Source: an uncultured Rhodospirillaceae bacterium (GTDB lineage: Bacteria; Pseudomonadota; Alphaproteobacteria; MPNO01; UBA830). Taken from it: DNA of 64,000 nucleotides. The stretch spans positions 5,879 to 69,878 of the forward strand of contig CAYPNT010000005.1 in NCBI GenBank assembly GCA_964412235.1, written 5' to 3'. This document shows, in pieces, positions 1-64,000 of the stretch. How positions within the stretch are numbered: position 1 is the stretch's first letter; each line of letters begins with the position of its first letter. The notes under the pieces were generated by a model. That model ran no database searches and had not been told where the DNA came from. It saw nothing but the letters and a program-made list of their open reading frames with translations. The translations under genes and the position numbers were made by a program.

Positions 1-1200
1 CACGGCGGTATTCTCTGTACCTTTATTAAAGATTGGTACCGGATGCAGGTTTGTGCCGTGCAAAATGGAAAAGGAAAACGGGGATTTCATAGTTGGGTGC
101 ATGGTGAAGAGGTTTCGGGGCCTCGCACGCTTACTGATAAAAAAATGGCACTTAATCGTTGCGATATGCACCGTGACATCCAGCGGCGTGAAATGGAAGA
201 TGATTGGTACAGGGCGCGTCAAGCAGATTTTAAAAATATCGAAGTTCCCATGCTGACTGCGGCGAGTTGGGGTGGTCAGGGACTACATCCACGAGGAAAT
301 TTTGAGGGTTTTTATCAGTCTGCCTCCACAGAAAAATGGCTGGAATGCCATGGGATGGAACATTGGACAGAATTCTACACTAATTATGGTGTGAAACTTC
401 AAAAACAGTTTTTCGGATATTTTTTAAAGAATGAAAAAAACGGTTGGGGCAAGAAACCACGGGTGCTGCTTAAGGTCAGACATGTTGGTGAGAATTTTAT
501 CGAACGGGGTGAAAATGAATGGCCTCTACAACGTACGACGTGGAAAAAACTCTTTTTAGATCCCGTCAAACTAAATCTTGAACGAAAAAAACCGGCGAAA
601 AAAAGTTCAATTTCCTATAATGCAATGGGCGATGGTCTTACGTTCTTTCTACCACCTATGCGAGGGGACACAGAAATAACAGGTCCTCTTGCCGCTAAAT
701 TGTTCGTATCTTCTTCTACAAATGATGCAGATCTATTTGTCATTGTTCGATTGTTTACCCCGGATATGAGGGAGGTAACGTTTAAAGGTACGGTGGATCC
801 ACATACGCCGATAGCTCAGGGCTGGCTGCGGGCGTCACACCGGAAGCTAGACCCTAAAAAGTCACGAAAATGGCGTCCATGGCACACCCATGATGAAAAA
901 CAACATCTTAAACCTGGTAAGGTTTACGAATTGGACATTGAAATTTGGCCAACCTGTATTGTCGTCCCGGCTGGATACCGATTGGCCTTAACAATACGGG
1001 GAAAAGACTATGAATATTCGGGGGCCGCACTGCACCTTTCTAACTTTGCTCACCCTTTGAGTGGGTGTGGTCCCTTCTTGCATAATGATCCGATAGATAG
1101 ACCCAAAGATATCTTTGGAGGAAAGGTCACTATTCATACGGGGCCCAAAAACCCATCCTATCTTTTGGTTCCGATCGTCCCGCCTAAAGGTTCCGTATAA
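1..1200 (+). CDS. CocE/NonD family hydrolase (X-Pro dipeptidyl-peptidase-type C-terminal domain); 5' end lies outside the window
   Basis: Frame 1 is open from base 1 (HGGILCTFIKDWYR precedes the first listed Met at 43), so the ORF enters from upstream. Stop is TAA 1198-1200. The translation (WGGQGLHPRGNFEGFYQ, GWLRASHRKLDP) matches my recollection of CocE/NonD-family C-terminal halves. No search was run. Confidence 0.6.
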   Translation, partial: HGGILCTFIKDWYRMQVCAVQNGKGKRGFHSWVHGEEVSGPRTLTDKKMALNRCDMHRDIQRREMEDDWYRARQADFKNIEVPMLTAASWGGQGLHPRGNFEGFYQSASTEKWLECHGMEHWTEFYTNYGVKLQKQFFGYFLKNEKNGWGKKPRVLLKVRHVGENFIERGENEWPLQRTTWKKLFLDPVKLNLERKKPAKKSSISYNAMGDGLTFFLPPMRGDTEITGPLAAKLFVSSSTNDADLFVIVRLFTPDMREVTFKGTVDPHTPIAQGWLRASHRKLDPKKSRKWRPWHTHDEKQHLKPGKVYELDIEIWPTCIVVPAGYRLALTIRGKDYEYSGAALHLSNFAHPLSGCGPFLHNDPIDRPKDIFGGKVTIHTGPKNPSYLLVPIVPPKGSV

Positions 1201-1451
1201 AATGTAATCTTTCTTAATATGTGGCGAGGTTGGTTAACTATAAATATGTCTACAGCTTGTAGTTGATTAAAGACGGTTGATACATACCATAGAAGCTCTT
1301 TTAGGATTTTAATGGCCGCTGTGATCGCCTTGTTATCTTTTTAATGAGAAATCAAAAGCGAAAACCGGCGTTGGATCGACCATAGCTATTTTTTTGGTCA
1401 TAAATTTGTTAAGTTCTTTAGATGCAAATAAAAAAAGTTTGGGAGAAAAAT

Positions 1452-2132
1452 ATGCCGGGAACCGTTACTGAAAGCCCTGTTACTCTGAAAGAATATGGGT
1501 CGATGACCATGCTGGAGCGAGAAGCGATATGGTTAGAGATTTCCGATATTACAGAGGAACAATTTAGAACCCACATGGTGCATGAAAAGGACCGCGAGGC
1601 GGATGTTCCGGCCGTTGGTGCGTATGCACCGGATTTTACAGCAGATGTTTTAGGAGATAACCGACAGAGGACCGGTGATAAGGTAGTTTTATCCGAGCTT
1701 CGAGGAAAACCCGTTGCGATAGCATTTGGGTCGTACACCTGACCCCCATTTCGGGGTAAGGCCGTGCGCCTTAACGAACTTTACAGAAAGTACAAGGACC
1801 AGGTTCAGTTCTATATAATTTACATACGTGAGGCACATCCGGCGGATGGATGGCAAGTTCCTAATAATTTGATTGAAAGCATCATTTATGATGAGCCCTC
1901 GACGGATGAAGAACGAACAGAGGTCGCGTCAGCCTGCCAGATAAACTTGAGTCTTGATATGCCAATGCTAATTGATTCTATCGGTAATGATATTGACAAA
2001 AAGTACGTTGGCCTTCCGATGCGGCAATTTCTTATCGGTGCAGATGGCAAGATCATTTACGCAGGAGACAAGGGACCGTTTGGCTGGAATGATGAGGCTT
2101 TTGAGGAAGAACTTAAGAAGTTAATTAAATAA
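1452..2132 (+). CDS. Iodothyronine-deiodinase-like thioredoxin-fold selenoprotein; in-frame TGA 1740-1742 read as selenocysteine
   Basis: ORFs 1422..1742 and 1764..2132 share one frame and are separated only by TGA plus 7 sense codons. The joined product reads KPVAIAFGSYT-U-PPFRGKAVRLNELYRKYKDQVQFYIIYIREAHPADGW, which matches the deiodinase active-site block (FGSCT-U-PPF ... IYI.EAHP.DGW). The second ORF has no ATG or SD of its own; its listed start is an internal GTG. ATG 1452 has GGGAGA ending 6 nt upstream. ATG 1422 is an alternative start. Confidence 0.8.
1757..1773 (+). promoter_or_regulatory. Candidate bacterial SECIS hairpin (TAAGGC-CGTGC-GCCTTA)
   Basis: A perfect 6-bp stem with a 5-nt loop containing GU starts 15 nt after the TGA, so the loop lies 23-27 nt from the U of UGA. 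A smaller CCCC/GGGG hairpin (1743-1756) lies in between. It was folded by eye only. Confidence 0.5.
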
Positions 2133-2269
2133 ACGGACTTCTATACGATGTACTTGGCGATCAGGGCAGAAAAAATGGATATTTTGCCAAAGTTTTGGGT
2201 GTGGTCCGGTTGAGCAGCTAAGTGTGTCTGAAATAAGATTTTACAGGATACCTGAGGTTAACCAAGCCG

Positions 2270-3742
2270 ATGGCAGGCATGAAAAAATATGAAGCAGACG
2301 TAGCAATAATCGGCTCGGGTGGAGCGGGGATCGCTGCTGGCATCGAAGCAATTGATTCCGGCGCAAAGGTTATCACCGTTGAAAAAGCGGATTTTCCTGG
2401 TGGTGCCGCCATTATTTCAGGCGGTGGTTGTTGCATTGTTGGGTCACCGGTCCAAAAGGCGCTTGGGATTGAAGATAATCCAGATTTAGCTTTTGAAGAT
2501 TGGGTCAATTGGGGCGGTCCGTCGACAGATGCTGTTTGGGCACGCTATTACCTGGAACACTCTCTTCACGATCTATACTACTGGGCCGAAGCACTCGGTG
2601 TTGAGTGGGTTGATATGAAACCACAAGAGGGAAATTCCGTAATGCGTTGGACACGTCCAGTTGGTAACGGGCAGGGTCTAACCCAGACGTTGATTGATTC
2701 CTTCAGATCCAAAGGCGGTCAAATAGTAACGAACACAGAAGTTATCAATATTACTGCAAAAAACGGAAAAGTGGTCGGGTTTACAGGGAGAACGAAAGGC
2801 GGAAACGAAGAGGTAATCGTTAAAAGCAAAGCGGTTGTCGTAACGACGGGTGGTTTCAACTCAAATTTGGATATGGTTTTCGGTGTTCGCCCTGAGTTAA
2901 AAAACTTCAAAGTAATGGAGGGATCGGGTCGGGGTTCCACGGGGGATGGCCATAAAATGGTATCTCGTGTTGGTGGTTATCTCACTCACATGGACCACGT
3001 TTGGTTCTATTGTTACGCGACCCCCGACTACCTTGACCACCAAGGTAAACGCGGTCTCGTGTGCCGGCAAATTCCGGGATACGTTTGGGTCAACCAACAG
3101 GGAAAACGTTTTCACAACGAAGCGCTTTCCGGCGGCAACTCCATGAGTCCAGCAATGTTGGCACAAAACCCTCCACATGCATGGGCAATTGTGGATACCC
3201 CGATGAAATCTCGATTGGAAATTGCTGATCCCTATTACAGGGACGGGGATCAAATCATTCGACAGAAGGTCGAAGAATTACTCCACAATTCACCATTTAT
3301 TAAAAAGGCTGAAACCCTAAAGGAGCTGGCGCACGCTATGGGGGTGGATGAAACGAACTTCTTAGCCGACATAAATGCTTACAACGAAGCAATACAAAAA
3401 GGCTTAGATAGGGAACCAGCATTTGGTAAGCCCCTCGCTCAATCCAAGGCTTTTGACACTCCACCTTATTTTGCAATTCAGTTTTTTCCACTTGCGCGTA
3501 AGAATTTTGGTGGCATAAAGACTGATATTCGTTGCCGTGTTCTTGATAAACACTTCGAACCCATTACCGGCCTATATGGTGCCGGTGAATTATGTGGTAT
3601 GGCCGGCGGCCATATTAATGGTCGTGCGGGGCTAGAGGGTACGATGCTTGGACCTTCTTTATTTAGCGGCAGGGTTGCAGGTGGTTGGGCCGCCAACGAG
3701 GCGGGTTTTGGCGCCGGTTTTGAGGGGAAGCCGAACCGGTAA
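2270..3742 (+). CDS. FAD-dependent oxidoreductase (fumarate reductase / 3-ketosteroid dehydrogenase-like flavoprotein family)
   Basis: The N-terminal DVAIIGSGGAGIAAGIEA is a dinucleotide-binding motif. The C-terminal GLYGAGELCGMAGGHINGRAGLEG is typical of FAD_binding_2-type flavoproteins. The product is 490 aa. Confidence 0.7.
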   Translation: MAGMKKYEADVAIIGSGGAGIAAGIEAIDSGAKVITVEKADFPGGAAIISGGGCCIVGSPVQKALGIEDNPDLAFEDWVNWGGPSTDAVWARYYLEHSLHDLYYWAEALGVEWVDMKPQEGNSVMRWTRPVGNGQGLTQTLIDSFRSKGGQIVTNTEVINITAKNGKVVGFTGRTKGGNEEVIVKSKAVVVTTGGFNSNLDMVFGVRPELKNFKVMEGSGRGSTGDGHKMVSRVGGYLTHMDHVWFYCYATPDYLDHQGKRGLVCRQIPGYVWVNQQGKRFHNEALSGGNSMSPAMLAQNPPHAWAIVDTPMKSRLEIADPYYRDGDQIIRQKVEELLHNSPFIKKAETLKELAHAMGVDETNFLADINAYNEAIQKGLDREPAFGKPLAQSKAFDTPPYFAIQFFPLARKNFGGIKTDIRCRVLDKHFEPITGLYGAGELCGMAGGHINGRAGLEGTMLGPSLFSGRVAGGWAANEAGFGAGFEGKPNR

Positions 3743-3758
3743 CTAAAGGGCTTTATTG

Positions 3759-4874
3759 CTAGCCGGTTTGATGCAGGGGCGTTTTACGCACACCGGCTTG
3801 TTCGAGTCGGGGAAGCACTTCATCTCGGAAGTACGGGAAGTGTTCAATGTAATTTACGAAGCCCATAGCGAAAGCATCGACACCTTGATTGTGTATATTC
3901 AGTAAAAGGTTTGCGACATCGTCAGGATCTCCAACTATCGGATAGGCGCCGTTTCCCCCGGCGGCTCTCTGATTGAGATTCGCGATCAGTTTAGGGGACA
4001 AATTATCAAAGTGCCCTCGGGCAATACGGCCGGTTATTAAATTTTGTGCCGCTTCTTTATCGGCCATCTCGACGGCGTAATAATCGTGATATTCTACTGC
4101 CTCTTTTCTGGTTGATCGACAAACAACATAGCAATTTGTAAAGACACCTATATCGCGCCCATAGCTTTTAGCGGTCAATTTAAGTTCGCCAATATCTGAT
4201 CCGATATTTTCTACCTCGGATCTAATTCCTGTGAACATCATATCGGTATTACGAGCTGCAAAGTCCCGCCCTCGCTCGGAACTCCCAGCACTCACAATTA
4301 GGGGTCGGTTAGTTGAATAGGGCTTTGGTTCTGCGAGAACATTTTGTACGGAATAAAATTCGCCCTCATAGTCGAAGGGTTCCGGCTCCGACCAGGCTCG
4401 GGTTATTATTTCGACCCATTCTTGGCCCTGGTCGTACCGGCGATCATGCTCGTTCAAACTTATCCCGGCCATAGCAAATTCTTTTGGGTTCCATCCGCAC
4501 ACGATGTTGAGACCAAAACGACCCCGTCCGATAAGATCGGCCGTTACCATTTGTTTTGCGGCTACTACTGGATTAAACAGCGCAACATGTACTGTTCCAA
4601 AGGCCATTATTTTTTCGGTTGAGGCCAATATTCCCGCCGCCCAGCTTAAGGTTTCGAGGACGCCACCATTGTGATCCGTTTCTCCGCCGTAACCCCTCCA
4701 TCTCCCAAGTGGCAACAGAAAGTCGAGGCCGGCGTCATCGGCAATCTGTGCTGCTTTTAAATTTTCATCCCATGTTCCATTCCAACGTTCGGGCACTAAC
4801 GTTGCAGCGAGACCACCAGAACAATTAAGGCCAAAAAACCCCAATTTAAGTTTGTTTTGGTCATAAGGGCGCAA
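3759..4874 (-). CDS. LLM-class (luciferase-like) flavin-dependent oxidoreductase
   Basis: 371 aa. The N-terminal KLGFFGLNCSGG and the overall pattern are typical of luciferase-like monooxygenases. It lies 7 nt downstream of the 2OG oxygenase gene on the same strand. Confidence 0.7.
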   Translation of the reverse strand: MRPYDQNKLKLGFFGLNCSGGLAATLVPERWNGTWDENLKAAQIADDAGLDFLLPLGRWRGYGGETDHNGGVLETLSWAAGILASTEKIMAFGTVHVALFNPVVAAKQMVTADLIGRGRFGLNIVCGWNPKEFAMAGISLNEHDRRYDQGQEWVEIITRAWSEPEPFDYEGEFYSVQNVLAEPKPYSTNRPLIVSAGSSERGRDFAARNTDMMFTGIRSEVENIGSDIGELKLTAKSYGRDIGVFTNCYVVCRSTRKEAVEYHDYYAVEMADKEAAQNLITGRIARGHFDNLSPKLIANLNQRAAGGNGAYPIVGDPDDVANLLLNIHNQGVDAFAMGFVNYIEHFPYFRDEVLPRLEQAGVRKTPLHQTG

Positions 4875-4881
4875 ATATTTT

Positions 4882-5838
4882 TCAGTAAGTGCGATCGTAC
4901 ATCTCGCGAAGGTGAGCTTCCACGGTGGTGGGTGGATACTTTGGTGTCTCCCCTTGTTCGAGACAACAATCGAGCGCGACTACTTTATGAGCGAGATTTC
5001 CATTATAGAAAAAAGGTACCGAATAACGCTCCTTTCCAGAGGTGTTGATTACACGATGGAGCGTGGATTGGTATTTATCATTCGTCCATCGCGATATCAT
5101 GTCGGCAAGATTTACGATAAACGTTTCGGGAATTGGAGGGGCATTAATCCAATTATTGTTTCGCGTGCAAATTTGCAACCCACCGTTTGAATCTTGCAGT
5201 AGTATCGTTATACCCCCGAAGTCGGTATGTGCGCCACAACCCTTCTCGCCCGGGTTCGGGTTCGCTGGCTGGGGTGGGTAATGTAGTAATTTCAATGCTG
5301 TTAGTGGCTCGTGACAAAAACCTGAAAAATAGTCGTCTTCAAGTTCTAAGGACAACGCCAAACCGCTCATCAGTAGTTTTCCTAAGGACAGCATTTCGGC
5401 GTAATACCTCATCATGGTTTCTTTAAACCCCACTAGCTCTGTTGGCCATTGGTTGGGTCCAAGATTAAAATTTCCACGTTGCAGGCGAGGATGCCCCAAA
5501 GGAATTTCTTCGCCGATATAAAGTCCTTCCTTTAGGTCTGGTGGGTTGCCGTCTTCCAAAGTTTGACCGCCTAGTGGTTCAAAGCCTCTGTTGTGCGGTG
5601 AATGCGCCATATCAATCTTTTTCTTTTTGTCTTCAGGTAGACAGAAAAACGCCGATGCTTGGGCAAAAACTTCGGCTTGAAGCGCGCGGTCGACCCCATG
5701 GCCGACGACATACATAAAGCCCAGGTTCAAGCAGGCTGTGCGGATTTCAGTGGCAACGGCAGTGCGCGATGAGCGATCGGTGCTCCGGAGCCTCGATACA
5801 TCAATTATAGGCAGCGTGTATTCCAAGGTCTGATTCAC
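4882..5838 (-). CDS. 2-oxoglutarate/Fe(II)-dependent oxygenase (isopenicillin N synthase family)
   Basis: GAHTDFGGITILLQD (HxD), a distal STLHRV His and ERYSVPFF (RxS) together give the classic 2OG oxygenase facial triad and 2OG-binding motifs. Confidence 0.75.
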   Translation of the reverse strand: MNQTLEYTLPIIDVSRLRSTDRSSRTAVATEIRTACLNLGFMYVVGHGVDRALQAEVFAQASAFFCLPEDKKKKIDMAHSPHNRGFEPLGGQTLEDGNPPDLKEGLYIGEEIPLGHPRLQRGNFNLGPNQWPTELVGFKETMMRYYAEMLSLGKLLMSGLALSLELEDDYFSGFCHEPLTALKLLHYPPQPANPNPGEKGCGAHTDFGGITILLQDSNGGLQICTRNNNWINAPPIPETFIVNLADMISRWTNDKYQSTLHRVINTSGKERYSVPFFYNGNLAHKVVALDCCLEQGETPKYPPTTVEAHLREMYDRTY

Positions 5839-5967
5839 ACTTCGTTTATCTAATTAGGGCTAAATTGCCCAACTACTCCATAATTAAAAACGATATTCGA
5901 GAAAACGTCACCCCTTATGGTGCCCTGCAATGATTTCTCGTAAAACTCACCCAAAGAACTTACTGGA

Positions 5968-7200
5968 ATGAGAATGTCTAGGACGTGGTTACAAAGTCCC
6001 TACGTGGTCCTGTTTTGTGCTGTTGGTATTGTTTTTTTCGCCTACGGTAGTCGCCAGAGCTTCGGTATATATCTTAAACCGATTACGGCGGATCTTGGGT
6101 GGGGCCGAGAGAGTTTATCACTCGTTTTTGGTGCCCAAGCACTTATTTATGGCATGGCTGCCCCATTTGTTGGAGCAATTGCCGATAAGTGGGGCCCTAT
6201 TAAGGTCATGCTAGTTTCCTCATTTATGTATTCCGCGGGCATATATTTCATGACCGAGTCAACTACACAGGCCGGTATGCTTCTGAGTGCAAGTTTTCTG
6301 GGTGGTGTTGGATCGGCCGGCTGTGCGTTGTCTCTTGTCCTCGCTGTTGCCAGCCGCGTCGCTCCCGAGGAAAAGCGTGGTTTGTGGCTTGGAATTATCA
6401 CTTCTGGCGGAACAGGCGGTCAGCTTGTCCTTGTTCCCGCGGGTCAGTTAATAATGAATGAGCACGGTTGGGTGGTTGCCTTGATTGCGTTGGCGCTTTT
6501 CGTTCTCATGATCCTTCCCTTAGCATTAACGTTGGGCGCGTCGGCAGGAGACGCCGTTAACAGCAAGAAGGAGGGCCAAAGTCTTAAACAGGCTCTATAT
6601 GAGGCAAAGCAGCACCGAGGTTTCTGGCTTCTGGTTCTCGGTTTTTTTACATGTGGTTTTCAAGTTCAATATATCAACAGTCACCTCCCGGCATACCTTA
6701 CAGACATGCAACTAGACCCTATTATCGGCGCGACAGCTATTTCAGTGATCAGTCTTTTTAATATGATGGGCACCTGGTGCGCTGGTTGGTTGGGCGATCG
6801 ATACCGAAAGAAAAATGTCCTTGCTTTGATTTACTTTTTTCGGTCGCTGTTGTTCATGATTTTTATTTTGTGTCCCTTAAGTGCCTGGTCAGTCTATATT
6901 TTTTCGGCTTGCATAGGACTTCTCTGGTTGGCAACCGTGCCTCTCACATCGGGGATTGTCTTTGGGATGTTTGGTCCACGGTATATGGCAACTCTTTACG
7001 GAATTGTTTTTCTCGGCCATCAGGTCGGCAGTTTTTCAAGTGCATGGTTGGGTGGGTTTATCTGGGACCAGACAGGTTCATACCATATTGCCTGGTGGAT
7101 CATTATCATCGGCGGCGCGCTCGCATCGCTCCTGCATTGGCCTATCGATGATCGCTCAGTTGAGGAAGTCTTAAATGATAGAAAAAATATCGTCGTTTGA
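5968..7200 (+). CDS. MFS transporter
   Basis: 410 aa and highly hydrophobic, with about 12 predicted helices judged by eye. It has an MFS-like loop (GAIADKWGP). It is divergent from the oxygenase operon. Confidence 0.7.
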   Translation: MRMSRTWLQSPYVVLFCAVGIVFFAYGSRQSFGIYLKPITADLGWGRESLSLVFGAQALIYGMAAPFVGAIADKWGPIKVMLVSSFMYSAGIYFMTESTTQAGMLLSASFLGGVGSAGCALSLVLAVASRVAPEEKRGLWLGIITSGGTGGQLVLVPAGQLIMNEHGWVVALIALALFVLMILPLALTLGASAGDAVNSKKEGQSLKQALYEAKQHRGFWLLVLGFFTCGFQVQYINSHLPAYLTDMQLDPIIGATAISVISLFNMMGTWCAGWLGDRYRKKNVLALIYFFRSLLFMIFILCPLSAWSVYIFSACIGLLWLATVPLTSGIVFGMFGPRYMATLYGIVFLGHQVGSFSSAWLGGFIWDQTGSYHIAWWIIIIGGALASLLHWPIDDRSVEEVLNDRKNIVV

Positions 7201-7203
7201 CCA

Positions 7204-7962
7204 TCAAAGCATGCGTCTAAACATTGCAAATATTTGTTCCCAGTCGCTGTTTGTTGCCCGTGGATTATAAACGTCGCGGTCCGGTATAGCATAGCCGTGT
7301 TCAGTTTCTTCATGAATGGTGAATCTTGCTGTTGCTTCGCCTCCTGTAAAAGACGACCTCAAAGCTTCAACAACGTCTGATGGCGTAAATGGATCATTTG
7401 CTCCGATACCAAAGTAAATTTCGCCCCTGATGTTCTTTGAGACGCGGTGGGGGGAACCCGGTTGGGAGGTTACAAGCGATGTACCGTGGAAGCTCGCTGT
7501 TGCCCTAAAGACGTCTGAAAGCGATGCGGCTACGTTGACGACGTGTCTGCCACCCATACAGTAGCCAAAGCAGCCAGCGAACCCATCTGATACACAATCC
7601 ATTTGACGTAACTGAGTTATTAGTGCAGCAGTGTCACTGACAACCATCTCATCTGTAAGATGGGCGTTGTAATCTAGCAGTTCGTTGCGATCTTCATCCG
7701 TGAGTATAGAAATTGATTTGGTTCGGCCGTCTGCATGCCGATGGTCAAAATGATTATTTCCTGATCGGTAATAAAGGCTGGGCGCGGCGCAGACGAATCC
7801 GTTTTCTGCAACGAAACGTGCAATGTCACGCAGTTGGTTGCGCATTCCCCAAATATCCATGTAAAGAATGATTACTGGAAAGGGCCCCTGGCCAGCGGGT
7901 AAAGCCACAAAAGTTGGCATAACACCGTTTCGAGTTGTGACGTTTATCGAGACTTCTGGCAT
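7204..7962 (-). CDS. Dienelactone hydrolase family protein
   Basis: 252 aa. It has a nucleophile elbow with Cys (GYCMGG) and the overall DLH pattern (PVIILYMDIWG, FHG). Confidence 0.7.
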   Translation of the reverse strand: MPEVSINVTTRNGVMPTFVALPAGQGPFPVIILYMDIWGMRNQLRDIARFVAENGFVCAAPSLYYRSGNNHFDHRHADGRTKSISILTDEDRNELLDYNAHLTDEMVVSDTAALITQLRQMDCVSDGFAGCFGYCMGGRHVVNVAASLSDVFRATASFHGTSLVTSQPGSPHRVSKNIRGEIYFGIGANDPFTPSDVVEALRSSFTGGEATARFTIHEETEHGYAIPDRDVYNPRATNSDWEQIFAMFRRML

Positions 7963-8043
7963 TATGCGTTCCGTGTTTACTTGTTGTTATTCTATGTATT
8001 TATCAGTTATTGCGTTCAATCAATAGTTTGAGGAGAAAGACTG

Positions 8044-8871
8044 GTGACGCAAACTAGCACAATAAAAGATAACACGATTGAAGGTGTGTTGACGTTTGCT
8101 GTGGATAATGGCGAAAAAATTGTCAACGAAACAATGGCCGAGGGCGACATGAGCCGTCGCCGTACCGGCGAAGTTGAGAAAAGGGCCATGAAAATACGAA
8201 ATGGCCGCACCCTTCGGCATACTTTTGATATAGAGGCCCAAGGGTTTGAATTTTTAGATCATTACACGGGAATGATCGATTTTTTTGATACCGAAGAGTT
8301 GAAATCTGTCTATTACAAAGAGATCGAGGCCCTCGTACAACAACGGACTGGTGCTGCACGAGTGCATGTCTTTGATCATACACTGAGGTCGGGTGATGGG
8401 GCAACACGAAACGAGAGATTGCTGAGAGAACCTGTTGCCCGGGTGCACAATGATTATACAGACTGGTCCGGGCCTAATAGAGTACGTGATTTGCTTCCGG
8501 ATGAGTCAGAAGATTTGCTTTGTCGAAGGTTCGCAATTGTTCAGGTGTGGCGTGCGATCGGCAGTCCAATTGAAGCAGACCCTCTGGCAATATGTGATGC
8601 GCGAACGCTAGTTAAACACGACCTTTTGGTGTCGGAACGTCGCTATCCAAACCGTATCGGACAGACCTATCAGGTTGCATACAACCCCGATCAAGATTGG
8701 TACTACTTCCCTAAGATGACGCGTGATGAAGCTTTGATTTTCAAGGTTTTTGACTCTGCGATGGACGGCCGCGCTCGATTTACGGCGCATTCGGCCTTTT
8801 CGGATCCTCACAGCCCAGAAAATGCACTGCCGCGAGAAAGCATTGAGATGCGTACTTTTGCATTCTTTTGA
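8044..8871 (+). CDS. CmcJ/NvfI-family oxidoreductase-like protein
   Basis: GTG start preceded by GAGGAG. The blocks RVHNDYT, FAIVQVWR, PLAICDARTL, WYYFPKMTRDEALIFK and RESIEMRTFAFF match my memory of this family. No search was run. Confidence 0.55.
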   Translation: MTQTSTIKDNTIEGVLTFAVDNGEKIVNETMAEGDMSRRRTGEVEKRAMKIRNGRTLRHTFDIEAQGFEFLDHYTGMIDFFDTEELKSVYYKEIEALVQQRTGAARVHVFDHTLRSGDGATRNERLLREPVARVHNDYTDWSGPNRVRDLLPDESEDLLCRRFAIVQVWRAIGSPIEADPLAICDARTLVKHDLLVSERRYPNRIGQTYQVAYNPDQDWYYFPKMTRDEALIFKVFDSAMDGRARFTAHSAFSDPHSPENALPRESIEMRTFAFF

Positions 8872-9158
8872 ACTAGGGATATGGTTTTCAACAGAGCATC
8901 TCCGGATTGCTACTGAAAACATTGACCACCTCCGGGTGCTGGACGGTGATGAGTATTGTCTTTAGTTCGGCTTATTTGAGGGCCCCACAGGTGCGACAGT
9001 TCAACCAGGGCACCCAATTACCCCCTACTAGGGGCCGACAAATAGTTTTTCCAGAGGGGGCAGGGTGGTCGAGACCGATATTTCCCGCTGGCTTGTATAA
9101 CTTTGCCTTGTGCGCCGCCGACGCATATAAAACCCCTTGTATAAATGGAGTGTTACCG

Positions 9159-10826
9159 ATGGATGGCATTGCCGGGCAAAGGTCCTATCGTGATCTGCAA
9201 GAGCACATAGCGGAACTAGAAAAACGCGATTTGCTCCACGTTATCGATCATCCTGTCAACAAGGATACTGAAATGTCCGCGTTAGTTCGTTGGCAATTTC
9301 GAGGTGGCTTGCGAGAAGAAGATCGAAAGGCCTTTCTCTTTACAAATGTCACCGACTCCCAGGGACGCAAATATGATATTCCCGTGGTCATTGGAGCGCT
9401 AGCCGCCAATCAGGATATCTATGCGACCGGCATGGATGCGGCTGTTGAAGAGATTGCCGCTAAATGGCAAGCCGCAATTTCCAAACCTATTGCTCCCAAA
9501 TTGCTCAATGAGGCACCGTGTCAAGACGTTGTTATTGAAGGAAATGACTTGTTGAAGGAAGATGGTGGCCTCGTCCGATTGCCTATACCGCTCTCTACGC
9601 CAGGGTTTGATTCCTCTCCCACATTAGCCGCTACAAACGTGATAACCCGCAATCCAGATACTGGCACTCAAAATATGGGTACCTATCGTGCAGGTCTCAA
9701 ATCATCTAACCGCCTTGTCGTGCGCATGGCGACCCGAGTGGGCGGGGCGGAGGGTTACATGCATTGGCAAACGCACAAGTCTCGCGGAGAAAAATTGCCG
9801 TGTGCCATAGTGGTTGGGTGTCCGCCATATGTCGCATTCATGGGTCCGCAAAAACTCCCTGTCGGTGTTGAAGAATTGCACGTCGCGGGTGGCCTGGCTG
9901 GACAAGCCATCAACGTGGTGCGTGCTCGAACCGTCGACTTAGTGGTACCCGCTGAAGCAGAGCTCGTAATAGAAGGCCTCGTTGATACAGAAATGCTCGA
10001 GCCCGAAGGTCCATTTGGTGAAAGCCATGGCCATGTTGCGTTGGAAGAGTTGAATTTGCCTATGCATGTAACGGCCATTACGCACCGGAAGAAAGCGGTA
10101 ATTCCCTCCTACATTTCGCAAGTTGCGCCATCAGAAAGTTCCGTAATCAAACGCGTCGCATATGAACCGTTATTTCTCGCCCATTTGCGAGATCATTTGG
10201 GGATAAAGGGCATACGAAAAGTTCAATTACATGAGCCTCTTACGGGATTACTTCGTGTTACAATTATTTCTGTTGATCCGGAGACGCCGAGGACCGAGGT
10301 GTGGCGTGCGTTATACGGCGCTGCTAGCTTCAAAGGCGATTGCGGAAAAATTACCATCGCCGTTAATGAAGATATCGACGCCGACAATGCCGACGCTGTT
10401 TTGTGGGCGATGGCATACCGCCTCAACCCTGCTGAGGATGTTGAGGTTTTGCCGCATCGCGGGCAGGGTCACGGACCTAAGCGTGAGACATATGGTGAAG
10501 AGGATTCCACCCTTTTAATTGATGCTACGATGAAAGCGCCTATGCCGCCCCTGGCACTGCCTACAAAGCCCTATATGGAGGCTGGGAAGGAGCTCTGGGA
10601 AAAACTTGGACTTCCCACGCTTCGTCCCGAGTCTCCGTGGCACGGATATTCTCTTGGCGATTGGTCAAAATCATGGACAGAGGCGGCCGAACGCGCAACT
10701 GCGGGTGACTGGCCGGAGAACGGCCGTCGTACGTTGCAGAGACAGGTTCCCGCAGATGTTAAACCGGAGACATCCGTGCGCGAGGTTGAAGACGGATGGA
10801 AAGATGAGCTGGAATGGAAAAAATAG
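9159..10826 (+). CDS. UbiD-family (prFMN-dependent) decarboxylase, paralogue 1
   Basis: The ORF is open from 8907, but ATG 9159 has GGAG 8 nt upstream and aligns with the start of the paralogue at 53728. It has the UbiD signature LEPEGPFGESHGH and conserved blocks (RWQFRGG, VVGCPP). It carries about 60 extra C-terminal residues that the paralogue shares. Confidence 0.8.
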   Translation: MDGIAGQRSYRDLQEHIAELEKRDLLHVIDHPVNKDTEMSALVRWQFRGGLREEDRKAFLFTNVTDSQGRKYDIPVVIGALAANQDIYATGMDAAVEEIAAKWQAAISKPIAPKLLNEAPCQDVVIEGNDLLKEDGGLVRLPIPLSTPGFDSSPTLAATNVITRNPDTGTQNMGTYRAGLKSSNRLVVRMATRVGGAEGYMHWQTHKSRGEKLPCAIVVGCPPYVAFMGPQKLPVGVEELHVAGGLAGQAINVVRARTVDLVVPAEAELVIEGLVDTEMLEPEGPFGESHGHVALEELNLPMHVTAITHRKKAVIPSYISQVAPSESSVIKRVAYEPLFLAHLRDHLGIKGIRKVQLHEPLTGLLRVTIISVDPETPRTEVWRALYGAASFKGDCGKITIAVNEDIDADNADAVLWAMAYRLNPAEDVEVLPHRGQGHGPKRETYGEEDSTLLIDATMKAPMPPLALPTKPYMEAGKELWEKLGLPTLRPESPWHGYSLGDWSKSWTEAAERATAGDWPENGRRTLQRQVPADVKPETSVREVEDGWKDELEWKK

Positions 10827-10856
10827 GGTAGTCGCGAAAACATAAGGGATTCCAAC

Positions 10857-11342
10857 ATGAATGGAGCAGAAAGACGAGACTTTGTCCGGAAACACCGGAC
10901 GGCGGTGTTCGGTTATCCACGAAAGGAACACGGTCCCTCTATGTCTTGTGTATATTATGTGATGGATGGCGAAGACATTCTCGTCTCATCCATGTTGGGC
11001 CGAGCTAAGCCCAAAGCTGTTACTCGGGACCCTCGTGTTTCACTATGTATTCTCGATGAGAAATGGCCATTGACGTACATTACAGTATACGGAAATGCTA
11101 CTGTGGAAGAGCGAGGCGGAGACGATTTACTTATTGCTGTGTGCGAACTCATGGCTGAGCAGGTCATGCCGCACGATGAACGAGAAAAGCTTAGAAAACT
11201 TGCGATTGAGGAAGAACGGTGCGTTATCCGAATAGTCCCCGAAACGACCTTTGAAACACCCCCTCGACACGTTCACACCCCCGATGATGTTGACACGTTA
11301 TCCCATTGGCTCGGCAATACTTTGCCATGGAATTCGGCATGA
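10857..11342 (+). CDS. Pyridoxamine 5'-phosphate oxidase (PPOX)-like FMN-binding split-barrel protein
   Basis: 161 aa. Its pattern (FVRKHRTAVFGYPRKEHGPSMSCVYYVMDGEDILVSS ... VSLCILDE) resembles PPOX-class small flavoproteins. The stop overlaps the next start (ATGA). Confidence 0.55.
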   Translation: MNGAERRDFVRKHRTAVFGYPRKEHGPSMSCVYYVMDGEDILVSSMLGRAKPKAVTRDPRVSLCILDEKWPLTYITVYGNATVEERGGDDLLIAVCELMAEQVMPHDEREKLRKLAIEEERCVIRIVPETTFETPPRHVHTPDDVDTLSHWLGNTLPWNSA

Positions 11343-11863
11343 GTGGCCCTGTTGCGCGTGAAGATTACTCTAAACGAATTTTTAATAAGCTGGCGGATGC
11401 AGGCGTCACTCTGTTCTCTTACGTTCCTGATTTCGGGAATGCTGAGATCATTAATTTGGCCGAGGAAGATAACAGAACGACTGTGGCTCTGCTTTCCAGC
11501 GAGCAAGAGGGCGTAGCGCTCAGCGCAGGTGCCGATTTAGTGAATGGGCGCGCTGTTTTACTTATGCAATCCTCCGGGGTCGGTAATTGTGTCAACATGC
11601 TGTCACTTGTTAAGGCCGGGCGTTTTCCCCTCCTCATGATTGTGACAATGCGCGGAGACTATGGGGAGCAGAACCCATGGCAATATCCGATGGGCCAAGC
11701 AGTTGAACCAGTTTTGGAAGCAATGGGAGTGCAATGCCTATGGGTGCGAAGGGTCGCCGATTTAGACGACGCGCTTGATGCAGCCATTTCCGCTGTTTTC
11801 ACAGCCGGACAGGGGGTGGCTTTGATTCTGTCACAAAAATTAATTGGCGCGAAGGTCTTTTAA
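11339..11863 (+). CDS. Sulfopyruvate decarboxylase alpha-subunit-like protein (split TPP enzyme, PYR domain)
   Basis: The start ATG overlaps the upstream stop (ATGA). The blocks FSYVPD, SEQEGVALSAGADL, LLMQSSGVGN and PLLMIVTMRGDYGEQNPWQ match the ComD-type N-terminal TPP domain. Confidence 0.65.
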   Translation: MSGPVAREDYSKRIFNKLADAGVTLFSYVPDFGNAEIINLAEEDNRTTVALLSSEQEGVALSAGADLVNGRAVLLMQSSGVGNCVNMLSLVKAGRFPLLMIVTMRGDYGEQNPWQYPMGQAVEPVLEAMGVQCLWVRRVADLDDALDAAISAVFTAGQGVALILSQKLIGAKVF

Positions 11864-11864
11864 A

Positions 11865-12479
11865 ATGGTTGGTCCTACGTCCGTTGGAATGATCGACCGC
11901 ACGAGTATTTTGCCTCAATTATTTGCAGACCCTAATGACTATTTGATTATTACGGGGCTTGCGGGTGCCGCCAAGGATGCAGCCTCTTGGACTGGTGATG
12001 CCGATAACTTATTAACATTTGGGGGTGCGATGGGGGGCGCTCTTCCGACCTCACTCGGGACTGCTTTATGTGCTCCTGAAAGGAACGTTTTGGTGATCAC
12101 GGGTGACGCAGAACTCTTAATGAGTGCGGGCGCGCTGGCCACCACGGCATCGGCTCGCCCAGCCAACTTATCAATTGTGTGTATTGATAATGCCCAACAT
12201 GGCGAAACAGGTGGACAACCTAGTCATACGGCTATGCAGACTAACTTGTCATTGTTGGCCGAGGGAGCAGGAATACCATCGGTTATGACGTTATCGGCTC
12301 CTGAAAAGTTAGAAGAGGCGCGTCGGTTTTTGAAGGAAAAGCCGGGTCCTCGCTTCCTGTGTGTTCGCGTGAGGCCCGGCCCCCCATCGGATTATAAACG
12401 GGATTGGGATTTGGTTCATTGTCGTGTGAGATTTAAAGCAGCACTTATTTCAACTGAAGACAGACAAACAAAAAGATAA
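11865..12479 (+). CDS. Sulfopyruvate decarboxylase beta-subunit-like protein (TPP-binding PP domain)
   Basis: ATG lies 1 nt after the upstream stop; TTG 11844 is an alternative. The TPP motif is GDAELLMSAGALATTASARPANLSIVCIDN. Confidence 0.65.
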   Translation: MVGPTSVGMIDRTSILPQLFADPNDYLIITGLAGAAKDAASWTGDADNLLTFGGAMGGALPTSLGTALCAPERNVLVITGDAELLMSAGALATTASARPANLSIVCIDNAQHGETGGQPSHTAMQTNLSLLAEGAGIPSVMTLSAPEKLEEARRFLKEKPGPRFLCVRVRPGPPSDYKRDWDLVHCRVRFKAALISTEDRQTKR

Positions 12480-12559
12480 CTTGCGGCGATTGTCGAACAT
12501 TTGCGCGTCTCTCCCTCGCCATGTCTATCCGCGAGTTGGGTTTTCAAGTGTGTCAGGCT

Positions 12560-13612
12560 CTAACCCTCGTTCGGCATATTCATCCCAAGCGATTGTGCCA
12601 CGGCTTCAAGCCGGTTCCAGGTTCCTGCGGGCACGGGTATGCCGGACCGCTCTCGTCCTGCAAAAACCTTATCGCCTCGTTCACCAGGAACGAGGATTTC
12701 GTCGACCCCGGAGGCCCGAGGCAGCGTTTTTACTGCGCTCGCGAGTCGGTCGACTTCGCGCGCGTAATCAGAAATATCGCCGAATTTTGAGAGGTCCACC
12801 GCTATTACAAGGCCATTTTGCATGTGCAGGTCGCCGTTCGGTGCGCCTTCCAGGAACGGTGCTATGAGCGGATTTCCAACGGTTAGGCTTGCCAGGCATT
12901 CGAACATTAGGGAGAGGCCACCTCCCTTGTGTCCTCCAAGGGCGGTGGGTATTGCCGCTTTCGACGGATCCGTTGTCGGATCGCCCTTGCTATCTATTGC
13001 CCAACCTTCACCTAGGGGACTATTCGTATCGCGAGCAAGTTGGATTTTTCCCATAGATTGTGTTGCGGTCGCCATATCGAGCATTAAGGGCGCGTGTTTT
13101 GAGCCAGGTACCGCGATCGCGATTGGGCTTGTCGCGATACCCGCGGATCGCGCGCCTGGATAGGCCATATTGGGACGAGATACATTGATCACGATACCCG
13201 CCATTCCTTCTGCGGTGATTTCCAAAGCAAAATATCCGACGGCACCCATATGTGTGGCTTTTCGGACACAGCATAGGCCTATTCCTGCCTTCGATGCTTT
13301 TTCTAAAGCGATTTCCGTGCCGCGAGAAAGCGCTACCTGTCCAAAAGCGTGGTCCGCATCTAAGACGGCGGCCGCGAGTAGATCCGTAGTTATATGCATT
13401 TGCGGCGTGGGGTTGTTCACACCACTATCCACGCGCGCAATATAGCCGGGGATACGCAATACCCCATGTGAATCGACACCCCGCATGTTTGCCCATACTA
13501 AGACTTTACTTACCAATGCAGCGTCGTGCCGCGGTAATCCTTTTTTCGCGAACACCTCTACGACGAAGGCGGTTAGCCGCTGTTGTGAAATCAATCGTGT
13601 TTCTGGATCCAT
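12560..13612 (-). CDS. Ldh_2-family (malate/L-lactate/sulfolactate dehydrogenase type 2) oxidoreductase
   Basis: 350 aa. GVDSHGVLRIPGY, the CVRKATHMGAVGYF-type block and GGHKGGGLSLMFE are characteristic of the Ldh_2 family. Confidence 0.7.
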   Translation of the reverse strand: MDPETRLISQQRLTAFVVEVFAKKGLPRHDAALVSKVLVWANMRGVDSHGVLRIPGYIARVDSGVNNPTPQMHITTDLLAAAVLDADHAFGQVALSRGTEIALEKASKAGIGLCCVRKATHMGAVGYFALEITAEGMAGIVINVSRPNMAYPGARSAGIATSPIAIAVPGSKHAPLMLDMATATQSMGKIQLARDTNSPLGEGWAIDSKGDPTTDPSKAAIPTALGGHKGGGLSLMFECLASLTVGNPLIAPFLEGAPNGDLHMQNGLVIAVDLSKFGDISDYAREVDRLASAVKTLPRASGVDEILVPGERGDKVFAGRERSGIPVPAGTWNRLEAVAQSLGMNMPNEG

Positions 13613-13706
13613 GGGCGACCTAATATCAAGGGTTGTCTGTTTGGTCCAGCGTTGCCGAAGTTGGTTTCATGGGCGTATAAACTGATAAAACCCTCGGAGG
13701 TGAGTT

Positions 13707-14600
13707 TTGGAACAAGCAGTTTCCTTTAAGTCTGGCAAAAATGGCGAGCTGAATATTTCAGGGGTCATACACATTCCCGATGATTTGGGACAGGGAGAAA
13801 AACGCCCAGCCGTTCTTGTATTACATGGATTTGGAAGCCGAAAGGACGCCGAAAATGTGAAGGGCCCCACGAATATGTTTATGGGATGGGGGTATGTTGT
13901 TCTGAGATTTGACATGCGCGGTTGTGGCGAAAGCGATGGAATTTTTGGACACTTGCTGTGCCTTGACCAAGTGGAGGACACACAATCGGCAATCACATTT
14001 CTGCAATCTCGGCCAGAAGTAGATCCCGATAAAATAGCAGTCGTTGGATCAAGCTTTGGTGCTGCCGTCGCAGTCTATACAGCTGGAGTTGACGATCGAG
14101 TTGCTGCGGTGATCTCCTCGGGGGGTTGGGGAAATGGGGAACGCAAATTTCGTGGTCAGCATTCTACCGCCGAGGCGTGGGCGGCGTTCACAAAAATGCT
14201 GGAGGAGGGGAAAAAACATCGCGAGGAAACGGGAGAGCCTATGATGGTCGATCGTTTTGCAATAGTGCCAATACCCCAGCATTTGAGGAAGAATATGCCA
14301 TCGGGTTCCGTCGAAAAATTCACAGCCGACACCGCTCTGGGTATGATGGAATTTAATGCTGAAAATGTGATTGCGAATATCGCCCCCCGACCCGTACTCC
14401 TGCTGCATAGCTCTGTAGATTCTGTGACACCCACCGAGCAATCGGTTGAAATGTTTAAGCGTGCCGGACAGCCCACGGATCTGCATCTAACCGCGGATAC
14501 CGACCATTTTATGATGGCTGAATCAAATACGCGAGTGATCAAAATTATTGAAGATTGGCTTGAAAGATACTTTTCTGTTACCGGGGACAATAATGCTTGA
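13707..14600 (+). CDS. Alpha/beta hydrolase
   Basis: TTG start 6 nt after GGAGG. The nucleophile elbow is VVGSSFGA (GxSxG). The C-terminal DHF His is plausible for the catalytic triad. Confidence 0.65.
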   Translation: MEQAVSFKSGKNGELNISGVIHIPDDLGQGEKRPAVLVLHGFGSRKDAENVKGPTNMFMGWGYVVLRFDMRGCGESDGIFGHLLCLDQVEDTQSAITFLQSRPEVDPDKIAVVGSSFGAAVAVYTAGVDDRVAAVISSGGWGNGERKFRGQHSTAEAWAAFTKMLEEGKKHREETGEPMMVDRFAIVPIPQHLRKNMPSGSVEKFTADTALGMMEFNAENVIANIAPRPVLLLHSSVDSVTPTEQSVEMFKRAGQPTDLHLTADTDHFMMAESNTRVIKIIEDWLERYFSVTGDNNA

Positions 14601-15795
14601 CGGTATACACTCATCGAATGACACCAAAGTCACGGAAATCGCCCTCGTAGAAAAGGCGCGGGCGATGGCGCCTATCCTGGAAGAACGCGCCCGTAAAGCG
14701 GAAAAAGAACGTCGAATTTCAACAGAAACGGATCGCGAATTTCGAGAAGCAGGATTTTATGCTGCTCTTCAGCCACGCCGGTATGGCGGACTTGAGCTGG
14801 ATTACGGTGCACAAACGCAATTTGCAATTGAGCTCAGTCGAGTTTGCGCTTCAAGCGGCTGGGTCGCGGGTATTCTAGCATGTCACGGATGGATAGCCGG
14901 AATGTTCCCGGATGAAGCTCAATCGGAAATTTGGGGACGGGATCCCACTGCAAAAATCGCGACGTCGTTTTTGCCGATAAATGCAAAAGTCGAGGGCTCA
15001 GAGGCCGGACTTCGTGTCAGTGGTCGTTGGCGCTTTTCCAGTGGCGTCGATCATTGTGGTTGGGCAATTTTGCTCGCAATGGCCCAGGGTGATGGCGACC
15101 TCCCTCCAAACCCTGTATTTGTTATTGTTAATCTGCAGTCCTGCTTGGTTGAAGACACATGGCATAGTACAGGCCTCGCCGCGACGGGTAGCAACGACAT
15201 CGTGGTTGATGACCTTAAAGTGCCACCGCACCGTGTTATGCCTATTGTTAATCTCAGGGGTGAAGATACGCCTGGCTATTTGGCAAGCGGAAACTATCTC
15301 TACAAACTACCCTTATTCGCTGTATTTCCATTCAACATTATCGGGCCAGCCATAGGCGCAGCCCACGGAGCCCTCGATCGGATCGTGTCCGAGCTTTCAA
15401 AAAGACAGACAGTCACCGGGACCGATCTTTCACGGGTCGCAACCGTGCACCAAAGAATTGGGAAGGCCACGGCACTGTTAGACGCGGCTTATGCACTTCT
15501 AGGCCGGATACGTTCGGATATTATCACTAAAGGCCATGATGGTCTTGAATTTGAGATGACGCATCGCGCACGCTATCGGCTAGGCTTGGGACACATTGCG
15601 CAGAACTGCTGCCAGGCGGTTGATGAATTGCTTCCCTTGACAGGCGGCCGCGGTCTGGAAACATCGCATCCTGTTCAGAGGGCCTGGCGAGACGTTCACG
15701 CTGTCGCACAACATATTGGCCTCGTCTGGGATCTACAGACCACGCTTTTTGGCAATATTTTGATGGGTCACGGTAGTCCAGACCCAAAACTATAA
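14593..15795 (+). CDS. Acyl-CoA-dehydrogenase-fold flavin-dependent monooxygenase (HsaA / HpaH-C2-like) or acyl-CoA dehydrogenase family protein
   Basis: ATG 14593 overlaps the upstream stop by 8 nt. About 400 aa with ACAD-like architecture. Its context, between a hydrolase and an extradiol dioxygenase, favours a phenol-hydroxylating oxygenase component. Confidence 0.6.
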   Translation: MLDGIHSSNDTKVTEIALVEKARAMAPILEERARKAEKERRISTETDREFREAGFYAALQPRRYGGLELDYGAQTQFAIELSRVCASSGWVAGILACHGWIAGMFPDEAQSEIWGRDPTAKIATSFLPINAKVEGSEAGLRVSGRWRFSSGVDHCGWAILLAMAQGDGDLPPNPVFVIVNLQSCLVEDTWHSTGLAATGSNDIVVDDLKVPPHRVMPIVNLRGEDTPGYLASGNYLYKLPLFAVFPFNIIGPAIGAAHGALDRIVSELSKRQTVTGTDLSRVATVHQRIGKATALLDAAYALLGRIRSDIITKGHDGLEFEMTHRARYRLGLGHIAQNCCQAVDELLPLTGGRGLETSHPVQRAWRDVHAVAQHIGLVWDLQTTLFGNILMGHGSPDPKL

Positions 15796-15796
15796 A

Positions 15797-16651
15797 CTAG
15801 TTGCCAATACCAATCTCGAATTCACCGATTTGATCACAGTGAAAATGCAGTTTGTCTCCTGCTTTCACCTCGCTGACGCCCTCTGGGGAGCCAGTGTATA
15901 ATACGTCGCCCGGATACAACGTGTAATATTCGGAGGCATATTCAATTAGTTCCCGAATGCTCAACACTTGATCTGAGGTGTTCGCGTTTTGCTTGACCTC
16001 TCCGTTGACCGACCCCCAAAAAGAAACGTTGTCCGGATCCGGAATTTCATCGGCTGTAACAAGCCAAGGTCCGAGGACGGCATATCCATCGCAAGATTTT
16101 CGAGCACTCCTATCCTCTGGTCCGCGAACTGTCATATCTAATCCCAAGGTATATCCCGCGATTACTTCCAGAGCGTCGGCTTGGCGGACCCGGCTACACT
16201 CTTTTCCTATAATAATTACAAACTCGAATTCGTGATCGTTGCGGCGTTCGGGAAAGCGGATGGGTATTAAATCTGATGGGCCGATCAGAGCGGTATTTGA
16301 TTTTAGAAAAATACCGGCCTCTTTAATTTTGGTGGTTCGCTCTATATGGCGGATCCCTGGATCTGCTTGAGCTTCATCAATATGGGCTTTGTAGTTTACG
16401 GGAGCTGCCATAATTTTACCCGGCCGTGCAATCGGTGGAAGGAGATTGACAGCGTTCAATGGTATTGGTTCCGAAGTGTCCGCCATTTCTCGTAACGGTT
16501 CCTGCCAGTCCGTCAAACCTGATATGACGGCGTCAGACTTTGAAACGTACGGATGAGCCGCACGCATTTCTTCTTGGGCTCGCGTTACATCATGGATGCC
16601 GTTGCCGCGCACAATACCCAGTTGGTCGTCATTGTACCTGCAGAGTTTCAT
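15797..16651 (-). CDS. Fumarylacetoacetate hydrolase (FAH) family protein
   Basis: 284 aa. HEFEFVIIIGK and the C-terminal GDVLYTGSPEGV are typical FAH-family blocks. Confidence 0.75.
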   Translation of the reverse strand: MKLCRYNDDQLGIVRGNGIHDVTRAQEEMRAAHPYVSKSDAVISGLTDWQEPLREMADTSEPIPLNAVNLLPPIARPGKIMAAPVNYKAHIDEAQADPGIRHIERTTKIKEAGIFLKSNTALIGPSDLIPIRFPERRNDHEFEFVIIIGKECSRVRQADALEVIAGYTLGLDMTVRGPEDRSARKSCDGYAVLGPWLVTADEIPDPDNVSFWGSVNGEVKQNANTSDQVLSIRELIEYASEYYTLYPGDVLYTGSPEGVSEVKAGDKLHFHCDQIGEFEIGIGN

Positions 16652-16690
16652 TTTTGCCTCCTTGAGCGATCAAAGTATTTATCTTTCCCG

Positions 16691-16717
16691 TTGTCACGCA
16701 AAATCATACCATGACAA
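16691..16717. repeat. Perfect inverted repeat TTGTCA-N15-TGACAA in a divergent promoter region (candidate operator)
   Basis: Read directly from the sequence. It lies between the FAH gene (-) and the extradiol dioxygenase gene (+). Its function is inferred only. Confidence 0.3.
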
Positions 16718-16750
16718 AGGTAGATGGACGCATTTGGAGGGATTTAAAAA

Positions 16751-17626
16751 ATGGCTGATCCTATTGTTAAGGGACTGCATAGTGCTGAACTGGCTGTACC
16801 AGAATTGCGCGCGGCGACAAAATTTTATGTCGATTGCTGGGGCCTGACGGTTGCCGCGGAAGAAAACGGGTCAGTGTATTTGCGTGGCACCGGCGCTGAA
16901 CATCACGCCTTAGTCTTAAGGGAAGGTCGCGAGAAGAAATTGCTCGCCGTAAATTTACTCGCCGAGGATAAAACTTCCGTCGATGGGCTTTACGAGAGAG
17001 CAAAAAGTCTCGGCGCCTCCGTCGAAGCACCTAATGAGTTGGTCGGTCCAGCCGGAGGGTATGGTTTTGTTTTTTGTGATTTGCATGATCGCAAATATTA
17101 CGTTTCTGCGGGTTTGAAAACGCATGAGAGCATGCCGTATTCAAAGGATACTCCCATTAAGCTCAGTCATGTGGTGCTAAATTCTCCCGAACGGGAAGCC
17201 CAAAGTGAACAATTTATTGATTTTCTGGGTTTCAAATTGTCAGACAGAACCGGTTATATGGACTTTATACGCTGTAGCAGCGATCATCATGCAATTGCTT
17301 ATACAGCGATAAACCGTCCCACAGTAAATCACTGTGCATTTGAAGTGCCTAGTCACGATGCGCTAATGCACGCGTCTGGTCGTATGAAAAGAGCAGGATA
17401 CCCTGTTGAATGGGGTGTCGGCCGGCATGGACCCGGCGACAACATTTTTGCATATTTTATTGATCCTAACGAGTACGTAATAGAGTATACCGCAGAGGTG
17501 CAGCAGGTTGATGACAGCTATAAAGTTGGCATGCCCGAGGACTGGGTTCGACCAGCAGATTTCAACGGTGATGGGTGGGGGTTCGTCGAACCAGCCTCCC
17601 AGCGGATGCATGCGGCGACACAATAA
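16751..17626 (+). CDS. Two-domain VOC-family extradiol ring-cleavage dioxygenase
   Basis: 291 aa. The pattern of conserved His/Glu (HHALVL, SHVVLNS, DHHAIAY, NHCAFEV, IEYTAE) resembles catechol 2,3-dioxygenase-type enzymes. Confidence 0.7.
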   Translation: MADPIVKGLHSAELAVPELRAATKFYVDCWGLTVAAEENGSVYLRGTGAEHHALVLREGREKKLLAVNLLAEDKTSVDGLYERAKSLGASVEAPNELVGPAGGYGFVFCDLHDRKYYVSAGLKTHESMPYSKDTPIKLSHVVLNSPEREAQSEQFIDFLGFKLSDRTGYMDFIRCSSDHHAIAYTAINRPTVNHCAFEVPSHDALMHASGRMKRAGYPVEWGVGRHGPGDNIFAYFIDPNEYVIEYTAEVQQVDDSYKVGMPEDWVRPADFNGDGWGFVEPASQRMHAATQ

Positions 17627-17673
17627 TGGCGGGGTAGGTCAGCTTTATCTTACTTTACCTAAGGTCCCAATGA

Positions 17674-19071
17674 ATGGCTTCTGTACCCGGAAAAATAACG
17701 GCCGCAATTACTGAATTTACCTCTACGGTTGGCTTTGATGATATTCCCCCTCGTGTCATCGAAAGGGCTAAGGTTCATATACTGGACACTCTTGGTCTGT
17801 GTTTGGCGGGATCGCTTACCGAGGCTGCCACTGTTGCTCGAGACATTTTGCCAAAGACCGCTCCTGCAAACGTGGGCTCAACGATATTCGGTACGCGCCT
17901 TCGTGCCGCACCGCGTTTTGCTGCTTTGGCAAATGCCGTCGCGGCACACGCCCATAATTTTGATGATACAACCCCACAAGTGCAAACCGATCGAACTGGA
18001 GGAATCCACGCAAGTGGCGCAATATTGCCGGTGGGGCTAGCGCTAGGAGAAGAATACCGCGCTTCCGGTCAAGAAATTATCACCTCATACCTAACCGGCG
18101 TCGAGGTTGCGTCTCGTCTTAACCACACAATTGCGCCTCGGCATTATGCCGATGGTTTTCACGCTACAGCTACACTGAATGGTTTTGGTGCGGCTTGCGC
18201 CGCTGCTCGCCTTATGAAACTGGCTCCAAAGGAGATTTCCGCGGCGGTTTCTATCGCAGCAAGCCAATCTGGCGGCGTTCGTCGCAACTTTGGGTCGAGT
18301 GCAGAAATTTTTCACTCTGGTTGGGCTGCTGAAAATGGTGTTGTTGCCGCTGATCTCGCTAGGCGGGGAATCTCCGGTGCAAACGACGCCTTGGAGGGAC
18401 CAAGCGGATTTTTCGAGGCGGCAGGCGGGGGATTTGATGCAAACGAGTTTATCGGTAGGCTCGGAAAACCCTGGATATTCGAACACCCAGGGGTTTGGAT
18501 AAAACAATATCCGAATGGTGCTTTGACTCACCCCGCCGTAGACAGCCTCCTTGAACTTATTGAACAACATAGTGTTCACAGAAACGAAATCACCCGGATT
18601 GTTGTAAAAACAAATGAACGGATGTGGAATACGCTGCAACATCACGAACCAAAAACCGGGATGCAGGCAAAATTCTCGATGGAATTTATACTGGGCGCTA
18701 TAATATTGAACGGCTCGGTGGGCTTGGATACGTTCACGGATTCTATGGTGGCCGATCGCGAGGTTCGTCACGCGATGACGAAGGTTGATTATGCACCGTT
18801 TGCAAAGCCTCCAACGGATTTTAGTAATGTGACAACTCTTTTAGAGGTCCACCTCCGTGACGGGCGTCGTTTATCGTCCCGAGCTGACCACGCGCTTGGT
18901 AGCACAGAAGCACCCCTATCCTATGAACAAGTAGCGGATAAATTTTTTCGCTGCGCAACTTTCGTTGGCCACGCGAAGGAAAAAATAAAGCTACTGGTTA
19001 GACAGGTTGCGGATTTAGAGAATGCGGAAAGTCCCGAAAATTTGGTCAACGCATTGATTTCCAATAACTAA
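17674..19071 (+). CDS. MmgE/PrpD family protein (2-methylcitrate dehydratase-like)
   Basis: 465 aa. The N-terminal FDDIPPRVIERAKVHILDTLG, the block HAHNFDD and FHATATLNGFGAA are typical of MmgE/PrpD. Confidence 0.75.
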   Translation: MASVPGKITAAITEFTSTVGFDDIPPRVIERAKVHILDTLGLCLAGSLTEAATVARDILPKTAPANVGSTIFGTRLRAAPRFAALANAVAAHAHNFDDTTPQVQTDRTGGIHASGAILPVGLALGEEYRASGQEIITSYLTGVEVASRLNHTIAPRHYADGFHATATLNGFGAACAAARLMKLAPKEISAAVSIAASQSGGVRRNFGSSAEIFHSGWAAENGVVAADLARRGISGANDALEGPSGFFEAAGGGFDANEFIGRLGKPWIFEHPGVWIKQYPNGALTHPAVDSLLELIEQHSVHRNEITRIVVKTNERMWNTLQHHEPKTGMQAKFSMEFILGAIILNGSVGLDTFTDSMVADREVRHAMTKVDYAPFAKPPTDFSNVTTLLEVHLRDGRRLSSRADHALGSTEAPLSYEQVADKFFRCATFVGHAKEKIKLLVRQVADLENAESPENLVNALISNN

Positions 19072-19192
19072 TTTTTCGCAAAAATATTGAGCACAGGGTA
19101 GACCTTTCCTGTAAATTCTATAGAGTCTCGCCAATAATAAGTGAATGGCTATAAAGCCGTAGTGAAATTAACAACTGTCTAGGGAGATTAGT

Positions 19193-20506
19193 ATGACAGC
19201 TAAAACAACGTTGCGTCTTCTGGGCGCTGCTGTGGTGGGCGCTGTAGCCATTAGTGGCGGTACCGCGGCGGCGAAGACCGTTAAAATTGGCGTGCCTACG
19301 TTTTTGACAGGCGCCGGAGCACCCGCATTCGGCATCCCCGGTAAAAAGGGTGTGGAGCTTATCGTCCGTGGCATTAACAATGGCGAACTTCCAGCCCCTT
19401 ATAACACAAAGGGCCTTGCCGGTCGCCAAATTGAAGCTTTGATATACGATGAGGCTGGCGGCGGTACCAAGCAGGTCACCGAGCTCCGGAATAAGGTTCA
19501 GAAAGACAAGGTTGATGCCATTATTGGCCAGATTTCTTCCGGGACGTGCGCGGCGACAACCAAGGTTTCAGAGGAACTAAAAGTTTTAACCATTCAAACT
19601 GTTTGCGGAACACCGCGAATTTTTGAAGATATTAACCCGAACCCAAAATACGTTTTCCGTACCATGAACCATGGTACTGCAAACAATGTTTCGGCAGCAC
19701 ATTTTGTCGTTTCTAAGTTTAAGGACCGGCTGGCGAAAGGCTTCACTGGCATCAACCAAAACTACGCTTGGGGGCAAGACTCCTGGCGTGATTTTAGTTT
19801 GGCACTGAACACGCTAATGCCAAGTGTGAAAGGATCCAAGAAAAACCAGATGCCTAAAATCTTTGCTGGTCAGTATGGTAGTGAAATATCCGCGCTTTCG
19901 CGCGCGAAAGAACAGTTGGTGCACTCAAGCTTTTGGGGCGGTGACTTAGAAGCCTTTATTGGCCAAGCGAGTGCGCGCGGCTTGTTCAAGCGCAAGCTTT
20001 TTGTATTTACGGTTGGCGAAACAGTAGCCTATCGTCTCGGCAAAAATTTCCCCGAAGGAATTATTGTGGGTACACGCGGGCCATACGGTATGTATGTTGT
20101 GGATAATCCTTCACCATTGAACCAATGGTTTCAGAAGGAATACCGTAAAGCCTATGGCTCACCACCGGCGCAACCATCGTACCAATATGCTCAGGGTTTC
20201 TTAGGCGCTAAGTATGCATACGATAAGGCAGCTAAAAAGGCCGGAAAGTTCCCAACAACTGACCAAGTTATTGCGGCTCTTACGGGCGCTACATTCCCAT
20301 CATTTGTTGGAAATGTGACGATGGGTCTTGGTAAAGGCCATCAGGGTCTTACCGATGATTACTGGGGCGTTACCGTTTGGGACAAAAAGCGGAACGAAAT
20401 GGTTGTGAAGGATGTGGTTAAGTTTTCGCACAAGTGCGTTATGCCCCCAGCTGGCGTAAAAGGCGTCGACTGGATTAAAGGTGGTATGAAAGGTGCGAAG
20501 TGCTAA
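19193..20506 (+). CDS. ABC transporter periplasmic substrate-binding protein (Leu/Ile/Val-binding protein superfamily)
   Basis: It has a signal peptide (LRLLGAAVVGAVAISGGTAAA), followed by KIGVPTFLTGAG. It is followed by two permease and two ATPase genes. Confidence 0.75.
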   Translation: MTAKTTLRLLGAAVVGAVAISGGTAAAKTVKIGVPTFLTGAGAPAFGIPGKKGVELIVRGINNGELPAPYNTKGLAGRQIEALIYDEAGGGTKQVTELRNKVQKDKVDAIIGQISSGTCAATTKVSEELKVLTIQTVCGTPRIFEDINPNPKYVFRTMNHGTANNVSAAHFVVSKFKDRLAKGFTGINQNYAWGQDSWRDFSLALNTLMPSVKGSKKNQMPKIFAGQYGSEISALSRAKEQLVHSSFWGGDLEAFIGQASARGLFKRKLFVFTVGETVAYRLGKNFPEGIIVGTRGPYGMYVVDNPSPLNQWFQKEYRKAYGSPPAQPSYQYAQGFLGAKYAYDKAAKKAGKFPTTDQVIAALTGATFPSFVGNVTMGLGKGHQGLTDDYWGVTVWDKKRNEMVVKDVVKFSHKCVMPPAGVKGVDWIKGGMKGAKC

Positions 20507-20528
20507 ACACGTAGTAGACTATAGTTCA

Positions 20529-20557
20529 GGGGCGGCGTATAACGCCGCCCCATTTTT
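20529..20557 (+). terminator. Rho-independent terminator/attenuator after the binding-protein gene
   Basis: GGGGCGGCG-TATAA-CGCCGCCCC is a perfect 9-bp GC-rich stem followed by ATTTTT, 23 nt after the stop codon. Confidence 0.8.
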
Positions 20558-20607
20558 ACGACGTTTCCGTTCAAGTTTTTGTCGGGTCTAGCTAGAAGGG
20601 CTTACTG

Positions 20608-21510
20608 GTGGATTTTGAGCTTTTAATTGTAATTCTTGTGGATGGCCTGGTCTATTCGTCCTACCTTTTTTTGGTAGCCGTAGGCCTCACCGTGATCTTT
20701 GGGGTGCAAAAAGTATTAAACGTTACCCACGGGTCGTTTTATGCCTTTGGCGCGTACCTAGCGGCGTATCTAATTGGGCTTTGGTCCAGGGGTGGGTTGC
20801 CGGATGCGGGTGGTTTTTTGCTCATTTTAGTGAGTGCGCTGATACTAGGGCTCATACTTGGCATAATAATTGAGCGGGGATTGTTAAAGTTTCTGTATGA
20901 CCGCGATGAGCATATTGTGGTTCTGGCGACGTTTGCGGCATTTCTGGTCCTTGAAGATGTTATATTGCTGATTTGGGGGACTGATCCCTATCTTGCGTTT
21001 CAACCGCTGGCACTACTTGGGAATAGTGAAATAGTGGGCCTAATTTTTGATAACTACGCCTTAACAATGATAGCCTTGTCGTTTGTTGTGGCTTACGTCC
21101 TTTGGTACGGGTTAAATCGAACCCAATTCGGACGCATTTTGCTTGCGGTTATATATGATCGAGAGATCAGTATGGCTATGGGCATAAATGTGACCAAGGT
21201 ATTTTTGATCACATTTATTATTGGCACCTTCCTTGGTGCCCTCGGAGGCGCCTATCATGCGCCTATCATCTCGGTCCAGCCCGGCATCGGGGTTGAAGTA
21301 ATTGTTTTGGCTTTTGCCGTCGTTGTGATCGGGGGTATGGGATCGATACCCGGAGCGCTTATCGGTTCAATTGTCGTGGGAATTGCGCGTGCCGCGGCTG
21401 TTCACCAACTACCGGAGATCGAGTTGTTTGTCATCTATGGCATAATGGCACTTGTGCTGATTTTCCGACCCGAGGGGCTGTTTGCTCCGATCAAGGCGAG
21501 GAAAATATGA
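20608..21510 (+). CDS. Branched-chain-amino-acid-type ABC transporter permease (LivH-like)
   Basis: GTG start. 300 aa, hydrophobic, with the LivH-like block NVTHGSFYAFGAY. The stop overlaps the next start. Confidence 0.8.
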   Translation: MDFELLIVILVDGLVYSSYLFLVAVGLTVIFGVQKVLNVTHGSFYAFGAYLAAYLIGLWSRGGLPDAGGFLLILVSALILGLILGIIIERGLLKFLYDRDEHIVVLATFAAFLVLEDVILLIWGTDPYLAFQPLALLGNSEIVGLIFDNYALTMIALSFVVAYVLWYGLNRTQFGRILLAVIYDREISMAMGINVTKVFLITFIIGTFLGALGGAYHAPIISVQPGIGVEVIVLAFAVVVIGGMGSIPGALIGSIVVGIARAAAVHQLPEIELFVIYGIMALVLIFRPEGLFAPIKARKI

Positions 21511-22505
21511 GCCGTCTATTGGATAGAACTTTTTGGGGCCTGACCACAGGCCTTGTCTTTTTATTCCTATTAAACTTCTTCTTAGAAGAGTGGATGAGAA
21601 CGATTGGTCTGCAGACCTTGGCACGCGGCCTTGTGGCCATTGGACTACTTGTGCTGTGGCGAACGGGTATGGTCTCGTTTGGGCACGCGCTGTTCTTTGG
21701 GTTTGGAGCCTACACGGTTGCCATGATGCAGATTGCTGGGGTGAATGACATCTTTGTTCTTCTTTTCTGTGGTACGGCGGTTGCTGGATTACTCGCCGTA
21801 GGCCTGGGTTTTCTTCTTAGGCAGTATCGAGCAATCTTTTTTGCACTCCTTAATATGGCGTTTTCGATGATTCTGTACGGTGTTCTTGCCAAGGTAGAAT
21901 CCCTCGGATCGACTGACGGGATCGGAATTTCTCAGGTCACATTCGCCGGTGTAAAGTTAGAGGGTGAGACCTATCGGATGGGGCTCTTTGTTATAGCGAT
22001 TGTATTTGCCTATATCTCTGCGGTCGCTGCTCACTGGTATTTGAAATCCACGCTCGGCATGATGACAATGGCTGTTCGAGAAAACGAAATTAGGGTGGAA
22101 TACCTTGGTTATTCCGCCGAGAAGGCAATCCACGCTAAATATATTATATCAGGTTTGCTGGCTGGAATGGGTGGTGTGATTATGGCGGTGACCGTCGGCC
22201 ACGTCGATCCTGATTCTATGGTTTATTGGCCTGTTTCCGGCGACTTTGTTTTTATCACAATCCTTTCTGGGACCGGTAATGTTGGTGCAACCTTCATTGG
22301 TGCCTTGGTCTACGAATTGCTTAGGACCTATGCCTTTGAATTTGCACCGGAGATTTGGCAGTTAATTTTGGGTGGCGCACTGCTCTTAATTATCATGTTC
22401 CTTCCCGACGGCTTATGGTCGATCCGCAGTGAGTGGCGAAATCGCAGAGCGATAGCGAAATCACGATCAAGCGAAGACCAGACAGCGGAGCAGGGCCATG
22501 ACTAG
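21507..22505 (+). CDS. Branched-chain-amino-acid-type ABC transporter permease (LivM-like)
   Basis: 332 aa, hydrophobic, with the block GMVSFGHALFFGFGAY. It has 4-nt and 8-nt overlaps with its neighbours. Confidence 0.8.
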   Translation: MSRLLDRTFWGLTTGLVFLFLLNFFLEEWMRTIGLQTLARGLVAIGLLVLWRTGMVSFGHALFFGFGAYTVAMMQIAGVNDIFVLLFCGTAVAGLLAVGLGFLLRQYRAIFFALLNMAFSMILYGVLAKVESLGSTDGIGISQVTFAGVKLEGETYRMGLFVIAIVFAYISAVAAHWYLKSTLGMMTMAVRENEIRVEYLGYSAEKAIHAKYIISGLLAGMGGVIMAVTVGHVDPDSMVYWPVSGDFVFITILSGTGNVGATFIGALVYELLRTYAFEFAPEIWQLILGGALLLIIMFLPDGLWSIRSEWRNRRAIAKSRSSEDQTAEQGHD

Positions 22506-23280
22506 AGTTCTCGAAGTCCATGATCTGGAAAAGAATTTCGGGGGTGTGGTCGCGGCCCACAATATTACTGTTAACGTTGATGAAGGGGAAACTATTGGCA
22601 TAATCGGCGCCAACGGCGCCGGTAAGACGACGTTCGTAAATATGGTAACGGGTTACCTACCACCCTCCGCTGGGACAATAGAATTTCTCGGTCAGAATGT
22701 CGTCGGGATGCGACCTCGAGAGGTTACCAAACTCGGCCTCTGCCGGTCATTCCAGGTTCCGCAAGTTTTTCTCTCTGAAACCGTTTTTGACAACATGCTG
22801 GTGGCTTACGGTATAGCAGAGCGGTCGGGTTGGGGGCTGTTGACACCTTTGCACACGGAAGATCGTGAACAGAGGGTAGATGCGCACTTAAGACGATATC
22901 AAATATCGGATTATCGAGATACGGCTGCGGCAGCGCTTCCACAGGGTGTTCGTAAATTATTGGACATTGCTATGGCAACTGTCCGGAACCCTAAACTTAT
23001 TATGTTGGACGAGCCCACGAGCGGTATTAGTGTTGAGGAAAAGTTTGGTTTGATGGACATCATCATGCAGGCCCTGCGGGAGGAAGAGACCACGGTCATG
23101 TTTATTGAACATGATATGGAAATTGTTGAGCGTTTTGTCGACCGTGTGTGGGCTTTTTACCAGGGGGAGATCATCTGTGATGCACCTACCGCCGCGGCTA
23201 TGGTTGACGATAAAGTACGCGAGTTCGTCATAGGGCAGGAGTATCACCCCGCTCACGTCGAGGGAGACACTGATGCTTAA
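22498..23280 (+). CDS. ABC transporter ATP-binding protein (LivG-like)
   Basis: Walker A is GANGAGKTT. A signature-like LPQGVRKLL is present, and Walker B is LIMLDEP. Confidence 0.85.
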   Translation: MTRVLEVHDLEKNFGGVVAAHNITVNVDEGETIGIIGANGAGKTTFVNMVTGYLPPSAGTIEFLGQNVVGMRPREVTKLGLCRSFQVPQVFLSETVFDNMLVAYGIAERSGWGLLTPLHTEDREQRVDAHLRRYQISDYRDTAAAALPQGVRKLLDIAMATVRNPKLIMLDEPTSGISVEEKFGLMDIIMQALREEETTVMFIEHDMEIVERFVDRVWAFYQGEIICDAPTAAAMVDDKVREFVIGQEYHPAHVEGDTDA

Positions 23281-23917
23281 AGTTGAGGGTATCGACGTAA
23301 ATATTGGGGCAACCCCTATCCTTCGCGGTGTGTCCCTTGAAGTCCCATCTGGCACGATGTGCGGGCTAATTGGTCGAAACGGTGCTGGAAAGACAACCTT
23401 TATGAGGGCGGTTATGGGCGCCCTCGGGTTGCGAAAAGGCCAAATAGAGTTTGACGGTGAAAAACTGCACGAGGCTCCTGCCCACCAGAGAGCACATATC
23501 GGTATTGGTTTTATGCCCGAAGACCGTCGCTTAGTGCCTCAGTTGACGGCGGAGGAGAATATTCTTTTGCCGACTTGGACAACTAAACAGCAAGGGGCAG
23601 ACGAGCGCTTGGCCTGGATTTACAAGTTAATGCCTGAAGTGGAGGAGTTTCGTAATCGTGGGTCTACAGAACTTTCTGGTGGTCAACAAAAGTTCGTTGC
23701 GTTTGCCAGAGCTCTAATGGTTGGCACTAAGTTCTTGATGCTCGATGAGCCCTCGGAGGGTATTGCCCCCGTATTCGCTCAGCGGATGGTCGAAATTATT
23801 AAAAGCCTAAAAGAAGAGGGTGAATCTGTCCTCGTCGCTGAATCAAATGACAAACATATTAAGGAATTACTCGATCGTTCCTTTGTGATTGAACGCGGTT
23901 CAATCATAAATGCCTAA
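23273..23917 (+). CDS. ABC transporter ATP-binding protein (LivF-like)
   Basis: Walker A is GRNGAGKTT, the signature is LSGGQQK, and Walker B is FLMLDEP. Confidence 0.85.
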   Translation: MLKVEGIDVNIGATPILRGVSLEVPSGTMCGLIGRNGAGKTTFMRAVMGALGLRKGQIEFDGEKLHEAPAHQRAHIGIGFMPEDRRLVPQLTAEENILLPTWTTKQQGADERLAWIYKLMPEVEEFRNRGSTELSGGQQKFVAFARALMVGTKFLMLDEPSEGIAPVFAQRMVEIIKSLKEEGESVLVAESNDKHIKELLDRSFVIERGSIINA

Positions 23918-24086
23918 TCTCTGTGGCATTTATTTGCCACCAAATCCTGCCACCGGAATTTGTTATTAGGGGTTTTGGTTGGCCTTTAAGGTTTGGCCAG
24001 CCTGCAGGCTTTGGTACCGTAGCCACTGCATTATATTAGTCCGCGAGTTTTGTTTGTTGTGGTATGACAATTAGGATTAAATTTTT

Positions 24087-25043
24087 ATGTGGGTTGTAAC
24101 GGGGCCCCTGGGCTCTACCTACGCGGCGGTACCGCCGTCTATTCGTGGTGTGATTTTTATGATGATCGCGGGCTTAGGCGTCGTCGCAATGAATGTATCA
24201 GTGCGCCAGATAGCAGACGATATTCACCCTTTTATGATCGGTTTCTTTAGGCATGTCTTTGGGGTTGCGTTGTTGGCTCCGTTTTTTCTTCGACCAGGCC
24301 ACAATCCCTTCCGCACAAACCAACTACCCTTGCACGGGCTCCGAGCGTTTTTCAATGTGATAGCGATGCTCGCTTACTTTGTAGCACTCACCATGGAACC
24401 CTTGGCGAAGGTCGTAGCCCTAACCTTTACTGCGCCGCTACTAGCAACCCTCGGGGCAATATTGATACTTGGAGAAAAGGTTACCAGGGCGCGCTATTTA
24501 GCACTGGTTATTGGCCTCGCAGGCGCATTGATAATCCTCCGGCCATGGGCTGTGGAAATTAGTGTAGGATCAATGCTTCTACTTTTATCCGCAGCGACAT
24601 GGGCTGCCGCACTGGTTGTAATTAAGGTGCTATCGCGCCATGATTCTCCAATCACGATTGCCTTATATGCATCCCTTCTGCAGTTGCCCTTTTCTTTTGT
24701 CGCGTCTCTGTTTTATTGGCAATGGCCAACGCTGCACGAATTAATGATAATCGTGTTAATCGCTGTATTCGGCAGTACAACTCAAATCTGTCTTGCGCAG
24801 GCCTTTCGTGAGGCTGACGCAACGGTCGTTCTGCCTGCTGACTTTACAAAACTCGTATTCGCCGGGCTCGCAGGGTGGCTCTTCTTTGCAGAATTGCCCG
24901 AAATATGGATCTGGGTCGGTGGTACCATCGTATTTATCGGCGTTTTCCTTAACGCATGGTTTGAAAAACAAGCTCGTCCCATGAGTTCCACCATTGCATC
25001 ACGTGCCAAAAGCCCGCAAAGTAAAAGTAATGACGCTAAGTAG
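24087..25043 (+). CDS. DMT superfamily (EamA-like) transporter
   Basis: 318 aa with about 10 hydrophobic helices in two similar halves, and EamA-like blocks (ILGEKVT, ALIILRP). Confidence 0.75.
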   Translation: MWVVTGPLGSTYAAVPPSIRGVIFMMIAGLGVVAMNVSVRQIADDIHPFMIGFFRHVFGVALLAPFFLRPGHNPFRTNQLPLHGLRAFFNVIAMLAYFVALTMEPLAKVVALTFTAPLLATLGAILILGEKVTRARYLALVIGLAGALIILRPWAVEISVGSMLLLLSAATWAAALVVIKVLSRHDSPITIALYASLLQLPFSFVASLFYWQWPTLHELMIIVLIAVFGSTTQICLAQAFREADATVVLPADFTKLVFAGLAGWLFFAELPEIWIWVGGTIVFIGVFLNAWFEKQARPMSSTIASRAKSPQSKSNDAK

Positions 25044-25063
25044 AAAGAAAGTGAAAAACTACG

Positions 25064-25927
25064 ATGAATAAAATTGTTTGGGGAAACTTTACGCAAGAGG
25101 AACTCGATAAGAATTACGACCAATCATCATTGGTCCCAAACGTTGATGAGTTAATGGAACAAACCGCGGCGGACAGTGCTAAGATTCGCGAGGAGCTGGA
25201 ACATATTCCTAATGTGTCGTACGGACCGTCAGTTCTTGAGAGGCTCGATATTTTTCCCGTTGAGAACAAGGGAGCACCTGTTGCGATTTACCATCATGGC
25301 GGTGCATGGATCAGGTCCAGTAAGGATCAGTGTTCTTATGCTGCTCCCGGGCTTGTGGCGGCTGGCGTTAATGTATTGGTTTTGGATTTTGCACTAGCGC
25401 CAGCTGTATCGCTCGATGAAATTGTGCGGCAAAACCGAGCAGCGATTGCGTGGACATGGCACAATGCTGAAAACTACGGCTGGGACAGAAACCAAATACA
25501 TTGTATCGGGCATTCTTCAGGCGGCCACATTTGCGGAATGATGCAAGTTACCGACTGGGAAAAAAATTACGGATTACCTGCCAATGTCGTCAAAAGTGCT
25601 GCTGCTTGCAGTGGCATGTATGATCTGGAGCCGGTTAGGTTCAGCCACCGAAATACCTACCTCGACTTGACCGAAAAAGGGGCAGTGCGCAATAGCTCTA
25701 TAAAGCATCTTCCGAGTTATGGGCCTCCTTTGACAATGGCTTGGGGCACAGGGGAGCTAGAGGAATTTCAACGTCAGAGCCGTGATTTTGCGGCAGCATG
25801 GGCCAATGCGGGTCACCACGTTGATACGTTCGTTATGGAAGGGTTAAACCATTTTGAGGTTGGCCGGGAGATGTTTAATCCGGACCAGCCTGTGTTTCAT
25901 AACATTATCCAGAATATTCGCGTTTAG
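25064..25927 (+). CDS. Alpha/beta hydrolase (esterase/arylformamidase-like, HGG type)
   Basis: The oxyanion motif is YHHGGAW, and the nucleophile elbow is GHSSGGH. Confidence 0.7.
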   Translation: MNKIVWGNFTQEELDKNYDQSSLVPNVDELMEQTAADSAKIREELEHIPNVSYGPSVLERLDIFPVENKGAPVAIYHHGGAWIRSSKDQCSYAAPGLVAAGVNVLVLDFALAPAVSLDEIVRQNRAAIAWTWHNAENYGWDRNQIHCIGHSSGGHICGMMQVTDWEKNYGLPANVVKSAAACSGMYDLEPVRFSHRNTYLDLTEKGAVRNSSIKHLPSYGPPLTMAWGTGELEEFQRQSRDFAAAWANAGHHVDTFVMEGLNHFEVGREMFNPDQPVFHNIIQNIRV

Positions 25928-25970
25928 TTGTGTCATTAGATTATAGAACATCGTGTTTAAGTAATATTGG

Positions 25971-26687
25971 TTATTCTTCCCGCCCGTAACAGTGAAGATT
26001 TGCGCCATTTTCGCGCAACCAAATTTTCGCTTTGCCCGGCTCAATACAGAGTTTTTCGACAAGAGCCCAAAAGGCTTCGCTATGATTATGTTCCTCTAAA
26101 TGTGCGACCTCGTGCGCTACCACATAATTAAGAACCGGTTCCGGCGCCATAACAATCCGCCAGGAAAAATTTAAATTTCCCGATCGCGAACAACTGCCCC
26201 ATCGAGATTTAGTGTCCCGCAAAGTGATCCGCCTCGGGCTGCAATTGATCTTCGTGGCTAAGGCAAGTGCCCGTGGCCTTATTTCCTTGAGAGCGCGTTC
26301 TCGGAACCACCGTCGGACACGTCCGCTTAAGGTGTCTTCCCGGCCGCCCACTATTAGTTCCGTTCCCTTCAAAAGGGGGAGTGATGAATGGTTCTTAATA
26401 CGCCTTATAGTTATATCCTGACCGAGTAACGGTACGGTTGCGCCTTCGACAAATGGAATCCCTGAACGGACCTCGGATAGTTGCTTAGAAACCCAGTCTG
26501 TTTGTGTATTGGCAAAACTGATGCCGTCTTTTTCTGTCGCTCCGGGCGGCAAAACAATTTCTACCAGACCGTCATATTTTCCTACATGTAATAAAATTCT
26601 ACGGGCCCGCGGATTGCACCGTATCTTGAGCGGTACGTTATTTTGCCCGTCGAGCAGTAAATAATTGGGAATTGTTTTATCCGTCAT
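25971..26687 (-). CDS. M48-family / YgjP-like (DUF45) zinc metallopeptidase
   Basis: The listed ORF extends to 27011, but that part lies inside the MFS gene. ATG 26687 (MTDKTIPNYLL) overlaps the MFS stop (ATGA). The HExxH motif is HEVAHLEEHNHS. Confidence 0.7.
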   Translation of the reverse strand: MTDKTIPNYLLLDGQNNVPLKIRCNPRARRILLHVGKYDGLVEIVLPPGATEKDGISFANTQTDWVSKQLSEVRSGIPFVEGATVPLLGQDITIRRIKNHSSLPLLKGTELIVGGREDTLSGRVRRWFRERALKEIRPRALALATKINCSPRRITLRDTKSRWGSCSRSGNLNFSWRIVMAPEPVLNYVVAHEVAHLEEHNHSEAFWALVEKLCIEPGKAKIWLRENGANLHCYGREE

Positions 26688-28096
26688 ACTTTCACGCCTG
26701 GTTTTAGGACGTACATTCGAAGGACGCAAAGGGTCCCGGCTAGTGGAACAAGAGCGCCCAATCCAAAAACCCAGACGAGTATCTCGCTGATTTGTCTTGC
26801 GTCTATATTTTGGTCCATGCCGGCTGCATTTGCGATTAGTCCGGCCATGGCTGCGCCGTATGCAATTCCGATTGAACGCATTGCCGGTGCAGAACTTGCC
26901 GTTATTTGAGATTCGGCGTTGCCGGCCGCCGCAAAGGCCCACGAAATTGAATGGACGTTGGTCATGCCCACCCCAATACCGGCAAATATCATCAACGCAC
27001 TGACCAACCATATTGAGTCAAGATTTAAAGTAAGTGCGATACCAAGAATCGAAATTGACGTAAGTGCTAATCCCATTGCACAGGCAAATTTTCCCCACCA
27101 ATCATTCCAGCCCGCTGTTCCTATAGAGCCTATCGTCCAAGCGATCGAAAACACGGTTAACAAGTACCCGATCCATAGGGGGCTTAATCCGTGAATTTCT
27201 TTTAATGCCAAGGGCATGAAAATTGTTAATGGCGTATATGATGCCGACAGTAACAAAAAAACCCAAAAAGCCGTGCCTATAGGTGCGAATAATGACAAAA
27301 CTCGTTGCGGAAGCAAACTATCTCCCGCACGATCCAAACGGAGCGTTAGCCATAGGGAGAGAATACCACCCAAAATTAACGCGGCGCGCCAAATAAAATG
27401 TTCGAATTGGCCTGATGCTCCAACCATTATTACCGATGCTGCTAGTAAGGTTAATCGTCGGAATGGCAAGCGGTGGCGATCGCCGGGATCGCCGTCTGGA
27501 ATCACACGCCAAGCGGCTATTATGAAGACAACGGTAATTGCGCTGGTAGTAAGGAATGCTCCGCGCCAAATACCGATACTACCCCAAATACCGCCAATTA
27601 TAGGACCTAAGACCGATGCTATACTCCACGTGGTGGTGATAGTTGCGAGCGCGCGCGTGCGGAGTTTTCCCGTATATAAATCGTTCACTAATGTATATGA
27701 CTGGGACATAAGCAGCCCTCCGCCAATACCCTCCAGCATTCGAAAACACAACAAGATGAGCATATTGGGCGCAATGGCACACCCAAGCGCTCCAAATAGA
27801 AATATAAATCCACTTGCTAAATAACTTTTGCGTCGCCCATAGACAGACCGTGCATAACGGCCCGAAGCCGCGCCGACAACGGTACCAACCATGTAGAGCA
27901 TTGTTGTCCACGCATAAAACTCTACACCGCCAATTTCCTTAACCACTGCTGGCATCACTGTCGCTATTACGAAAATATCAATAGCGTGAACCCCGATACC
28001 AATGTTCAGGAGCACAGTATAGATTCCACGGATACCGCGGAACATTTCGGCCCAACCCGTGGTTTCTTCTGTCTTCTCGTCTTGCGCTTCGACCAT
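26684..28096 (-). CDS. MFS transporter
   Basis: 470 aa and very hydrophobic, with an MFS loop motif (GRYARSVYGRRK). It probably has more than 12 helices. Confidence 0.7.
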   Translation of the reverse strand: MVEAQDEKTEETTGWAEMFRGIRGIYTVLLNIGIGVHAIDIFVIATVMPAVVKEIGGVEFYAWTTMLYMVGTVVGAASGRYARSVYGRRKSYLASGFIFLFGALGCAIAPNMLILLCFRMLEGIGGGLLMSQSYTLVNDLYTGKLRTRALATITTTWSIASVLGPIIGGIWGSIGIWRGAFLTTSAITVVFIIAAWRVIPDGDPGDRHRLPFRRLTLLAASVIMVGASGQFEHFIWRAALILGGILSLWLTLRLDRAGDSLLPQRVLSLFAPIGTAFWVFLLLSASYTPLTIFMPLALKEIHGLSPLWIGYLLTVFSIAWTIGSIGTAGWNDWWGKFACAMGLALTSISILGIALTLNLDSIWLVSALMIFAGIGVGMTNVHSISWAFAAAGNAESQITASSAPAMRSIGIAYGAAMAGLIANAAGMDQNIDARQISEILVWVFGLGALVPLAGTLCVLRMYVLKPGVKV

Positions 28097-28105
28097 GTCT
28101 TTATT

Positions 28106-28132
28106 TTAGGGTGTGAATTCCAGAATCCCTAA
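28106..28132. repeat. Perfect inverted repeat TTAGGG-N15-CCCTAA in a divergent promoter region (candidate operator)
   Basis: Read directly from the sequence. It lies between the MFS gene (-) and the LLM oxidoreductase gene (+). Its function is inferred only. Confidence 0.3.
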
Positions 28133-28180
28133 TAAGACAATACTCGCGAAGGTGCATAGAATTTGGTACTTCATAGTGCT

Positions 28181-29200
28181 ATGCCAATACTTAGTGTGCT
28201 TGATCAGTCCCCAATTCGTTCAGGTTGTACACCTGCCGAAGCTTTGCAAGAAACCCTCGAACTTGCTCAAGTTTGCGATCGCCTTGGATATTACAGGTAT
28301 TGGCTGGCGGAACACCACTCAACAGGTGGGCTTGCAGGGTCTGCGCCAGAGGTGCTTATTGGCCAGGTTGCGTCTTGCACGGATAGTCTTCGTGTTGGCT
28401 CTGGCGGTGTGATGTTGAGTCATTATTCATCATTGAAGGTGGCTGAGAATTTTCGCATGCTTGAGGCTTTATATCCTGGCCGAATAGATCTCGGTATCGG
28501 ACGTGCCCCAGGGTCTGACGGCTTGACAGCAGGCGCATTAGCTCACGGTCCTGGTGCTCTTGGTATCGAACATTTTCCAGCGCAAATCCGCGATGTTCGG
28601 GCGTGGCTAACGGGCGAAATGCCGAGTGATCATCCGTTCAAACAGGTCACTGCAATGCCGACGGGTGAGACAATTCCTGAGATTTGGTTGCTTGGATCGA
28701 GTGACCAGTCTGCTGCTTACGCTGCATACTTTGGAATGGCGTTTTCGTTTGCGCATTTTATTAATTCGAATGGTGGTCCCATGGTTATGGAGGCTTATAG
28801 ACGTCACTTTGAAGCCACCGAGCAACTGCCTAAACCTCGGGGTTCTATCGGCATATTCGTAATATGTGCAGAGACCCAGGACGAAGCTATAGAACTTCGT
28901 TGGAGCCGTGATTTATGGACATTGCGGCTTCGAACCGGCAAAACGGGCCCTGTTCCAACTGTAGAGGAAGCTAAGAGCTATCCCTACACGGATCAAGAAT
29001 GGGCGATCGTCCAAAGTAACCGATCGCGGACCATCGCAGGTGATCCCGAGCAATGTGCTACAGAAATTCGGAAATTGGGTGAGGTCTATGAGGTTGAAGA
29101 GTTTGTTATTGTTACGATTTGTGATGATTTTAACGCGCGCCGGCATTCATATGAGTTACTTGCCGAAGCTTTCGCTCTTGGTCCTGCAAAGGCGTCATAG
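28181..29200 (+). CDS. LLM-class flavin-dependent oxidoreductase (YhbW/MsnO8-like)
   Basis: ATG 28181 (MPILSVLDQSPI) is the typical N-terminus of this subgroup; TTG 28163 is an alternative. It also has RYWLAEHH and the GSGGVMLSHYS blocks. Confidence 0.7.
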   Translation: MPILSVLDQSPIRSGCTPAEALQETLELAQVCDRLGYYRYWLAEHHSTGGLAGSAPEVLIGQVASCTDSLRVGSGGVMLSHYSSLKVAENFRMLEALYPGRIDLGIGRAPGSDGLTAGALAHGPGALGIEHFPAQIRDVRAWLTGEMPSDHPFKQVTAMPTGETIPEIWLLGSSDQSAAYAAYFGMAFSFAHFINSNGGPMVMEAYRRHFEATEQLPKPRGSIGIFVICAETQDEAIELRWSRDLWTLRLRTGKTGPVPTVEEAKSYPYTDQEWAIVQSNRSRTIAGDPEQCATEIRKLGEVYEVEEFVIVTICDDFNARRHSYELLAEAFALGPAKAS

Positions 29201-29353
29201 CAATGCCGATTAGGGTGTTATTATTACACTTGGTTTCATTTCTGAACAAAGTTAAAGATGTCAAAAAGTTCATTCGCAGTAGCAGTTTTTTTACAGTGCC
29301 TTAACCATTCAAGAACGACTTGACGTATACACATAAAGGAAACAGATTTTACA

Positions 29354-29851
29354 ATGTCAGAAAGCCTTATATTTGCCCTTGTCATCGGGTTGACCGTCTA
29401 CCTGTTTATGCGTCGACTACGGGCGATTAAACGTGATAGACAAATACGCGCGGAAAATACGGGGGAGGGGACCTCCCAGGCCGATCCGGGTAGTATGCCG
29501 CGGATTGGGTCACCCGGAACGATTACGCGAGATCAAATCAAGTTATTAAAGGAATATGATTTTGAGCCGTCCCGAATATGGAGCGAGGAGGAAGCTCAAC
29601 TTATATTGGACACTGTGACTTACTTACGCTCAGTGATATATAATTCTACGCAAGAGAAAGATCCGCCTATTGATGTGCAAAATAATATTCTCAAATTTAT
29701 TCTCACTGATGACGCGCTTAGAGACTACGTGTACCAATGGGGAATGAATCGCACACGTGATGACGAAGCCAAAACAACGACTGAACTTCCGCGCGACGAA
29801 TATTACATACGTGTAGAAGCCGCTGTTATGGAGCAGTGGGAGGATTCGTGA
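29354..29851 (+). CDS. Hypothetical membrane-anchored protein
   Basis: 165 aa. It has one N-terminal hydrophobic helix (LIFALVIGLTVYLF), then a charged soluble region. I recognised no family. The stop overlaps possible queA starts. Confidence 0.4.
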   Translation: MSESLIFALVIGLTVYLFMRRLRAIKRDRQIRAENTGEGTSQADPGSMPRIGSPGTITRDQIKLLKEYDFEPSRIWSEEEAQLILDTVTYLRSVIYNSTQEKDPPIDVQNNILKFILTDDALRDYVYQWGMNRTRDDEAKTTTELPRDEYYIRVEAAVMEQWEDS

Positions 29852-29865
29852 GTGGATCTGAAGAA

Positions 29866-30924
29866 ATGGTTTGTTCGAGGAAAAATTTGCGTACGGATGA
29901 TTTTGATTTTCATCTGCCCGCAGGCAGCATAGCAAAAGAGCCAGCACGCCCCCGAGACTCCGCGCGAATGTTAGAAATCGGTAGCACCTTAACGGATCGG
30001 ACATTCCGCGACCTGCCAAAACTCCTCACGCCGCGCGACATAATTGTGCTTAATGACACGAGGGTCATACCTGCACGTTTACGGGGAACTAGACGCGGTG
30101 CAAAAGTAGAAATAACCGTCTTAAAAAGACAGACCGACGGATGTTGGCAGGCGTTTGCGCGTCCAGCAAAAAAACTTTCCACTAATGATATCATTAAATT
30201 TTCGGAGGATTTTTCTGCACGGGTATGTGAGAAGCGCGAAGATGGAGCGGTGATAGTATCATTCTCCTCTAATGGTGATTTTAAGGCAGCCCTAGCGGAA
30301 CACGGTGAAATGCCATTGCCCCCGTATATTGGGCGTCGCAGCGGTCTCGTAAGGAAGGATTTTACCGATTATCAAACGGTATACTCAAAAAGAGAGGGTG
30401 CCGTGGCTGCCCCCACTGCGGGCCTGCATTTTACCAAACCTTTGCTTAGCGCTATTTGCGCGGTTGGTGTGCGCATTGTAACGGTGACACTCCACGTTGG
30501 CGCAGGTACTTTTTTACCGGTTAAAGTAGATCAGTTAATAGACCACAAAATGCATAGCGAGTGGGGAGAAGTTACACCGGAAGCCGCGGAGACACTGAAC
30601 GCAGTCCGTGAGGCAGGCGGGAGAATTGTCTCCGTCGGAACGACGGTGGCACGATTACTAGAGACCGCGGTCGATGCACGTGGGCGCATGCAACCTTACG
30701 TTGGTGAAACAAATATTTTCATTACACCCGGATACCGCTTTCAGGCGGTCGATGCATTAATAACAAACTTTCATTTGCCGCGCTCAACCCTCTTTATGTT
30801 AGTGGCGGCTTTTTCTGGACTTGATCGCATGAAACGAGCGTACGCACACGCTATAAAGCGGGGTTACCGCTTCTACTCATACGGAGATTCCAGCTTTTTG
30901 AATCGGTTTGGTCAGGATGAGTAG
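29866..30924 (+). CDS. queA: S-adenosylmethionine:tRNA ribosyltransferase-isomerase
   Basis: The blocks [53 protein letters not shown] and [10 protein letters not shown] are diagnostic of QueA. Alternative in-frame starts are GTG 29848 and GTG 29836. Confidence 0.85.
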
Positions 30925-32047
30925 CTTTGAGTTTTCGGTCCTTCACACCGACGGGCTCGCCCGTCGTGGGCTGCTTGAAACAGCACACGGTATAGTAGAC
31001 ACGCCAGCGTTTATGCCTGTGGGAACAGCAGCGACAGTTAAGGGGATGACCCCTGACACCGTAGCAGCTACGGGTGCCCAAATTGTACTGGCGAATACTT
31101 ACCATTTGATGCTGCGTCCCGGAACGGATGTCGTTGAGGAAATGGGTGGACTTAGGGACTTCATGGCATGGCCCGGCCCGGTTCTGACTGACTCCGGCGG
31201 TTTTCAAGTGATGTCTCTAGCATCACTCAGAAAACTCACTGAGAACGGGGTGGAGTTCCAGTCTCATCTTGACGGAGCTATGTTCAAGCTAACACCTGAA
31301 AGTTCTGTGGAGGCACAAAGACAGTTTGGCTCCACAATTACGATGGTTCTGGATGAGTGCACCGCACCGGGCGCTACTAAGACAGAAGCTGCCGACTCAA
31401 TGCGCCTTTCAATGAATTGGGCTAAACGCAGTCGTGATGCCTTTAGAGAGCGGGAAGGCTACGGGCTGTTTGGGATAGTGCAAGGAAGTGTGTTTGTGGA
31501 CTTGAGGCTAGAATCCACAGACGCGCTTACTAAGATTGGGTTCGATGGTTACGCTGTGGGTGGGCTAGCTATCGGCGAAGGTCAGGAAAAAATGTTTCTG
31601 GTTTTAGACGCTACTGTTCCTATGCTTCCTAAACGTTCACCACGATATTTAATGGGTGTGGGCACACCAAGTGACATTGTGGGCGCGGTAAAAAGGGGTA
31701 TCGACATGTTTGATTGTGTTTTGCCAACCCGCTCGGGGCGAACCGGTCAGGCGTTTACACGTCGTGGAACACTCAATATACGCAATGCGCGTCACGCGAG
31801 GGATCCTCGCCCCATCGATTGTGATAGCGATTATCCTCAACTTGATGGCATTAGCCGTGCATATATACATCACTTATTCAAAGCAAAAGAAATGCTTGGG
31901 CCCATTTTGCTTACGATGCACAATCTCTACTACTATCAAGAACTAATGCAGGGCATTCGCGCCGCAATTGTGGAAGGCACTTTTCAAGCGTTTGCATCTG
32001 AATTTCACAGGGTTCAGGCAGAAGGGGATATTGAGGCGTTATCATAA
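30917..32047 (+). CDS. tgt: tRNA-guanine transglycosylase (queuine/preQ1 insertion)
   Basis: The blocks [55 protein letters not shown] and SRAYIHHL are diagnostic of Tgt. It overlaps queA by 8 nt. The usual CxCxxC zinc motif before SRAYIHHL reads CDSDYPQL instead (see findings). Confidence 0.9.
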
Positions 32048-33171
32048 TGCCGAAAATAGAAGATCCGCGCTCAAAGATTAGAGAATTAGGCCTTTCCCTC
32101 GGTTTTGACGCTGTGGGCTTTGCTACGCCAGCGACTGGCAGTGCGGCAGCGGCCCATTTGAAGACATTTCTGGGTAACGGGTTTCATGGTGATATGGGTT
32201 GGATGCAGGAGGCTGAGGATCGGCGAAGCATGCCCGGGCGCCTGTGGCCGCAATGTAAGAGTATTATTGTGGTTGGGGTTAATTATGGCCCGCAGGGTGA
32301 CCCCCTTGAAATTCTTAATTATAAATCCGCAGCGGGAATCTCAGTTTATGCACGTGGCCAAGATTATCATGACGTGCTTAAGAAAAAATTGCGCGCCTTA
32401 GCTTCTGCAATCTCTAAGAAGTGGCATAGTGAAGTAAAAATTTTTGTGGATACCGCGCCGGTCCTTGAAAAGCCACTTGCGCAGCGCGCAGGAATTGGAT
32501 GGCAGGGAAAACATACCAATCTTGTGTCCCCGACTTTCGGTTCCTGGTTGTTTTTAGGGGAGATTTTTACAACCCTTGAAATTGCTAGCGACTCAACCCA
32601 TCAGGACCATTGTGGAAGCTGTAACAGATGCCTCAAAATATGCCCCACGAGTGCATTTCCCAATCCCTACCAACTCGATGCAAGGCGCTGTATCTCGTAT
32701 CTTACGATTGAACACAAGGGCCATATTGCTCGGCAATTTCGCCATTTGATTGGGAATAGAATATATGGCTGCGATGATTGCCTTGCAGTATGTCCGTGGA
32801 ACAAATTTGCGACGAGGACTCCTCACCCTGCGCTACGGCCTCATGTCCATTTACAGCATCCCTTGCTCGAGGATTTTGCGCTTCTAACGGATCACGATTT
32901 TAGAGAAGTGTTTTCAGGTTCTCCAGTCAAGCGCCTCGGGCGTGACCGTTTTGTTCGTAATGTTCTCATTGCTATTGGCAATAGCGAAAATTCAACACTT
33001 TCTGAGCCTGCGGAATACTTATTACAAGATCATTCACCTTTGGTGAGAGCCATGGCGGTGTGGGCACTTTCCCGCCTGGTTGACCAACGCAGTTTTGATT
33101 TTCTACGCAAGCGACATTTAGTAAATGAAACAGACCATGATGTACGAGCTGAGTGGTCTGGAGATATTTAA
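32047..33171 (+). CDS. queG: Epoxyqueuosine reductase (cobalamin/4Fe-4S)
   Basis: The ATG shares one base with the tgt stop (TAATG). It has GIGWQGKHTNLVSP, CGSCNRCLKICP, CISYLTIE and YGCDDCLAVCPWN, plus a C-terminal HEAT-like LVRAMAVWAL. Confidence 0.85.
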   Translation: MPKIEDPRSKIRELGLSLGFDAVGFATPATGSAAAAHLKTFLGNGFHGDMGWMQEAEDRRSMPGRLWPQCKSIIVVGVNYGPQGDPLEILNYKSAAGISVYARGQDYHDVLKKKLRALASAISKKWHSEVKIFVDTAPVLEKPLAQRAGIGWQGKHTNLVSPTFGSWLFLGEIFTTLEIASDSTHQDHCGSCNRCLKICPTSAFPNPYQLDARRCISYLTIEHKGHIARQFRHLIGNRIYGCDDCLAVCPWNKFATRTPHPALRPHVHLQHPLLEDFALLTDHDFREVFSGSPVKRLGRDRFVRNVLIAIGNSENSTLSEPAEYLLQDHSPLVRAMAVWALSRLVDQRSFDFLRKRHLVNETDHDVRAEWSGDI

Positions 33172-33372
33172 ATTGGTGACCAAAAGGTTGTTTGGGCAAA
33201 ACCAACTATTCAATGGAAAGACGAAAAAAGTGTTTTAGGCATCTGTGATGACTTCAAAAAATTGGAATAGTTACAACACGCTCGGTACAATACGGTATTA
33301 TTACTAGAAATCTGGGACGGATCGAGTTTTAGACGCAGGTTAGGTGTCTGTGTTGGAGGGACTTATAGCGGC

Positions 33373-34383
33373 GTGAAAATCATGGAACTCGCAGAGAAAA
33401 CTCAAAAGAGCATTGAATTGGACCGGCGTTTGTCCGTGGCCCCAATGATGGATCGCACTGATCGACATAATCGATTCTTTTTACGGCAGATATCGCCATC
33501 GGTGCTCCTATATACCGAAATGATCACCACCGGCGCTATTCTTTATGGTGATAGGGAAAGGTTTTTGGCGTTTGATCCGAGTGAGCATCCCATAGCTCTT
33601 CAACTGGGTGGCTCGGACGCGTCACAGCTCGCCGAATGCGCGAGTATCGGCGAAGAGTGGGGATATGATGAAATAAATCTGAATGTTGGCTGCCCAAGTA
33701 ACCGTGTACAAAATGCACGATTTGGTGCGTGTTTAATGAAGGAGCCCAAAACGGTTTCGTCCTGTGTTAGGGCAATGTCTCGTGCGAGTCGATTACCTAT
33801 TACAGTCAAAACCCGAATTGGTGTAGACGAGCAGGATTCCTGGGGTGATTTCTACAACTTTGTCGATAATGTTTCTGCTGCCGGGTGTACCACCTTTATT
33901 ATTCATGCTCGAAAAGCATGGTTAAAGGGTCTAAGCCCAAAACAAAATCGAGAAATTCCTCCCCTGGTTTACGAAACCGTTTATGAACTAAAAAGACGCC
34001 GCCCTGAGCTCGAGGTCATTATCAACGGCGGAATTATGACGGTTAAAGAAACTAAAGATCAACTTTCGTTGGTTGACGGTGTTATGATAGGGCGTGCAGC
34101 TTACCAAAATCCCTGGCTTTTAGCGGAGCTTGAGCACTCTGTGTTCGGCGGGACACCGCCAGAGAGCCGTATTCGAGTGCTCAATTGCTATATCGAATAC
34201 ATGGAACGGGAAATTGTGCGTGGTGTACCTTTTTATGCGATGGCCCGCCACGCGTTGGGTCTTTTTCAGGGTCAGCGCGGAGCTCGATTGTGGAGGCGTT
34301 ACATTAGTGAAAACGGGCCTCGGCGTGGCGTGGGATGCGAGGTGGTTCGGGAAGCATTAGAGAATGTTGCAAACAACTTCTAG
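33373..34383 (+). CDS. dusA: tRNA dihydrouridine(20/20a) synthase
   Basis: It has LSVAPMMDRTDRHNRFF, the catalytic-Cys block INLNVGCPS and HARKAWL. GTG 33373 and ATG 33382 are both possible starts. Confidence 0.8.
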   Translation: MKIMELAEKTQKSIELDRRLSVAPMMDRTDRHNRFFLRQISPSVLLYTEMITTGAILYGDRERFLAFDPSEHPIALQLGGSDASQLAECASIGEEWGYDEINLNVGCPSNRVQNARFGACLMKEPKTVSSCVRAMSRASRLPITVKTRIGVDEQDSWGDFYNFVDNVSAAGCTTFIIHARKAWLKGLSPKQNREIPPLVYETVYELKRRRPELEVIINGGIMTVKETKDQLSLVDGVMIGRAAYQNPWLLAELEHSVFGGTPPESRIRVLNCYIEYMEREIVRGVPFYAMARHALGLFQGQRGARLWRRYISENGPRRGVGCEVVREALENVANNF

Positions 34384-34460
34384 CGGATCATTAATTTTGC
34401 CACGGTTCAGCATCAGTTATTTGCTTTTAGGATTTTAAAAAATATTGGTTTTTCGGGTGC

Positions 34461-34946
34461 TCATATACTAACGTGTTTGTGGTGCTCTGGATCATTATTA
34501 TGGAGCATCACCATCCGCTCGAGAATTTCGGTGGTTCGTTTGGGATCCATCTCTAACTGGATGAGTGCCAACCCTGCGGAAAATATCTCACGGTATACCT
34601 TGATAAGGCCGTCCCTCAGAAGAAATTGGCTCATTCCATCGAATACTACACGTTTTCCGACACTATCCTCCATCGTTGAGGTATAGCTAAAAACCCAACG
34701 TACATATCCTAGCTGTTGTTTGGTATCGAAGATCGGGTCCATCATATCCCAAAGAAACGCATCGGCATCACCCCAAAATAACTCCTCTAACATTTGCGCG
34801 ATCGCTCCCCGGCCTTCGAATGTTCCATAGAACGTATCGTTATAGATTCCGTCTTCGGTAAAAAGACCGGCGAGTGTTTTTCCCTTGCCCGCTTCGACAC
34901 TGCTTGTAAATTGGTCCAGTAATTTTATAAAAAAATTGTGATCCAT
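34461..34946 (-). CDS. NTF2-like (SnoaL-type) small protein
   Basis: 161 aa. Its size and pattern (LFTEDGIYNDTFYGTFEGRGAIAQMLE) resemble SnoaL/NTF2-fold proteins. The assignment is weak. Confidence 0.45.
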   Translation of the reverse strand: MDHNFFIKLLDQFTSSVEAGKGKTLAGLFTEDGIYNDTFYGTFEGRGAIAQMLEELFWGDADAFLWDMMDPIFDTKQQLGYVRWVFSYTSTMEDSVGKRVVFDGMSQFLLRDGLIKVYREIFSAGLALIQLEMDPKRTTEILERMVMLHNNDPEHHKHVSI

Positions 34947-35029
34947 GTAGTATTCCTTATTCAGTCTTGACCCATTGAATATGAATGGGCATTGAATCTG
35001 GTAATTAAACCTTTGAGAACCGGCTTGTC

Positions 35030-35377
35030 ATGACTGTTACCATCTACCACAATCCCCGCTGCTCCAAATCCCGGGCCACGTTAGCTATACTGGAAAGCGA
35101 AGGGGTCCCCCTCAAGGTCATTGAGTATCTAAAAACGCCACCAGCGAAAAGCGACATTACGTTTGTACTGGACGCGCTCGGCATGGAGCCTCGTGATTTG
35201 ATGAGGAAGAAGGAAGTCGAGTACAAGGAATTAAATCTTTCAGATGTCTCGCTCAGCAGGGAAGCGCTTATTGAAGCGATGGTTGCTAACCCAATATTGA
35301 TTGAGCGCCCTATCGTAATAAATGGTGTGAGATGCGTGATTGGGCGGCCTCCTGAAAATGTTCTGAAAATAATGTGA
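35030..35377 (+). CDS. arsC: ArsC-family (glutaredoxin-type arsenate reductase / YffB-like) protein
   Basis: 115 aa. The N-terminal TIYHNPRCSKSR carries the catalytic Cys. The C-terminal LIERPIV is typical of the family. Confidence 0.7.
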   Translation: MTVTIYHNPRCSKSRATLAILESEGVPLKVIEYLKTPPAKSDITFVLDALGMEPRDLMRKKEVEYKELNLSDVSLSREALIEAMVANPILIERPIVINGVRCVIGRPPENVLKIM

Positions 35378-35907
35378 AAATGACTTTTCCTCGTGGCGTT
35401 TATATAGGTGTACTCGCGATGGTGGTTATTGTAGCGGCCTCTAACGTTTTGGTGCAGTATCCAATAAACGATTGGCTCACTTGGGGTGCAATCACTTATC
35501 CAGCGGCATTTTTGATCACCGATCTGACAAATCGGTCTCTTGGACCCGCCCGCGCTCGACAAGTGGTCTACGCGGGTTTTGCTGTTGCTGTTCTACTTTC
35601 CGTTGGTCTTTCTACTTCACGAATCGCTGTTGCATCTGGAACTGCTTTTTTGATAGCGCAACTAATAGACGTCGGTGTTTTCAATCATTTGCGGGCCAAA
35701 TCTGTTTGGTGGACCGCGCCGTTAGTTTCTTCTTTCGCCGCGTCCGCCGTCGATACGATCCTCTTTTTTTCAATAGCATTTGCCAGTACAGGTCTCCCCT
35801 GGGTAACCTGGGCTGCAGGTGATTTTGGCGCTAAAATGTGCGTAGGGTTAGCGATGCTGGTACCTTTCAGGGCCTTAATGTACAAAACGCGACCACAGGG
35901 AGCATAA
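35374..35907 (+). CDS. yhhQ: Queuosine-precursor transporter (YhhQ/VUT family)
   Basis: GTG 35374 overlaps the arsC stop; ATG 35380 is an alternative. It is hydrophobic, with YPINDWLTWGAITYPAAFLITDL and SSFAASAVDTILFF blocks as in YhhQ. Confidence 0.7.
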   Translation: MKMTFPRGVYIGVLAMVVIVAASNVLVQYPINDWLTWGAITYPAAFLITDLTNRSLGPARARQVVYAGFAVAVLLSVGLSTSRIAVASGTAFLIAQLIDVGVFNHLRAKSVWWTAPLVSSFAASAVDTILFFSIAFASTGLPWVTWAAGDFGAKMCVGLAMLVPFRALMYKTRPQGA

Positions 35908-35909
35908 AC

Positions 35910-38279
35910 ATGGCTGATGGCGGTGCTGCAGAAGGACAGGGTATAGGTGCACGTGTTTTGCGGAAGGAAGATGCGCGGCATTTAGCTGGCCGCGGCAAGT
36001 TTACGTCGGATTTCCGAAGACAGGGCCAAAAGGAAATGGCGTTCGTGCGTAGTCCGGTTGCCCACGCTCGAATCAAGTCAATAAAGAAACCTTCCCAATT
36101 TGGGGGCTCTATTTTTACAGCTACTGATATGCCGGACTTAAAACCGATGCGCGCTCCTTCTAAACTGCCCGGTTACAAGCACTCCGACTATCCGGCGCTC
36201 GCTATCGATAAGGTGCGATTCGCTGGTGAACCAATAGCAGTGTGCGTTGCAGATACCCGCGCTGAGGCAGAAGACATTGCCCAGTTGGTTGAAGTGGACT
36301 TTGAATTGTTAACGCCGGTAACGGATATGTTGGTCGCGAAGGGCCCGGATGCCCCGCTCATTCACGAAGAATGGGATAATAATATCGTTTTTGAGACTTT
36401 CTCGGATGATGATTTTAGTAAAATTGAAGATGAAGCGACCGTGGTAATAAAGCGCGAATATCGCATGGCACGACAAGCTATGAACCCGATGGAGGGCAAA
36501 GCCGTTTTTGCTGAATGGGATGATCGAACTGATCAGTTGATGATGTGGACGTCGACGCAGGTGCCGCATCTCATTCGAACGGGGCTCGCGGAATTCCTGA
36601 AGTTAGAGCAACGTCAGGTACGAGTGATAGCTCCCGATGTTGGGGGCGGTTTTGGCTGCAAGGCGTTACTGCAGCCAGAAGAAGTTTTAGCCGGTTGGCT
36701 GACCCGGAAGCTAGCATGCCCCATCCGTTGGATCGAAGACCGTCGTGAACATTTAATAACCGGAGCTAATTGCCGGGAGCACCACTATTTTGTATCACTA
36801 CACGCGACGCCTGAAGGACGGATATTAGGTCTTGATTGTGATGTTACGGTTGATGCGGGCGCATATTCCGTTTATCCGTTCACGAATGCGCTGGAGGGAG
36901 CAATGGCTCACGGTAACCTCCCGGGGCCATACGATATCAAAGCTTATAAATGTCGAACCCAAACAACGGTTACTAATAAGCCGGGCCTTATGCCCTACCG
37001 AGGGGTGGCGCGGCCTGGGGTTTGTTTCGCAATCGAAATGACAATTGACGCATTGGCCAGAGAAATTGGTATTGAAGCGGATGTAATCCGCGCGAAGAAT
37101 ATGGTGTCTGAGGACAAGATGCCTTTTATGTCTATTGCAAAGAAGCATTTTGATAGCGGGAATTACGCGAAGAGCGTGGCGATGGCTGCAGAGCAGATAG
37201 GGCTTACAGAAATCCGCGCGCAACAGGTTGGGCAGGATGGGAACGGACGTCTGATAGGTGTCGGTATGGGCTCTTACGTCGAACAAACCGCGCATGGTAC
37301 ATCCGTGTTTTCCAGTTGGGGAGTGGCGATGGTTCCCGGTTACGAACAGGCGACGGTTCGTTTGACCCCTGATGGTGGGTTAGAACTCCGAATTGGTGTG
37401 CAAAGCCATGGTCAGGGCATGGAAACTTCTATGGCGCAAATGGCTTATGAGGTTTTAGGTATAGACCCTGAAAGGGTTACCGTGACGCACGGTGATACTG
37501 GCCTAACGCCGTATTCTACTGGGACCTATGCATCACGTAGCATGGTGATGGCGGGAGGTGCGACTGCGCGAGCGTGCCGGGTATTGGCTGAACGGATGGA
37601 AATTATTGGAGCACACCTTCTGCAATGCGAGCGTTCAGAAGCTAGTGTTGTCGGTGGGCGTGTGGTTAGTGGAAAGGGTGAAGTGTCATTTGCTGAAATT
37701 GGGCGTGTTTGGTATTTGAATCCTGATGAACTCCCAGCTGATGTCGATCAAGGTGGAGTTGAGGTAACTATGGGATATCGCCCAGAGCCTGACTCTGGCG
37801 CCTTTACCTATGCGAGCCACGCTTGCAAAGTGTCGGTCGACATTGATACCGGGAAGGTCAAGGTTCTGGATTACGCTATCGTTGAAGATTGTGGAACGAT
37901 GGTTAACCCGATGATAGTGGAGGGCCAAACCTATGGTGGGGCGACACAAGGTATTGGGACTGCATTGCTCGAAGAGAGCCCTTATGATGAGCTTGGCAAC
38001 CCAGGGGCATCGACATTTGCAGATTATATGATGCCTAGTGCTACAGACGCTCCACTTTATCGAATTGATCATATGGTAAGTCCTTCGCCGTTTACGGAAT
38101 ACGGTATTAAGGGTATGGGTGAAGGGGGTACCATTCCGACCCCTGCGGCTATAGGTAATGCAATTAACGACGCCCTTAAGGAAATAGGGGCGGAGGTAAA
38201 AGAGACACCATTTACACCGCGCAGAGTGCGTGCCGCAATCGAAGATGCTATGAAGAAAAGTCAGGGAGACAGAATATGA
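35910..38279 (+). CDS. Xanthine dehydrogenase-family molybdopterin-binding large subunit, copy 1
   Basis: ATG lies 3 nt after the yhhQ stop; the listed ORF start 35838 lies inside yhhQ. It has GIGARVLRKEDARHLAGRGKF, APDVGGGFG, PYRGVARPG and KGMGEGG. Confidence 0.8.
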   Translation: MADGGAAEGQGIGARVLRKEDARHLAGRGKFTSDFRRQGQKEMAFVRSPVAHARIKSIKKPSQFGGSIFTATDMPDLKPMRAPSKLPGYKHSDYPALAIDKVRFAGEPIAVCVADTRAEAEDIAQLVEVDFELLTPVTDMLVAKGPDAPLIHEEWDNNIVFETFSDDDFSKIEDEATVVIKREYRMARQAMNPMEGKAVFAEWDDRTDQLMMWTSTQVPHLIRTGLAEFLKLEQRQVRVIAPDVGGGFGCKALLQPEEVLAGWLTRKLACPIRWIEDRREHLITGANCREHHYFVSLHATPEGRILGLDCDVTVDAGAYSVYPFTNALEGAMAHGNLPGPYDIKAYKCRTQTTVTNKPGLMPYRGVARPGVCFAIEMTIDALAREIGIEADVIRAKNMVSEDKMPFMSIAKKHFDSGNYAKSVAMAAEQIGLTEIRAQQVGQDGNGRLIGVGMGSYVEQTAHGTSVFSSWGVAMVPGYEQATVRLTPDGGLELRIGVQSHGQGMETSMAQMAYEVLGIDPERVTVTHGDTGLTPYSTGTYASRSMVMAGGATARACRVLAERMEIIGAHLLQCERSEASVVGGRVVSGKGEVSFAEIGRVWYLNPDELPADVDQGGVEVTMGYRPEPDSGAFTYASHACKVSVDIDTGKVKVLDYAIVEDCGTMVNPMIVEGQTYGGATQGIGTALLEESPYDELGNPGASTFADYMMPSATDAPLYRIDHMVSPSPFTEYGIKGMGEGGTIPTPAAIGNAINDALKEIGAEVKETPFTPRRVRAAIEDAMKKSQGDRI

Positions 38280-39091
38280 AATCTGCAAAATTTGAGCACC
38301 GGCAAACGGAATCCCTGAACGAAGCACTCAGTTTGCTCGGTAGTGCGGATGGTGAAACGCGCGTTTTGGGTGGCGGGCAATCCCTAGGTCCAATGATGAA
38401 CTTGCGTCTTGCACAGCCTGATCAGCTGATTGACCTGAGCTCGGTAGATGGACTTGACGAAATATTGGTTGATGGTGACCACCTTCATATTGGTGCGCGT
38501 GTTACGCATGCTCGTATAGAAGATGGAGGGGTCCCAGGTGTAACTGGTGAATATATGAAATTTGTGGCGGCCGGAATTTCATATCGGTCGGTTCGTAATC
38601 GTGGTACAATTGGAGGTTCCGTGGCCCACGCAGATCCCGCGGCGGATTGGCCTTCGGCACTTCTTGCTCTTGGAGGTGACGTGCTCGTCGCCGGACAAGA
38701 CGGTGAGAGACGAGTGTCGTTAGACGGATTTCAAATTGGGCCCTTTGCTACTGGTTTGGGTTACGATGAAATTCTTATTGGGTTTGTTCTTCCCGTTCTT
38801 GGAAGAAACGCGTCTACGGGATACTACAAGGTGAATAGGAAGCCTGGTGAGTTTGCCGATGCAATCGGGGCGGTGGTTGTAGGTGAAAATGCCCGGGTAA
38901 TTTGCGGGGCGACAAAGTCTGCACCATTTAGAGTGTCGGCTGTAGAGGAGAAGCTTTCATCTGGAGGGACGGAATTATCGGTAGGGGAGGCGCGCGAAAT
39001 GATAACTGCACATGATCCCGGGTTTGATGATTATGAATTGCAGATTCACGGTGTAGCGCTAAGTCGAGCCGTGGGGAGGGCCTTCGCATGA
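38276..39091 (+). CDS. Molybdenum hydroxylase FAD-binding medium subunit (CoxM-like)
   Basis: It has ATGA overlaps on both sides. It has VLGGGQSLGPMMNLR and TIGGSVAHADPAAD. Confidence 0.8.
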   Translation: MKSAKFEHRQTESLNEALSLLGSADGETRVLGGGQSLGPMMNLRLAQPDQLIDLSSVDGLDEILVDGDHLHIGARVTHARIEDGGVPGVTGEYMKFVAAGISYRSVRNRGTIGGSVAHADPAADWPSALLALGGDVLVAGQDGERRVSLDGFQIGPFATGLGYDEILIGFVLPVLGRNASTGYYKVNRKPGEFADAIGAVVVGENARVICGATKSAPFRVSAVEEKLSSGGTELSVGEAREMITAHDPGFDDYELQIHGVALSRAVGRAFA

Positions 39092-39555
39092 GTAAACTGT
39101 CTGTAAAGATCAATGGGGAAGACGTAAGCGCGGAGGTGGAGCCCCGCCTTTCGCTTGCAGATTTTATACGCGATCATCGCCGATTAACGGGCACACACTT
39201 GGGCTGTGAACACGGGGTTTGTGGAGCCTGCACCATCTTGATGAACGGGGAACCAATCCGCTCGTGCATAACATTCGCCGTTATCGCCAACGGAACTGAA
39301 ATAACAACCATCGAAGGTTTTGATGACGACGAGCCAATGGAACAGCTTAGGAAAGCTTTTCACGAACACCACGCACTGCAGTGCGGGTATTGCACACCCG
39401 GCATGCTGGTTGCCGCCCGGGATATCGTCATGCGTTTGCCAGAGGCGGATGAGGAACGAGTGCGACTGGAACTGGCTGGAAATCTTTGCCGATGCACCGG
39501 TTATGTTGGAATTGTCAATGCGATTCTAGCGGTCTTAAATAACCGGCTAGCTTAA
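39088..39555 (+). CDS. Molybdenum hydroxylase [2Fe-2S] small subunit (CoxS-like)
   Basis: The cluster motifs are GCEHGVCGACT and QCGYCTPGM ... CRCTGY. Confidence 0.85.
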   Translation: MSKLSVKINGEDVSAEVEPRLSLADFIRDHRRLTGTHLGCEHGVCGACTILMNGEPIRSCITFAVIANGTEITTIEGFDDDEPMEQLRKAFHEHHALQCGYCTPGMLVAARDIVMRLPEADEERVRLELAGNLCRCTGYVGIVNAILAVLNNRLA

Positions 39556-39573
39556 ACAATCAACTCACAGGTA

Positions 39574-41925
39574 ATGTCCGAGGAATCACCTAAGTCTGGA
39601 ATTGGCGCGCGTGTCTTACGGAAGGAAGACGCGCGATTTCTTCATGGCCACGGTCGTTATGTCGCCGACATAAGCCGTCCAAGAATGTTGGAAGCGGCGG
39701 TTCTGCGAAGTCCCATTGCTCACGCTTCTAACCTAAATATCCAAAAACCAGTAGGCCATGAGGGACAAGTGTTTACAGCGCAAGACCTGGCCGCCGGAGG
39801 TGTTCGCCCGATCCATGTTGTTTCTAAATATCCGGGACATCGAGCATCGGATTATCCACACTTAGCGGACGAAAAAATACGATTTGTAGGCGAAGCAGTC
39901 GCGGTATGTCTGGCGGATACGCGGGCTGAAGCGGAGGACCTTGTGGCCCAGACCACTTTAGAATTTGAACCTTTGTCGCCGGTTGTCGATATGCTGTCTG
40001 CGAGTGATTGTGAAGCTGAGCGGGTTCATGAAAACTGGGATGACAACATAATCCTTGAAACGAAAATTTCCGAAAATGCAGAGGCGATGATTGAGGCTGA
40101 TATTTCGGTTAAGCGAACATTTCGGATGAACCGACAGGCTGTCAATCCGCTAGAAGGGGCTGCGGTTATGGCCGAATGGGACGCACGCGAGGATAGGCTT
40201 ATTGTCTACAGTGCATCTCAAATTCCTCATATTTTGAGGAATGCCCTCTGTGAATGTCTCGGTTTAGCTCAGCATAAGGTTCGCGTTATCGCACCCGATG
40301 TTGGGGGTGGTTTTGGATACAAGTGCGTGCTGGTTCCTGAGGAAATATTTATTCCATGGGTAGCGATGCAGGTTAAGCGACCCGTTCGCTGGATACAGGA
40401 TCGGCGTGAACACCTAGTAGCTGCAGCAAATGCTCGAGAACATCATTACGAGGTAACGCTTCATTCCGATTTAGAAGGAAATTTTATAGGAGTGGAAGCC
40501 GATATAACCGTCGATTCCGGCGCCTACTCTGTTTATCCCCATTCCAATATCTTGGAATCAACTATGGCAGGCCGTACATTGCACGGTCCGTATATGTTTG
40601 CTTCCTACAAGGTGCGGGCACGAGCCGTAGCCACAAATAAGCCGCCGATAGTACCCTACCGGGGCGTTGCTCGTCCTGGCATCTGTTTTGCCATGGAGTT
40701 AGCTGTGGATGCTTTAGCCCGGAAACTCTATCGTGAACCAAGTGAGTTAAGAGCACAAAACCTCGTACCCTCCGAGAAAATGCCATATAAAACCATCACA
40801 GGTGGGGAGTTTGATAGCGGGGATTACCGCGAAGCCCTACATCGAGCTGTTTCGTTGATTGATCTTCAGGCACAGCGTACGCGACAACGCGTGGGCGAAT
40901 CCGACGGTCGCCTAATTGGCGTTGGCTTTGGTAGTTATATAGAAATGACAGCATTGCAAACCTCTGCCGCAGCGGGGGCAGGATTGGCGGCAATACCAGG
41001 TTATGAACAATCCCACCTTCGATTAATGCCTGATGGCTCGCTTGAGATCGGCGTTGGTATTCAAAACCACGGACAGGGCATGGAGACCACTCTCGCCCAA
41101 GTTGCCTGTGAAAAATTTGGTCTACAAATCGAAAATGTCGTGGTGCGGCATGGAGATACGGCTACTTCGCCATACTCCACCGGAACATATGCGTCGCGGT
41201 CGATGGTAATGGCAGGGGGCGCGATCGCCCGAACTTGCGATGTTCTTGGCGCCCGGATCAAGCGGATTGGCGCACATTTATTGCAATGTGATCTGACCGA
41301 TACCACTATCAACAACGCGAGCGTTGTTGGTCCAACTGGGGATGTAACAATAGCTGAGATAGCGCGTGTCTGGCATCGAAACCCTGAGGAGTTACCCGAG
41401 GACGTCGATCCGGCGGGGGTAGAGGTTACGTCTGGTTTTCGGCCGTCACCAGACAATAGTCCGTTTTCTTATGCCACTCACGCGGCGGTTGTGGCGGTGG
41501 ACCCGGAGTTGGGTGAGGTCGAAATTCTTGATTATGTAATCTCGGAAGATTGTGGGACCATTGTAAATCCGATGATTGTTGACGGGCAGATTATAGGTGG
41601 AGCACTACAGGGTGTTGGGACTGCACTTTGTGAGGAAGCCCAATATGATGCTGAGGGACAGCCGCTTTCCTCGACTTTTGCTGACTACATAATGCCCGGA
41701 TCAACAGATCTGCCGAAAATCCGCCTTGATCATCTCGTAACGCCGTCTCCTTTAACGGAGTTCGGTGTTAAAGGTCTCGGTGAGGGGGGAGCAATTCCCC
41801 CACCTGCTGCTATCGCAAATGCTATCAACGATGCTATTAAAGTTTACGGTGTTGAGGTGGACGAAACCCCCATTACACCGCGTCGGCTCCGCAAAAAACT
41901 ATCTTCTTCCAACCCGCCGCGATAA
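39574..41925 (+). CDS. Xanthine dehydrogenase-family molybdopterin-binding large subunit, copy 2
   Basis: It is colinear with copy 1, with more than half the residues identical by eye. It has GIGARVLRKEDARFLHGHGRY, APDVGGGFG, PYRGVARPG and KGLGEGG. It begins 18 nt after the small-subunit gene. Confidence 0.8.
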   Translation: MSEESPKSGIGARVLRKEDARFLHGHGRYVADISRPRMLEAAVLRSPIAHASNLNIQKPVGHEGQVFTAQDLAAGGVRPIHVVSKYPGHRASDYPHLADEKIRFVGEAVAVCLADTRAEAEDLVAQTTLEFEPLSPVVDMLSASDCEAERVHENWDDNIILETKISENAEAMIEADISVKRTFRMNRQAVNPLEGAAVMAEWDAREDRLIVYSASQIPHILRNALCECLGLAQHKVRVIAPDVGGGFGYKCVLVPEEIFIPWVAMQVKRPVRWIQDRREHLVAAANAREHHYEVTLHSDLEGNFIGVEADITVDSGAYSVYPHSNILESTMAGRTLHGPYMFASYKVRARAVATNKPPIVPYRGVARPGICFAMELAVDALARKLYREPSELRAQNLVPSEKMPYKTITGGEFDSGDYREALHRAVSLIDLQAQRTRQRVGESDGRLIGVGFGSYIEMTALQTSAAAGAGLAAIPGYEQSHLRLMPDGSLEIGVGIQNHGQGMETTLAQVACEKFGLQIENVVVRHGDTATSPYSTGTYASRSMVMAGGAIARTCDVLGARIKRIGAHLLQCDLTDTTINNASVVGPTGDVTIAEIARVWHRNPEELPEDVDPAGVEVTSGFRPSPDNSPFSYATHAAVVAVDPELGEVEILDYVISEDCGTIVNPMIVDGQIIGGALQGVGTALCEEAQYDAEGQPLSSTFADYIMPGSTDLPKIRLDHLVTPSPLTEFGVKGLGEGGAIPPPAAIANAINDAIKVYGVEVDETPITPRRLRKKLSSSNPPR

Positions 41926-42083
41926 GTTGTCTATCGCAAACGGGCTTGACAAAATAAGATAGGACGAAAAACTCTCTAGTCCACATAGTTTGTCCAGCCC
42001 CGGTTGGGGTTGCGAAAAAAGTGGGAATTGTCACATGATGACTAAGTTATTTTGATTATTTTGTTCTCTGGGAAGAGATAATA

Positions 42084-43430
42084 ATGAGCGGAACACGGAA
42101 AATTAAATTAAATGCATTTATGCGGCCCACTACTATTCACACAGGGAGTTGGCGGTGGCCTGGGGCATTTGCGGATGCAAATTTTAACTTCGAACACATA
42201 AAACTATTTGCTCAACGGCTTGAGCAAGCAAAGTTTGACAGCTTTTTTATGGCCGATCACTTGGCCGTACTCAACATGCCGCCTGAAGCACTTCGGCGAT
42301 CCACGACACCGACGTCCTTTGAACCGTTTACTCTTCTATCAGCGCTCGCTATGTGTACTGCCCGACTCGGTCTTATGGCAACGGGATCGACGACCTATGA
42401 TGAGCCTTTTCACATTGCACGTCGATTTGCATCGCTTGATCATATTAGCGGGGGTCGAGCAGGATGGAACATCGTCACGACCTCTAATCCAGACGCTTCT
42501 AAAAACTTTGGTAAGGAAGTGCATCTTGAACATGCTCAACGTTACAAGCGGGCACGAGAGTTTTACGACGTCGTTACTGGGCTTTGGGACAGTTGGGCTG
42601 AAGATGCATTTATTAGGGACCAAGAAGCTGGTGTCTTCATGGATCCTGAAAAAATGCATGTACTTGATCACCAAGGGGAATATTTTAGCGTCCGCGGTCC
42701 TTTGAATATTGCCCGACCGGTCCAAGGTTGGCCGGTGATTGTGCAAGCGGGAGGATCGGATGCGGGCCGACAGCTTGCTGCAGAGACTGCGGAAGCAGTT
42801 TTTGCCGCCCAGAGCAACCTAGAAGCAGGAAAAGCATTTTATAAAGATGTTAAGGCTCGTATGCGAACCGTTGGGCGTGATCCGGACCACTTAAAAATTA
42901 TGCCGGGTTGCTTGGTGATTGTCGGTGATACGGTGAAAGAAGCTAGGGAAAAGCGAGCAAAGCTAGACAGCCTTGTACACGAAGAAAGTGCGATTGCTTC
43001 TCTCTCCATTACTTTAGGTGTTGATGCTTCAAAGTTCGACCCGGATGGCTTCCTTCCCGATAATTTACCAGAAAGTAATGCTACAAAGTCGGGTCGAGAT
43101 CGCGCTGTCTTGTTAGCGGAGAAAGAGGGCCTTACCATTCGGCAATTGGCCCAAAGACTTGGTGGTTATTCTGGTTTAGCAATGGTAGGGACCCCTATAA
43201 CGATTGCTGATGAGATGGAAGAATGGCTTGAAACCCAGGGAAGCGACGGATTTACCATAATGTTTCCGTTTCTACCCGACGGGCTGAATGATATGGTTGA
43301 TCGGGTCATACCAGAAGTACAGAGGCGCGGTTTGTATCGAACGGAATATGAGGGCACGACTTTACGGGAAAACCTGGGTTTACCACGACCTGCGAACCAG
43401 TACTTTTCTCAAAGTGAAGCTGCTGAGTAG
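42084..43430 (+). CDS. NtaA/SnaA/DszA-family LLM flavin-dependent monooxygenase
   Basis: 448 aa. KLNAFM, the HxGSWR block, FFMADHLA, GRAGWNIVT and IVQAGGSDAG are typical of this family. Confidence 0.75.
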   Translation: MSGTRKIKLNAFMRPTTIHTGSWRWPGAFADANFNFEHIKLFAQRLEQAKFDSFFMADHLAVLNMPPEALRRSTTPTSFEPFTLLSALAMCTARLGLMATGSTTYDEPFHIARRFASLDHISGGRAGWNIVTTSNPDASKNFGKEVHLEHAQRYKRAREFYDVVTGLWDSWAEDAFIRDQEAGVFMDPEKMHVLDHQGEYFSVRGPLNIARPVQGWPVIVQAGGSDAGRQLAAETAEAVFAAQSNLEAGKAFYKDVKARMRTVGRDPDHLKIMPGCLVIVGDTVKEAREKRAKLDSLVHEESAIASLSITLGVDASKFDPDGFLPDNLPESNATKSGRDRAVLLAEKEGLTIRQLAQRLGGYSGLAMVGTPITIADEMEEWLETQGSDGFTIMFPFLPDGLNDMVDRVIPEVQRRGLYRTEYEGTTLRENLGLPRPANQYFSQSEAAE

Positions 43431-43703
43431 AAGTGAAAACCATCTGTTCTTTGCAAACCCAAAATTTGTAGTTGTCTAAATGCCTAGGTTAGGGTCTGAG
43501 GTGGTCGCCTCCCAAATTTATCGACAGTGTAAAACCACTAACCGCATTAATTGATAGCCACAGATCTGCGCGAGCAATATTGGTATTCTTTTAGTGGTCC
43601 TTTTCGGTTTAAGCTATTATGTTTCCACCACATCCTTTTCGATGGTTAGGTTTTTACCAGGAAGGGGGAATAAAAATCGAAATTTTTTGTTGGAGAACAC
43701 GCC

Positions 43704-44849
43704 GTGACTGCTCTGCTGTCCGATATTGATCCAGATGGTCTTCTGGAATACTCCGTAGTATTTAGTGACCGTTCGCTAAACCATATGTCAGCGTCTTTTC
43801 AAGATGTGATGAAGGACGTCTCAAAAACTTTGAAACACGTTTATAATGCGGCGTCGGTTGCCTTAGTCCCGGGTGGGGGTACTTATGGAATGGAAGCTGT
43901 TGCCCGGCAATATGCAACGGACAAAAGTTGTCTCGTACTCCGCAATGGTTGGTTTAGTTATCGCTGGTCCCAGATTTTTGAAGCGGGCGGCATTCCCGCT
44001 AATGAAATTGTGTTGAAGGCGCGACCGGTACAAGGAGGTACGCAGCCAGCTTATGAACCCGCCCCTATTACCGAGGTTATCAGCACAATTGCTGACGAAA
44101 AACCGGACCTTGTGTTTGCGCCCCACGTCGAGACCGCGTCCGGAATAATGTTATCAGACGATTATTTGCGCGCGGCATCAAAAGCTGTACACGATGTTGG
44201 TGGGCTTTTCGTATTAGATTGTGTCGCCTCGGGTGCCGTCTGGGTTGATATGCAAGATGTGGGGGTGGATATTTTGATTAGTGCGCCCCAGAAGGGATGG
44301 AGTGCGTCACCCTGTGGGGCGCTCGTTATGTTCAGTGAGCTTGGAAGACACAAAATAGAGGAAACCAATAGTTCGAGTTTTGCTGCCGATCTTAAGAAAT
44401 GGCTTCAGATCATGGAAACTTACGAAGCTGGAGGCCATGCTTACCACGCAACGATGCCGACAGATGCAATAACAAAGTTTCATGCAGCAATGAAGGAGAC
44501 CGAGAGTTACGGCTTTGCGAAAATGATGAGTCAGCAAAAGCTGTTGGGGCAGCGTGTAAGAGAATTGTTGGGTGAAAAGGGGTTTAAGAGCCTCGCCGCT
44601 GAAGGCTATGGCGCACCCGGGGTGGTGGTGTCCTATACTGATGACCCTGATATCCAAAATGGCAGTAAGTTTTCTGCTGTTGGATTACAAACAGCTGCAG
44701 GGGTGCCGCTAATGTGTGATGAGGGAGATGACTTTCGTACGTTCCGGGTTGGCTTATTTGGGCTCGATAAATTACAGAACATCGACCGGACGGTAGATAT
44801 ATTGGAAGAAGCATTAGATAATGTCATTGGGGTTGCGAACACCCGGTAG
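43704..44849 (+). CDS. Class V (AGXT/PhnW-like) pyridoxal-phosphate aminotransferase
   Basis: GTG start 8 nt after GGAG. SAPQKGWS is a candidate PLP-lysine block. It has an FVLDCVAS aspartate block. Confidence 0.7.
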   Translation: MTALLSDIDPDGLLEYSVVFSDRSLNHMSASFQDVMKDVSKTLKHVYNAASVALVPGGGTYGMEAVARQYATDKSCLVLRNGWFSYRWSQIFEAGGIPANEIVLKARPVQGGTQPAYEPAPITEVISTIADEKPDLVFAPHVETASGIMLSDDYLRAASKAVHDVGGLFVLDCVASGAVWVDMQDVGVDILISAPQKGWSASPCGALVMFSELGRHKIEETNSSSFAADLKKWLQIMETYEAGGHAYHATMPTDAITKFHAAMKETESYGFAKMMSQQKLLGQRVRELLGEKGFKSLAAEGYGAPGVVVSYTDDPDIQNGSKFSAVGLQTAAGVPLMCDEGDDFRTFRVGLFGLDKLQNIDRTVDILEEALDNVIGVANTR

Positions 44850-44867
44850 CTATTTTGACAAATTCGA

Positions 44868-45569
44868 GTGGGAATGATTAAGGAACTCAATGCCCGTTTA
44901 GATAAAACGGGCCTCTTTGTGCGCGGCGGATTTTATCCTTCTACGGAAGATGAGGTGCCGAGACTACCGGGTGGTCAGAAGACGGAGACAGTAATTCTAA
45001 TTGGAAACGCCGGAGTGGATTTGTGGCGTTGTTTTCAGGAGCAGGCTGTTTTGTCACGTAAACAACCGCTCGATAGCTGGCTAAGGTCTGTGATAGAAGG
45101 TCTGTCCGAATGTGTGGGCGCTCACATGTTGCTGCCTAACGAAGGTCCCCCATTCATACCCATACAAGAGTGGGCTATGAGAGCTGAGCGCGTATATCGT
45201 TCGCCGATAGGCATTCTCATACATCCAGAATATGGTCTTTGGCATGTTTACCGCGCCGCTTTACTTTTCAGTACTAGGCTGGCCTTGCCCACAAGGTCTA
45301 ATAACACTAGTCCTTGTGCGACATGCATGACGCGCCCTTGTCTCTCAGTGTGTCCTGCTGACGCCTTTTCGCCAGATCGCTTTGATGCGCTTTCGTGCGT
45401 GTCACATGTGGAAAGCAACGCCGGAGAAAATTGTCTGAATAATGGCTGTTTAGCGCGCCGTGCGTGCCCTGTCGGAAAAGAGTATCGTTATGAGCCTGAT
45501 CAACAAGCGTTTCATACACATGCAATGGTTCGGGCTGTGAAAAGTGGTTTTGGGGGGATTAATGCCTAG
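44868..45569 (+). CDS. Short QueG/reductive-dehalogenase-superfamily Fe-S protein (annotated ferredoxin type)
   Basis: SPIGILIHPEYGLWHVYRAALLF parallels QueG GKHTNLVSPTFGSWLFLGEIF. It is followed by CATCMTRPCLSVCP and further Cys residues (CLNNGCLARRACP). GTG 44868 or ATG 44874 is the start. Confidence 0.5.
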   Translation: MGMIKELNARLDKTGLFVRGGFYPSTEDEVPRLPGGQKTETVILIGNAGVDLWRCFQEQAVLSRKQPLDSWLRSVIEGLSECVGAHMLLPNEGPPFIPIQEWAMRAERVYRSPIGILIHPEYGLWHVYRAALLFSTRLALPTRSNNTSPCATCMTRPCLSVCPADAFSPDRFDALSCVSHVESNAGENCLNNGCLARRACPVGKEYRYEPDQQAFHTHAMVRAVKSGFGGINA

Positions 45570-46074
45570 TTGGATCGAAGCCGACCCAGGCCATTTCAAC
45601 GGCTTGTTCTATCTCCATCGCGTCGCGCAACTCTTCGTATAGTGTGTCCCCTACCAAACGCCAAATATCTCTCGTTATACGCGCAATTGCTTGAAATGCA
45701 TCTCGCGTATCTATATGGCCCGGGTCAAAGCCATACTCATTTGCCCATTCAACTATTCCGTCGCTGTCCTCATACTCGGAAGCCACAGAGCCCAGGTAGC
45801 GAATGGCATCTTTCAATTCGGGGGGAGCCTCACCATGGAGGCATGTAAAGTAGAACTCCATTTCATGAGTTCGACCCCTAATAATACACTTGTAGTGATC
45901 ACAATCATCTGGGATGTGAGATTGGTGAAGGTCTGGGTTGTCTTTAGACGGCTGATATTCCCACGATATTTTCGCGCGGGATATAAAATCCTCTATGTCC
46001 ATACGGGCGAATTTACCTGTTTTTTCTGATGTTGTTATAAATAAGGTGCGATATAAAACAGTCTTACGTGACAA
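45559..46074 (-). CDS. Hypothetical protein
   Basis: 171 aa (147 aa if it starts at Met 46002). It is acidic, and I recognised no family. Its 3' end overlaps the convergent upstream gene by 11 nt. Confidence 0.35.
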   Translation of the reverse strand: MSRKTVLYRTLFITTSEKTGKFARMDIEDFISRAKISWEYQPSKDNPDLHQSHIPDDCDHYKCIIRGRTHEMEFYFTCLHGEAPPELKDAIRYLGSVASEYEDSDGIVEWANEYGFDPGHIDTRDAFQAIARITRDIWRLVGDTLYEELRDAMEIEQAVEMAWVGFDPTRH

Positions 46075-46109
46075 TGCAATACGGTCGCGAATTTGGTATA
46101 ACTACTTAA

Positions 46110-47021
46110 ATGTCAATTCTTTCAATTCCTGAACCAGCCAACCTTTTAAGCGTGTCCATGGACGATGGTGCAACTATAATTGTACGTCAATATGGTGATA
46201 CGTCTAAATCTCGCGTCATCCTAAGCCATGGGAATGGCTTCGCAATTGACGGATATATCCCCTTTTGGGCGCTTCTTTTGTCTGATTTCGAAGTGGTCGT
46301 CTTTGATTTTAGGAATTATGGACGTAATCCGGTGCATGACGGTGATCACGACTATAAACGATTTTATTCCGATATGGGTGCGCTTTATGGCTCGGTTGAG
46401 CATGAGTTTGGTCCAAAAACCCAGGCCGGAGTTTTTCATTCTATGTCAGCGCGTGTAAATCTCAACTTGGCACTGGAGGGGCAGAGGCATTTAGATGCAA
46501 TGATCCTATTTGACCCACCTATGGTCCCAATGCAAGGTCACCCCTTACGCCAATGCCTGATGGACGAAGAGGAACTCCTTTGGAGATGGAGCGCCGGGCG
46601 ACCGGAGTGTTTTGAAAACCCGACCGAACTTGCCACGACATTTTCCAAATCACGGATGCTTTCGGGTTGGGTTGATGGCGCTTATGAAATGATGGCTCGA
46701 TCCGTGTTAAGGGAGGAGCCCGATACTGGGTTGTGGCGTCTAGTCTGCAGCCCGCTAAGAGAATCCCACATATATAGACAAAACGCCGATTTAAACATAT
46801 GGCCTTTTGTTGATGAGTTACCTTGTCCAGTGTTACTGGTTGGTGGAGACCCGGAAACAGACAGACCGTCTGTGCCGTCCTTTGCTTGCAAAGCACTTGG
46901 GATGGAAAGAGGTTGGAGATATAAATGTGTTCCTGATACAAATCATTTTGCCCAACTGCAAAAACCTGAAGCTTGTGTCGAATTAACCCATGAATTTCTG
47001 TCAGAGGCCGGCCTGTTTTGA
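46110..47021 (+). CDS. Alpha/beta hydrolase fold protein (atypical nucleophile elbow)
   Basis: The N-terminal SHGNGF and a central FHSMSA (instead of GHSxGG) are present, with a distal NHF His. Confidence 0.55.
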   Translation: MSILSIPEPANLLSVSMDDGATIIVRQYGDTSKSRVILSHGNGFAIDGYIPFWALLLSDFEVVVFDFRNYGRNPVHDGDHDYKRFYSDMGALYGSVEHEFGPKTQAGVFHSMSARVNLNLALEGQRHLDAMILFDPPMVPMQGHPLRQCLMDEEELLWRWSAGRPECFENPTELATTFSKSRMLSGWVDGAYEMMARSVLREEPDTGLWRLVCSPLRESHIYRQNADLNIWPFVDELPCPVLLVGGDPETDRPSVPSFACKALGMERGWRYKCVPDTNHFAQLQKPEACVELTHEFLSEAGLF

Positions 47022-47038
47022 GGCGGTATACTGTATGT

Positions 47039-48034
47039 TTAGGATGTAACGCTTTTCGGGTTTAATCTATTTTTGCGAGCCGTCATTTTTTCCGCCATCT
47101 TGGGCCCTCGCCCCGGTGTGGACCATGGGCACACTGCAATGCAGATCCCGCAGCCTTGTGTTTCGTTAAAATATGGAATGCATTTGTCAAAATCGACGTA
47201 CCATTTTTCGATTCCGCGCACCGGATTTTTCTCGCGGTGGATGGCGTCGGGCGGGCACGCGTTGGTGCAGATTTGGCAATTAGTACAAAAATCGTCAGCG
47301 CCGAAGACGTCTGGAACGTTAGTAACTAATGGTATGTCGGTAAGCACTCCAGCGAGTCGTAATGAGGATCCAAATTGGCGGTTTATGAGAGAGCCGTGCT
47401 TTCCAAGTTCGCCCATACCGGCTTCGATAGCAGCGGGGATTAGCAACATCGGCCCGGCCGTTGGCCCGCCATGGGGTCTCGCTGAATAACCGTGTCCTTG
47501 TATGAAATTTGCGATTGCGCGAGCAGCGCGGGTGCCGCGGTTATATTGGGTAATGACCTCAATCGGCGATTCGATCGATGGGGCCTTGACAAGCTCGGTG
47601 TGGTCCATCGCGACGCCGATTATAACAACCCAGGGTTCGGTTATCTCAAAACCTTCGAACACCCATTGCTGGTCCACTCGCGCAACTCCGATAATGTCGC
47701 TTTCATTAGCTAGGCCATGTGCGACAATGCGTGTGACCCAGTTTTCTGGTGTATCCTCAGTAGCTGAATCGGGCTGTTCCGGTCGCTTGGTGCTGCCACG
47801 CCCCCCAAATTTATGCTGAAAACCCTGCAATTCCGGATATTCGTCGTATCGCTTCAGGTAATAGTCCTGGAGGGCTTTATGTGGTAAATCGTCGTCACCG
47901 TAATGCCAGAAGATCGGTGTTGGGGGCCGAATTTTCGTTTCCCCTAGGCCATTGAGCGTATTGCCTGAAACGTCAGGGAACAAAGCAAGCTGTTCAGCGG
48001 GTGGTTGGTATATAGGCTTTTCTGGTTTCGGCAT
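47039..48034 (-). CDS. Reductive-dehalogenase/QueG-like cobalamin-type Fe-S protein, cytoplasmic
   Basis: GMGELGKHGSLINRQFGSSLRLAGVLTD parallels the QueG/RdhA core. It is followed by two cluster motifs, CTNCQICTNACP and C-x10-CGICIAVCPW. It has no Tat or Sec signal. Confidence 0.55.
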   Translation of the reverse strand: MPKPEKPIYQPPAEQLALFPDVSGNTLNGLGETKIRPPTPIFWHYGDDDLPHKALQDYYLKRYDEYPELQGFQHKFGGRGSTKRPEQPDSATEDTPENWVTRIVAHGLANESDIIGVARVDQQWVFEGFEITEPWVVIIGVAMDHTELVKAPSIESPIEVITQYNRGTRAARAIANFIQGHGYSARPHGGPTAGPMLLIPAAIEAGMGELGKHGSLINRQFGSSLRLAGVLTDIPLVTNVPDVFGADDFCTNCQICTNACPPDAIHREKNPVRGIEKWYVDFDKCIPYFNETQGCGICIAVCPWSTPGRGPKMAEKMTARKNRLNPKSVTS

Positions 48035-48045
48035 CGAGGTATCGT

Positions 48046-48813
48046 TCAGGTAGCGACGGGGGTACCGCCACGGTCGGTCAAATAGGTGGCGAGTTCCGCA
48101 CCGGTCATGGGTAAAGAAAACATTTCGTTGCGCATATGCAAGCGCTGCATCGAAACGTCCTGGAGAGCTTTTTTTGCTTTTTCGAAATCACTCTCCGACA
48201 AAATCACGTCCTTTAGGTCGTGAGCAGCGTGGTCAACGTGTCCATCCTCATCGTCTGCGATGATTTTAAAGGCGGCGGCAAGTTTTGTTTCAAAACTGCC
48301 CCCTGTTAGCTTAGCACCCTCGCGGAAGGTCGCCGTCCCGCCACCTTCTGTCAACTCCATTACAGCTCGTACAGCAACGTTTTTAGAATTTACATATTGG
48401 TGTCTCATATTGTTTAGTTTTTCATCTTCTGGAAGCTGTTCAGCATCGCCGTGCTTTAAGGGTCTATCCAGCAAATCCTCCAGAACTTCTGCAAGCACCG
48501 TGTAGTGCATAAATTCTTCTATCATTTGTTCAAGTCGATGGTGAAATGATCGCCGGTCAAGACCGCTATCAACATTTTCAAAGTTATCGACAAGATGAGA
48601 AAATTCCATGTGGAGCCCACAAGAAAAGCCGTCGGTCGGTCCGTATCCAATAACGGGGTTAAGTTCTTTATACACGGCTGCTTTCAAATACCGAATCCAT
48701 TTGTCCTTCGTTGGCTGAGAATCAAAAAACCGACGCGTTAATTCTGCTTCTGTTTCCCAATAAGGCTTCGCTATATCAACCAGCTGCTGTACGTATGGAT
48801 TTTGATCGTTCAT
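48046..48813 (-). CDS. Hypothetical protein with ferritin-like di-iron-type motifs
   Basis: 255 aa. It shows the motif series HMEFSH ... MIEEFMH (ExxH) ... MELTEGG ... DDEDGHVDH (ExxH). It lies 11 nt upstream of the RdhA-like gene on the same strand. Confidence 0.4.
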   Translation of the reverse strand: MNDQNPYVQQLVDIAKPYWETEAELTRRFFDSQPTKDKWIRYLKAAVYKELNPVIGYGPTDGFSCGLHMEFSHLVDNFENVDSGLDRRSFHHRLEQMIEEFMHYTVLAEVLEDLLDRPLKHGDAEQLPEDEKLNNMRHQYVNSKNVAVRAVMELTEGGGTATFREGAKLTGGSFETKLAAAFKIIADDEDGHVDHAAHDLKDVILSESDFEKAKKALQDVSMQRLHMRNEMFSLPMTGAELATYLTDRGGTPVAT

Positions 48814-49039
48814 CTCGTTTCCCTTTTACATCTTTTGGTGGCGCTGTGTCCGCTTTTGTTGTCTGATGTAGGAGTCAACGAGACTCCGGGTTAGTATTTG
48901 CCACCGTTTTCTGCACCGCGCCGATATTATCTTATATAACCATGTTGCCAGATGGCTACATGTCGGTATGTGAATTTAAGTTGAGTTGCAGTTTTTGCAA
49001 GTTAGTCACACGGAGGGCAACTTTACCGGCACACGGTGT

Positions 49040-49053
49040 CTATTTCGAAATAG
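49040..49053. repeat. Perfect 14-bp palindrome CTATTTCGAAATAG (candidate operator)
   Basis: Read directly from the sequence. It lies in the 418-nt divergent intergenic region. A second palindrome, TTGCA-N5-TGCAA, lies at 48986-49000. Confidence 0.3.
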
Positions 49054-49231
49054 GCGGACATCCGTTAGAACCGCAACACTCGGACAGAATAACGGAATCC
49101 ACCAGCGCAAATCCTTTGAACACGGTATGGGCGCAGCCAAGAAGAGGTTTGCCTCTACCGTTGGACTATTTTCACAATTTATCCCATAATTACAAATAGT
49201 TACATGATTAAGAAAAAAGAGGTGACGGTTC

Positions 49232-50119
49232 GTGGAAACTATAAATATTCAGTTTACTTTGTTCTCGGCGTTTTATTCGCCGCTGATTTCAACGTTTTCC
49301 GCCGGATTTCTCCAGGAGGAGGGGCTGAATCCTCAATGGACCGTCTCACCACCCGGCGTGTCAGCGATCGCAGCTCTGGAAGATGGGTCGGCGCATGTTG
49401 TCCAGTCAGCTCTAAGCCAGGGTTTCGCGCCTCTCTCTAAAGGTCAACGTCCCAGCGTTGTCCATTTTGCTCAAATTAATGAAATGGATGGTTTCTTTAT
49501 AAGCGCTCGCGATGCTGATGGCGATTTTAGTTGGGATAAACTGGAAGGCTCTGATGTTGTAACTTTTTCCGGCGGGCAGCCGTTGGCCATGTTCAAATAT
49601 GCTTGTCATAAAGCAGGGATAGATTTTAACAAAATTAATCTTATTCATCCCGGTGGTGCTGCTGATATTGACGAGGCCTTTCGGGCAGGCACTGGTGATT
49701 ATGTGCAGCAACAAGGTCCATTTCCCCAGCAGTTGGAGGCCGACGGGGTGGCGTCGATTGTTGCGCAATCCGGACCATTGATCGGACCCGTTGGTTTTTC
49801 AAGTCTTGCCGCAAGGCCGGATTGGTTGAAAACCGAAATGGCTGAGCGATTTATGCGGGCATACCGTAAGACAAGAATCTACATGAATGAAACGCCCGCC
49901 GCTGAAATAGCGGCGGCTGAAAAACCGTATTTTCCAAATATTGATGAAGCTGTTCTTACTAAATGTATTGCGTCTTACCAGGACCTTGGTACATGGACCC
50001 CACACGTAGAGATTACCCCTTTAGTCTTCGACGTTGTTCTGGACGTATTTGAACACTTTGGGACACTTTCAGAACGGTACAGATGGGAACAGGTGTGTGT
50101 GAACCCACCCGGTAGTTGA
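49232..50119 (+). CDS. NMT1/THI5-like (NitT/TauT substrate-binding-protein fold) protein without signal peptide
   Basis: GTG start with GAGGTG 7 nt upstream. An in-frame TGA 9 nt upstream excludes any N-terminal extension. The protein begins directly with the first beta-strand (INIQFTLFSAFYSPL). Confidence 0.55.
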   Translation: METINIQFTLFSAFYSPLISTFSAGFLQEEGLNPQWTVSPPGVSAIAALEDGSAHVVQSALSQGFAPLSKGQRPSVVHFAQINEMDGFFISARDADGDFSWDKLEGSDVVTFSGGQPLAMFKYACHKAGIDFNKINLIHPGGAADIDEAFRAGTGDYVQQQGPFPQQLEADGVASIVAQSGPLIGPVGFSSLAARPDWLKTEMAERFMRAYRKTRIYMNETPAAEIAAAEKPYFPNIDEAVLTKCIASYQDLGTWTPHVEITPLVFDVVLDVFEHFGTLSERYRWEQVCVNPPGS

Positions 50120-50128
50120 GAGTTGTCA

Positions 50129-51028
50129 ATGGACAACGCGGTGGGGTTGAAGCTGCTTCCACGACAACCGCTATTTGCGGTGGAATTAGGTGGAATAAAT
50201 CTCAGGCAAACGTTTAGCAAGGAGCAGATCGACCAAATTGTCGCCGTTTTACATAAATTTGCGGTTGGTATTGTCAGGCATGACGCGCCACTAACGGATG
50301 ACGAACATATTGCTTTTAGTCTGCTCCTCGGGCCCATCGAGAAAAAGAATATCTTGAAAGTTTCCAATAGTGGAAAAAACCGTCTCGCTCGCTTTGAAAT
50401 TATAGACCAAAGCAATCTTGATGAAACTGGGAATATTTATTCAGACACCGATCGTCGCCTCGCCTTTAAGCGAGCCAACCGGCTTTGGCATACGGATATG
50501 TCGTTTCATTCAAATCGTGCCACATACTCTTTGCTTTCTGCAGTTTTATTGCCGTTTGATGGTGGTCCAAAAACTGAGTTTGCGGATATGCGTGCCGCGT
50601 ATGACGCCCTGCCACAAAAAATGAAGAAAAGTTTAACCGGTCTGGTTTCAGAGCATTCTTACTGGTATTCCCGCGTCGCGGGTGGAGGACCGAAGGCATC
50701 TCTGGAAGAACTTGCCTCGAGGCCACCCGCACAACATTTTCTCGTGCATGAGCGCGGGGGCCGAATGGCTCTGTACTTGGCATCGCATGCATCACAGATC
50801 GTAGGGTGGCCACCCGATGAAAGCCGTGATCTTTTAGATGAACTAATAACTTTTGCGACCCAACAGCAGTTCATCTATGAACATAGTTGGAATACCGGGG
50901 ACGTGGTAATATGGGATAATCTATTAACCATGCACCGAGCGCGACCCTTTGATGATCGGGTACAGGTTCGGGACGTGCGGCGTACAACCTGCAGGGAAAT
51001 TGATCCTTTATTACTTGAAGGAAAGTAA
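50129..51028 (+). CDS. TauD/TfdA-family 2-oxoglutarate-dependent dioxygenase
   Basis: It has LWHTDMSF (HxD), YSLLSAV, WDNLLTMHRA (distal His) and an RxxxR tail. TTG 50123 is an alternative start. Confidence 0.75.
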   Translation: MDNAVGLKLLPRQPLFAVELGGINLRQTFSKEQIDQIVAVLHKFAVGIVRHDAPLTDDEHIAFSLLLGPIEKKNILKVSNSGKNRLARFEIIDQSNLDETGNIYSDTDRRLAFKRANRLWHTDMSFHSNRATYSLLSAVLLPFDGGPKTEFADMRAAYDALPQKMKKSLTGLVSEHSYWYSRVAGGGPKASLEELASRPPAQHFLVHERGGRMALYLASHASQIVGWPPDESRDLLDELITFATQQQFIYEHSWNTGDVVIWDNLLTMHRARPFDDRVQVRDVRRTTCREIDPLLLEGK

Positions 51029-52632
51029 TGGAAAAGAAATCGTTTGATTATGTGATTGTTGGTGGTGGTTCTGCGGGGTGTGTTATGGCAGCCCGCCTTA
51101 GTGAAAATCCTAATAAAACCGTGTGTCTGCTTGAGGCGGGACCTCGAGACCGACACCCTTTTATCCACGTCCCTGCGGCTCTTTTTACCCTTATGAGGCA
51201 TAAGACATTAAATTGGTGCTTTTCAACGGAACCACAAGAAGCAATGGAGGAAGCTCGGGTTTATCTGCCCAGAGGCAAGGTGCTTGGTGGTTCAAGCTCC
51301 ATAAACGGGATGGTGTATATTCGCGGACATCGTAATGACTATGACGATTGGGCTGCGGCCGGAAATTATGGGTGGAGTTGGAACGATGTTTTGCCGTGGT
51401 TTAAGAAATCCGAGTCCAATGAACAATTTGGCGAAGATCCCTTGCATGGTAATTCGGGGCCGTTAAACGTCACGTTTGTAGACAGACCAAACCCACTGCA
51501 CGAAACCTTCTGCGTTGCTGCGGAGGCGCTCCAATACCGACGTAATGATGATTTTAACGGCCAAGAGCAGGAGGGTTTTGGTATTCATCAAGTTACTCAG
51601 AAAAACGGTCGCCGCTGGTCTACTGCCGCGGCGTTTCTAAAACCCGCCCAGAACCGTCCAAACCTCGAAATTATAACAGAAGCGACGGTAACACGGGTTG
51701 TCGTGTCTGAAGGGAAGGCCACCGGTGTAGAAATTCACATTGGTGGTACGTCACGACAGATTGGAGTTAAAGAAGAGGTTATCTTGTCCGCTGGTGCGTT
51801 TATTTCGCCTCAGATATTAATGCTTTCGGGTATTGGAGACGGAGAAATTTTGTCTAAAAAGGGGATAGAGGTTGTTCGCAATATTCCAGACGTCGGGAAG
51901 AATTTGCAAGACCATATTGCGGTGCGGCTCGAATATGATAGCCCAAGTACCACGCCTTATGGACTGTCTTTCCGGGCGTTACCATACCATGCATGGCAAG
52001 CGTCAAAATATTTGTTTGCTCGGCGCGGGTTCTGGACAAGCAATCTTGTGGAAGGGTGCGGTTTCATCAGGAGTGAGAGGAATCTTGATCGACCCGATAT
52101 ACAGATCGTGTTTGTACCCGGTAAGAGAGGACAAAATGGACGATTGATGGGGTGGGGCCACGGTTTTAGTACAAATACAGTATTGCTGCGGCCTAAAAGT
52201 AGAGGTGAAGTTCGCCTTTCTTCAAACAACCCGAGTGATCCTCCGGTTATCGACCCAAGGTTTTTCTCCGAGGATCAAGATCTAAAGGTGTTGACGCGCG
52301 GGTTTAGTCAGGTACGCCGATTGACCGACTCACCATCATTTGACGGGCTGCGCGGTCGTGAAGTAGCGCCGGGTCAACTTTTCGAAGATGAGGCAGAGCT
52401 ATCGGATTGGGTTCGCGAGTCCGCAAGTACAATTTTTCACCCAGTTGGTACCTGTAGGATGGGAAACGATGATGCGTCTGTAGTTGACCCGGAACTTCGT
52501 GTTCGTGGTGTGCGGGGCCTGAGAGTGGTCGATGCTTCTATAATGCCTACGATTGTTGGTGGAAACACGAACGCGCCCGTTATCATGATTGCAGAGAAGG
52601 CTGCCGACATGATCGGTAGTTTGGCATCTTAA
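51028..52632 (+). CDS. GMC-family FAD oxidoreductase (choline dehydrogenase-like)
   Basis: It has FDYVIVGGGSAGCVMAARLSE, GKVLGGSSSINGM and HPVGTCRMG, with a C-terminal NTNAP. The ATG shares one base with the upstream stop. Confidence 0.85.
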   Translation: MEKKSFDYVIVGGGSAGCVMAARLSENPNKTVCLLEAGPRDRHPFIHVPAALFTLMRHKTLNWCFSTEPQEAMEEARVYLPRGKVLGGSSSINGMVYIRGHRNDYDDWAAAGNYGWSWNDVLPWFKKSESNEQFGEDPLHGNSGPLNVTFVDRPNPLHETFCVAAEALQYRRNDDFNGQEQEGFGIHQVTQKNGRRWSTAAAFLKPAQNRPNLEIITEATVTRVVVSEGKATGVEIHIGGTSRQIGVKEEVILSAGAFISPQILMLSGIGDGEILSKKGIEVVRNIPDVGKNLQDHIAVRLEYDSPSTTPYGLSFRALPYHAWQASKYLFARRGFWTSNLVEGCGFIRSERNLDRPDIQIVFVPGKRGQNGRLMGWGHGFSTNTVLLRPKSRGEVRLSSNNPSDPPVIDPRFFSEDQDLKVLTRGFSQVRRLTDSPSFDGLRGREVAPGQLFEDEAELSDWVRESASTIFHPVGTCRMGNDDASVVDPELRVRGVRGLRVVDASIMPTIVGGNTNAPVIMIAEKAADMIGSLAS

Positions 52633-52634
52633 AA

Positions 52635-53609
52635 TCAATATACGTTTAAAACAATTTTTCCAAAATGCTTATTTGCTTTCATGTATTCGACTGCTTCGGC
52701 TACATCGTCTAGGGAAAATTCGCAGTCGACCGGTAGGCTTAGCGCGCCTGCTTCAACATCAGACCATAGGTCAGCTTGCATCGTTCGAACTATAGCGCGT
52801 ACCTCTTCGATGGTTCTCGTTCGAAAAGTGACGCCGACGTAATCAATACGTCGCTGCGCATGGAGGTCGAAATTGAAATCTCCTGAAAAACCGCCTAATC
52901 GCCCCACGTTTACAATGCGACCGAGCACACGGGTGGCCGCCAGGTTGGCGTTGGCCGCATAGCCGGAAATTTGGTCTACGATTAGATCTAAACCTGCCCC
53001 ACCTGTTGCATGAAGAACCTCCTCGACCCAAGTTTCATCGCGAGAGTCCACGGCTAAATCCGCACCAAATTCTCTAAGACGGCCGCGCCGTTCAGAATTT
53101 GTTGAAGAACCTACGACCAACTTCGCGCCGAGCCTCTTGGCTATTTGCAGGCCCATCAGGCCAACGCCAGTACTAGCACCTTGGATCATTACGCTTTCGC
53201 CCCGTTGAAAACGACCAGCGGTCACTATAGCGTTGTGCATTGTTTGTAATGCCACTGGCAGAGTAGACGCCTGTGCCCATGTCATGTTGTTTGCGGGGAT
53301 GGGAACTGTTCTACCCCAGTCGGCCACCGCATATTGTCCCCAGCCTGATGTCCCCGTGCACATAACTCGGTCACCAGGTTTCACATTAGTGACCTCGTTG
53401 CCCATATCTACAACCTCTCCGACATACTCGATCCCTGGGATCGTCCCGGGCCCACCATTCCGGCCATGTGCCATACCGCTTGCTACCATTGAGTCGGCCC
53501 TGTTCATTCCACAGGCATGAACCTTGATTAAAACCTCGTTTGATTTGGGTGTTGGTTCCGCTGTGTCACCCACTTTAATACCATTGTCACCTACCATCGC
53601 CGCTTTCAT
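52635..53609 (-). CDS. Medium-chain dehydrogenase/reductase (NADPH:quinone oxidoreductase-like)
   Basis: 324 aa. It has GESVMIQGASTGVGL (a nucleotide-binding motif) and an N-terminal GMNRAD block. Confidence 0.8.
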   Translation of the reverse strand: MKAAMVGDNGIKVGDTAEPTPKSNEVLIKVHACGMNRADSMVASGMAHGRNGGPGTIPGIEYVGEVVDMGNEVTNVKPGDRVMCTGTSGWGQYAVADWGRTVPIPANNMTWAQASTLPVALQTMHNAIVTAGRFQRGESVMIQGASTGVGLMGLQIAKRLGAKLVVGSSTNSERRGRLREFGADLAVDSRDETWVEEVLHATGGAGLDLIVDQISGYAANANLAATRVLGRIVNVGRLGGFSGDFNFDLHAQRRIDYVGVTFRTRTIEEVRAIVRTMQADLWSDVEAGALSLPVDCEFSLDDVAEAVEYMKANKHFGKIVLNVY

Positions 53610-53727
53610 TTTTGCTCCTCAACAACAAATTTCAGACAATCGTTCCAACTGCGAAGAAAAACTTTCTCGCAGGCCCTTGCCGGACTGTGCCAGCATCCCC
53701 ATCATGACCTTCGGAGAGGGGACGTCA

Positions 53728-55353
53728 ATGAGCGATGCTCAATCGCGCGGTTACAATGATTTACAAGACCACCTTGAAGCACTTGAGGCGGCCGATTTGT
53801 TAATAAAGATCCATGAGGAAATAGATAAAGATTCTGAATTAAGTCCACTCGTACGGTGGCAATTTCGGGGCGGAATACCAGAGGCGGACCGAAAAGCTTT
53901 TCTTTTCGAGAATGTAAGGAGTGGAACCGGAAGAAAATTCGAGATGCCTGTCACTGTTGGAGCGCTTGCTGGGAACGCGGCAATCTATTCGATAGGCATG
54001 GGGGTTCCAGTCGACGAGATAGGAGCGTGCTGGTCTGAGGCGATTTCTAAACCCATTGCACCCATAACTGTTCCCTCCGGGGCTTGCCAGGAAATTGTGT
54101 TCGAAGGTGATGATCTACGCTCAGGAAATGGGCTCGACGCGCTACCTGTTCCCATCTCAACCCCAGGTTACGATTCTGCACCCTATCTTACGGCTACGGC
54201 TTGTATTACCAGTGATCCTGATACGGGGATCCAAAACTTAGGGACCTATCGGGGTGGACTTAAGGCCCCTGATCGGTTGGGTTTAAAACTTTTCATGTCC
54301 CTCGGACAGGGAGGGGCGACGCATTGGCGAAAATATCGCTCTCGCAACCAGGCAATGCCTATAGCTATGGTTGTAGGTTGCCCACCGCCGGTTGCCTACG
54401 TAGGGCCCCAGAAGCTGCCTGAAGACATGGATGAATTGGCGGTTGCCGGCGGAATCGTTGGTTCACCGATTTGTGTCACACGGGCACAAAAATCCGACTT
54501 ACTTGTACCCGCAGAGGCTGAGATCGTAATCGAGGGGCTGCTGGATCCAGAGTACCTGGAGCCTGAGGGTCCCTTTGGTGAAAGCCACGGTCATATAAAT
54601 CTTGAAGAATTTAACTTTATCTTTGATGTGACCGCGGTGACGCGCCGAAAAGACGCCGTGTTTACGTCTATAATTAGTCAGGTAACTCCGTCCGAGTCTT
54701 CTGTTATCAAACGAGTAGCCTATGAGCCATTATTTCTCGCGCATCTTACGGAACGCCTGGGTGTGCGCGGGGTGGTGAAGGTTTTTATGCACGAAGCCCT
54801 AACAAATTTGCGTAAGGTAGTCGTAATCCAGTTCAACAGAGGAACACCACGGACCGAGATCTGGCGGGCATTATATGGGGCCATGTCATTCCAAGAGCCT
54901 GTTGGGAAATACATGATTGCGGTTGATGAAGATATAGATACCAACAATTTAGATGCCGTCTTCTGGGCCATGAGCTACCGTGCAAATTTAGCTCAGGACT
55001 GCGAAATTTTAAAACACCGGCCCTTGGGGCATGGTCCAAGGACCGTCGCTAGAGAGGATGCCACCTTGGCGGTTGATGCAACACTGAAAGCGGATATGGC
55101 ACCTGTTGCTTTACCCAAGAAAGAGTATATGGAGCACGCGCAGAAACTCTGGGAGAAGTTTAACCTACCAGCTCTTCAGCCCGAAGCACCTTGGCACGGC
55201 TACGAACTGGGAGATTGGAGTGAGGAATGGGACCAGATTGCGCGCAAAGCGGCGGCAGGCGACTGGATTGCCAATGGGGAAAGATCTTATCAACGTCGTC
55301 GCAGGGATTTACAACCAAATACAGACGTTCGACGGGCACTTGATGATGATTAG
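53728..55353 (+). CDS. UbiD-family (prFMN-dependent) decarboxylase, paralogue 2
   Basis: ATG 53728 is preceded by GGAGAGGGG. The listed ORF start 53524 is antisense to the neighbouring gene. It is colinear with 9159..10826, including LEPEGPFGESHGH and the extra C-terminal WHGY.LGDWS ... AAGDW region. Confidence 0.8.
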   Translation: MSDAQSRGYNDLQDHLEALEAADLLIKIHEEIDKDSELSPLVRWQFRGGIPEADRKAFLFENVRSGTGRKFEMPVTVGALAGNAAIYSIGMGVPVDEIGACWSEAISKPIAPITVPSGACQEIVFEGDDLRSGNGLDALPVPISTPGYDSAPYLTATACITSDPDTGIQNLGTYRGGLKAPDRLGLKLFMSLGQGGATHWRKYRSRNQAMPIAMVVGCPPPVAYVGPQKLPEDMDELAVAGGIVGSPICVTRAQKSDLLVPAEAEIVIEGLLDPEYLEPEGPFGESHGHINLEEFNFIFDVTAVTRRKDAVFTSIISQVTPSESSVIKRVAYEPLFLAHLTERLGVRGVVKVFMHEALTNLRKVVVIQFNRGTPRTEIWRALYGAMSFQEPVGKYMIAVDEDIDTNNLDAVFWAMSYRANLAQDCEILKHRPLGHGPRTVAREDATLAVDATLKADMAPVALPKKEYMEHAQKLWEKFNLPALQPEAPWHGYELGDWSEEWDQIARKAAAGDWIANGERSYQRRRRDLQPNTDVRRALDDD

Positions 55354-56094
55354 ATGCTTTCCATTGTCCCAGCGGCTTTTTGCACCGTGATCACGCAATA
55401 TACATGGCCGACACCCAACGGACACAAGGTTTCTATCTTGATTGAAGAGTTGGGGCTCGAAAATGAGGTTGTGCCAATAGATATCAATACGGGTGCCCAG
55501 TTCAGTGACGATTTCTTAACAATCAGCCCGAACAATCGTATTCCTGCTATTATGGATCACGAGCCGGCGGATCGAGGTGCCCCAATTTCTGTGTTCGAGA
55601 GCGGCGCCATACTCATGTACCTTGCGGAAAAGGAGGGTAAATTTCTGCCACATCCTCAAAATACGCGAGCGAGAACATGTGTAATTGAGTGGCTGATGTG
55701 GCAAATCGCCGGGCTCGGCCCCATGGCTGGGCAGGCTCATCATTTTCGTCAAGCAATGGGTGGCGAAAGTGTAGCATACGGGATCGAACGTTATTCGAGA
55801 GAAGTCCGCCGGTTGTACAGCGTTATGAATGATCAACTCTCTGAACACGAGTGGCTGGCTGGAAACGAGTATTCTATTGCGGATATTGCTTGTTGGCCTT
55901 GGGTGCGTCCGTCGCGGCGACAGGGTATAGATAAGGCCGAGTTCATCAACCTAAAACGCTGGTTTGAGTCTATGTCGGCTCGACCAGCCGTGAAGAAAGG
56001 AATGGAACTCCTTTCGGAGCATCGGGGCACGAAATCGATGAGCAGCGAGTCCCGCGATATACTCTTTGGCGCCCGTTCACTTGAGCGGAATTAA
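55354..56094 (+). CDS. Nu-class glutathione S-transferase (YfcG-like GSH-dependent disulfide oxidoreductase)
   Basis: It has TPNGHK, ISPNNRIPAI, FESGAILMYLAEK and SIADIACWPW, as in E. coli YfcG from memory. ATG 55354 abuts the UbiD stop. GTG 55387 would give an N-terminus the same length as YfcG. Confidence 0.7.
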   Translation: MLSIVPAAFCTVITQYTWPTPNGHKVSILIEELGLENEVVPIDINTGAQFSDDFLTISPNNRIPAIMDHEPADRGAPISVFESGAILMYLAEKEGKFLPHPQNTRARTCVIEWLMWQIAGLGPMAGQAHHFRQAMGGESVAYGIERYSREVRRLYSVMNDQLSEHEWLAGNEYSIADIACWPWVRPSRRQGIDKAEFINLKRWFESMSARPAVKKGMELLSEHRGTKSMSSESRDILFGARSLERN

Positions 56095-56969
56095 TTCTTG
56101 TTAGAATTAAGAGGAAGTTTGGACTCTTCGCGAACACTATACCAATTTGCGCCAAAAATAATGACCCCGCCCAGTGCTGTCCAAGGACTTATCGCCTCCG
56201 CATATAGCAAAAACCCAAGCAGTGCCATTAGGGGTAGCCGCAAGAAGTCGAGTGGAAAGATTATCGTTATGTCGGAAAGTTTTAGTGCGCGGGCCATGGT
56301 GTAGTGCGCGGCGAGGCCAGAAAGCCCCCATGTGATTATCCACGGTACGTCTGCTATTGTTGGTGTCACCCATTGGAAAATAAAAACTGCGGGTACTAAT
56401 CCTAACGGTAGCTGTATCAGGTTCATGTAAAAGATGATGCCTTGCGGCGTGTCGGTTCTTGTTAGGTATTTGACTATAATTCCTGATGCCGAATATAGGA
56501 AGGAACCAAAAAGCATGACAAAACCAGCCGTACTGAACGCAGAACCCTCGGGTTGAAGAATAACGAGGACCCCCCCAAATCCTATCAAAGTGGCTATCCA
56601 TTTGTGACGCCACATTCTCTCGCCAAGGAATAAAACAGCAAGGATCGCCGTAAATACGGGCACTGAAAACTCTATAGCGGTCAAGTCGGATAAGGTGAGA
56701 TATAAAATACCGTACATCCAGCAAATTTGGGCAGAAAATTGTATTAACGCTCTAACACCATGGTACCTGAATTTTGCTGTTTGGAGATCACGGAAGCGAT
56801 TACGGATAATGAATGGAAAAACCACTATAATCCCTATCAGTGAGCGGAAGAAGAGGATTTCAAATGTGGACATCGTCGAAAACAATTCTCGCGCAGAGAT
56901 TGCCATCCCGGCAAACCCCGCCATTGTTCCACAAAACCATATGACGGATTGAAAGAGGGGTGGCATCAC
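56091..56969 (-). CDS. DMT superfamily (EamA-like) transporter
   Basis: 292 aa with ten hydrophobic segments. The start (GTG 56969 or ATG 56966) overlaps the stop of the upstream DMT gene. Confidence 0.75.
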   Translation of the reverse strand: MMPPLFQSVIWFCGTMAGFAGMAISARELFSTMSTFEILFFRSLIGIIVVFPFIIRNRFRDLQTAKFRYHGVRALIQFSAQICWMYGILYLTLSDLTAIEFSVPVFTAILAVLFLGERMWRHKWIATLIGFGGVLVILQPEGSAFSTAGFVMLFGSFLYSASGIIVKYLTRTDTPQGIIFYMNLIQLPLGLVPAVFIFQWVTPTIADVPWIITWGLSGLAAHYTMARALKLSDITIIFPLDFLRLPLMALLGFLLYAEAISPWTALGGVIIFGANWYSVREESKLPLNSNKN

Positions 56970-57862
56970 TCGTTACCGTGTTTGCTTTCACGCCAAACAG
57001 AGTAATAATTACCTGCGAAGATAAGAAAAGCCCCCAAAAGCACCCAAGGACTGACTGTTTCATCGTAAATTAACCAACCTACGACGGCGACTAGCGGTAA
57101 ACGAACAAAGTCAACGGGTATACAAACAGTAGCGTCCGCAAGTTGAAACGCTCGTGCGAGGCAGAAGTGTGCCGTAATACCGGTCAGCCCTAGCGCAGCG
57201 AGCCAAGGCGCATCCTCCCAGACCGGCCAAACCCAGTCGAACCAGAAAATAGCTGGAATTAGGGTTAAGGGTAGTTGAAAAAATTGCATCCAAAAGACGA
57301 TTGCTAATGGCGTGTCATCGGCCGTAAGGGATTTCACCAATACGTTGGAGATACCATAAAAAAGAGCACCTAAAAGTACCACAAGGGCTCCCTGTGTGAC
57401 GATTTCGAACCCTGGCCGAAGAATCACGAAAACTCCGACCAAGCCGAGGACTACCGCGAGCAAGCGATGGGAGCTTGCTCGTTCTCTCAAGAAAATCATT
57501 GCGATTATGACAGTCCACACCGGCATGGTATATTCGAGGGCTGTTACATGGGCCATTGGGAGTAACATTATTCCAATTACCCAACACCATTGTCCGACGC
57601 AGTGAAAGAGGTTGCGAGCAATTTGTGTACCTAAGCGACTGGTTTTAACGCTATGAAAACCGACAGTCGCCGCGACAATGCACATTATGGGTATGCCGAT
57701 TATTGAGCGAAAGGAGAGCATTTCGAAGCTCGACATTTTGGTGGAGAGTTCTCGAATGGCGATCATCATAAAGATAAAGGACGCAACTGTACCCAGAACC
57801 CAAAATGCAGCGAGCACGGCATTCTGTGGACGAGGGTCGTTAGTTTCAGTTGATTCCGACAT
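56966..57862 (-). CDS. DMT superfamily (EamA-like) transporter
   Basis: 298 aa with an EamA two-repeat architecture. It is a paralogue of its neighbours (shared blocks FLRER/FLGER, ILRPG/ILQPE). Confidence 0.75.
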   Translation of the reverse strand: MSESTETNDPRPQNAVLAAFWVLGTVASFIFMMIAIRELSTKMSSFEMLSFRSIIGIPIMCIVAATVGFHSVKTSRLGTQIARNLFHCVGQWCWVIGIMLLPMAHVTALEYTMPVWTVIIAMIFLRERASSHRLLAVVLGLVGVFVILRPGFEIVTQGALVVLLGALFYGISNVLVKSLTADDTPLAIVFWMQFFQLPLTLIPAIFWFDWVWPVWEDAPWLAALGLTGITAHFCLARAFQLADATVCIPVDFVRLPLVAVVGWLIYDETVSPWVLLGAFLIFAGNYYSVWRESKHGNE

Positions 57863-57993
57863 CTGAAAGCGAGTCCTAGGGGTGAAAATTCCGGATCGTC
57901 ATAGGTAAAATAGAAGCGCTAGTCTGTGCTGGTTATGATAGAAGCGCAGCGAAGATAACCGGTCAATCGATACCTGCCTAGTATGGAACGAAG

Positions 57994-58009
57994 AAGCATT
58001 TTTATGCTT
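57994..58009 (-). terminator. Weak hairpin AAGCAT-TTTT-ATGCTT just downstream of the third DMT gene
   Basis: A perfect 6-bp stem lies 15 nt past the stop (58024) in the 161-nt gap. There is no clear U tract on the coding strand, so any terminator role is uncertain. Confidence 0.25.
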
Positions 58010-58023
58010 TTCCCCCAGGGAAG

Positions 58024-58950
58024 TTAACTTCGAACAGATTTTCCTTGGTGTTCAAGTTTGTTTTCCCGAGCTGTGATATACCACGTGCTCAGGAATATTA
58101 TACCGCCCCCAAGCCAAACCCATATCTCGGGTACTTCTCCGAATAAAGCAAAGCCAAAACCGGCCGTGATGGGGAGGCGTAAAAAGTCGATCGGAGCAAT
58201 AATACTTGCGTCTGCCATCCGTAGTGCTGAAGTATACATAAAAGGTGCGAATGTACCTGTGAGGCCTACGATAATTATGGGAAGGATATCTTCTATGGTA
58301 GGTGGCACCCAGAGATAAAGGGTAAAGGGGATCGTGAACACTAGAATGAATAAATTGGTGTAGAAGGTTAAGGCGAGGGGGCTTTCGGTCTTGACCATAT
58401 ATTTAAGAAAAATAACGGTCGCGGCGTAACAAAGAGCAGACACTAGGATCATTAGCTCTGGCCAACCTATGGCGAGTTGCCCTGGGCGCAGAATGATGAG
58501 CATACCCCCAAAACCGATGAAAGCGGCAGTAATTCGCCGGATGCCGATTTTTTCTCGAAGTATAAATGCGGCAAGAGCGAGTACAAAAATTGGAAGTACA
58601 AAATGTATAGCGACAGCCTTACCCAGTGGAACAACGGCTATTGCATAAAACCATAAGATCATTCCACCAAAATTTACTACCGACCGAAGTGAATGCATCA
58701 GGAGACGTCGTGTTTTTAGATGGTGTAAGCCCTTCCAGGCATACCAGGGTGTGATTATTCCCAAGCTAAGAGACATTCGCCAAAATACGATCTCGAATGC
58801 CGACATTGTGTCCGATAATAGTCGGACCGAAGAGTGGGTAAGTGAAAATAAAAACATCGATAACACCGCGATAATAACGGCTGTGACTACCGTGGAAGAT
58901 CGGGTGAGCGATGGTAGATTGTTGAACATTCTACGGTTCTGCCGCCGCAT
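58024..58950 (-). CDS. DMT superfamily (EamA-like) transporter
   Basis: 308 aa with ten hydrophobic segments. It begins 31 nt downstream of marR on the same strand. Confidence 0.75.
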   Translation of the reverse strand: MRRQNRRMFNNLPSLTRSSTVVTAVIIAVLSMFLFSLTHSSVRLLSDTMSAFEIVFWRMSLSLGIITPWYAWKGLHHLKTRRLLMHSLRSVVNFGGMILWFYAIAVVPLGKAVAIHFVLPIFVLALAAFILREKIGIRRITAAFIGFGGMLIILRPGQLAIGWPELMILVSALCYAATVIFLKYMVKTESPLALTFYTNLFILVFTIPFTLYLWVPPTIEDILPIIIVGLTGTFAPFMYTSALRMADASIIAPIDFLRLPITAGFGFALFGEVPEIWVWLGGGIIFLSTWYITARENKLEHQGKSVRS

Positions 58951-58981
58951 TTGATCGTGAATTAGTATTTTTTAACAAAAC

Positions 58982-59581
58982 TTAACTGTCGTCGGTCTCG
59001 AGATACCGCTGGAGTTTGACAGCTCGTTCGCTGCTGGAAACGAGATCCGCAATAATGTTGCTTAGTTTTTGAAAATCATCTTTTGTTAGAGAGCCGAACT
59101 CCACGTTATTTACCTGACGTTGGTATGGGGCGAGTTTGGCGAGATCCATAAGCCCTTCTTCAGTAACAGTGAGGACAGTGCGTCGCTTGTCTTTGAGATC
59201 AGAAGATTTTTGTAATAGACCCAGTTCTTGAAGTTTTCTAGTGACGTTCGTTACAAATCCAGTGCTAACATGAAGGTGGTCTGCTAATTTCTTGACGTTA
59301 ACATTACCGTCGCGGCTTAGCCGGGCGACCGAAATTAAGATGGTGTATTCTATTCCAGCGAGGCCTATCCGTTTCGCGTGACCCGCTCTAATCGTTTCGT
59401 GCCGGGCATTGAATGCAAAAAGATCGTGTACCAACTTACGAAAAAGTTGGTCGTGACCACCTACTAGGAGTTCTTTGCGGGAGACAGTAAGGGGATGCGG
59501 ATCATAGTTTCTGTTTTTTTTGTCGTTTGACTGACGTTTAGACATTGAGCCTGGAGTTAGGGTGTCCGGTTCTGGCACCAT
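58982..59581 (-). CDS. MarR-family transcriptional regulator
   Basis: It has a winged-helix block (IEYTILISVARLSRDGNVNVKKLADHLHVSTGFVTNVTRKLQELGLLQK ... DKRRTVLTVTEEG). It is divergent from the hydroxylase gene. Confidence 0.8.
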   Translation of the reverse strand: MVPEPDTLTPGSMSKRQSNDKKNRNYDPHPLTVSRKELLVGGHDQLFRKLVHDLFAFNARHETIRAGHAKRIGLAGIEYTILISVARLSRDGNVNVKKLADHLHVSTGFVTNVTRKLQELGLLQKSSDLKDKRRTVLTVTEEGLMDLAKLAPYQRQVNNVEFGSLTKDDFQKLSNIIADLVSSSERAVKLQRYLETDDS

Positions 59582-59617
59582 ATTTCTTATTTTTCCTTTA
59601 GCATTTTACACTATTTC

Positions 59618-59647
59618 TTGACCATTATTTATATAGTAAATTAGTAT
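59618..59647 (+). promoter_or_regulatory. Possible sigma-70 promoter TTGACC-N18-TAGTAT for the hydroxylase gene
   Basis: The hexamers were read in the AT-rich marR/hydroxylase intergenic region, about 40 nt upstream of ATG 59687. The 18-nt spacer is suboptimal. This is pattern matching only. Confidence 0.25.
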
Positions 59648-59686
59648 TGTTTGTATATTAAAATTAAGCGTTGGGAGAAATTGGTC

Positions 59687-61171
59687 ATGGCGAAAACGGG
59701 TGAACAGCATCTTAAGTCGCTTCGTGACGGGCGCGAAGTTTTCCTCGATGGTAAGAAGGTGGATGATGTTACAACACATCCCGCCTATAAAAACGCAGTA
59801 GCGGCGGCAGCGGCTCTCTACGATTTCCAGGCCGACCCTGACCATATTGATTATATGACTTTTAAAAGTCCAACGTCCGGGGAACGCGTGAACCGTTGTT
59901 GGCAATTAACAAAAAACTACGAAGAGCTTGTAACGCGTCGCAAGGCGATCGCTGGGTGGTCGCAGCTGTCAGGGGGATGGTTGGGAAGATCCCCTGACCA
60001 CATTGCATCTTCAATGGTAGGTCAGGTAATGGGTTTGCCAGTTTTTGAAAAGCATTCGAAAGAACGGGCAAAAGCGCTTGTGAATTACTTTGAATACGTC
60101 CGCGACAGTGACGCTTATATGACCTATGTGATCATCAATCCCCAGGCAGATCGCAATAAAAGTACCGGGGAAATGCAAGATGAATATCTTGCCACTGGCG
60201 TGGTTGATGAAGATTCAGAAGGAATTACCGTGCGTGGCGCCAAAATGTTGGGTACCGGTTCTATCATGGCGAATGAGGTGTTATTTGCGAACATCCAACC
60301 CCTTAAGCCCGGCGAAGAAAAATACGCTATATCGTTTGCTCTTCCGATGAATGCTAGGGGTCTAAAGGTTATGTCGCGGCGTTCCTACGAGGGCTCAGCG
60401 TCAAGTGTTTACGATTACCCGTTGTCTTCCCGGTTCGATGAAAATGATGCCCTGGTGTATTGCGATGACGTTAAAGTGCCTTGGGATCGTGTGTTCATCT
60501 ATAAGGATACGGATACAGCTCGGGCTCAATTTCAAGATACATATGCCCACTATATGCAGAATTACCAAGCCCAAATCCGACTTATGGTAAAAATGCAGTT
60601 CCAGATTGGTGTAGCTCGACGTATAGCGGAGACAATCGGAACAGTCGGAATGCCGCCGGTTGCTGAGAAACTCGGTCATTTGGCGGCGCAGGCCGCCATG
60701 GTTGAAGGTCTCGTCTATGGAATGGAATCAGGAGGTGGTGAATATAATGGTTATTATGTTCCGGACCGTAACTTGATGTATACGGCACAAGTTCTTACAC
60801 AACAACTCTATCCGGAGTTTATTACGTCCATGCGCGAACTTGCGGGCGGGGGGTTAATAATGTTGCCGTCTTCGGCTGAGGATTTTGCTAATCCTGAATT
60901 GAATGAATTGATCAATGCGACCCAAAAATCGGCTATTGGTTCGTCGGAGGAAAAGGTAAAGTTTATGAAGCTAGCGTGGGATGCTATTGGTTCGGAGTTC
61001 GCGAGCCGCCACACCCAGTATGAGATGTTTTATGCTGGAGCACAGTTCGTCACTCGGGCGCACGCTTTCCGCACCTATGATTGGGACAGAGCGAGCAATC
61101 TTGTAGACTCTATCTTGGATCAATATTCGTTAAGTGATGTTATAGGAAGCGATAAGATCGCCGCTGAGTAA
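59687..61171 (+). CDS. 4-hydroxyphenylacetate 3-hydroxylase (HpaB/TC-FDM group D) family flavin-dependent monooxygenase, oxygenase component
   Basis: ATG 59687 has GGGAGA upstream. The N-terminal TGEQHLKSLRDGREVFLDGKKVDDVTTHPAY and its length (494 aa) are typical of HpaB-family proteins. Confidence 0.8.
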   Translation: MAKTGEQHLKSLRDGREVFLDGKKVDDVTTHPAYKNAVAAAAALYDFQADPDHIDYMTFKSPTSGERVNRCWQLTKNYEELVTRRKAIAGWSQLSGGWLGRSPDHIASSMVGQVMGLPVFEKHSKERAKALVNYFEYVRDSDAYMTYVIINPQADRNKSTGEMQDEYLATGVVDEDSEGITVRGAKMLGTGSIMANEVLFANIQPLKPGEEKYAISFALPMNARGLKVMSRRSYEGSASSVYDYPLSSRFDENDALVYCDDVKVPWDRVFIYKDTDTARAQFQDTYAHYMQNYQAQIRLMVKMQFQIGVARRIAETIGTVGMPPVAEKLGHLAAQAAMVEGLVYGMESGGGEYNGYYVPDRNLMYTAQVLTQQLYPEFITSMRELAGGGLIMLPSSAEDFANPELNELINATQKSAIGSSEEKVKFMKLAWDAIGSEFASRHTQYEMFYAGAQFVTRAHAFRTYDWDRASNLVDSILDQYSLSDVIGSDKIAAE

Positions 61172-61233
61172 GTTTTCGGTAAGCGGAATTTTCGACTAAA
61201 TAAGTATAATTTTATTAAACTTATACGTTTCAC

Positions 61234-62811
61234 TTATTTATTTTTGGACCAGAGGCGTTGTAACGTGTTGCGGTCGACTTTTCCCCGGTCGTTTTTGGGG
61301 ATTAGGTCGAGAAAAATTATTTCGGCCGGCATTTTAAAATGAGCAAGCTTCGTAGCGCAATGCGCGTAAACTGCTTCTTTGTCATCAGATGTGTCCGGTG
61401 CCAATACAACAAAGCTCACCGGTTGTTCGCCGTACACCGGATCGGTTACACCAATGGTTGCCACTTCGGAAATCCCTGGAAAGGTTATGAGAGCGTTATC
61501 GATCTCTAGGGGTGCAATATTAACACCACCACGAATTATTACGTCTTTGGTCCGGCCAGTGATTATGAGGTAACCATCCTCATCAAGATATCCCATGTCG
61601 CCAGTTCTAAGTCTTCCAATCGGCTCCAATCTGCCATCGGGTAACAAATATGCCCTGGCGGGTTGTGCGCCTCCGAGCTCAATTTCCCCCGTTTCCCCTT
61701 GCGGCAGTGTCCTGTCATCTGATCCAACTATCCTGAGGTTTTGGTATAAACCCGGGGGGCCTACGCTGCCAAAACGGCGTTCACCAACATGGTTGCTTGC
61801 TACAATTCCCCCTTCGCTCATCCCGTAGAGTTGCACAAGCTCCACCCCATAAGTTTGTTCAAATTTTCGATGTTGATCTACCATTAGTGGTGCAGTCGAA
61901 GAAGACATAAATCTCAGCTGTTTTGTTAATTGAATGTCGTCTGGTTGTGGGTCCTGTTCTAGAAGCATATTTATGACAGTAGGGACACCAATTACCATTG
62001 TAGGATTGTACTGTCGGAGCCATTGAAAAAAACGGGATCGAGAAAAGCGTTCCGCAAGTAAAATAGCCGCACCCACTCGCAGCGCTGGGTTTAAACACAA
62101 CATGTGTGATGATGCCCAACTCAGAGAACGGAATTCTAACATTCGATCGTTCTGCGTGAGTCTCCACATGTCTATGGTTTGGTCTGCTATCCAATAATAA
62201 TTGCCAAATCGATGCAGTACTCCTTTGGGTGCGGCTGAGGTTCCTGATGTGAAGCTAAGCACACATAGGTCATCTGGTCTTGGGTTTGCGTGTGGTGCGT
62301 CATCTCCGTCACCATAACTATTCAAAATTTCAAATAACCCTCCGTCAGAGGCAGACTTGCCGTGTGGGTCACAGTCACCGAAACCAACCCATTGAATGTT
62401 CTGTCGTTCGTTGATCCCTAATGCCTCAGCATTACAATTGGAGTGATATAAAACAAGCTTTGGGTCAATCCGATTCAGCATTTCTCGCACATGGTTCGCG
62501 TTTACTTCTACGTTGACCGTGCAAAAAGCCGCCCCATATCGCTGAATGGAAAAGTAAAGGACCGCCATCTCCAGGCAATTGTGGGTTAGGACTGCAACTC
62601 GCTCACCCGCCTTAACGTTTTGCTCCGCTAGGTACCTTGAGAGGCGATTTGACAGGCACCAGAGTTGGCCAAAGGTAATCGACCGCCCATCCTGATCCAT
62701 CGCTGTAATAAACGTCTTGGTGGCACGTTCCGTTGCGTGCTTGCGCAACATTTCCGCGACGCTTTTATATTGGCGTTCATCTGGTTGTGAAGGCGTATTA
62801 TCCCTATTCAT
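61234..62811 (-). CDS. AMP-dependent synthetase/ligase (acyl- or aryl-CoA ligase)
   Basis: The adenylate-forming motifs are SFTSGTSAAPKGV, YGMSEGG, TGDMGYLDEDGYLIITGRTKD and a C-terminal PKNDRGKVDR. Confidence 0.8.
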   Translation of the reverse strand: MNRDNTPSQPDERQYKSVAEMLRKHATERATKTFITAMDQDGRSITFGQLWCLSNRLSRYLAEQNVKAGERVAVLTHNCLEMAVLYFSIQRYGAAFCTVNVEVNANHVREMLNRIDPKLVLYHSNCNAEALGINERQNIQWVGFGDCDPHGKSASDGGLFEILNSYGDGDDAPHANPRPDDLCVLSFTSGTSAAPKGVLHRFGNYYWIADQTIDMWRLTQNDRMLEFRSLSWASSHMLCLNPALRVGAAILLAERFSRSRFFQWLRQYNPTMVIGVPTVINMLLEQDPQPDDIQLTKQLRFMSSSTAPLMVDQHRKFEQTYGVELVQLYGMSEGGIVASNHVGERRFGSVGPPGLYQNLRIVGSDDRTLPQGETGEIELGGAQPARAYLLPDGRLEPIGRLRTGDMGYLDEDGYLIITGRTKDVIIRGGVNIAPLEIDNALITFPGISEVATIGVTDPVYGEQPVSFVVLAPDTSDDKEAVYAHCATKLAHFKMPAEIIFLDLIPKNDRGKVDRNTLQRLWSKNK

Positions 62812-62914
62812 GCCATTGTTTTACACTGGGGCGGGCTAGCCTGGAAGATGGGGGAAAGCCTGCGTAAGGTTTTTTTTTATGGTAAGATAAGATAGAGAAA
62901 TGGGGGGTGAACCT

Positions 62915-64000
62915 ATGACGTATGAAGGACCGGCAATAGATTTGTCTGACCGCTTTGACGACCGAGCAGAACGCGATTGTGAGTTTCGGGTCCACCGATC
63001 GGTGTTCGACGATCCAGAAATTTATGCTGCGGAATTGGAATTATGCTTTGAACAATTCTGGAATTTTCTCTGTCATGAAAGTCAAGTTTCTCAAGCGGGT
63101 GACTACTACGCGACTTATATTGGAAGTCAGCCGGTTTACGTTCATCGCCAAGAAGATGGGTCCCTAAAGGCTTTTCTAAACGCCTGTGCTCACCGTGGTG
63201 CTATTATTACGCCCTTCAAACAAGGTAATGCGAAGACTATTACCTGCCGTTTTCACGGTTGGAGTTATAAATGTTCCGGAGAGTGTATCGGCATCAAAAA
63301 TGAAGAGGGTGGTTACGGTAGCGGTTTCGACCGCAATCACTACAATCTCGTCGAAATTGCCCAACTAGAATCGTACCGTGGATTTGTTTTTGGTGCCTTG
63401 GTGGATAGCGTTCCCGCTCTGGAACAGCACCTCGGTGAAGCTAGGTTTTTCATTGATTTGTTCGCAGACCAATCCCCGGACGGGATGGAAATTATTAAAG
63501 GCTCTCAAACTTACGTTTGTGGCCATGATTGGAAAGTCCAGGCAGATAACGTGACGGACGGCTACCACGTTTCCACCGTACATCGAAACTTTATGAATAC
63601 GATACTAGCCCGCGAGGAAAGAGAGAAACCGGAAGGAATGCTTAAAACCGAAGTGGGTCGCATCAAGGGCGGTGTTAAGAACGGTATGTACTATTTAGGA
63701 AACGGCCACATGTGTATTTGGGCGGATCGCTCTACACCGGAGGGCGCTCCAATTGCCCCGGCAACTGATTGGATAGAACAGGAATTTGATGATATTAAGG
63801 CTCATTGGATGCTTCGACGGGGAAGAAATATTATCATATTTCCCAATTTGGTGCTTAACGACCTAGCCTCTAGTCATCTGCGAACTCATAGACCGTTAGG
63901 CCCCGGTCGTTGTGAAGTAACAATATGGTGTATTGCCCCTAAAAATGAGCCTGCAGAAGCCCGTTTTGCTCGCTTGCGTAAGTTTGAGGATTTCTTTTTA
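62915..64000 (+). CDS. Rieske-type aromatic ring-hydroxylating oxygenase alpha subunit; 3' end lies outside the window
   Basis: It is not in the ORF track because no stop is reached. ATG 62915 is preceded by GGGGGGTGA, and the frame is open to 64000 (362 codons). The Rieske motif is CAHRG-x17-CRFHGW. The mononuclear iron motif is DNVTDGYHVSTVH. Confidence 0.85.
   Translation, partial: MTYEGPAIDLSDRFDDRAERDCEFRVHRSVFDDPEIYAAELELCFEQFWNFLCHESQVSQAGDYYATYIGSQPVYVHRQEDGSLKAFLNACAHRGAIITPFKQGNAKTITCRFHGWSYKCSGECIGIKNEEGGYGSGFDRNHYNLVEIAQLESYRGFVFGALVDSVPALEQHLGEARFFIDLFADQSPDGMEIIKGSQTYVCGHDWKVQADNVTDGYHVSTVHRNFMNTILAREEREKPEGMLKTEVGRIKGGVKNGMYYLGNGHMCIWADRSTPEGAPIAPATDWIEQEFDDIKAHWMLRRGRNIIIFPNLVLNDLASSHLRTHRPLGPGRCEVTIWCIAPKNEPAEARFARLRKFEDFFL

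Follow-up and report, generated by a model that had tools for sequence, protein, structure and literature searches.

The window analyzed here, a 64,000-nt stretch of the genome of an uncultured Rhodospirillaceae bacterium (assembly GCA_964412235.1, contig CAYPNT010000005.1, positions 5,879–69,878, forward strand), carries two plus-strand ORFs, 1422–1742 and 1764–2132, that share a common frame and are separated by TGA 1740–1742 and seven sense codons. On comparative evidence, the two ORFs are one gene, in which UGA 1740–1742 encodes selenocysteine 97 and translation ends at TAA 2130–2132. The peptide across the UGA reads GKPVAIAFGSYT-U-PPFR, and the center of the read-through protein is AIAFGSYT-U-PPFRGKAVRLNELYRKYKDQVQFYIIYIREAHPADGW. 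The gene most likely extends from 1452 to 2132 and specifies 226 aa: a putative Shine-Dalgarno-like GGGAG (1441–1445, plus strand) lies six nt 5′ of ATG 1452, and the orthologues, as well as the public gene calls for the N-terminal ORF of 96 aa, begin at MPGTV, which corresponds to this ATG. Conservation among orthologues does not extend to the ten codons that begin at 1422, and ATG 1422 is the less likely start. The first-pass annotation had joined the two ORFs into a single thioredoxin-fold protein of 226–236 aa; the joined translation and the Pfam matches bear out the union, while the putative ribosome-binding motif, the orthologue starts, and the public calls favor the lower figure of that range. 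Public records of the same locus are split into two hypothetical ORFs of 96 aa and 122 aa, where the corrected gene model restores a complete enzyme, and one public pipeline translated an 83%-identical orthologue (P0001) with the TGA as W. A promoter and terminator scan around the deiodinase-like gene returned no candidates.

The read-through protein matches the Pfam T4_deiodinase profile (PF00837) at 85.8 bits (E = 3.7e-24), well above the gathering cut-off of 27 bits, with residues 95–233 of the 236-aa read-through aligned to profile positions 102–235 of 237. AhpC-TSA is also matched above its cut-off (33.8 versus 26 bits), Redoxin matches as well, and the T4_deiodinase and AhpC-TSA alignments both span the TGA. 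Mouse Dio2 (9h48) and Dio3 (4tr3), as deposited in the PDB, align at E ~1e-16 and place the TGA opposite the catalytic Sec, a residue replaced by Cys in both crystal constructs; the earlier claim that the TGA falls exactly on this position is thereby confirmed, and the comparison with the family profile and with Cys-containing homologues that had been proposed alongside it likewise sets the UGA at the catalytic position, with 11 bacterial Cys homologues recovered. The next family in the sequence comparison reaches E = 1.6e-05. Structurally, an AF2 model of P0001 that has W in place of the Sec (pLDDT 86) finds its best PDB fold matches in Dio2 (TM 0.80) and Dio3 (TM 0.73), followed by ResA- and Prx-type structures. 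Deiodinases are by a clear margin the best matches in both sequence and fold. ResA/TlpA proteins and peroxiredoxins (AhpC-TSA, Redoxin) share the thioredoxin fold, the N-terminal β-hairpin extension, and a nucleophile placed where helix α-1 begins, but the window protein lacks CxxC, contains the deiodinase insertion and EAHPxDGW, and matches these families far more weakly in sequence. A further match, to the NCBIfam hypothetical equivalog NF038285 ('deiodinase_rel', 347 positions), scores 164.4 bits (E = 4.6e-48) under a curated cut-off of 250. This match is confined to model positions 174–340, and the window protein therefore lacks the large N-terminal part of NF038285; the two share the C-terminal deiodinase domain but differ in subfamily and architecture.

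The active-site block F92-G-S-Y-T-U97-P-P-F100 (1725–1751, plus strand) aligns to the FGSxT-U/C-PPF segment of Dio2 and Dio3. Across 75 Sec-form loci, S94, T96, P99, and F100 are near-invariant, as is the PPFR tetrapeptide directly behind the TGA; the segment running from PPFR to YIREAHP is conserved throughout these loci, and the residues at the selenocysteine read U-P-P-F, U-G-P-F, or U-P-P-Y in every one. Further downstream, Y124-I-R-E127-A-H129-P-A-D-G-W134 (1821–1853, plus strand) forms a deiodinase-specific motif that opens the Dio insertion at the loop-D edge and aligns to Dio2 Y157/E160/H162/W167. Column counts over 86 loci show Y124, E127, the adjoining Ala, H129, and the following Pro to be invariant and W134 to be near-invariant. 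Taken as a unit, the Ser-x-Thr-Sec block and the Tyr/Glu/His/Trp relay/loop-D edge (S94, T96, U97, Y124, E127, H129, and W134) are invariant or near-invariant. Cys162 (1935–1937, plus strand), the sole other Cys of the protein, sits 65 residues downstream of U97 and is conserved as Cys in 72 of 75 Sec-form and in all 11 Cys-form loci, a pattern that makes it a candidate resolving cysteine.

Comparison with vertebrate Dio1–3 (4tr3, 9h48) brings out both the shared catalytic-domain fold (TM 0.73–0.80) and FGSxT-U-PPF block and several departures from it. The shared residues comprise the relay/loop-D edge Ser, Thr, Tyr, Glu, His, and Trp, whose roles in Dio2 have been described (PMC11592359), together with the basic 'clamp' residue Lys207, which occupies the position of Dio3 Arg275 and Dio2 Lys241 (PMC11592359) and is not conserved across the bacterial family. 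In contrast, the distal relay His (Dio2 His182, Dio3 His219) is replaced by Pro149, with Pro near-invariant in the bacterial family, and the distal resolving Cys (Dio3 Cys239, Dio2 Cys205) is replaced by Met169 of a DMPML segment, in a column where Cys is not conserved, while the window protein carries Cys162. Both of these positions were mapped by hand from the Dio alignments, and column composition was counted over the loci. The window protein also differs from Dio1–3 at its N-terminus, where inspection of the sequence finds no long hydrophobic stretch that could serve as a transmembrane anchor; instead, a charged stretch of some 55 residues is predicted to be helical and soluble. Thyroid hormones would not be expected as its substrate.

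The assignment of UGA 1740–1742 to selenocysteine 97 draws on the composition of this column among relatives. In 79 loci from species-representative genomes, which cover at least 10 phylum-level groups, the column holds TGA in 68 and a Cys codon (TGC or TGT) in 11; TGC and TGT are the sole alternatives, and TGG is absent from all homologues compared. The sequence beyond the stop, which the first-pass annotation had singled out as a check, proves to be retained, since both the TGA and the downstream protein sequence are kept in these 68 species representatives. The TGA is also found in loci L001–L006, and four assemblies of this population, each independent of the others, carry it as well. Selection against amino acid change is comparable on the two sides of the codon (dN/dS 0.052 upstream and 0.059 downstream), and Cys-form homologues are single chains. 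Overall, species-representative genomes contain at least 592 relatives. Within the window, TGA terminates 14 of 45 long ORFs and is therefore not reassigned genome-wide. A scan of the window for other TGA-split open frames yielded 24 candidates, none convincing besides the deiodinase-like gene; the split pair at 50117–50119, considered as a second selenoprotein gene, has the look of two neighboring genes that share a frame.

A bacterial SECIS hairpin (1758–1772, plus strand) lies inside the coding sequence and begins 15 nt past the UGA. Its stem pairs AAGGC (1758–1762) with GCCUU (1768–1772) around an apical loop, CGUGC (1763–1767), that begins 20 nt past the UGA. The first-pass annotation had described a 6-bp stem with a 5-nt loop at 1757–1773. 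The hairpin itself is present, but its conserved pairs number five: U1757–A1773 can lengthen the stem by one pair in the window sequence and forms in 13 of 36 distinct orthologous sequences, and RNAalifold applied to 39 orthologues predicts exactly the five pairs 1758–1762/1768–1772. The covariation that had been suggested as a check is found in the same alignment as compensatory changes, with stem pairs alternating among AU/CG/UG/UA and among GC/UA/UG/GU. The covariation score is 0.304, compared with 0.133 in shuffles, of which 0 in 500 reach the observed value, and it stays at or below 0.081 when the hairpin position is slid. A second hairpin type, present in other phyla, also covaries and places its loop at +17 nt rather than at the +20 nt seen in Alphaproteobacteria. 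A hairpin of at least 5 bp with a loop G occurs at 71 of 75 TGA loci and at none of the 11 Cys loci, compared with 34% of synonymous recodings, and family-wide folding z-scores are lower for TGA loci than for Cys loci (Mann-Whitney p = 0.013). By itself, the window hairpin is short and not statistically exceptional: single-sequence folding gives z = -0.99 against dinucleotide shuffles and z = -1.4 against synonymous recodings, and 24% of synonymous recodings of the window gene form some hairpin of at least 5 bp at the right place. Its significance thus derives from the comparison with orthologues and not from the window sequence alone.

Outside this stem, UUCG (1750–1753) could pair with CGAA (1775–1778) to form a possible lower stem spanning 1750–1778 on the plus strand. 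Although 82% of its cells are paired, it displays no two-sided pair change and is not predicted by RNAalifold; such weak pairing probably arises as a side effect of codon conservation at F-R and N-E. Rfam at gathering thresholds returns no match and no SECIS family over the whole window, and a permissive search around the site returns a chance CRISPR-repeat match (E = 9.6) alone, again with no SECIS family. In the SECIS of E. coli fdhF, the SelB-binding hairpin lies in the coding sequence immediately 3′ of the UGA and presents a small apical loop with G and U. The window element resembles it in its in-gene position close after the UGA, its small loop with G and U, and a stem that compensatory changes maintain, but its stem is much shorter (5 bp), no bulged U is seen, the sequence is unrelated, and the deiodinase-like family uses two hairpin registers (+20 nt and +17 nt). 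In vertebrate Dio genes, by contrast, the SECIS is a kink-turn element of the 3′-UTR, and not a SelB-type hairpin in the coding sequence as in the window.

Genes for Sec synthesis and insertion are found beside the deiodinase-like gene in relatives rather than in the window. Specifically, an NCBIfam scan of size-matched ORFs and tblastn searches with SelD from E. coli and with SelA and SelB from Alphaproteobacteria both yielded only noise, with no selA, selB, or selD in the window; no tRNA-Sec is found in the 64 kb or in 15 related loci scanned, and neither sel genes nor tRNA-Sec are found in the 8.5 kb further upstream of the window. Sec decoding in this particular genome is therefore an inference. 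In nine related alphaproteobacterial loci, selA (TIGR00474, 566–580 bits) adjoins the deiodinase-like gene, and eight of the nine also carry selB (TIGR00475, 380 bits); these linked loci include L009 and L015, whose proteins share 71% and 68% identity with that of the window. At several loci, selA begins within ~80 nt of the deiodinase-like stop codon, and in some Alphaproteobacteria of marine origin the deiodinase-like gene apparently heads an operon that also contains selA and selB. After removal of antisense open frames, only selA and selB recur in the gene neighborhood among loci; the downstream genes of the window are common to L007 only.

On this evidence, positions 1452–2132 very probably form one gene for a deiodinase-like selenoprotein whose UGA is read as Sec by way of the SECIS hairpin, a confidence that covers the selenoprotein and SECIS reading and excludes the substrate. 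Every one of the first-pass checks that was carried out supports this reading. During translation, SelB carrying Sec-tRNA(Sec) would bind the mRNA hairpin 1758–1772, and UGA 1740–1742 would therefore be read as selenocysteine 97 instead of as a stop, a recoding that the comparative evidence shows. Were the TGA a nonsense mutation or an assembly error, leaving a 96–106-aa fragment or no product, the public 96-aa and 122-aa ORFs and the lack of Sec machinery in the window would be as expected; this explanation is effectively refuted by a TGA that occupies the same column in 68 species of many phyla with Cys as its sole replacement, by purifying selection that is equally strong past the stop (dN/dS 0.059), by the identical TGA in four independent assemblies, and by a covarying hairpin limited to TGA forms. 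Decoding of the UGA as something other than Sec, whether as Trp (code 4/25) or, through a suppressor or Sec-like tRNA, as Cys or some other residue, is highly improbable. The rendering of the TGA as W in P0001 points in that direction, and the window cannot show tRNA-Sec or selA; however, W-translation in L002 also overran the genuine terminal TGA and entered sequence that is not conserved, TGA serves 14 of the window's 45 long ORFs as their normal stop, and the homologues offer TGC or TGT at the column and never TGG. Additionally, the hairpin position and its small G-containing loop are those expected of SelB-dependent elements, and relatives carry selA and selB next to the gene.

Production of two separate polypeptides, the second initiated at GTG 1764 and perhaps associating with the first as a split thioredoxin fold, can hardly be credited. 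GTG 1764–1766, the 'start' of the second ORF, is a Val codon inside the apical loop of the hairpin. The first-pass view that the downstream half has no ATG or Shine-Dalgarno sequence of its own needs qualifying in that a G-rich stretch just 5′ of the GTG (GGGG 1753–1756 and AAGG 1758–1761) could pass for a weak ribosome-binding site. This stretch, however, is not conserved in orthologues, whereas the seven codons from the TGA to the GTG (PPFRGKA) are conserved as protein, with PPFR near-invariant. Moreover, Cys-form homologues are single-chain, and the break would hit the catalytic residue itself.

For the selenoprotein reading, the product would be a soluble, cytoplasmic 226-aa protein with a thioredoxin/peroxiredoxin-like deiodinase fold, in which Sec97 is expected at the start of helix α-1 within a Ser94/Thr96/Tyr124/Glu127/His129/Trp134 network, as in vertebrate deiodinases. 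In the cycle we propose, the selenolate would attack the electrophilic atom of a small substrate, the oxidized selenium would be resolved as a selenenyl-sulfide with Cys162, and a cellular thiol system would re-reduce the enzyme. As to chemistry, we tentatively prefer reductive dehalogenation of halogenated phenolics, that is, a deiodinase-type reaction on a non-thyronine substrate. Two observations weigh against this preference: the distal relay His is replaced by Pro149, and the distal Cys of Dio2 and Dio3 is not conserved. Against the reading as a whole, the clamp residue Lys207 varies across the family, and the neighborhood is conserved for selA and selB only. Almost as likely is the same recoding in the service of a peroxiredoxin- or ResA-like selenol oxidoreductase acting on peroxide, disulfide, or another redox substrate, with no carbon–halogen role. 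Matches to Redoxin and to AhpC-TSA (33.8 bits, cut-off 26), the ResA- and Prx-type structures as next-best folds, a conserved U97…C162 pair that resembles an atypical 2-Cys peroxiredoxin, and the missing distal relay His all favor such a peroxide or disulfide reductase, as does the setting of the gene in L030–L033, where an AhpD-like gene and a further Trx-like selenoprotein of the UxxC type adjoin it; most bacterial selenoproteins are, moreover, homologues of thiol oxidoreductases, and the discoverers of the family proposed a redox role (PMC1088965, PMC2398784). Against it, YIxEAHPxDGW and the insertion are invariant here and absent from the Prx and ResA families, and deiodinases match best (E = 1e-16 versus 1.6e-05 for the next family).

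Beyond the dehalogenation we prefer, a broader and rather unlikely proposal is that the enzyme is a principal client of the Sec machinery in selA/selB-linked lineages and a selenium-dependent reductive dehalogenase of natural organohalogens of the sea, for instance phenolics that carry iodine or bromine. The selA/selB operon arrangement would fit the client role, and the dehalogenase role would agree with how strictly the active-site motif specific to deiodinases is retained. If true, bacteria would possess a class of dehalogenase with no relation to the corrinoid reductive dehalogenases, and its activity would be the ancestral one that was recruited for the deiodination of thyroid hormones. 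A literature search found no experimental characterization of a bacterial deiodinase homologue; the paper on a Dictyostelium dechlorinase (PMC3205185) deals with a member of the GST family and not with the deiodinase homologue. The Sec-dominated family, with its many phyla, two covarying SECIS types, invariant deiodinase motif, Cys162, and selA/selB linkage, provides material for experiment, and bacterial deiodinase homologues are among the few selenoprotein families common to bacteria and animals.

The window gene adds a member to a bacterial selenoprotein family known since 2005 and leaves the known picture of that family unchanged. The first-pass mention of deiodinase-like entries in marine metagenomic selenoproteome surveys is correct: the 'deiodinase-like' family (PF00837) is known from Sargasso Sea and GOS metagenomes (Zhang, Fomenko and Gladyshev 2005, PMC1088965; Zhang and Gladyshev 2008, PMC2398784). 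It was first reported from the Sargasso Sea in 2005, with only a generic redox role suggested (PMC1088965), and it was described with bacterial SECIS elements (PMC1088965, PMC2398784). The window gene agrees with these accounts in its in-frame UGA at the catalytic position, its SECIS hairpin a short way 3′ of the UGA, whose small loop contains a G, the coexistence of Cys homologues, and its marine origin. It extends beyond them in the selA/selB linkage and in the breadth of at least 592 relatives, neither of which the literature consulted mentions. It also differs in its redox motif: two reviews covering the family list UxxC (PMC9312934, PMC13188914), whereas U-P-P-F, U-G-P-F, or U-P-P-Y, as in vertebrate deiodinases, is found in the window protein and in every one of the 75 Sec-form loci, with the conserved second Cys 65 residues downstream, a contrast drawn with the reviews' listing and not with their example sequences.

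The gene at 1452..2132 (+) is very probably a selenoprotein in which UGA 1740-1742 is read as Sec, and the interpretation of the split gene as a selenocysteine-containing deiodinase homologue was judged real and correctly read. The ORFs at 1422..1742 and 1764..2132 share a frame, with TGA 1740-1742 and seven sense codons between them, and the read-through frame of 236 codons contains one internal stop, as the first-pass annotation had proposed. Its range of 226-236 aa for a single read-through protein narrows to the shorter form, with ATG 1452 the most likely predicted start: GGGAG (1441-1445) lies six nt 5′ of this codon, orthologue N-termini read MPGTV, and the ten codons upstream vary among orthologues. 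Initiation here yields a protein of 226 aa with Sec as residue 97; in public gene calls the N-terminal ORF is 96 aa. GTG 1764, the apparent start of the second ORF, is a Val codon inside the apical loop of the downstream hairpin.

Searches with the joined protein, carrying Cys in place of the stop, match Pfam T4_deiodinase (E = 3.7e-24; 85.8 bits, cut-off 27), with weaker matches to AhpC-TSA and Redoxin; all three alignments span the stop. Among sequences of solved structures, mouse Dio2 (9h48, E = 1.1e-16) and Dio3 (4tr3, E = 1.5e-16) rank first, followed by the ResA family (1.6e-05). Both deiodinase alignments bear out the predicted catalytic position of the TGA, placing it on the catalytic Sec (Cys in the crystal constructs) within the block FGSxT-U-PPF. 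The NCBIfam model deiodinase_rel reaches 164 bits against a cut-off of 250 through the C-terminal part alone, which indicates a different, shorter architecture. The gene thus joins an already known family: the marine selenoproteome surveys mentioned in the first-pass annotation do hold such entries, with four Sec and six Cys sequences and a bacterial SECIS in the 2005 Sargasso Sea analysis (PMC1088965) and 22 Sec and 21 Cys sequences in the GOS analysis (PMC2398784). The family is also listed in reviews of 2022 and 2026 (PMC9312934, PMC13188914), and the reported EF-hand fusion form (PMC9402790) recurs among the homologues here (P0017, P0023). Both reviews list its motif as UxxC (PMC9312934, PMC13188914), whereas all 75 Sec-form loci carry U-P/G-P-F/Y with no Cys at +3; either the review examples come from a different subfamily or the entry in the table is imprecise. 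Our literature search found no experimental work on a bacterial member of the deiodinase family.

The AlphaFold2 model of an 83%-identical orthologue, P0001 (mean pLDDT 86.2, pTM 0.81), retrieves the catalytic cores of Dio2 (TM 0.80, on target) and Dio3 (TM 0.73) as the first Foldseek matches in the PDB, with ResA-type oxidoreductases next. Across 86 loci, residues S94, T96, U/C97, P99, F100, R101, Y124, R126, E127 and A128, and further along H129, P130, W134, P149, R155, C162, D175, Y185, P189, R191 and G208-P209, are invariant or nearly so. Mapped by hand through the structure-sequence alignments, with the residue discussion of PMC11592359, the Ser/Thr/Tyr/Glu/His relay and the Trp at the edge of loop D of Dio2/Dio3 are all kept, whereas the distal relay His182 of Dio2 is replaced by Pro149 and the distal Cys of both enzymes is not retained. 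The position of Dio3 Arg275 and Dio2 Lys241 is occupied by Lys207, which is not conserved family-wide. Cys162, the sole other Cys, is kept in 72 of 75 Sec forms and 11 of 11 Cys forms, and so is the obvious candidate to resolve a selenenyl intermediate. The first 55 residues form a charged, helical N-terminus without a membrane anchor.

Several homologues depart from this pattern. The metagenomic Cys forms P0008-P0011 carry a signal peptide and an additional Cys at -2 within the motif FGSCT-C-PPF but no equivalent of Cys162, while Planctomycetota genomic Cys forms (e.g. L053, L056, L059) read FGNFT-C-GPF, with Asn in place of Ser94, a residue that is otherwise invariant; the Sec forms appear to be cytoplasmic. 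These sequence features suggest different compartments and different resolving chemistry for Sec and Cys forms. The full-length metagenomic protein P0004 (42% identical) has Ala at the Sec/Cys column and Thr for the first Pro (FGSYT-A-TPF), and may be an inactive or functionally different variant.

The TGA is identical in four independent metagenome assemblies of the same population (L088-L091), whose genes differ by at most one substitution, and in six of six metagenomic relatives, located via truncated C-terminal ORF calls, it occupies the same column, flanked on either side by conserved sequence. At least 592 relatives emerged when one genome was scanned for each GTDB species; in the best 80 of these loci, of which 79 were readable, the catalytic column holds TGA in 68 and TGC or TGT in 11. 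The Sec forms belong to Alphaproteobacteria (28), Acidobacteriota (8), Planctomycetota (7), Actinomycetota (6), Chloroflexota (4) and several further groups; nearly all Cys forms are from Planctomycetota. Relative to L007, the closest species representative (85% identical), dN/dS is 0.052 over 55 codons before the TGA and 0.059 over 110 codons after it. Since 14 of the 45 long ORFs in the window end with TGA, the codon has not undergone genome-wide reassignment. Given its recurrence in independent assemblies and relatives, the constraint on both sides and its use as a stop, we reject a pseudogene, an assembly error, global TGA reassignment and two separate genes. The P0001 record (L002:230-931) is itself mistranslated rather than split: the public pipeline rendered the TGA as Trp, placing W at the Sec position, and read on past the gene's own TGA stop into a spurious tail, WTRDSKI.

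Alignment of the coding sequence downstream of the TGA is gap-free, which allows the RNA to be compared column by column. For the window clade (type A), represented by its top-ranked loci by protein similarity, with pairing playing no part in selection, RNAalifold returns exactly one helix, columns 19-23 with 29-33, corresponding to 1758-1762 paired with 1768-1772 (+) around the loop CGUGC. Among 36 distinct sequences, the outermost pair (19-33) is AU in 16, CG in 12, UG in 4 and UA in 2; pair 20-32 is AU in 27 and GU in 9; pair 21-31 is GC in 33, UA in 2 and AU in 1; pair 22-30 is GC in 27, UA in 6, UG in 2 and GU in 1; and the closing pair (23-29) is CG in all 36. The stem covaries with a score of 0.304; column shuffles give 0.133 ± 0.013, none of 500 reaching 0.304, and sliding the partner columns gives at most 0.081. 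Some of the compensatory changes substitute an amino acid on one side (GCC Ala to UCC Ser) and are synonymous third-position changes on the other (CGC to CGA/CGG), as predicted by selection on RNA, not protein. The hairpin first described with six base pairs is present, with only five of the six conserved. No double changes are seen in a putative lower stem (1750-1753 with 1775-1778), which probably arises as a by-product of conserved codons.

Other phyla carry a different hairpin (type B), four nt nearer the UGA, with a 7-bp stem, a loop such as GGC, GGU or GUC, and recurrent CG-to-GC flips (covariation 0.496 versus 0.126 shuffled; 79.8% of cells paired versus 54.4%). Hairpins with at least five contiguous pairs, a G in the loop and the right distance from the UGA occur in 71 of 75 TGA loci and in none of the 11 Cys loci; among synonymous recodings their frequency is 34% overall, and 24% for the window gene. 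As a single sequence the window hairpin is unremarkable (z = -0.99); its meaning comes from comparison. Its small loop, containing G/U, begins 20 nt 3′ of the UGA, a position and loop in keeping with fdhF, the paradigm of the bacterial SECIS. Both agree with bacterial SECIS features (PMC1088965).

The 64-kb window contains no tRNA, and neither NCBIfam on size-matched ORFs nor tblastn with E. coli SelD and alphaproteobacterial SelA and SelB finds a SelA, SelB or SelD homologue in it; the 8.5 kb upstream likewise holds none of the three. Clustering of neighbours over all related loci returns selA (TIGR00474, 566 and 580 bits, cut-off 268) and selB (TIGR00475, 380 bits, cut-off 242) as the sole recurrent neighbours, placing close relatives in Sec-decoding genomes. 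Specifically, selA adjoins the deiodinase-like gene in nine related alphaproteobacterial loci, followed by selB in eight. In L004, L028 and L030-L034, selA lies downstream on the same strand, its first ATG 9-77 nt past the deiodinase-like stop, which suggests an operon; in L009 (Hyphomicrobiaceae; 71% identity to the window protein) the selB-selA pair adjoins the gene divergently (L009:1392-2831, -), and in L015 (68% identical) one gene intervenes (L015:3155-4585, +). We found no mention of this linkage in published accounts of the family.

In L030-L033, a second TGA-interrupted gene, conserved in all four loci, lies upstream on the opposite strand (L032:2362-2860, -, TGA 2713-2715; TGA at 2706-2708 in L030 and L031 and 2196-2198 in L033). 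It encodes a Trx/Prx-like protein with the motif LFYRGHW-U-PYCRRQL (UxxC), followed 3′ of the UGA by a 5-bp hairpin with a 5-nt loop (AGUUA or AGUUG). An adjoining AhpD/YciW-like ORF weakly matches NF053654, 'YciW-related (seleno)protein', and together with selA/selB these genes form a predicted small selenoprotein island.

Comparative evidence shows UGA 1740-1742 as a predicted site of SelB-type recoding by the hairpin at 1758-1772, and the product as a predicted enzyme of deiodinase fold with Sec at the nucleophile position. The selenolate would attack the substrate, Cys162 would resolve the oxidised selenium, and a thiol system would re-reduce the enzyme. Reductive dehalogenation of halogenated phenolics is a tentative functional assignment, favoured because the invariant features here are those that set deiodinases apart from peroxiredoxins. 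The main rival, a peroxiredoxin-like redox role, would accord with the missing distal His and with the Trx-like and AhpD-like neighbours in L030-L033, and is only slightly less probable. A joint reading that couples the selA/selB operon linkage with a possible selenium-dependent dehalogenase role is unlikely as a whole.

The window is rich in catabolic oxidoreductase and hydrolase genes (43-1200, 2270-12479, 53524-55353), including a CocE/NonD (Peptidase_S15/PepX_C) hydrolase, an FAD_binding_2 flavoprotein, a luciferase-like (LLM) monooxygenase, a 2OG-Fe(II) oxygenase, a dienelactone hydrolase and two UbiD-family decarboxylases, with an MFS transporter, a PNPOx-like protein and a split TPP enzyme also in the neighbourhood. 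This catabolic context is common only to the window and L007, and so weighs little in favour of the dehalogenase reading. At ≥90% identity, proteins of the neighbourhood group with surface sequences from Tara Oceans, and the closest species representatives are labelled uncultured Rhodospirillaceae. Elsewhere in the window, ORFs 49232-50119 and 50123-51028 (+), about 300 aa each, share a frame with TGA 50117-50119 and one codon between them, and look like two adjacent genes, not a second selenoprotein.

What the first reader, a model, noticed from the sequence alone, without database searches (positions are those of the whole stretch)
8044..13612. Unusual cluster: CmcJ-like oxidoreductase, UbiD decarboxylase, PPOX-like flavoprotein, split TPP decarboxylase, convergent Ldh_2 dehydrogenase
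Five same-strand genes are tightly packed, with an ATGA overlap between the PPOX-like and ComD-like genes and a 1-nt gap between the ComD-like and ComE-like genes. They combine two mechanistically different decarboxylases, one prFMN-dependent (UbiD) and one TPP-dependent. A small FMN-binding split-barrel protein sits between them. UbiD enzymes need prFMN made by UbiX, and no ubiX is in the window. The PPOX-like protein is a candidate flavin-handling partner, which is speculation. I know of no described pathway with this gene combination.
Basis: partly seen in the sequence, partly recalled or inferred. Interest (0 to 1): 0.6.

Follow-up and report, generated by a model that had tools for sequence, protein, structure and literature searches.

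The report
Mosaic UbiD decarboxylase catabolic operon
An uncultured marine alphaproteobacterium has a real four-gene operon (a prenylated-flavin decarboxylase, a small flavin-binding protein and a two-piece thiamine decarboxylase) inside an aromatic-compound breakdown island; it recurs in about a dozen related species, but it was assembled from movable modules, the neighbouring CmcJ-like gene is not part of it, and its substrate is unknown.

Summary
The "five tightly packed genes" is not.

- **Operon start.** UbiD starts at 9159. The 287 nt before it hold a dead ChrR anti-sigma remnant and UbiD's own conserved promoter-like motif. CmcJ lies next to UbiD only because rpoE-chrR was deleted.
- **Operon content.** The unit is UbiD-PPOX-TPPα-TPPβ. 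It occurs in at least 13 species-level genomes of one marine clade. Ancestrally a LigI-like lactonase sat between PPOX and TPPα; the window has lost it.
- **Ldh_2.** It belongs to the older core: hydrolase, HsaA-like monooxygenase, FAH, extradiol dioxygenase, PrpD and an ABC transporter.
- **UbiD.** It sits in an uncharacterised long-tailed branch, about 30% identical to HmfF. More distant members have ubiX next door, so a missing ubiX in this window is unremarkable.
- **Independent modules.** Close PPOX and TPPαβ homologues occur elsewhere without UbiD.

Best reading: an aromatic-acid catabolic island in which UbiD feeds a hydroxylase and meta-cleavage route. PPOX probably handles flavin and TPPαβ probably decarboxylates a 2-oxo acid. 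The substrate is unresolved. Interest is moderate.

The parts
8044..8871 (+). CmcJ/NvfI-family (Fe/2OG-type) oxidoreductase. It is a separate unit, not part of the operon.
   Evidence: NF041278 at 298.5 bits. The PDB hits are a 2OG-dependent dioxygenase (7eus) and NvfI, E 1e-29 and 2e-25. Its position relative to UbiD varies from 0.1 to 7.7 kb in relatives. dS against L001 is 1.3, compared with 0.07 for UbiD.
8885..9025 (+). Degraded 3' remnant of a ChrR-type anti-sigma gene. It is the scar of a roughly 1.35-kb deletion that removed rpoE-chrR.
   Evidence: DNA alignment to L001. tblastn of L001 ChrR residues 168-214 gives 49% identity with an in-frame stop, E 2e-12. The intact L081 homologue scores 194 bits on TIGR02451 (ChrR family). 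The junction is contiguous in contigs of three DNA runs.
9084..9158 (+). Conserved promoter-like motif (TTGCCT-N17-TATAAA) and GGAG ribosome-binding site ahead of UbiD.
   Evidence: The pattern TTT.C.TT...ATAA...GGAG is kept in 19 of 20 aligned upstream regions. The consensus scanner did not call it. No transcript start was mapped.
9159..10826 (+). UbiD-family (prFMN-dependent) decarboxylase, 555 aa, of the long-tailed branch. First gene of the operon.
   Evidence: Pfam UbiD_N, UbiD and UbiD_C. The best PDB match is HmfF 6h6x, E 8e-35, about 30% identity. N172, R177, E283 and E288 align to the HmfF/Fdc1 catalytic and metal positions.
10857..11342 (+). PNPOx-like split-barrel protein, 161 aa. 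It is presumed to bind a flavin or deazaflavin.
   Evidence: PF01243 at 38 bits. TIGR03618 at 74.9 bits, just under the cutoff of 79.05. The AF2 model has pLDDT 92. The top Foldseek hits are Rv2991, Rv1155 and MSMEG_3380. The family is 63-98% identical across hundreds of clusters.
11339..11863 (+). ThDP enzyme, PYR-domain (alpha) subunit, ComD/Ppd-like. Its start overlaps the PPOX stop (ATGA).
   Evidence: PF02776. TIGR03845 at 107.7 bits, below the cutoff of 148. The overlap was read directly.
11865..12479 (+). ThDP enzyme, PP-domain (beta) subunit, ComE/Ppd-like. It starts 1 nt after the alpha subunit.
   Evidence: PF02775. TIGR03846 at 98.5 bits, below the cutoff of 221.5. The best PDB match is a putative phosphonopyruvate decarboxylase beta subunit, 9iz3, E 1e-9. 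A GD...DN metal/ThDP motif is seen by eye in the translation.
12560..13612 (-). Ldh_2-family 2-hydroxyacid/imine oxidoreductase, convergent on the operon and divergent from the hydrolase gene.
   Evidence: PF02615 at 322 bits. NF040650 at 207 bits, below the cutoff of 500. It is kept next to UbiD in L015, L016, L017 and L083, which lack TPPαβ.
13707..19071 (.). Conserved downstream core: alpha/beta hydrolase, HsaA/C2-HpaH-like ACAD-fold monooxygenase, FAH (HpaG-like), two-domain extradiol dioxygenase (HpaD-like) and an MmgE/PrpD protein.
   Evidence: Pfam and NCBIfam matches. Synteny in relatives.

Best explanation
The locus is one piece of a mosaic catabolic island for aromatic or heteroaromatic acids in an uncultured marine alphaproteobacterium (Rhodospirillaceae-like).

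**Transcription unit.** The unit is UbiD-PPOX-TPPα-TPPβ, read from a promoter just upstream of UbiD. It is translationally coupled through a 30-nt gap, a 4-nt overlap and a 1-nt gap.

**UbiD (inferred role).** It removes CO2 from an imported aromatic, heteroaromatic or acrylic acid. The product passes to the adjacent conserved core:
- the HsaA/C2-HpaH-like monooxygenase hydroxylates it;
- the HpaD-like extradiol dioxygenase opens the ring;
- the hydrolase, FAH, PrpD-like and Ldh_2 enzymes process the fragments.

**PPOX-like protein (inferred role).** It is a flavin-handling helper. Slightly more likely, it supplies reduced flavin to the reductase-less two-component monooxygenases. Less likely, it matures prFMN for UbiD.

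**Split ThDP enzyme (inferred role).** It decarboxylates a 2-oxo acid made in the pathway to an aldehyde. That oxo acid would ancestrally have been the product of the LigI-like lactonase now lost from the window, or else of Ldh_2.

**What is shown and what is inferred.** Shown: gene identities, operon geometry, conservation, the order in which the modules were gained and lost, and the fact that CmcJ's adjacency is accidental. Inferred: every substrate and every enzyme's position in the pathway.
For: - **Geometry.** Read directly.
- **Promoter.** A promoter-like motif is conserved in 19 of 20 aligned upstream regions.
- **Conservation.** UbiD-PPOX-(lactonase)-TPPα-TPPβ-Ldh_2(-)-hydrolase-monooxygenase-FAH(-)-dioxygenase recurs in one-genome-per-species loci.
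- **Order of gains and losses (tree).** PPOX occurs only in a 22-row clade and TPPαβ only in a 16-row subclade (support 97). Nested secondary losses are seen in L013, L015 and L016. The sister clade has UbiD directly followed by an ACAD-fold monooxygenase.
- **Lost lactonase.** Remnants lie in the PPOX-TPPα spacer of L004, L009, L010 and L011. The intact gene best matches 4-sulfomuconolactone hydrolase, a LigI-type enzyme.
- **UbiD.** Catalytic residues are intact against HmfF. UbiX is adjacent in 56-60% relatives.
- **Selection.** dN/dS is 0.08-0.3 against L001, and against other relatives dN is low while dS is saturated.
- **PPOX neighbours elsewhere.** Luciferase-like or ACAD-fold monooxygenases lie next to PPOX in 4 of 5 PPOX-centred loci.
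- **PPOX and HsaA.** PPOX and the downstream HsaA-like gene tend to be present or absent together (11/1/1/4).
- **TPPαβ context.** In L087 the homologue sits next to an aldehyde:ferredoxin oxidoreductase, an alcohol dehydrogenase and HpaB.
- **RNA.** One metatranscriptome contig spans the PPOX/TPPα junction.
Against: - No substrate is identified, and no enzyme here has a characterised orthologue.
- The PPOX-HsaA association rests on only 2-4 independent contrasts and is not significant once phylogeny is considered.
- PNPOx/FDOR-type proteins are not established NAD(P)H:flavin reductases.
- No aldehyde dehydrogenase, aldolase or regulator is found beside the operon.
- The hydrolase is not a typical meta-cleavage hydrolase. 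Its best NCBIfam match is a lactonase.
- RNA evidence is four small contigs from one run. They could include DNA carry-over or a close relative.
- The island is decaying in places (rpoE-chrR and the lactonase are lost), so the window's pathway may be incomplete.
Confidence: 0.55

Rival explanations
1. The PPOX-like protein is a dedicated prFMN helper for this UbiD. It would act as an oxidative maturase or chaperone, analogous to PhdC, YclD or LpdD. This would explain its fixed position directly downstream of UbiD, the slot that UbiX occupies in some more distant relatives (for example L065).
For: - It lies directly downstream of UbiD, 26-48 nt away, in about 15 species-level loci.
- PhdC and YclD are small flavin-binding beta-barrel proteins encoded beside UbiD genes. 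They convert the prFMN radical to the active iminium form and raise UbiD and HmfF activity (PMC13040415).
- In L065, L073 and L078 the gene directly after the UbiD homologue is UbiX.
Against: - There is no sequence or profile match to PhdC (9SRG/9SRJ), even at E up to 10.
- The top 50 Foldseek neighbours are PNPOx/FDOR-type proteins, not HpaC-like reductases or PhdC.
- PhdC's C-terminal ExW motif is absent at that position.
- Five PPOX-centred loci at 66-73% identity have no UbiD within 7 kb.
- UbiD orthologues persist without an adjacent PPOX in L013, L015-L017 and L083. In L083's genome the PPOX homologue lies about 1 Mb away.
Confidence: 0.2
2. Ldh_2 plus TPPαβ form a C3-sulfonate route: sulfolactate to sulfopyruvate to sulfoacetaldehyde, as with ComC and ComDE. 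On this reading the route merely sits next to an unrelated UbiD.
For: - The best NCBIfam names are sulfopyruvate decarboxylase alpha and beta and L-sulfolactate dehydrogenase.
- The best PDB hit for Ldh_2 is sulfolactate dehydrogenase 2x06.
- The lost lactonase best matches 4-sulfomuconolactone hydrolase.
- Sulfonates are abundant in seawater (general knowledge).
Against: - All scores are far below the equivalog cutoffs: 108 against 148, 98 against 221, and 207 against 500.
- Ldh_2 predates TPPαβ at this site and stays there without it.
- The Pfam scans of the window's ORFs found no Xsc-type enzyme and no TauE-type sulfite exporter. SuyAB and CuyA families were not specifically sought.
- TPPαβ homologues occur in varied contexts that are not sulfonate-related.
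Confidence: 0.07
3. One reading: all five same-strand genes, including CmcJ, plus Ldh_2 form one dedicated, previously undescribed pathway acting on a single substrate.
For: - The genes are co-directional and lie close together in the window, L001 and L006.
- CmcJ lies within 1-8 kb of UbiD in most relatives.
Against: - The CmcJ-UbiD adjacency is a deletion scar.
- UbiD has its own conserved promoter-like motif.
- CmcJ shows a different divergence history: dS 1.3 against 0.07.
- In relatives, 1.6-7.7 kb of unrelated genes (sigma and anti-sigma factors, fasciclin, transposases) lie between the two.
Confidence: 0.05

Closest known systems
HmfF/HmfG, 2,5-furandicarboxylate decarboxylase and its UbiX partner (PDB 6H6V/6H6X; hmf clusters)
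   Same: It is a UbiD-fold, prFMN-type decarboxylase and the best solved-structure match (E 8e-35). The catalytic Glu-Arg-Glu and Asn positions align. It has a catabolic role at the start of a ring-degradation route.
   Different: Identity is only about 30%. This enzyme has a roughly 90-aa C-terminal extension. There are no hmfABCDE or hmfH neighbours and no adjacent UbiX. The tree places HmfF outside the 100-row long-tail family.
PhdABC (phenazine-1-carboxylate decarboxylase, UbiX and the PhdC prFMN maturase) and YclD beside VdcCD (PMC13040415)
   Same: A small flavin-binding beta-barrel protein is encoded directly beside a UbiD gene.
   Different: PhdC is an HpaC-like flavin-reductase-fold protein and is restricted to Actinomycetota. 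The protein here is PNPOx/FDOR-type, shows no detectable similarity to PhdC and lacks the C-terminal ExW motif. Its close homologues often sit beside monooxygenases without any UbiD.
ComDE sulfopyruvate decarboxylase and split phosphonopyruvate decarboxylase (for example PDB 9IZ3)
   Same: It is a two-subunit ThDP enzyme made of separate PYR and PP domains. These are the best NCBIfam and PDB matches.
   Different: Scores fall below every equivalog cutoff. No coenzyme M, sulfonate or phosphonate genes are nearby. Homologues at about 60% identity sit in aromatic or organic-acid catabolic contexts.
Homoprotocatechuate (hpa) and HsaACD-type meta-cleavage modules
   Same: The downstream core has an ACAD-fold hydroxylase (HsaA 278 bits; C2-HpaH 182 bits), an HpaD-like extradiol dioxygenase, an HpaG-like FAH and a hydrolase.
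   Different: All scores are below equivalog cutoffs. There is no reductase, dehydrogenase or aldolase. Extra UbiD, Ldh_2, PrpD-like and ThDP enzymes are present.

Membership tests
UbiD family (prFMN-dependent decarboxylases) | Three-domain UbiD architecture | tested here: met
   PF20695, PF01977 and PF20696 are all above their cutoffs.
UbiD family (prFMN-dependent decarboxylases) | Conserved Glu-Arg-Glu network and Asn metal ligand | tested here: met
   N172, R177, E283 and E288 align with HmfF's N/R and EGPFGE motif.
UbiD family (prFMN-dependent decarboxylases) | A UbiX flavin prenyltransferase present in the genome | not testable with these tools
   There is none in the window or within 10 kb of UbiD in close relatives. 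It is adjacent to UbiD in 56-60% relatives.
HmfF (2,5-furandicarboxylate decarboxylase) clade | Orthology to characterised HmfF, and hmf pathway neighbours | tested here: not met
   Identity to PtHmfF is about 30%. HmfF falls outside the family in the tree. There are no hmfABCDE-like genes beside it.
ComDE sulfopyruvate decarboxylase | Scores above the equivalog cutoffs TIGR03845 and TIGR03846 | tested here: not met
   107.7 against 147.95, and 98.5 against 221.5.
Phosphonopyruvate decarboxylase | Score above the TIGR03297 cutoff, and a PEP mutase neighbour | tested here: not met
   63.5 and 84.2 against 312.5. No PEP_mutase family was found among the window ORFs scanned.
ComC L-sulfolactate dehydrogenase | Score above the NF040650 equivalog cutoff | tested here: not met
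   206.8 against 500.
PhdC/YclD prFMN maturases | Sequence or fold relation to PhdC (HpaC-like class I reductase fold) | tested here: not met
   There is no hit to 9SRG or 9SRJ by phmmer or by profile at E up to 10. The top 50 Foldseek hits are PNPOx/FDOR-type.
PhdC/YclD prFMN maturases | Conserved Glu47 and the C-terminal Glu136-x-Trp138 motif | tested here: inconclusive
   There is no ExW near the C-terminus. An invariant E68-x-W70 lies mid-sequence. Without an alignment to PhdC, equivalence cannot be judged.
PhdC/YclD prFMN maturases | Gene adjacency to a UbiD gene | tested here: inconclusive
   Adjacent in about 15 species of one clade. Not adjacent in 5 of 5 PPOX-centred loci elsewhere.
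PPOX-class F420-dependent oxidoreductases (TIGR03618) | Score above the family cutoff, and F420 available in the organism | tested here: inconclusive
   74.9 against a cutoff of 79.05. The nearest structures are F420-binding Rv1155 and MSMEG_3380.
CmcJ/NvfI family oxidoreductases | Score above the NF041278 cutoff | tested here: met
   298.5 against 80. NvfI and a 2OG-dependent dioxygenase are the PDB hits.

The most novel reading that the evidence does not exclude
The ancestral operon UbiD-PPOX-(LigI-like lactonase)-TPPαβ encodes an undescribed branch of ring-fission metabolism.

- An HmfF-related UbiD decarboxylates a pyrone or furan-type dicarboxylate, for example 2-pyrone-4,6-dicarboxylate.
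- The lactonase opens the resulting lactone to a 2-oxo acid.
- The split ThDP enzyme decarboxylates that oxo acid to an aldehyde.
- The conserved 161-aa PNPOx-like protein acts as a new, non-PhdC type of prFMN maturase.
Probability: 0.07. Interest if true: 0.75.

Novelty: new variant of a known kind. Interest (0 to 1): 0.4.

Why it matters
UbiD enzymes are wanted as reversible (de)carboxylation catalysts, and many are hard to activate when expressed in other hosts.

No member is characterised.
- A highly conserved 161-aa flavoprotein is fixed next to UbiD in one clade. It can be tested cheaply as either a new activation helper or a missing reductase for two-component monooxygenases.
- The split ThDP decarboxylase subfamily is also uncharacterised and recurs in aromatic catabolic loci.
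- For marine carbon cycling, the island marks a route for aromatic-acid turnover in abundant uncultured alphaproteobacteria.
- The gene pairing itself is a lineage-specific mosaic, not a new kind of system.

Tried and rejected
- **Riboswitch or leader RNA in the 287-nt gap.** Rfam gave nothing relevant. The gap is a ChrR pseudogene remnant plus a promoter-like motif.
- **Promoter and terminator scan.** It found no more sites than in shuffled sequence and missed the conserved motif.
- **Co-transcription.** Only one metatranscriptome held the locus, as four small contigs. This is suggestive at most.
- **PhdC membership for PPOX.** Rejected by sequence, profile and fold neighbours.
- **HmfF orthology.** Rejected. 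The Paraburkholderia UbiD-UbiX-UbiD cluster looked hmf-like but has coxMSL gene order, no CoA ligase was seen among the ORFs scanned, and it is no closer to PtHmfF.
- **Sulfonate reading.** Rejected on cutoffs and context.
- **PPOX-HsaA co-occurrence.** The raw Fisher p is 0.01, but there are too few independent contrasts to count.
- **Plasmid search for cultured carriers of PPOX.** It returned only distant actinobacterial PPOX proteins.
- **DDVA/mhq paper.** Its UbiD is unrelated to this case.

Full report
**Observation.**
ORF listing and family scans confirm the six genes:
- a CmcJ/NvfI-family protein at 8044-8871 (NF041278, 298 bits);
- a three-domain UbiD;
- a 161-aa PNPOx_N protein at 10857-11342;
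- a TPP_enzyme_N protein at 11339-11863 and a TPP_enzyme_C protein at 11865-12479;
- a convergent Ldh_2 at 12560-13612.

The ATGA overlap (11339-11342), the 1-nt gap (11864) and the 30-nt UbiD-PPOX spacer were read directly.

The UbiD ORF opens at 8907, but family matches begin about 90 residues in, and homologues are 544-556 aa. The true start is therefore 9159, which leaves 287 nt after CmcJ.

**CmcJ is not part of the unit.**
- In the nearest relative, L001 (UbiD 98% identical), an ECF sigma factor and a ChrR-family anti-sigma factor lie between CmcJ and UbiD. In most relatives they sit directly upstream of UbiD. The L081 homologue scores 194 bits on TIGR02451.
- Aligning the window to L001 shows a deletion of about 1.35 kb. 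Window 8885-9025 still encodes a degraded ChrR C-terminus: 49% identity over 47 aa with an in-frame stop, E 2e-12.
- The junction is contiguous in contigs of three DNA runs.
- The last roughly 75 nt before UbiD carry TTGCCT-N17-TATAAA and GGAG. This pattern is kept in 19 of 20 aligned upstream regions.
- Against L001, CmcJ has dS 1.3, whereas UbiD, PPOX, TPPα and TPPβ have dS 0.02-0.13. A recombination boundary therefore lies here.

**Conservation.**
One scan of one-genome-per-species contigs returned 80 loci. tblastn synteny and gene tables show the following order in marine Rhodospirillaceae-like MAGs with UbiD at 84% identity or more: UbiD-PPOX-(Amidohydro_2)-TPPα-TPPβ, Ldh_2(-), hydrolase-HsaA-like, FAH(-), extradiol dioxygenase, then PrpD-like and an ABC transporter.

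The UbiD tree places the features as follows:
- PPOX occurs only in a 22-row clade.
- TPPαβ occurs only in a 16-row subclade (support 97).
- Nested losses occur in L013 (PPOX) and in L015 and L016 (both).
- L017 and L083 have UbiD directly beside Ldh_2.
- The sister clade (70-73% identity, including Defluviicoccus) has UbiD followed at once by an ACAD-fold monooxygenase.

The Amidohydro_2 gene best matches 4-sulfomuconolactone hydrolase, a LigI-type lactonase. It is intact in seven loci. Remnants lie in the PPOX-TPPα spacer of L004, L009, L010 and L011. The window and L001 have lost it cleanly. The ancestral operon was therefore UbiD-PPOX-lactonase-TPPα-TPPβ. The surviving genes are under purifying selection.

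**What the parts are.**
- *UbiD.* The best solved match is HmfF (E 8e-35, about 30% identity), and the catalytic Asn, Arg, Glu and Glu positions are conserved. AroY, Fdc1, PhdA, VdcC, HudA, phthaloyl-CoA decarboxylase and AnInD are all more distant. The family has a long C-terminal tail, and the window holds a second paralogue (57% identical) near 53.7-55.4 kb beside a GST.
- *UbiX.* It is absent from the window and from close relatives' flanks. It is directly adjacent to UbiD in 56-60% relatives such as Paraburkholderia, Caballeronia and soil alphaproteobacteria. It also lies in the same cluster, about 3 kb from UbiD, in a Neorhizobium plasmid that carries Mo-hydroxylases and a ThDP enzyme.
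- *PPOX.* The family is strongly conserved (63-98% identity). The AF2 model has pLDDT 92. The nearest structures are Rv2991, Rv1155 and MSMEG_3380.
- *TPPαβ.* It scores below the ComDE and Ppd cutoffs. Homologues at about 60% identity sit without UbiD in three other settings: next to an acyl-CoA synthetase; next to AFOR, ADH and HpaB; and among PrpF, RraA and TctA genes.

**PPOX role.**
PhdC and YclD are small flavin-binding barrel proteins beside UbiD genes that mature prFMN (PMC13040415).

Three results speak against membership in that family:
- no sequence or profile match to PhdC;
- no PhdC-type proteins among the top fold neighbours;
- five PPOX-centred loci at 66-73% identity have no UbiD within 7 kb, and four of the five have a luciferase-like or ACAD-fold monooxygenase one or two genes away.

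Within the clade, PPOX and the downstream HsaA-like gene co-occur (11/1/1/4, Fisher p 0.01). Only 2-4 of these contrasts are phylogenetically independent. I therefore rank "reduced-flavin supplier for two-component monooxygenases" slightly above "prFMN helper". Neither is shown.

**Sulfonate reading.**
It is rejected:
- all equivalog cutoffs are missed by wide margins;
- Ldh_2 is older at this site than TPPαβ;
- no Xsc-type enzyme or TauE-type exporter turned up in the window's Pfam scans.

**Expression.**
One metatranscriptome yielded four small contigs on UbiD and one across the PPOX/TPPα junction. This is weak support for co-transcription.

**Limits.**
I therefore could not search the genome for ubiX, flavin reductases or F420 genes. 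The substrate remains unknown.

**Verdict.**
This is a real, conserved but lineage-specific and mosaic operon inside an aromatic-acid catabolic island. It is a new variant of a known kind, of moderate interest.

Noticed in passing
window 8885-9025: A pseudogene remnant of a ChrR-type anti-sigma factor. The rpoE-chrR pair that precedes UbiD in most relatives has been deleted here. This explains the 'long leader open in the UbiD frame'.
   Followed up: yes
window 53737-55353 and 55354-56094: A second long-tailed UbiD paralogue (57% identical to the first) lies immediately upstream of a GST gene. A GMC oxidoreductase, a TauD-family oxygenase and three EamA transporters are nearby.
   Followed up: partly
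L004:3040-3440, L009:5930-6300, L010:7440-7700, L011:8360-8670: Decayed fragments of a LigI/4-sulfomuconolactone-hydrolase-like Amidohydro_2 gene lie between PPOX and TPPα. The same gene has been lost independently in several lineages.
   Followed up: yes
window 8044-8871 versus 9159-12479, compared with L001: There is a sharp change in divergence: CmcJ has dS 1.3, while the UbiD operon has dS 0.02-0.13. This points to a recombination or transfer boundary at the deletion scar.
   Followed up: partly
L094:6024-8698 (TARA scaffold); L091:5949-7486: PPOX homologues (66-73% identical) overlap the stop codon of a Cupin_2 (ring-cleavage-type) gene. In L094 an ACAD-fold monooxygenase follows. A full-length ThDP enzyme and a Meth_synt_2 gene recur nearby in both loci.
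   Followed up: no
L087:7462-13000: A TPPαβ homologue sits beside an aldehyde:ferredoxin oxidoreductase, a zinc alcohol dehydrogenase and HpaB. This hints at an arylpyruvate to arylacetaldehyde to arylacetate route.
   Followed up: no
window 35838-41925: Two CoxL-type molybdenum hydroxylase large subunits with FAD and 2Fe-2S subunits between them. Rhizobial and Paraburkholderia relatives of the UbiD sit next to such hydroxylases.
   Followed up: no
window 3759-4874, 28163-29200, 42084-43430, 14548-15795, 59651-61171: Five two-component-type flavin monooxygenases lie in 64 kb: three luciferase-like, one ACAD-fold and one HpaB. No canonical Flavin_Reduct partner was found among the ORFs scanned.
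   Followed up: partly
L001:8440-8480 (upstream of rpoE): A TGATCC hexamer lies upstream of the ECF sigma gene. From memory it resembles the -35 element of RpoE(ChrR)-type autoregulated promoters. No such element precedes UbiD.
   Followed up: no

Follow-up and report, generated by a model that had tools for sequence, protein, structure and literature searches.

In aerobic marine bacteria, cytosolic RdhA-type enzymes are considered important for the natural turnover of organohalides, and few of them have been characterised. Small cytosolic RdhA proteins that lack a TAT signal form an already recognised class, and related short members from marine alphaproteobacteria dehalogenate halophenols (PMC12219181, PMC13101508); the activities shown are removal of bromine from 2,6-dibromophenol or of iodine from triiodophenol (PMC13101508). 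The comparators for the RdhA-type protein described here are NpRdhA (PDB 4RAS/6ZY1), the "simplified cytosolic RdhA" class and the short TAT-less Roseobacter debrominase Ros_A3X954, together with respiratory PceA (PDB 4UQU, 8Q4H) and QueG. For its neighbour, the HDO/TenA proteins (UndA, CADD, AetD and BesC) provide one point of reference; the HDO fold is a seven-helix, heme-oxygenase-like one, and its ligand set comprises 3-His/3(4)-carboxylate residues on core helices 1-3, with an HxxxD/ExxH motif on the third core helix (PMC13108848).

The window, a 64-kb stretch of DNA, derives from an uncultured marine alphaproteobacterium of a Rhodospirillaceae-like MAG group. It carries a gene for a 331-residue RdhA-family protein directly downstream of a gene for a 255-residue protein of an undescribed family (Table 1). 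An initial annotation had placed both open reading frames on the same strand with an 11-nt gap between them, which proved exact, and all of the strings it quoted from their translations (GELGKHGSLINRQFGSSLRLAGVLTD, CTNCQICTNACP, CGICIAVCPW, HMEFSH, EEFMH, ELTEGG and EDGH) are present.

Table 1. Features of the locus, in positions of the window
Feature	Position	Strand	Source
255-residue gene, putative dimetal (di-iron) carboxylate protein, undescribed family	48046..48813	-	ORF list
331-residue gene, RdhA-family, predicted corrinoid and two [4Fe-4S]	47039..48034	-	ORF list
Spacer separating the two genes, 11 nt	48035..48045	-	sequence
TauD-family dioxygenase paralogue, 3' remnant	48939..49007	-	tblastn and blastn of L001 against the window
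QueG, genuine	32047..33171		TIGR00276, 437 bits, E=4e-131

The two genes are co-oriented and closely spaced, and a promoter/terminator scan, whose site count in the window was no higher than in shuffled sequence, placed no terminator-like site between them, an arrangement from which co-transcription is predicted at the level of the DNA. Orthologous junctions range from TGATG or GTGA stop/start overlaps (L010-L014) up to a spacing of ~20 nt, and the overlaps indicate apparent translational coupling of the pair at those loci. Around the pair lie genes for TauD, a GMC oxidoreductase, a UbiD decarboxylase, GST, an FMN monooxygenase, Mo-hydroxylases and an alpha/beta hydrolase. In L001-L009 and L015 the 255-residue gene is immediately preceded, on its own strand, by an intact TauD-family paralogue, and L054 has a partial one; relative to close relatives, ~0.8 kb has been deleted at this paralogue in the window. 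No halogenase or halide transporter was found within the 64-kb window, and an Rfam scan of the whole window returned zero matches to any family, and so no cobalamin riboswitch.

The 331-residue protein as a divergent RdhA

The 331-residue protein is a true member of the RdhA superfamily, of the iron-sulfur type. It matches the RDH profile TIGR02486 with E=1.5e-34 and 120.3 bits, a score under the curated NCBIfam cutoff of 160.35, and a Pfam scan did not report the Dehalogenase domain. As a consequence, the family is best regarded as a divergent subfamily within the superfamily, whose substrate chemistry could differ. The top sequence matches are to respiratory PceA (phmmer, 2e-27, with a second PceA match at 2e-24), followed by NpRdhA at 5e-21. 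The AF2 model (pLDDT 90.9) gives a consistent result, with Foldseek matches to PceA at 6e-18 and to NpRdhA at E~1e-17 with a TMq of 0.70; structural TMq values fall at 0.60-0.71 for RdhA proteins as against 0.45 for QueG. The earlier assignment to the RdhA/QueG superfamily, as a cytoplasmic protein, was thus borne out by TIGR02486, phmmer and Foldseek and by the absence of Tat and transmembrane segments described below.

The motifs that typify the superfamily are retained. The QueG/RdhA core string, GELGKHGSLINRQFGSSLRLAGVLTD, occupies residues 208-233, and the first [4Fe-4S] motif, CTNCQICTNACP, lies at 250-261 with cysteines C250, C253, C256 and C260. The second motif, which had been read as C-x10-CGICIAVCPW, is indeed there (295-304; C285, C295, C298 and C302), but its spacing is x9 rather than x10. 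All eight cluster cysteines are invariant across 30 homologues. Within the same set, an invariant Y164 aligns with PceA Y246 and NpRdhA Y426, and R226, at least 90% conserved, aligns with PceA R305 and NpRdhA K488. Other features belong to this family: an invariant Phe289 sits opposite Arg552 of NpRdhA, which contacts the substrate, and an invariant N-terminal region (FPDVSGN..NGLGE, RxPxPxxWH) is unique to it.

The protein is cytoplasmic. It has no Tat (RR) motif, no transmembrane segment is present in either protein of the pair (the maximal Kyte-Doolittle score over 19 residues is 1.32 for the 331-residue and 0.73 for the 255-residue protein), and no gene for RdhB or another small membrane protein adjoins the 331-residue gene. 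A respiratory RdhA/RdhB system was rejected on these grounds. The likeness to PceA extends to the equivalents of Tyr246 and Arg305, the iron-sulfur motifs and the corrinoid-binding loop (GELGKHG versus GLGEAGRNG), whereas the Tat signal, the RdhB anchor and neighbouring rdh accessory genes are missing and the protein is ~100-170 residues shorter. With the cytosolic RdhAs it shares the fold, two [4Fe-4S] motifs, the catalytic Tyr with its basic partner, the lack of Tat and RdhB, and marine alphaproteobacterial hosts (PMC12219181; PMC13101508). Unlike NpRdhA, it has neither the vestigial N-terminal cobalamin-binding domain nor the C-terminal reductase domain, besides the replacement of Arg552 by Phe289 and the N-terminal motifs of its own. 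It agrees with the "simplified cytosolic RdhA" type described in the literature, and homology suggests that it contains a corrinoid and carries out dehalogenase chemistry.

QueG belongs to the same superfamily and is recognisable at the levels of profile (TIGR00276, E=4.6e-15) and structure (Foldseek, 1.7e-8), but the resemblance is far weaker, with a phmmer value of 6e-6 and 55 bits against a TIGR00276 cutoff of 200. The identification of the 331-residue protein as QueG was accordingly rejected, as the initial annotation had also held; the window's own QueG is housed in a queA-tgt-queG cluster. A further QueG-like protein, of 233 residues, is encoded at 44868..45569.

The 255-residue protein and its putative dimetal site

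The E...ExxH...E...ExxH series is the classic di-iron carboxylate motif. Such a series had been proposed for the 255-residue protein, and the set proves to be conserved, although the first carboxylate is E50 (in YKELNP) rather than the Glu in HMEFSH. The candidate ligands, all in predicted helices, are E50, E100xxH103, E156 and E189xxH192. In 44 members of the superfamily, with identities as low as 19%, no variation is seen at E50, E100, H103, E189 or H192, and E156 is nearly invariant (at least 90%); H68 and E70 are conserved within the close family only. Because the motifs of both proteins of the pair are invariant or nearly invariant in 30 homologues each, and those of the 255-residue protein also in the 44 superfamily members, they are, judged from these alignments, not due to chance.

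Assignment of this protein to a fold class is less straightforward. The protein and its close family have zero Pfam or NCBIfam matches, and comparison of the protein and its family profile with PDB sequences produced chance matches to lysostaphin only. The profile-level relatives are all ferritin-like di-iron or Mn/Fe proteins: the family matches R2lox at E=0.017 and ADO at E=0.05, and in the HMM alignments its tEG...DExxH and EEfxH segments coincide with the ligand motifs of these two proteins. Of the 44 superfamily members, 7 match DUF455 (best E=4.4e-6, below the gathering score) and 2 match rubrerythrin, below threshold; when 20 remote members were scanned singly, DUF455 appeared in two only (P0288, E=0.008; P0269, E=0.028). 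The E/ExxH/E/ExxH pattern of ligands on four helices is common to the 255-residue protein and the ferritin-like families (R2lox, ADO, DUF455 and rubrerythrin), but every match to these lies under significance or gathering thresholds.

Structural comparison points, weakly, elsewhere. The AF2 model (pLDDT 92.9, all-helical with 10 helices) finds its best PDB matches by Foldseek in TenA, CADD, UndA, AetD and BesC, at E ~8e-3 to 1e-1 and with TMq values of 0.45-0.61 for these heme-oxygenase-like neighbours, and no ferritin-like structure is among its top 50 PDB matches; a search of viral structures was uninformative. The fold class is thus ambiguous, with profiles indicating a ferritin-like and Foldseek, weakly, a heme-oxygenase-like protein. 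Of the earlier description as a ferritin-like di-iron protein, the profile-level kinship stands, with the four-helix bundle as one of two candidate folds.

Although the HDO/TenA proteins are the best structural neighbours and of similar size, the 255-residue superfamily has just two invariant His and its last motif is ExxH, not HxxxD/ExxH. Membership in the HDO group was rejected on this ligand set, H68 being confined to the close family. A TenA/thiaminase was likewise rejected: the resemblance is one of fold alone, the family has no match to Pfam TENA_THI-4 or Haem_oxygenas_2, and a metal-ligand motif replaces the TenA catalytic residues. From its conserved residues, the 255-residue protein would appear to found an unannotated dimetal family with a putative metal site. 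Other members of the superfamily are found in oxidative catabolic clusters with P450, Rieske, luciferase-like and SDR genes.

Distribution of the gene pair

The expectation that the two genes would co-occur in other genomes was confirmed at 9 other loci (L001, L002, L008, L010-L014 and L054), where the pair is kept despite differing flanks. This co-occurrence is nevertheless limited. Of 38 species-representative loci of the 255-residue family, 8 carry the pair. For the 331-residue family, 80 metagenomic loci include one with the 255-residue gene directly upstream, and four other contexts that were inspected include none. In the loci of close relatives the 331-residue gene is present in 8 of 15 and missing in 7, with the remaining gene order kept, and a neighbour-joining tree places the pair at the base of the near clade, so that the gene has been lost several times among these relatives. 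It is also missing within 8 kb in all 23 loci of a more distant clade at 47-56% identity. The most constant neighbour of the 255-residue gene is an NMT1/THI5-like gene (12 of 15 loci, as against 8 of 15 for the RdhA-like gene), and in the more distant clade the 255-residue gene lies among the housekeeping genes rlmN, argG and gatA/B. Neighbourhoods of high-GC loci were read from tblastn and representative sequences.

A second architecture occurs in L045 and L061, in which a 25-28%-identical member of the 255-residue superfamily is encoded divergently from TauE together with a homologue of the 331-residue protein. In L135, a 336-residue gene that follows a superfamily member was tested as a further RdhA-like gene and rejected.

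Co-occurrence, then, does not extend across the range of either family; the pairing is facultative and confined to one narrow lineage. The two-gene operon of the initial annotation survives as regards co-orientation and the overlapping junctions of orthologues, but it is not a conserved module. Given the narrow lineage and the frequent loss, the pair is therefore an optional catabolic add-on and no new obligate two-component system.

Possible roles of the two proteins

The reading preferred here, with a probability of roughly 0.45, is that the pair forms a co-transcribed two-gene accessory cassette within a catabolic island, in which RdhA-type dehalogenation and O2-dependent oxidation are steps of one pathway. 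By homology, the 331-residue protein would be a minimal soluble RdhA-type enzyme with one corrinoid and two [4Fe-4S] clusters that uses Co(I) chemistry to remove halide reductively from an organic substrate, most plausibly a halogenated phenolic or other aromatic compound, with Tyr164 donating the proton and Arg226 serving as the basic residue paired with it. Lacking a reductase domain, the protein would need a separate donor of the ferredoxin or flavodoxin type for its electrons. The 255-residue protein, a predicted helical-bundle protein with a 4-carboxylate/2-histidine dimetal site, would most likely activate O2 as an oxidase or oxygenase, its substrate being the same pathway intermediate or an adjacent one. 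As each family is mostly found without the other, the two are probably consecutive enzymes of a pathway rather than subunits of an obligate complex. A real link in function would indicate both a class of substrate and an aerobic setting in which B12-dependent reduction takes place.

Adjacency without functional coupling is a rather doubtful, although substantial, alternative to this pathway reading. A mobile or accessory catabolic gene, the RdhA-like one, may have arrived a single time next to the 3' end of the di-iron gene in the clade's ancestor, to be read through from the promoter of that gene, with the two products serving different substrates or pathways. Such a history would suit two families that occur overwhelmingly apart, the repeated loss of the RdhA-like gene while the 255-residue gene and the gene order stay, the steadier company of the NMT1/THI5-like gene, and a GC3 of 0.53 in the RdhA-like gene, above the 0.42-0.47 of its neighbours. 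It accounts poorly, however, for the stop/start overlaps of five basal loci, which indicate translational coupling, for the persistence of the pair where flanks have changed, and for the second, independent juxtaposition of both superfamilies in L045 and L061, which is unlikely to have arisen by chance since the 255-residue superfamily is rare (~259 clusters at 50% identity among 1.84 billion representatives).

Two further alternatives concern the chemistry of one partner. That the 331-residue protein is a B12 reductase other than a dehalogenase, acting on an epoxide as in QueG, a hydroxyl or an N-oxide and so reversing or completing a di-iron oxygenation, is unlikely, even though the family is divergent, with a sub-cutoff RDH score and an invariant N-terminal region of its own, has Phe in place of Arg552 of NpRdhA, and is partnered here with a putative oxygenase, and even though some homologues adjoin 2OG-Fe(II) oxygenases; the protein keeps the Tyr/Arg dyad that characterises dehalogenases, and QueG is much the weaker match both in sequence (6e-6 versus 2e-27) and in structure. 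It would be more surprising still if the 255-residue protein were a rubrerythrin- or ferritin-like protective or maturation partner, scavenging O2 or peroxide or handling iron so as to shield or load an O2-sensitive corrinoid/Fe-S enzyme in an aerobic host. The sub-threshold similarities to rubrerythrin and DUF455 are compatible with this role, a related short Roseobacter RdhA loses its activity on oxygen exposure (PMC13101508), and the housekeeping context of the distant clade suggests a general function. On the other side, the protein lacks a rubredoxin-like or other electron-entry domain, members of its superfamily are embedded in the oxidative operons noted above, and most members of the 331-residue family occur without it.

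A closer form of cooperation, in which an O2-activating dimetal enzyme and a corrinoid reductase work as a coupled oxidative/reductive unit, also seems improbable. In one version the oxygenase would add an ortho-hydroxyl to an aryl halide and thereby turn it into a substrate of the dehalogenase; in another the B12 enzyme would act reductively after an epoxidation or oxygenation, either reversing that step or completing it. Were either correct, this would be the first O2-activating dimetal enzyme to work with a corrinoid reductase, and the 255-residue protein would be the founding member of a functionally new family of dimetal enzymes, ferritin-like or heme-oxygenase-like.

With a link that is facultative, the locus is of value chiefly for offering two well-defined targets for annotation and enzymology rather than as a new system. 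The 255-residue family, having no Pfam or NCBIfam model, represents an annotation gap. The ~330-residue RdhA subfamily, whose small size suits it to expression and to studies of mechanism, seems to represent one of the most compact forms of the RdhA fold and is abundant, with at least 582 loci in one metagenome scan.

Composition of the gene pair

Both open reading frames of the proposed two-gene operon were recovered exactly where the initial annotation had placed them, together with all of its quoted peptide strings, and a scan of the 11-nt gap between them found no terminator-like site. The upstream gene encodes the 255-aa putative di-iron carboxylate protein and the downstream gene the 331-aa RdhA-like (reductive-dehalogenase-type) protein. 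Two details required correction: the second cluster motif of the 331-aa protein is present but is spaced C-x9-CGICIAVCP, not x10, and the conserved di-iron series of the 255-aa protein starts at the carboxylate E50 rather than the Glu of HMEFSH. A Tat motif, whose absence had been proposed for the 331-aa protein, is lacking in both proteins, as is any hydrophobic segment (19-residue Kyte-Doolittle maxima of 1.32 and 0.73 for the 331-aa and 255-aa proteins, respectively), and the housekeeping QueG is found elsewhere in the window, beside queA and tgt (TIGR00276, 437 bits). The surrounding queuosine/tRNA-modification cluster, queA-tgt-queG-dusA, is recognized at equivalog level for all four genes.

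The 331-aa protein is a member of the RdhA superfamily, nearer to the dehalogenases than to QueG; its assignment to the RdhA/QueG superfamily is upheld by NCBIfam, phmmer and Foldseek matches. The NCBIfam model RDH TIGR02486 matches with E=1.5e-34 versus 4.6e-15 for QueG, both under curated cutoffs, and phmmer against PDB sequences ranks PceA (8Q4H, 2e-27; 4UQU, 2e-24) and NpRdhA (5e-21) ahead of QueG (6e-6). Foldseek searches with an AF2 model (pLDDT 90.9, built from 30 homologues) likewise return PceA (6e-18), NpRdhA (TMq 0.70) and QueG (TMq 0.45). Alignment sets Y164 against PceA Tyr246 and NpRdhA Tyr426, and R226 against PceA Arg305 and NpRdhA Lys488; in the family alignment, Y164 is invariant, R226 is conserved at >=90%, and conservation extends to the eight cluster cysteines and to the GELGKHG region of the corrinoid loop. 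The family nonetheless differs from NpRdhA in having an invariant Phe289 in place of Arg552, and the 331-aa protein lacks both the vestigial N-terminal cobalamin domain of NpRdhA and any reductase domain. Cytosolic RdhA-like proteins of 300-1000 aa are already recognized, including a "simplified cytosolic" type that is devoid of the vestigial domain (PMC12219181), and among short TAT-less RdhAs, one from a marine Roseobacter debrominates 2,6-dibromophenol while a Pararhodobacter relative of it deiodinates triiodophenol (PMC13101508). Because such short cytosolic enzymes have been described, the 331-aa protein is a divergent newcomer to a recognized type. The GC3 of its gene (0.53, versus 0.42-0.47 for neighbors) is a weak hint that the gene may have had a separate origin.

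Coordinates of features in the window and in related loci
Feature	Sequence	Position	Strand	Remark
queA-tgt-queG-dusA	window	29836..34383	plus	
Housekeeping QueG	window	32047..33171		
Island genes	window	35838..43430 and 51028..56094		two XDH/CODH-family Mo-hydroxylase large subunits, FAD + 2Fe-2S subunits; NtaA/DmoA FMN monooxygenase, GMC oxidoreductase, PIG3-type quinone oxidoreductase; UbiD-family decarboxylase, GSH-dependent oxidoreductase
233-aa protein	window	44868..45569	plus	RdhA/QueG-superfamily-like
171-aa (or 147-aa) protein	window	45559..46074	minus	
331-aa ORF	window	47039..48034	minus	ORF call
255-aa ORF	window	48046..48813	minus	ORF call
3' TauD paralogue remnant	window	48939..49007	minus	within intergenic 48814..49231; ~0.8 kb deleted
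NMT1/THI5/SsuA-like 295-aa protein	window	49232..50119	plus	no signal peptide
255-aa gene in two pieces	L039	9222..9989		220 + 34 aa
Superfamily member and 331-aa homologue	L045	3372..5990		
Superfamily member and 331-aa homologue	L061	98..2698		

An unannotated family of putative dimetal proteins

The 255-aa family is unannotated. The protein has no Pfam, NCBIfam or PDB sequence match, and its close homologues, all of them unnamed, come from Alphaproteobacteria MAGs of marine and sponge-associated origin; among 1.84 billion representatives, a profile search extends the superfamily to 259 clusters at E<=1e-3. The proposed di-iron motif is borne out across 44 aligned full-length members, with identity down to 19%: E50, E100, H103, E189 and H192 are invariant and E156, D188, E22 and E24 nearly so, which gives the canonical four-carboxylate, two-histidine pattern E / ExxH / E / ExxH, whereas conservation of H68 and E70 (in HMEFSH) is limited to the close family. 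A confident, all-helical AF2 model (pLDDT 92.9) places the candidate ligands on helices 36-51, 87-115, 146-166 and 173-200.

Assignment of this protein to a fold class is more difficult. Foldseek ranks heme-oxygenase-like folds at the top (TenA, CADD, UndA, AetD, BesC), with E of only ~1e-2 and TMq of 0.45-0.61. The heme-oxygenase-like dimetal oxidases are defined by 3 His and 3 carboxylates, with HxxxD/ExxH on the third helix (PMC13108848), and this ligand set is absent from the 255-aa protein. The best matches of a broader profile against the PDB are ferritin-like dimetal proteins, R2lox (0.017) and aldehyde-deformylating oxygenase (0.05), neither significant, with the tEG...DExxH and EEfxH motifs falling on ligand positions in these alignments; in addition, the ferritin-like DUF455 is matched by 7 of the 44 members, at best at 4.4e-6 and under the gathering score, and rubrerythrin by two. 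Given the ferritin-like profile matches, the weak heme-oxygenase-like rankings and the missing ligand set, the protein is provisionally placed among remote ferritin-like dimetal proteins, in a family that has not been described.

Distribution and genomic setting

The expected co-occurrence of the two genes in other genomes holds only in part. In a scan of one genome per species, an RdhA-like gene directly follows the 255-aa gene in 8 of 38 loci (L001, L002, L008 and L010-L014). It is missing from seven relatives that are just as close (75-77% identity) and retain the remaining gene order (NMT1-like, TauD paralogue, alpha/beta hydrolase, 171-aa unknown, QueG-like 233-aa and aminotransferase), and from all 23 loci of the distant clade (47-56% identity), where housekeeping genes, rlmN, argG and gatA/B among them, surround the 255-aa gene. 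As the pair-carrying loci are basal in the near clade of a neighbor-joining tree, a single acquisition followed by at least three or four losses is implied, a history to be taken with caution as the tree is unbootstrapped. In the reverse direction, taking the 331-aa family as the starting point, 80 metagenomic loci (47-83% identity) include only one, L054, in which the 255-aa gene immediately precedes it, and four other contexts that were looked up show varied neighbors (among them MetH and DEAD helicase; methylmalonyl-CoA mutase and MeaB; 2OG oxygenases; MttB and a corrinoid protein) and no 255-aa partner. The pairing is thus lineage-restricted and facultative, a module only in part. In L039, the split 255-aa gene is a premature-stop or assembly variant; that assembly carries an RdhA-like protein identical to the one in the window.

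The window locus lies within a catabolic island that includes EamA exporters, GST, a UbiD-family decarboxylase, a Zn-dependent dehydrogenase, a GMC oxidoreductase, TauD, the NMT1/THI5-like protein, an alpha/beta hydrolase, a class-V aminotransferase, an NtaA/DmoA monooxygenase and two XDH/CODH-type Mo-hydroxylases. In close relatives, a TauD-family dioxygenase paralogue immediately precedes the 255-aa gene in the same orientation, complete in L001-L009 and L015 and partial in L054; because ~0.8 kb of it has been deleted in the window, the cassette may no longer have the upstream gene and promoter setting of its ancestor. Elsewhere, genes of the 255-aa superfamily belong to oxidative catabolic operons, as in loci where the gene lies between an MFS transporter and genes for a luciferase-like monooxygenase and amidohydrolase, beside P450 and Rieske/VanA genes, or before an SDR. 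An Rfam scan of the whole 64 kb gave no family at gathering score, so the predicted B12 enzymes have no cobalamin riboswitch nearby.

Interpretation of the pairing

The observation behind the initial annotation is confirmed, and its interpretation as a catabolic module is supported in part: the 331-aa protein is of RdhA type, and the pair is a lineage-restricted, facultative variant. The best supported reading, at a probability of roughly 0.45, is a co-transcribed accessory cassette in which a minimal soluble RdhA-type enzyme would reductively remove halide through Co(I) chemistry, with Tyr164/Arg226 supplying the proton and an external ferredoxin-type donor the electrons, while a dimetal oxidase or oxygenase would act on the same pathway; cofactor content, substrate and the link itself are presumed, and the two would be consecutive enzymes, not an obligate complex. 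That these genes are adjacent with no functional coupling at all is a less probable but serious alternative, favored by the 30 genome loci and 79 metagenomic loci devoid of the pair. Some functional link is argued, on the other hand, by the overlapping stop and start codons (TGATG, GTGA) at the junction in L010-L014, by persistence of the pair where flanking genes differ, and by the loci L045 and L061. There, a 255-aa superfamily member (267-269 aa, 25-28% identical, all ligand motifs intact) is divergent from a TauE gene, which is itself followed by a 331-aa homologue (65-67% identical), a second, independent juxtaposition in a second architecture, with one of the two families rare.

Where a link is granted, its nature may still differ from that of the accessory cassette. 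That the 331-aa protein is a B12 reductase of a non-dehalogenating kind, reversing or completing an oxygenation, is improbable, given matches that favor the dehalogenases. A truly coupled unit of di-iron oxygenase and corrinoid reductase has about the same low probability. That the dimetal protein serves in protection or maturation, which some superfamily matches to rubrerythrin might recall, is the least probable of these, with its relatives found in oxidative operons.

Several neighbors also deserve mention. The most constant near-clade neighbor of the 255-aa gene is the divergent NMT1/THI5/SsuA-like gene (12 of 15 loci, versus 8 of 15 for the RdhA-like gene). The 171-aa product has no Pfam or NCBIfam match and belongs to the gene-order block conserved across near-clade loci. 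The 233-aa protein, the third of its superfamily type in the window, matches QueG TIGR00276 over residues 114-181 (E=4.6e-6), has no Pfam match and no significant PDB sequence match (best E=0.19), and carries CATCMTRPCLSVCP and C..NNGCLARRACP, a pair of unusual Cys motifs. It may serve as a partner in electron transfer or corrinoid handling; its gene keeps its place in the gene order of close relatives, including those that have lost the 331-aa gene, and a 54%-identical copy lies ~1 kb from a 331-aa homologue in both L044 and L045.
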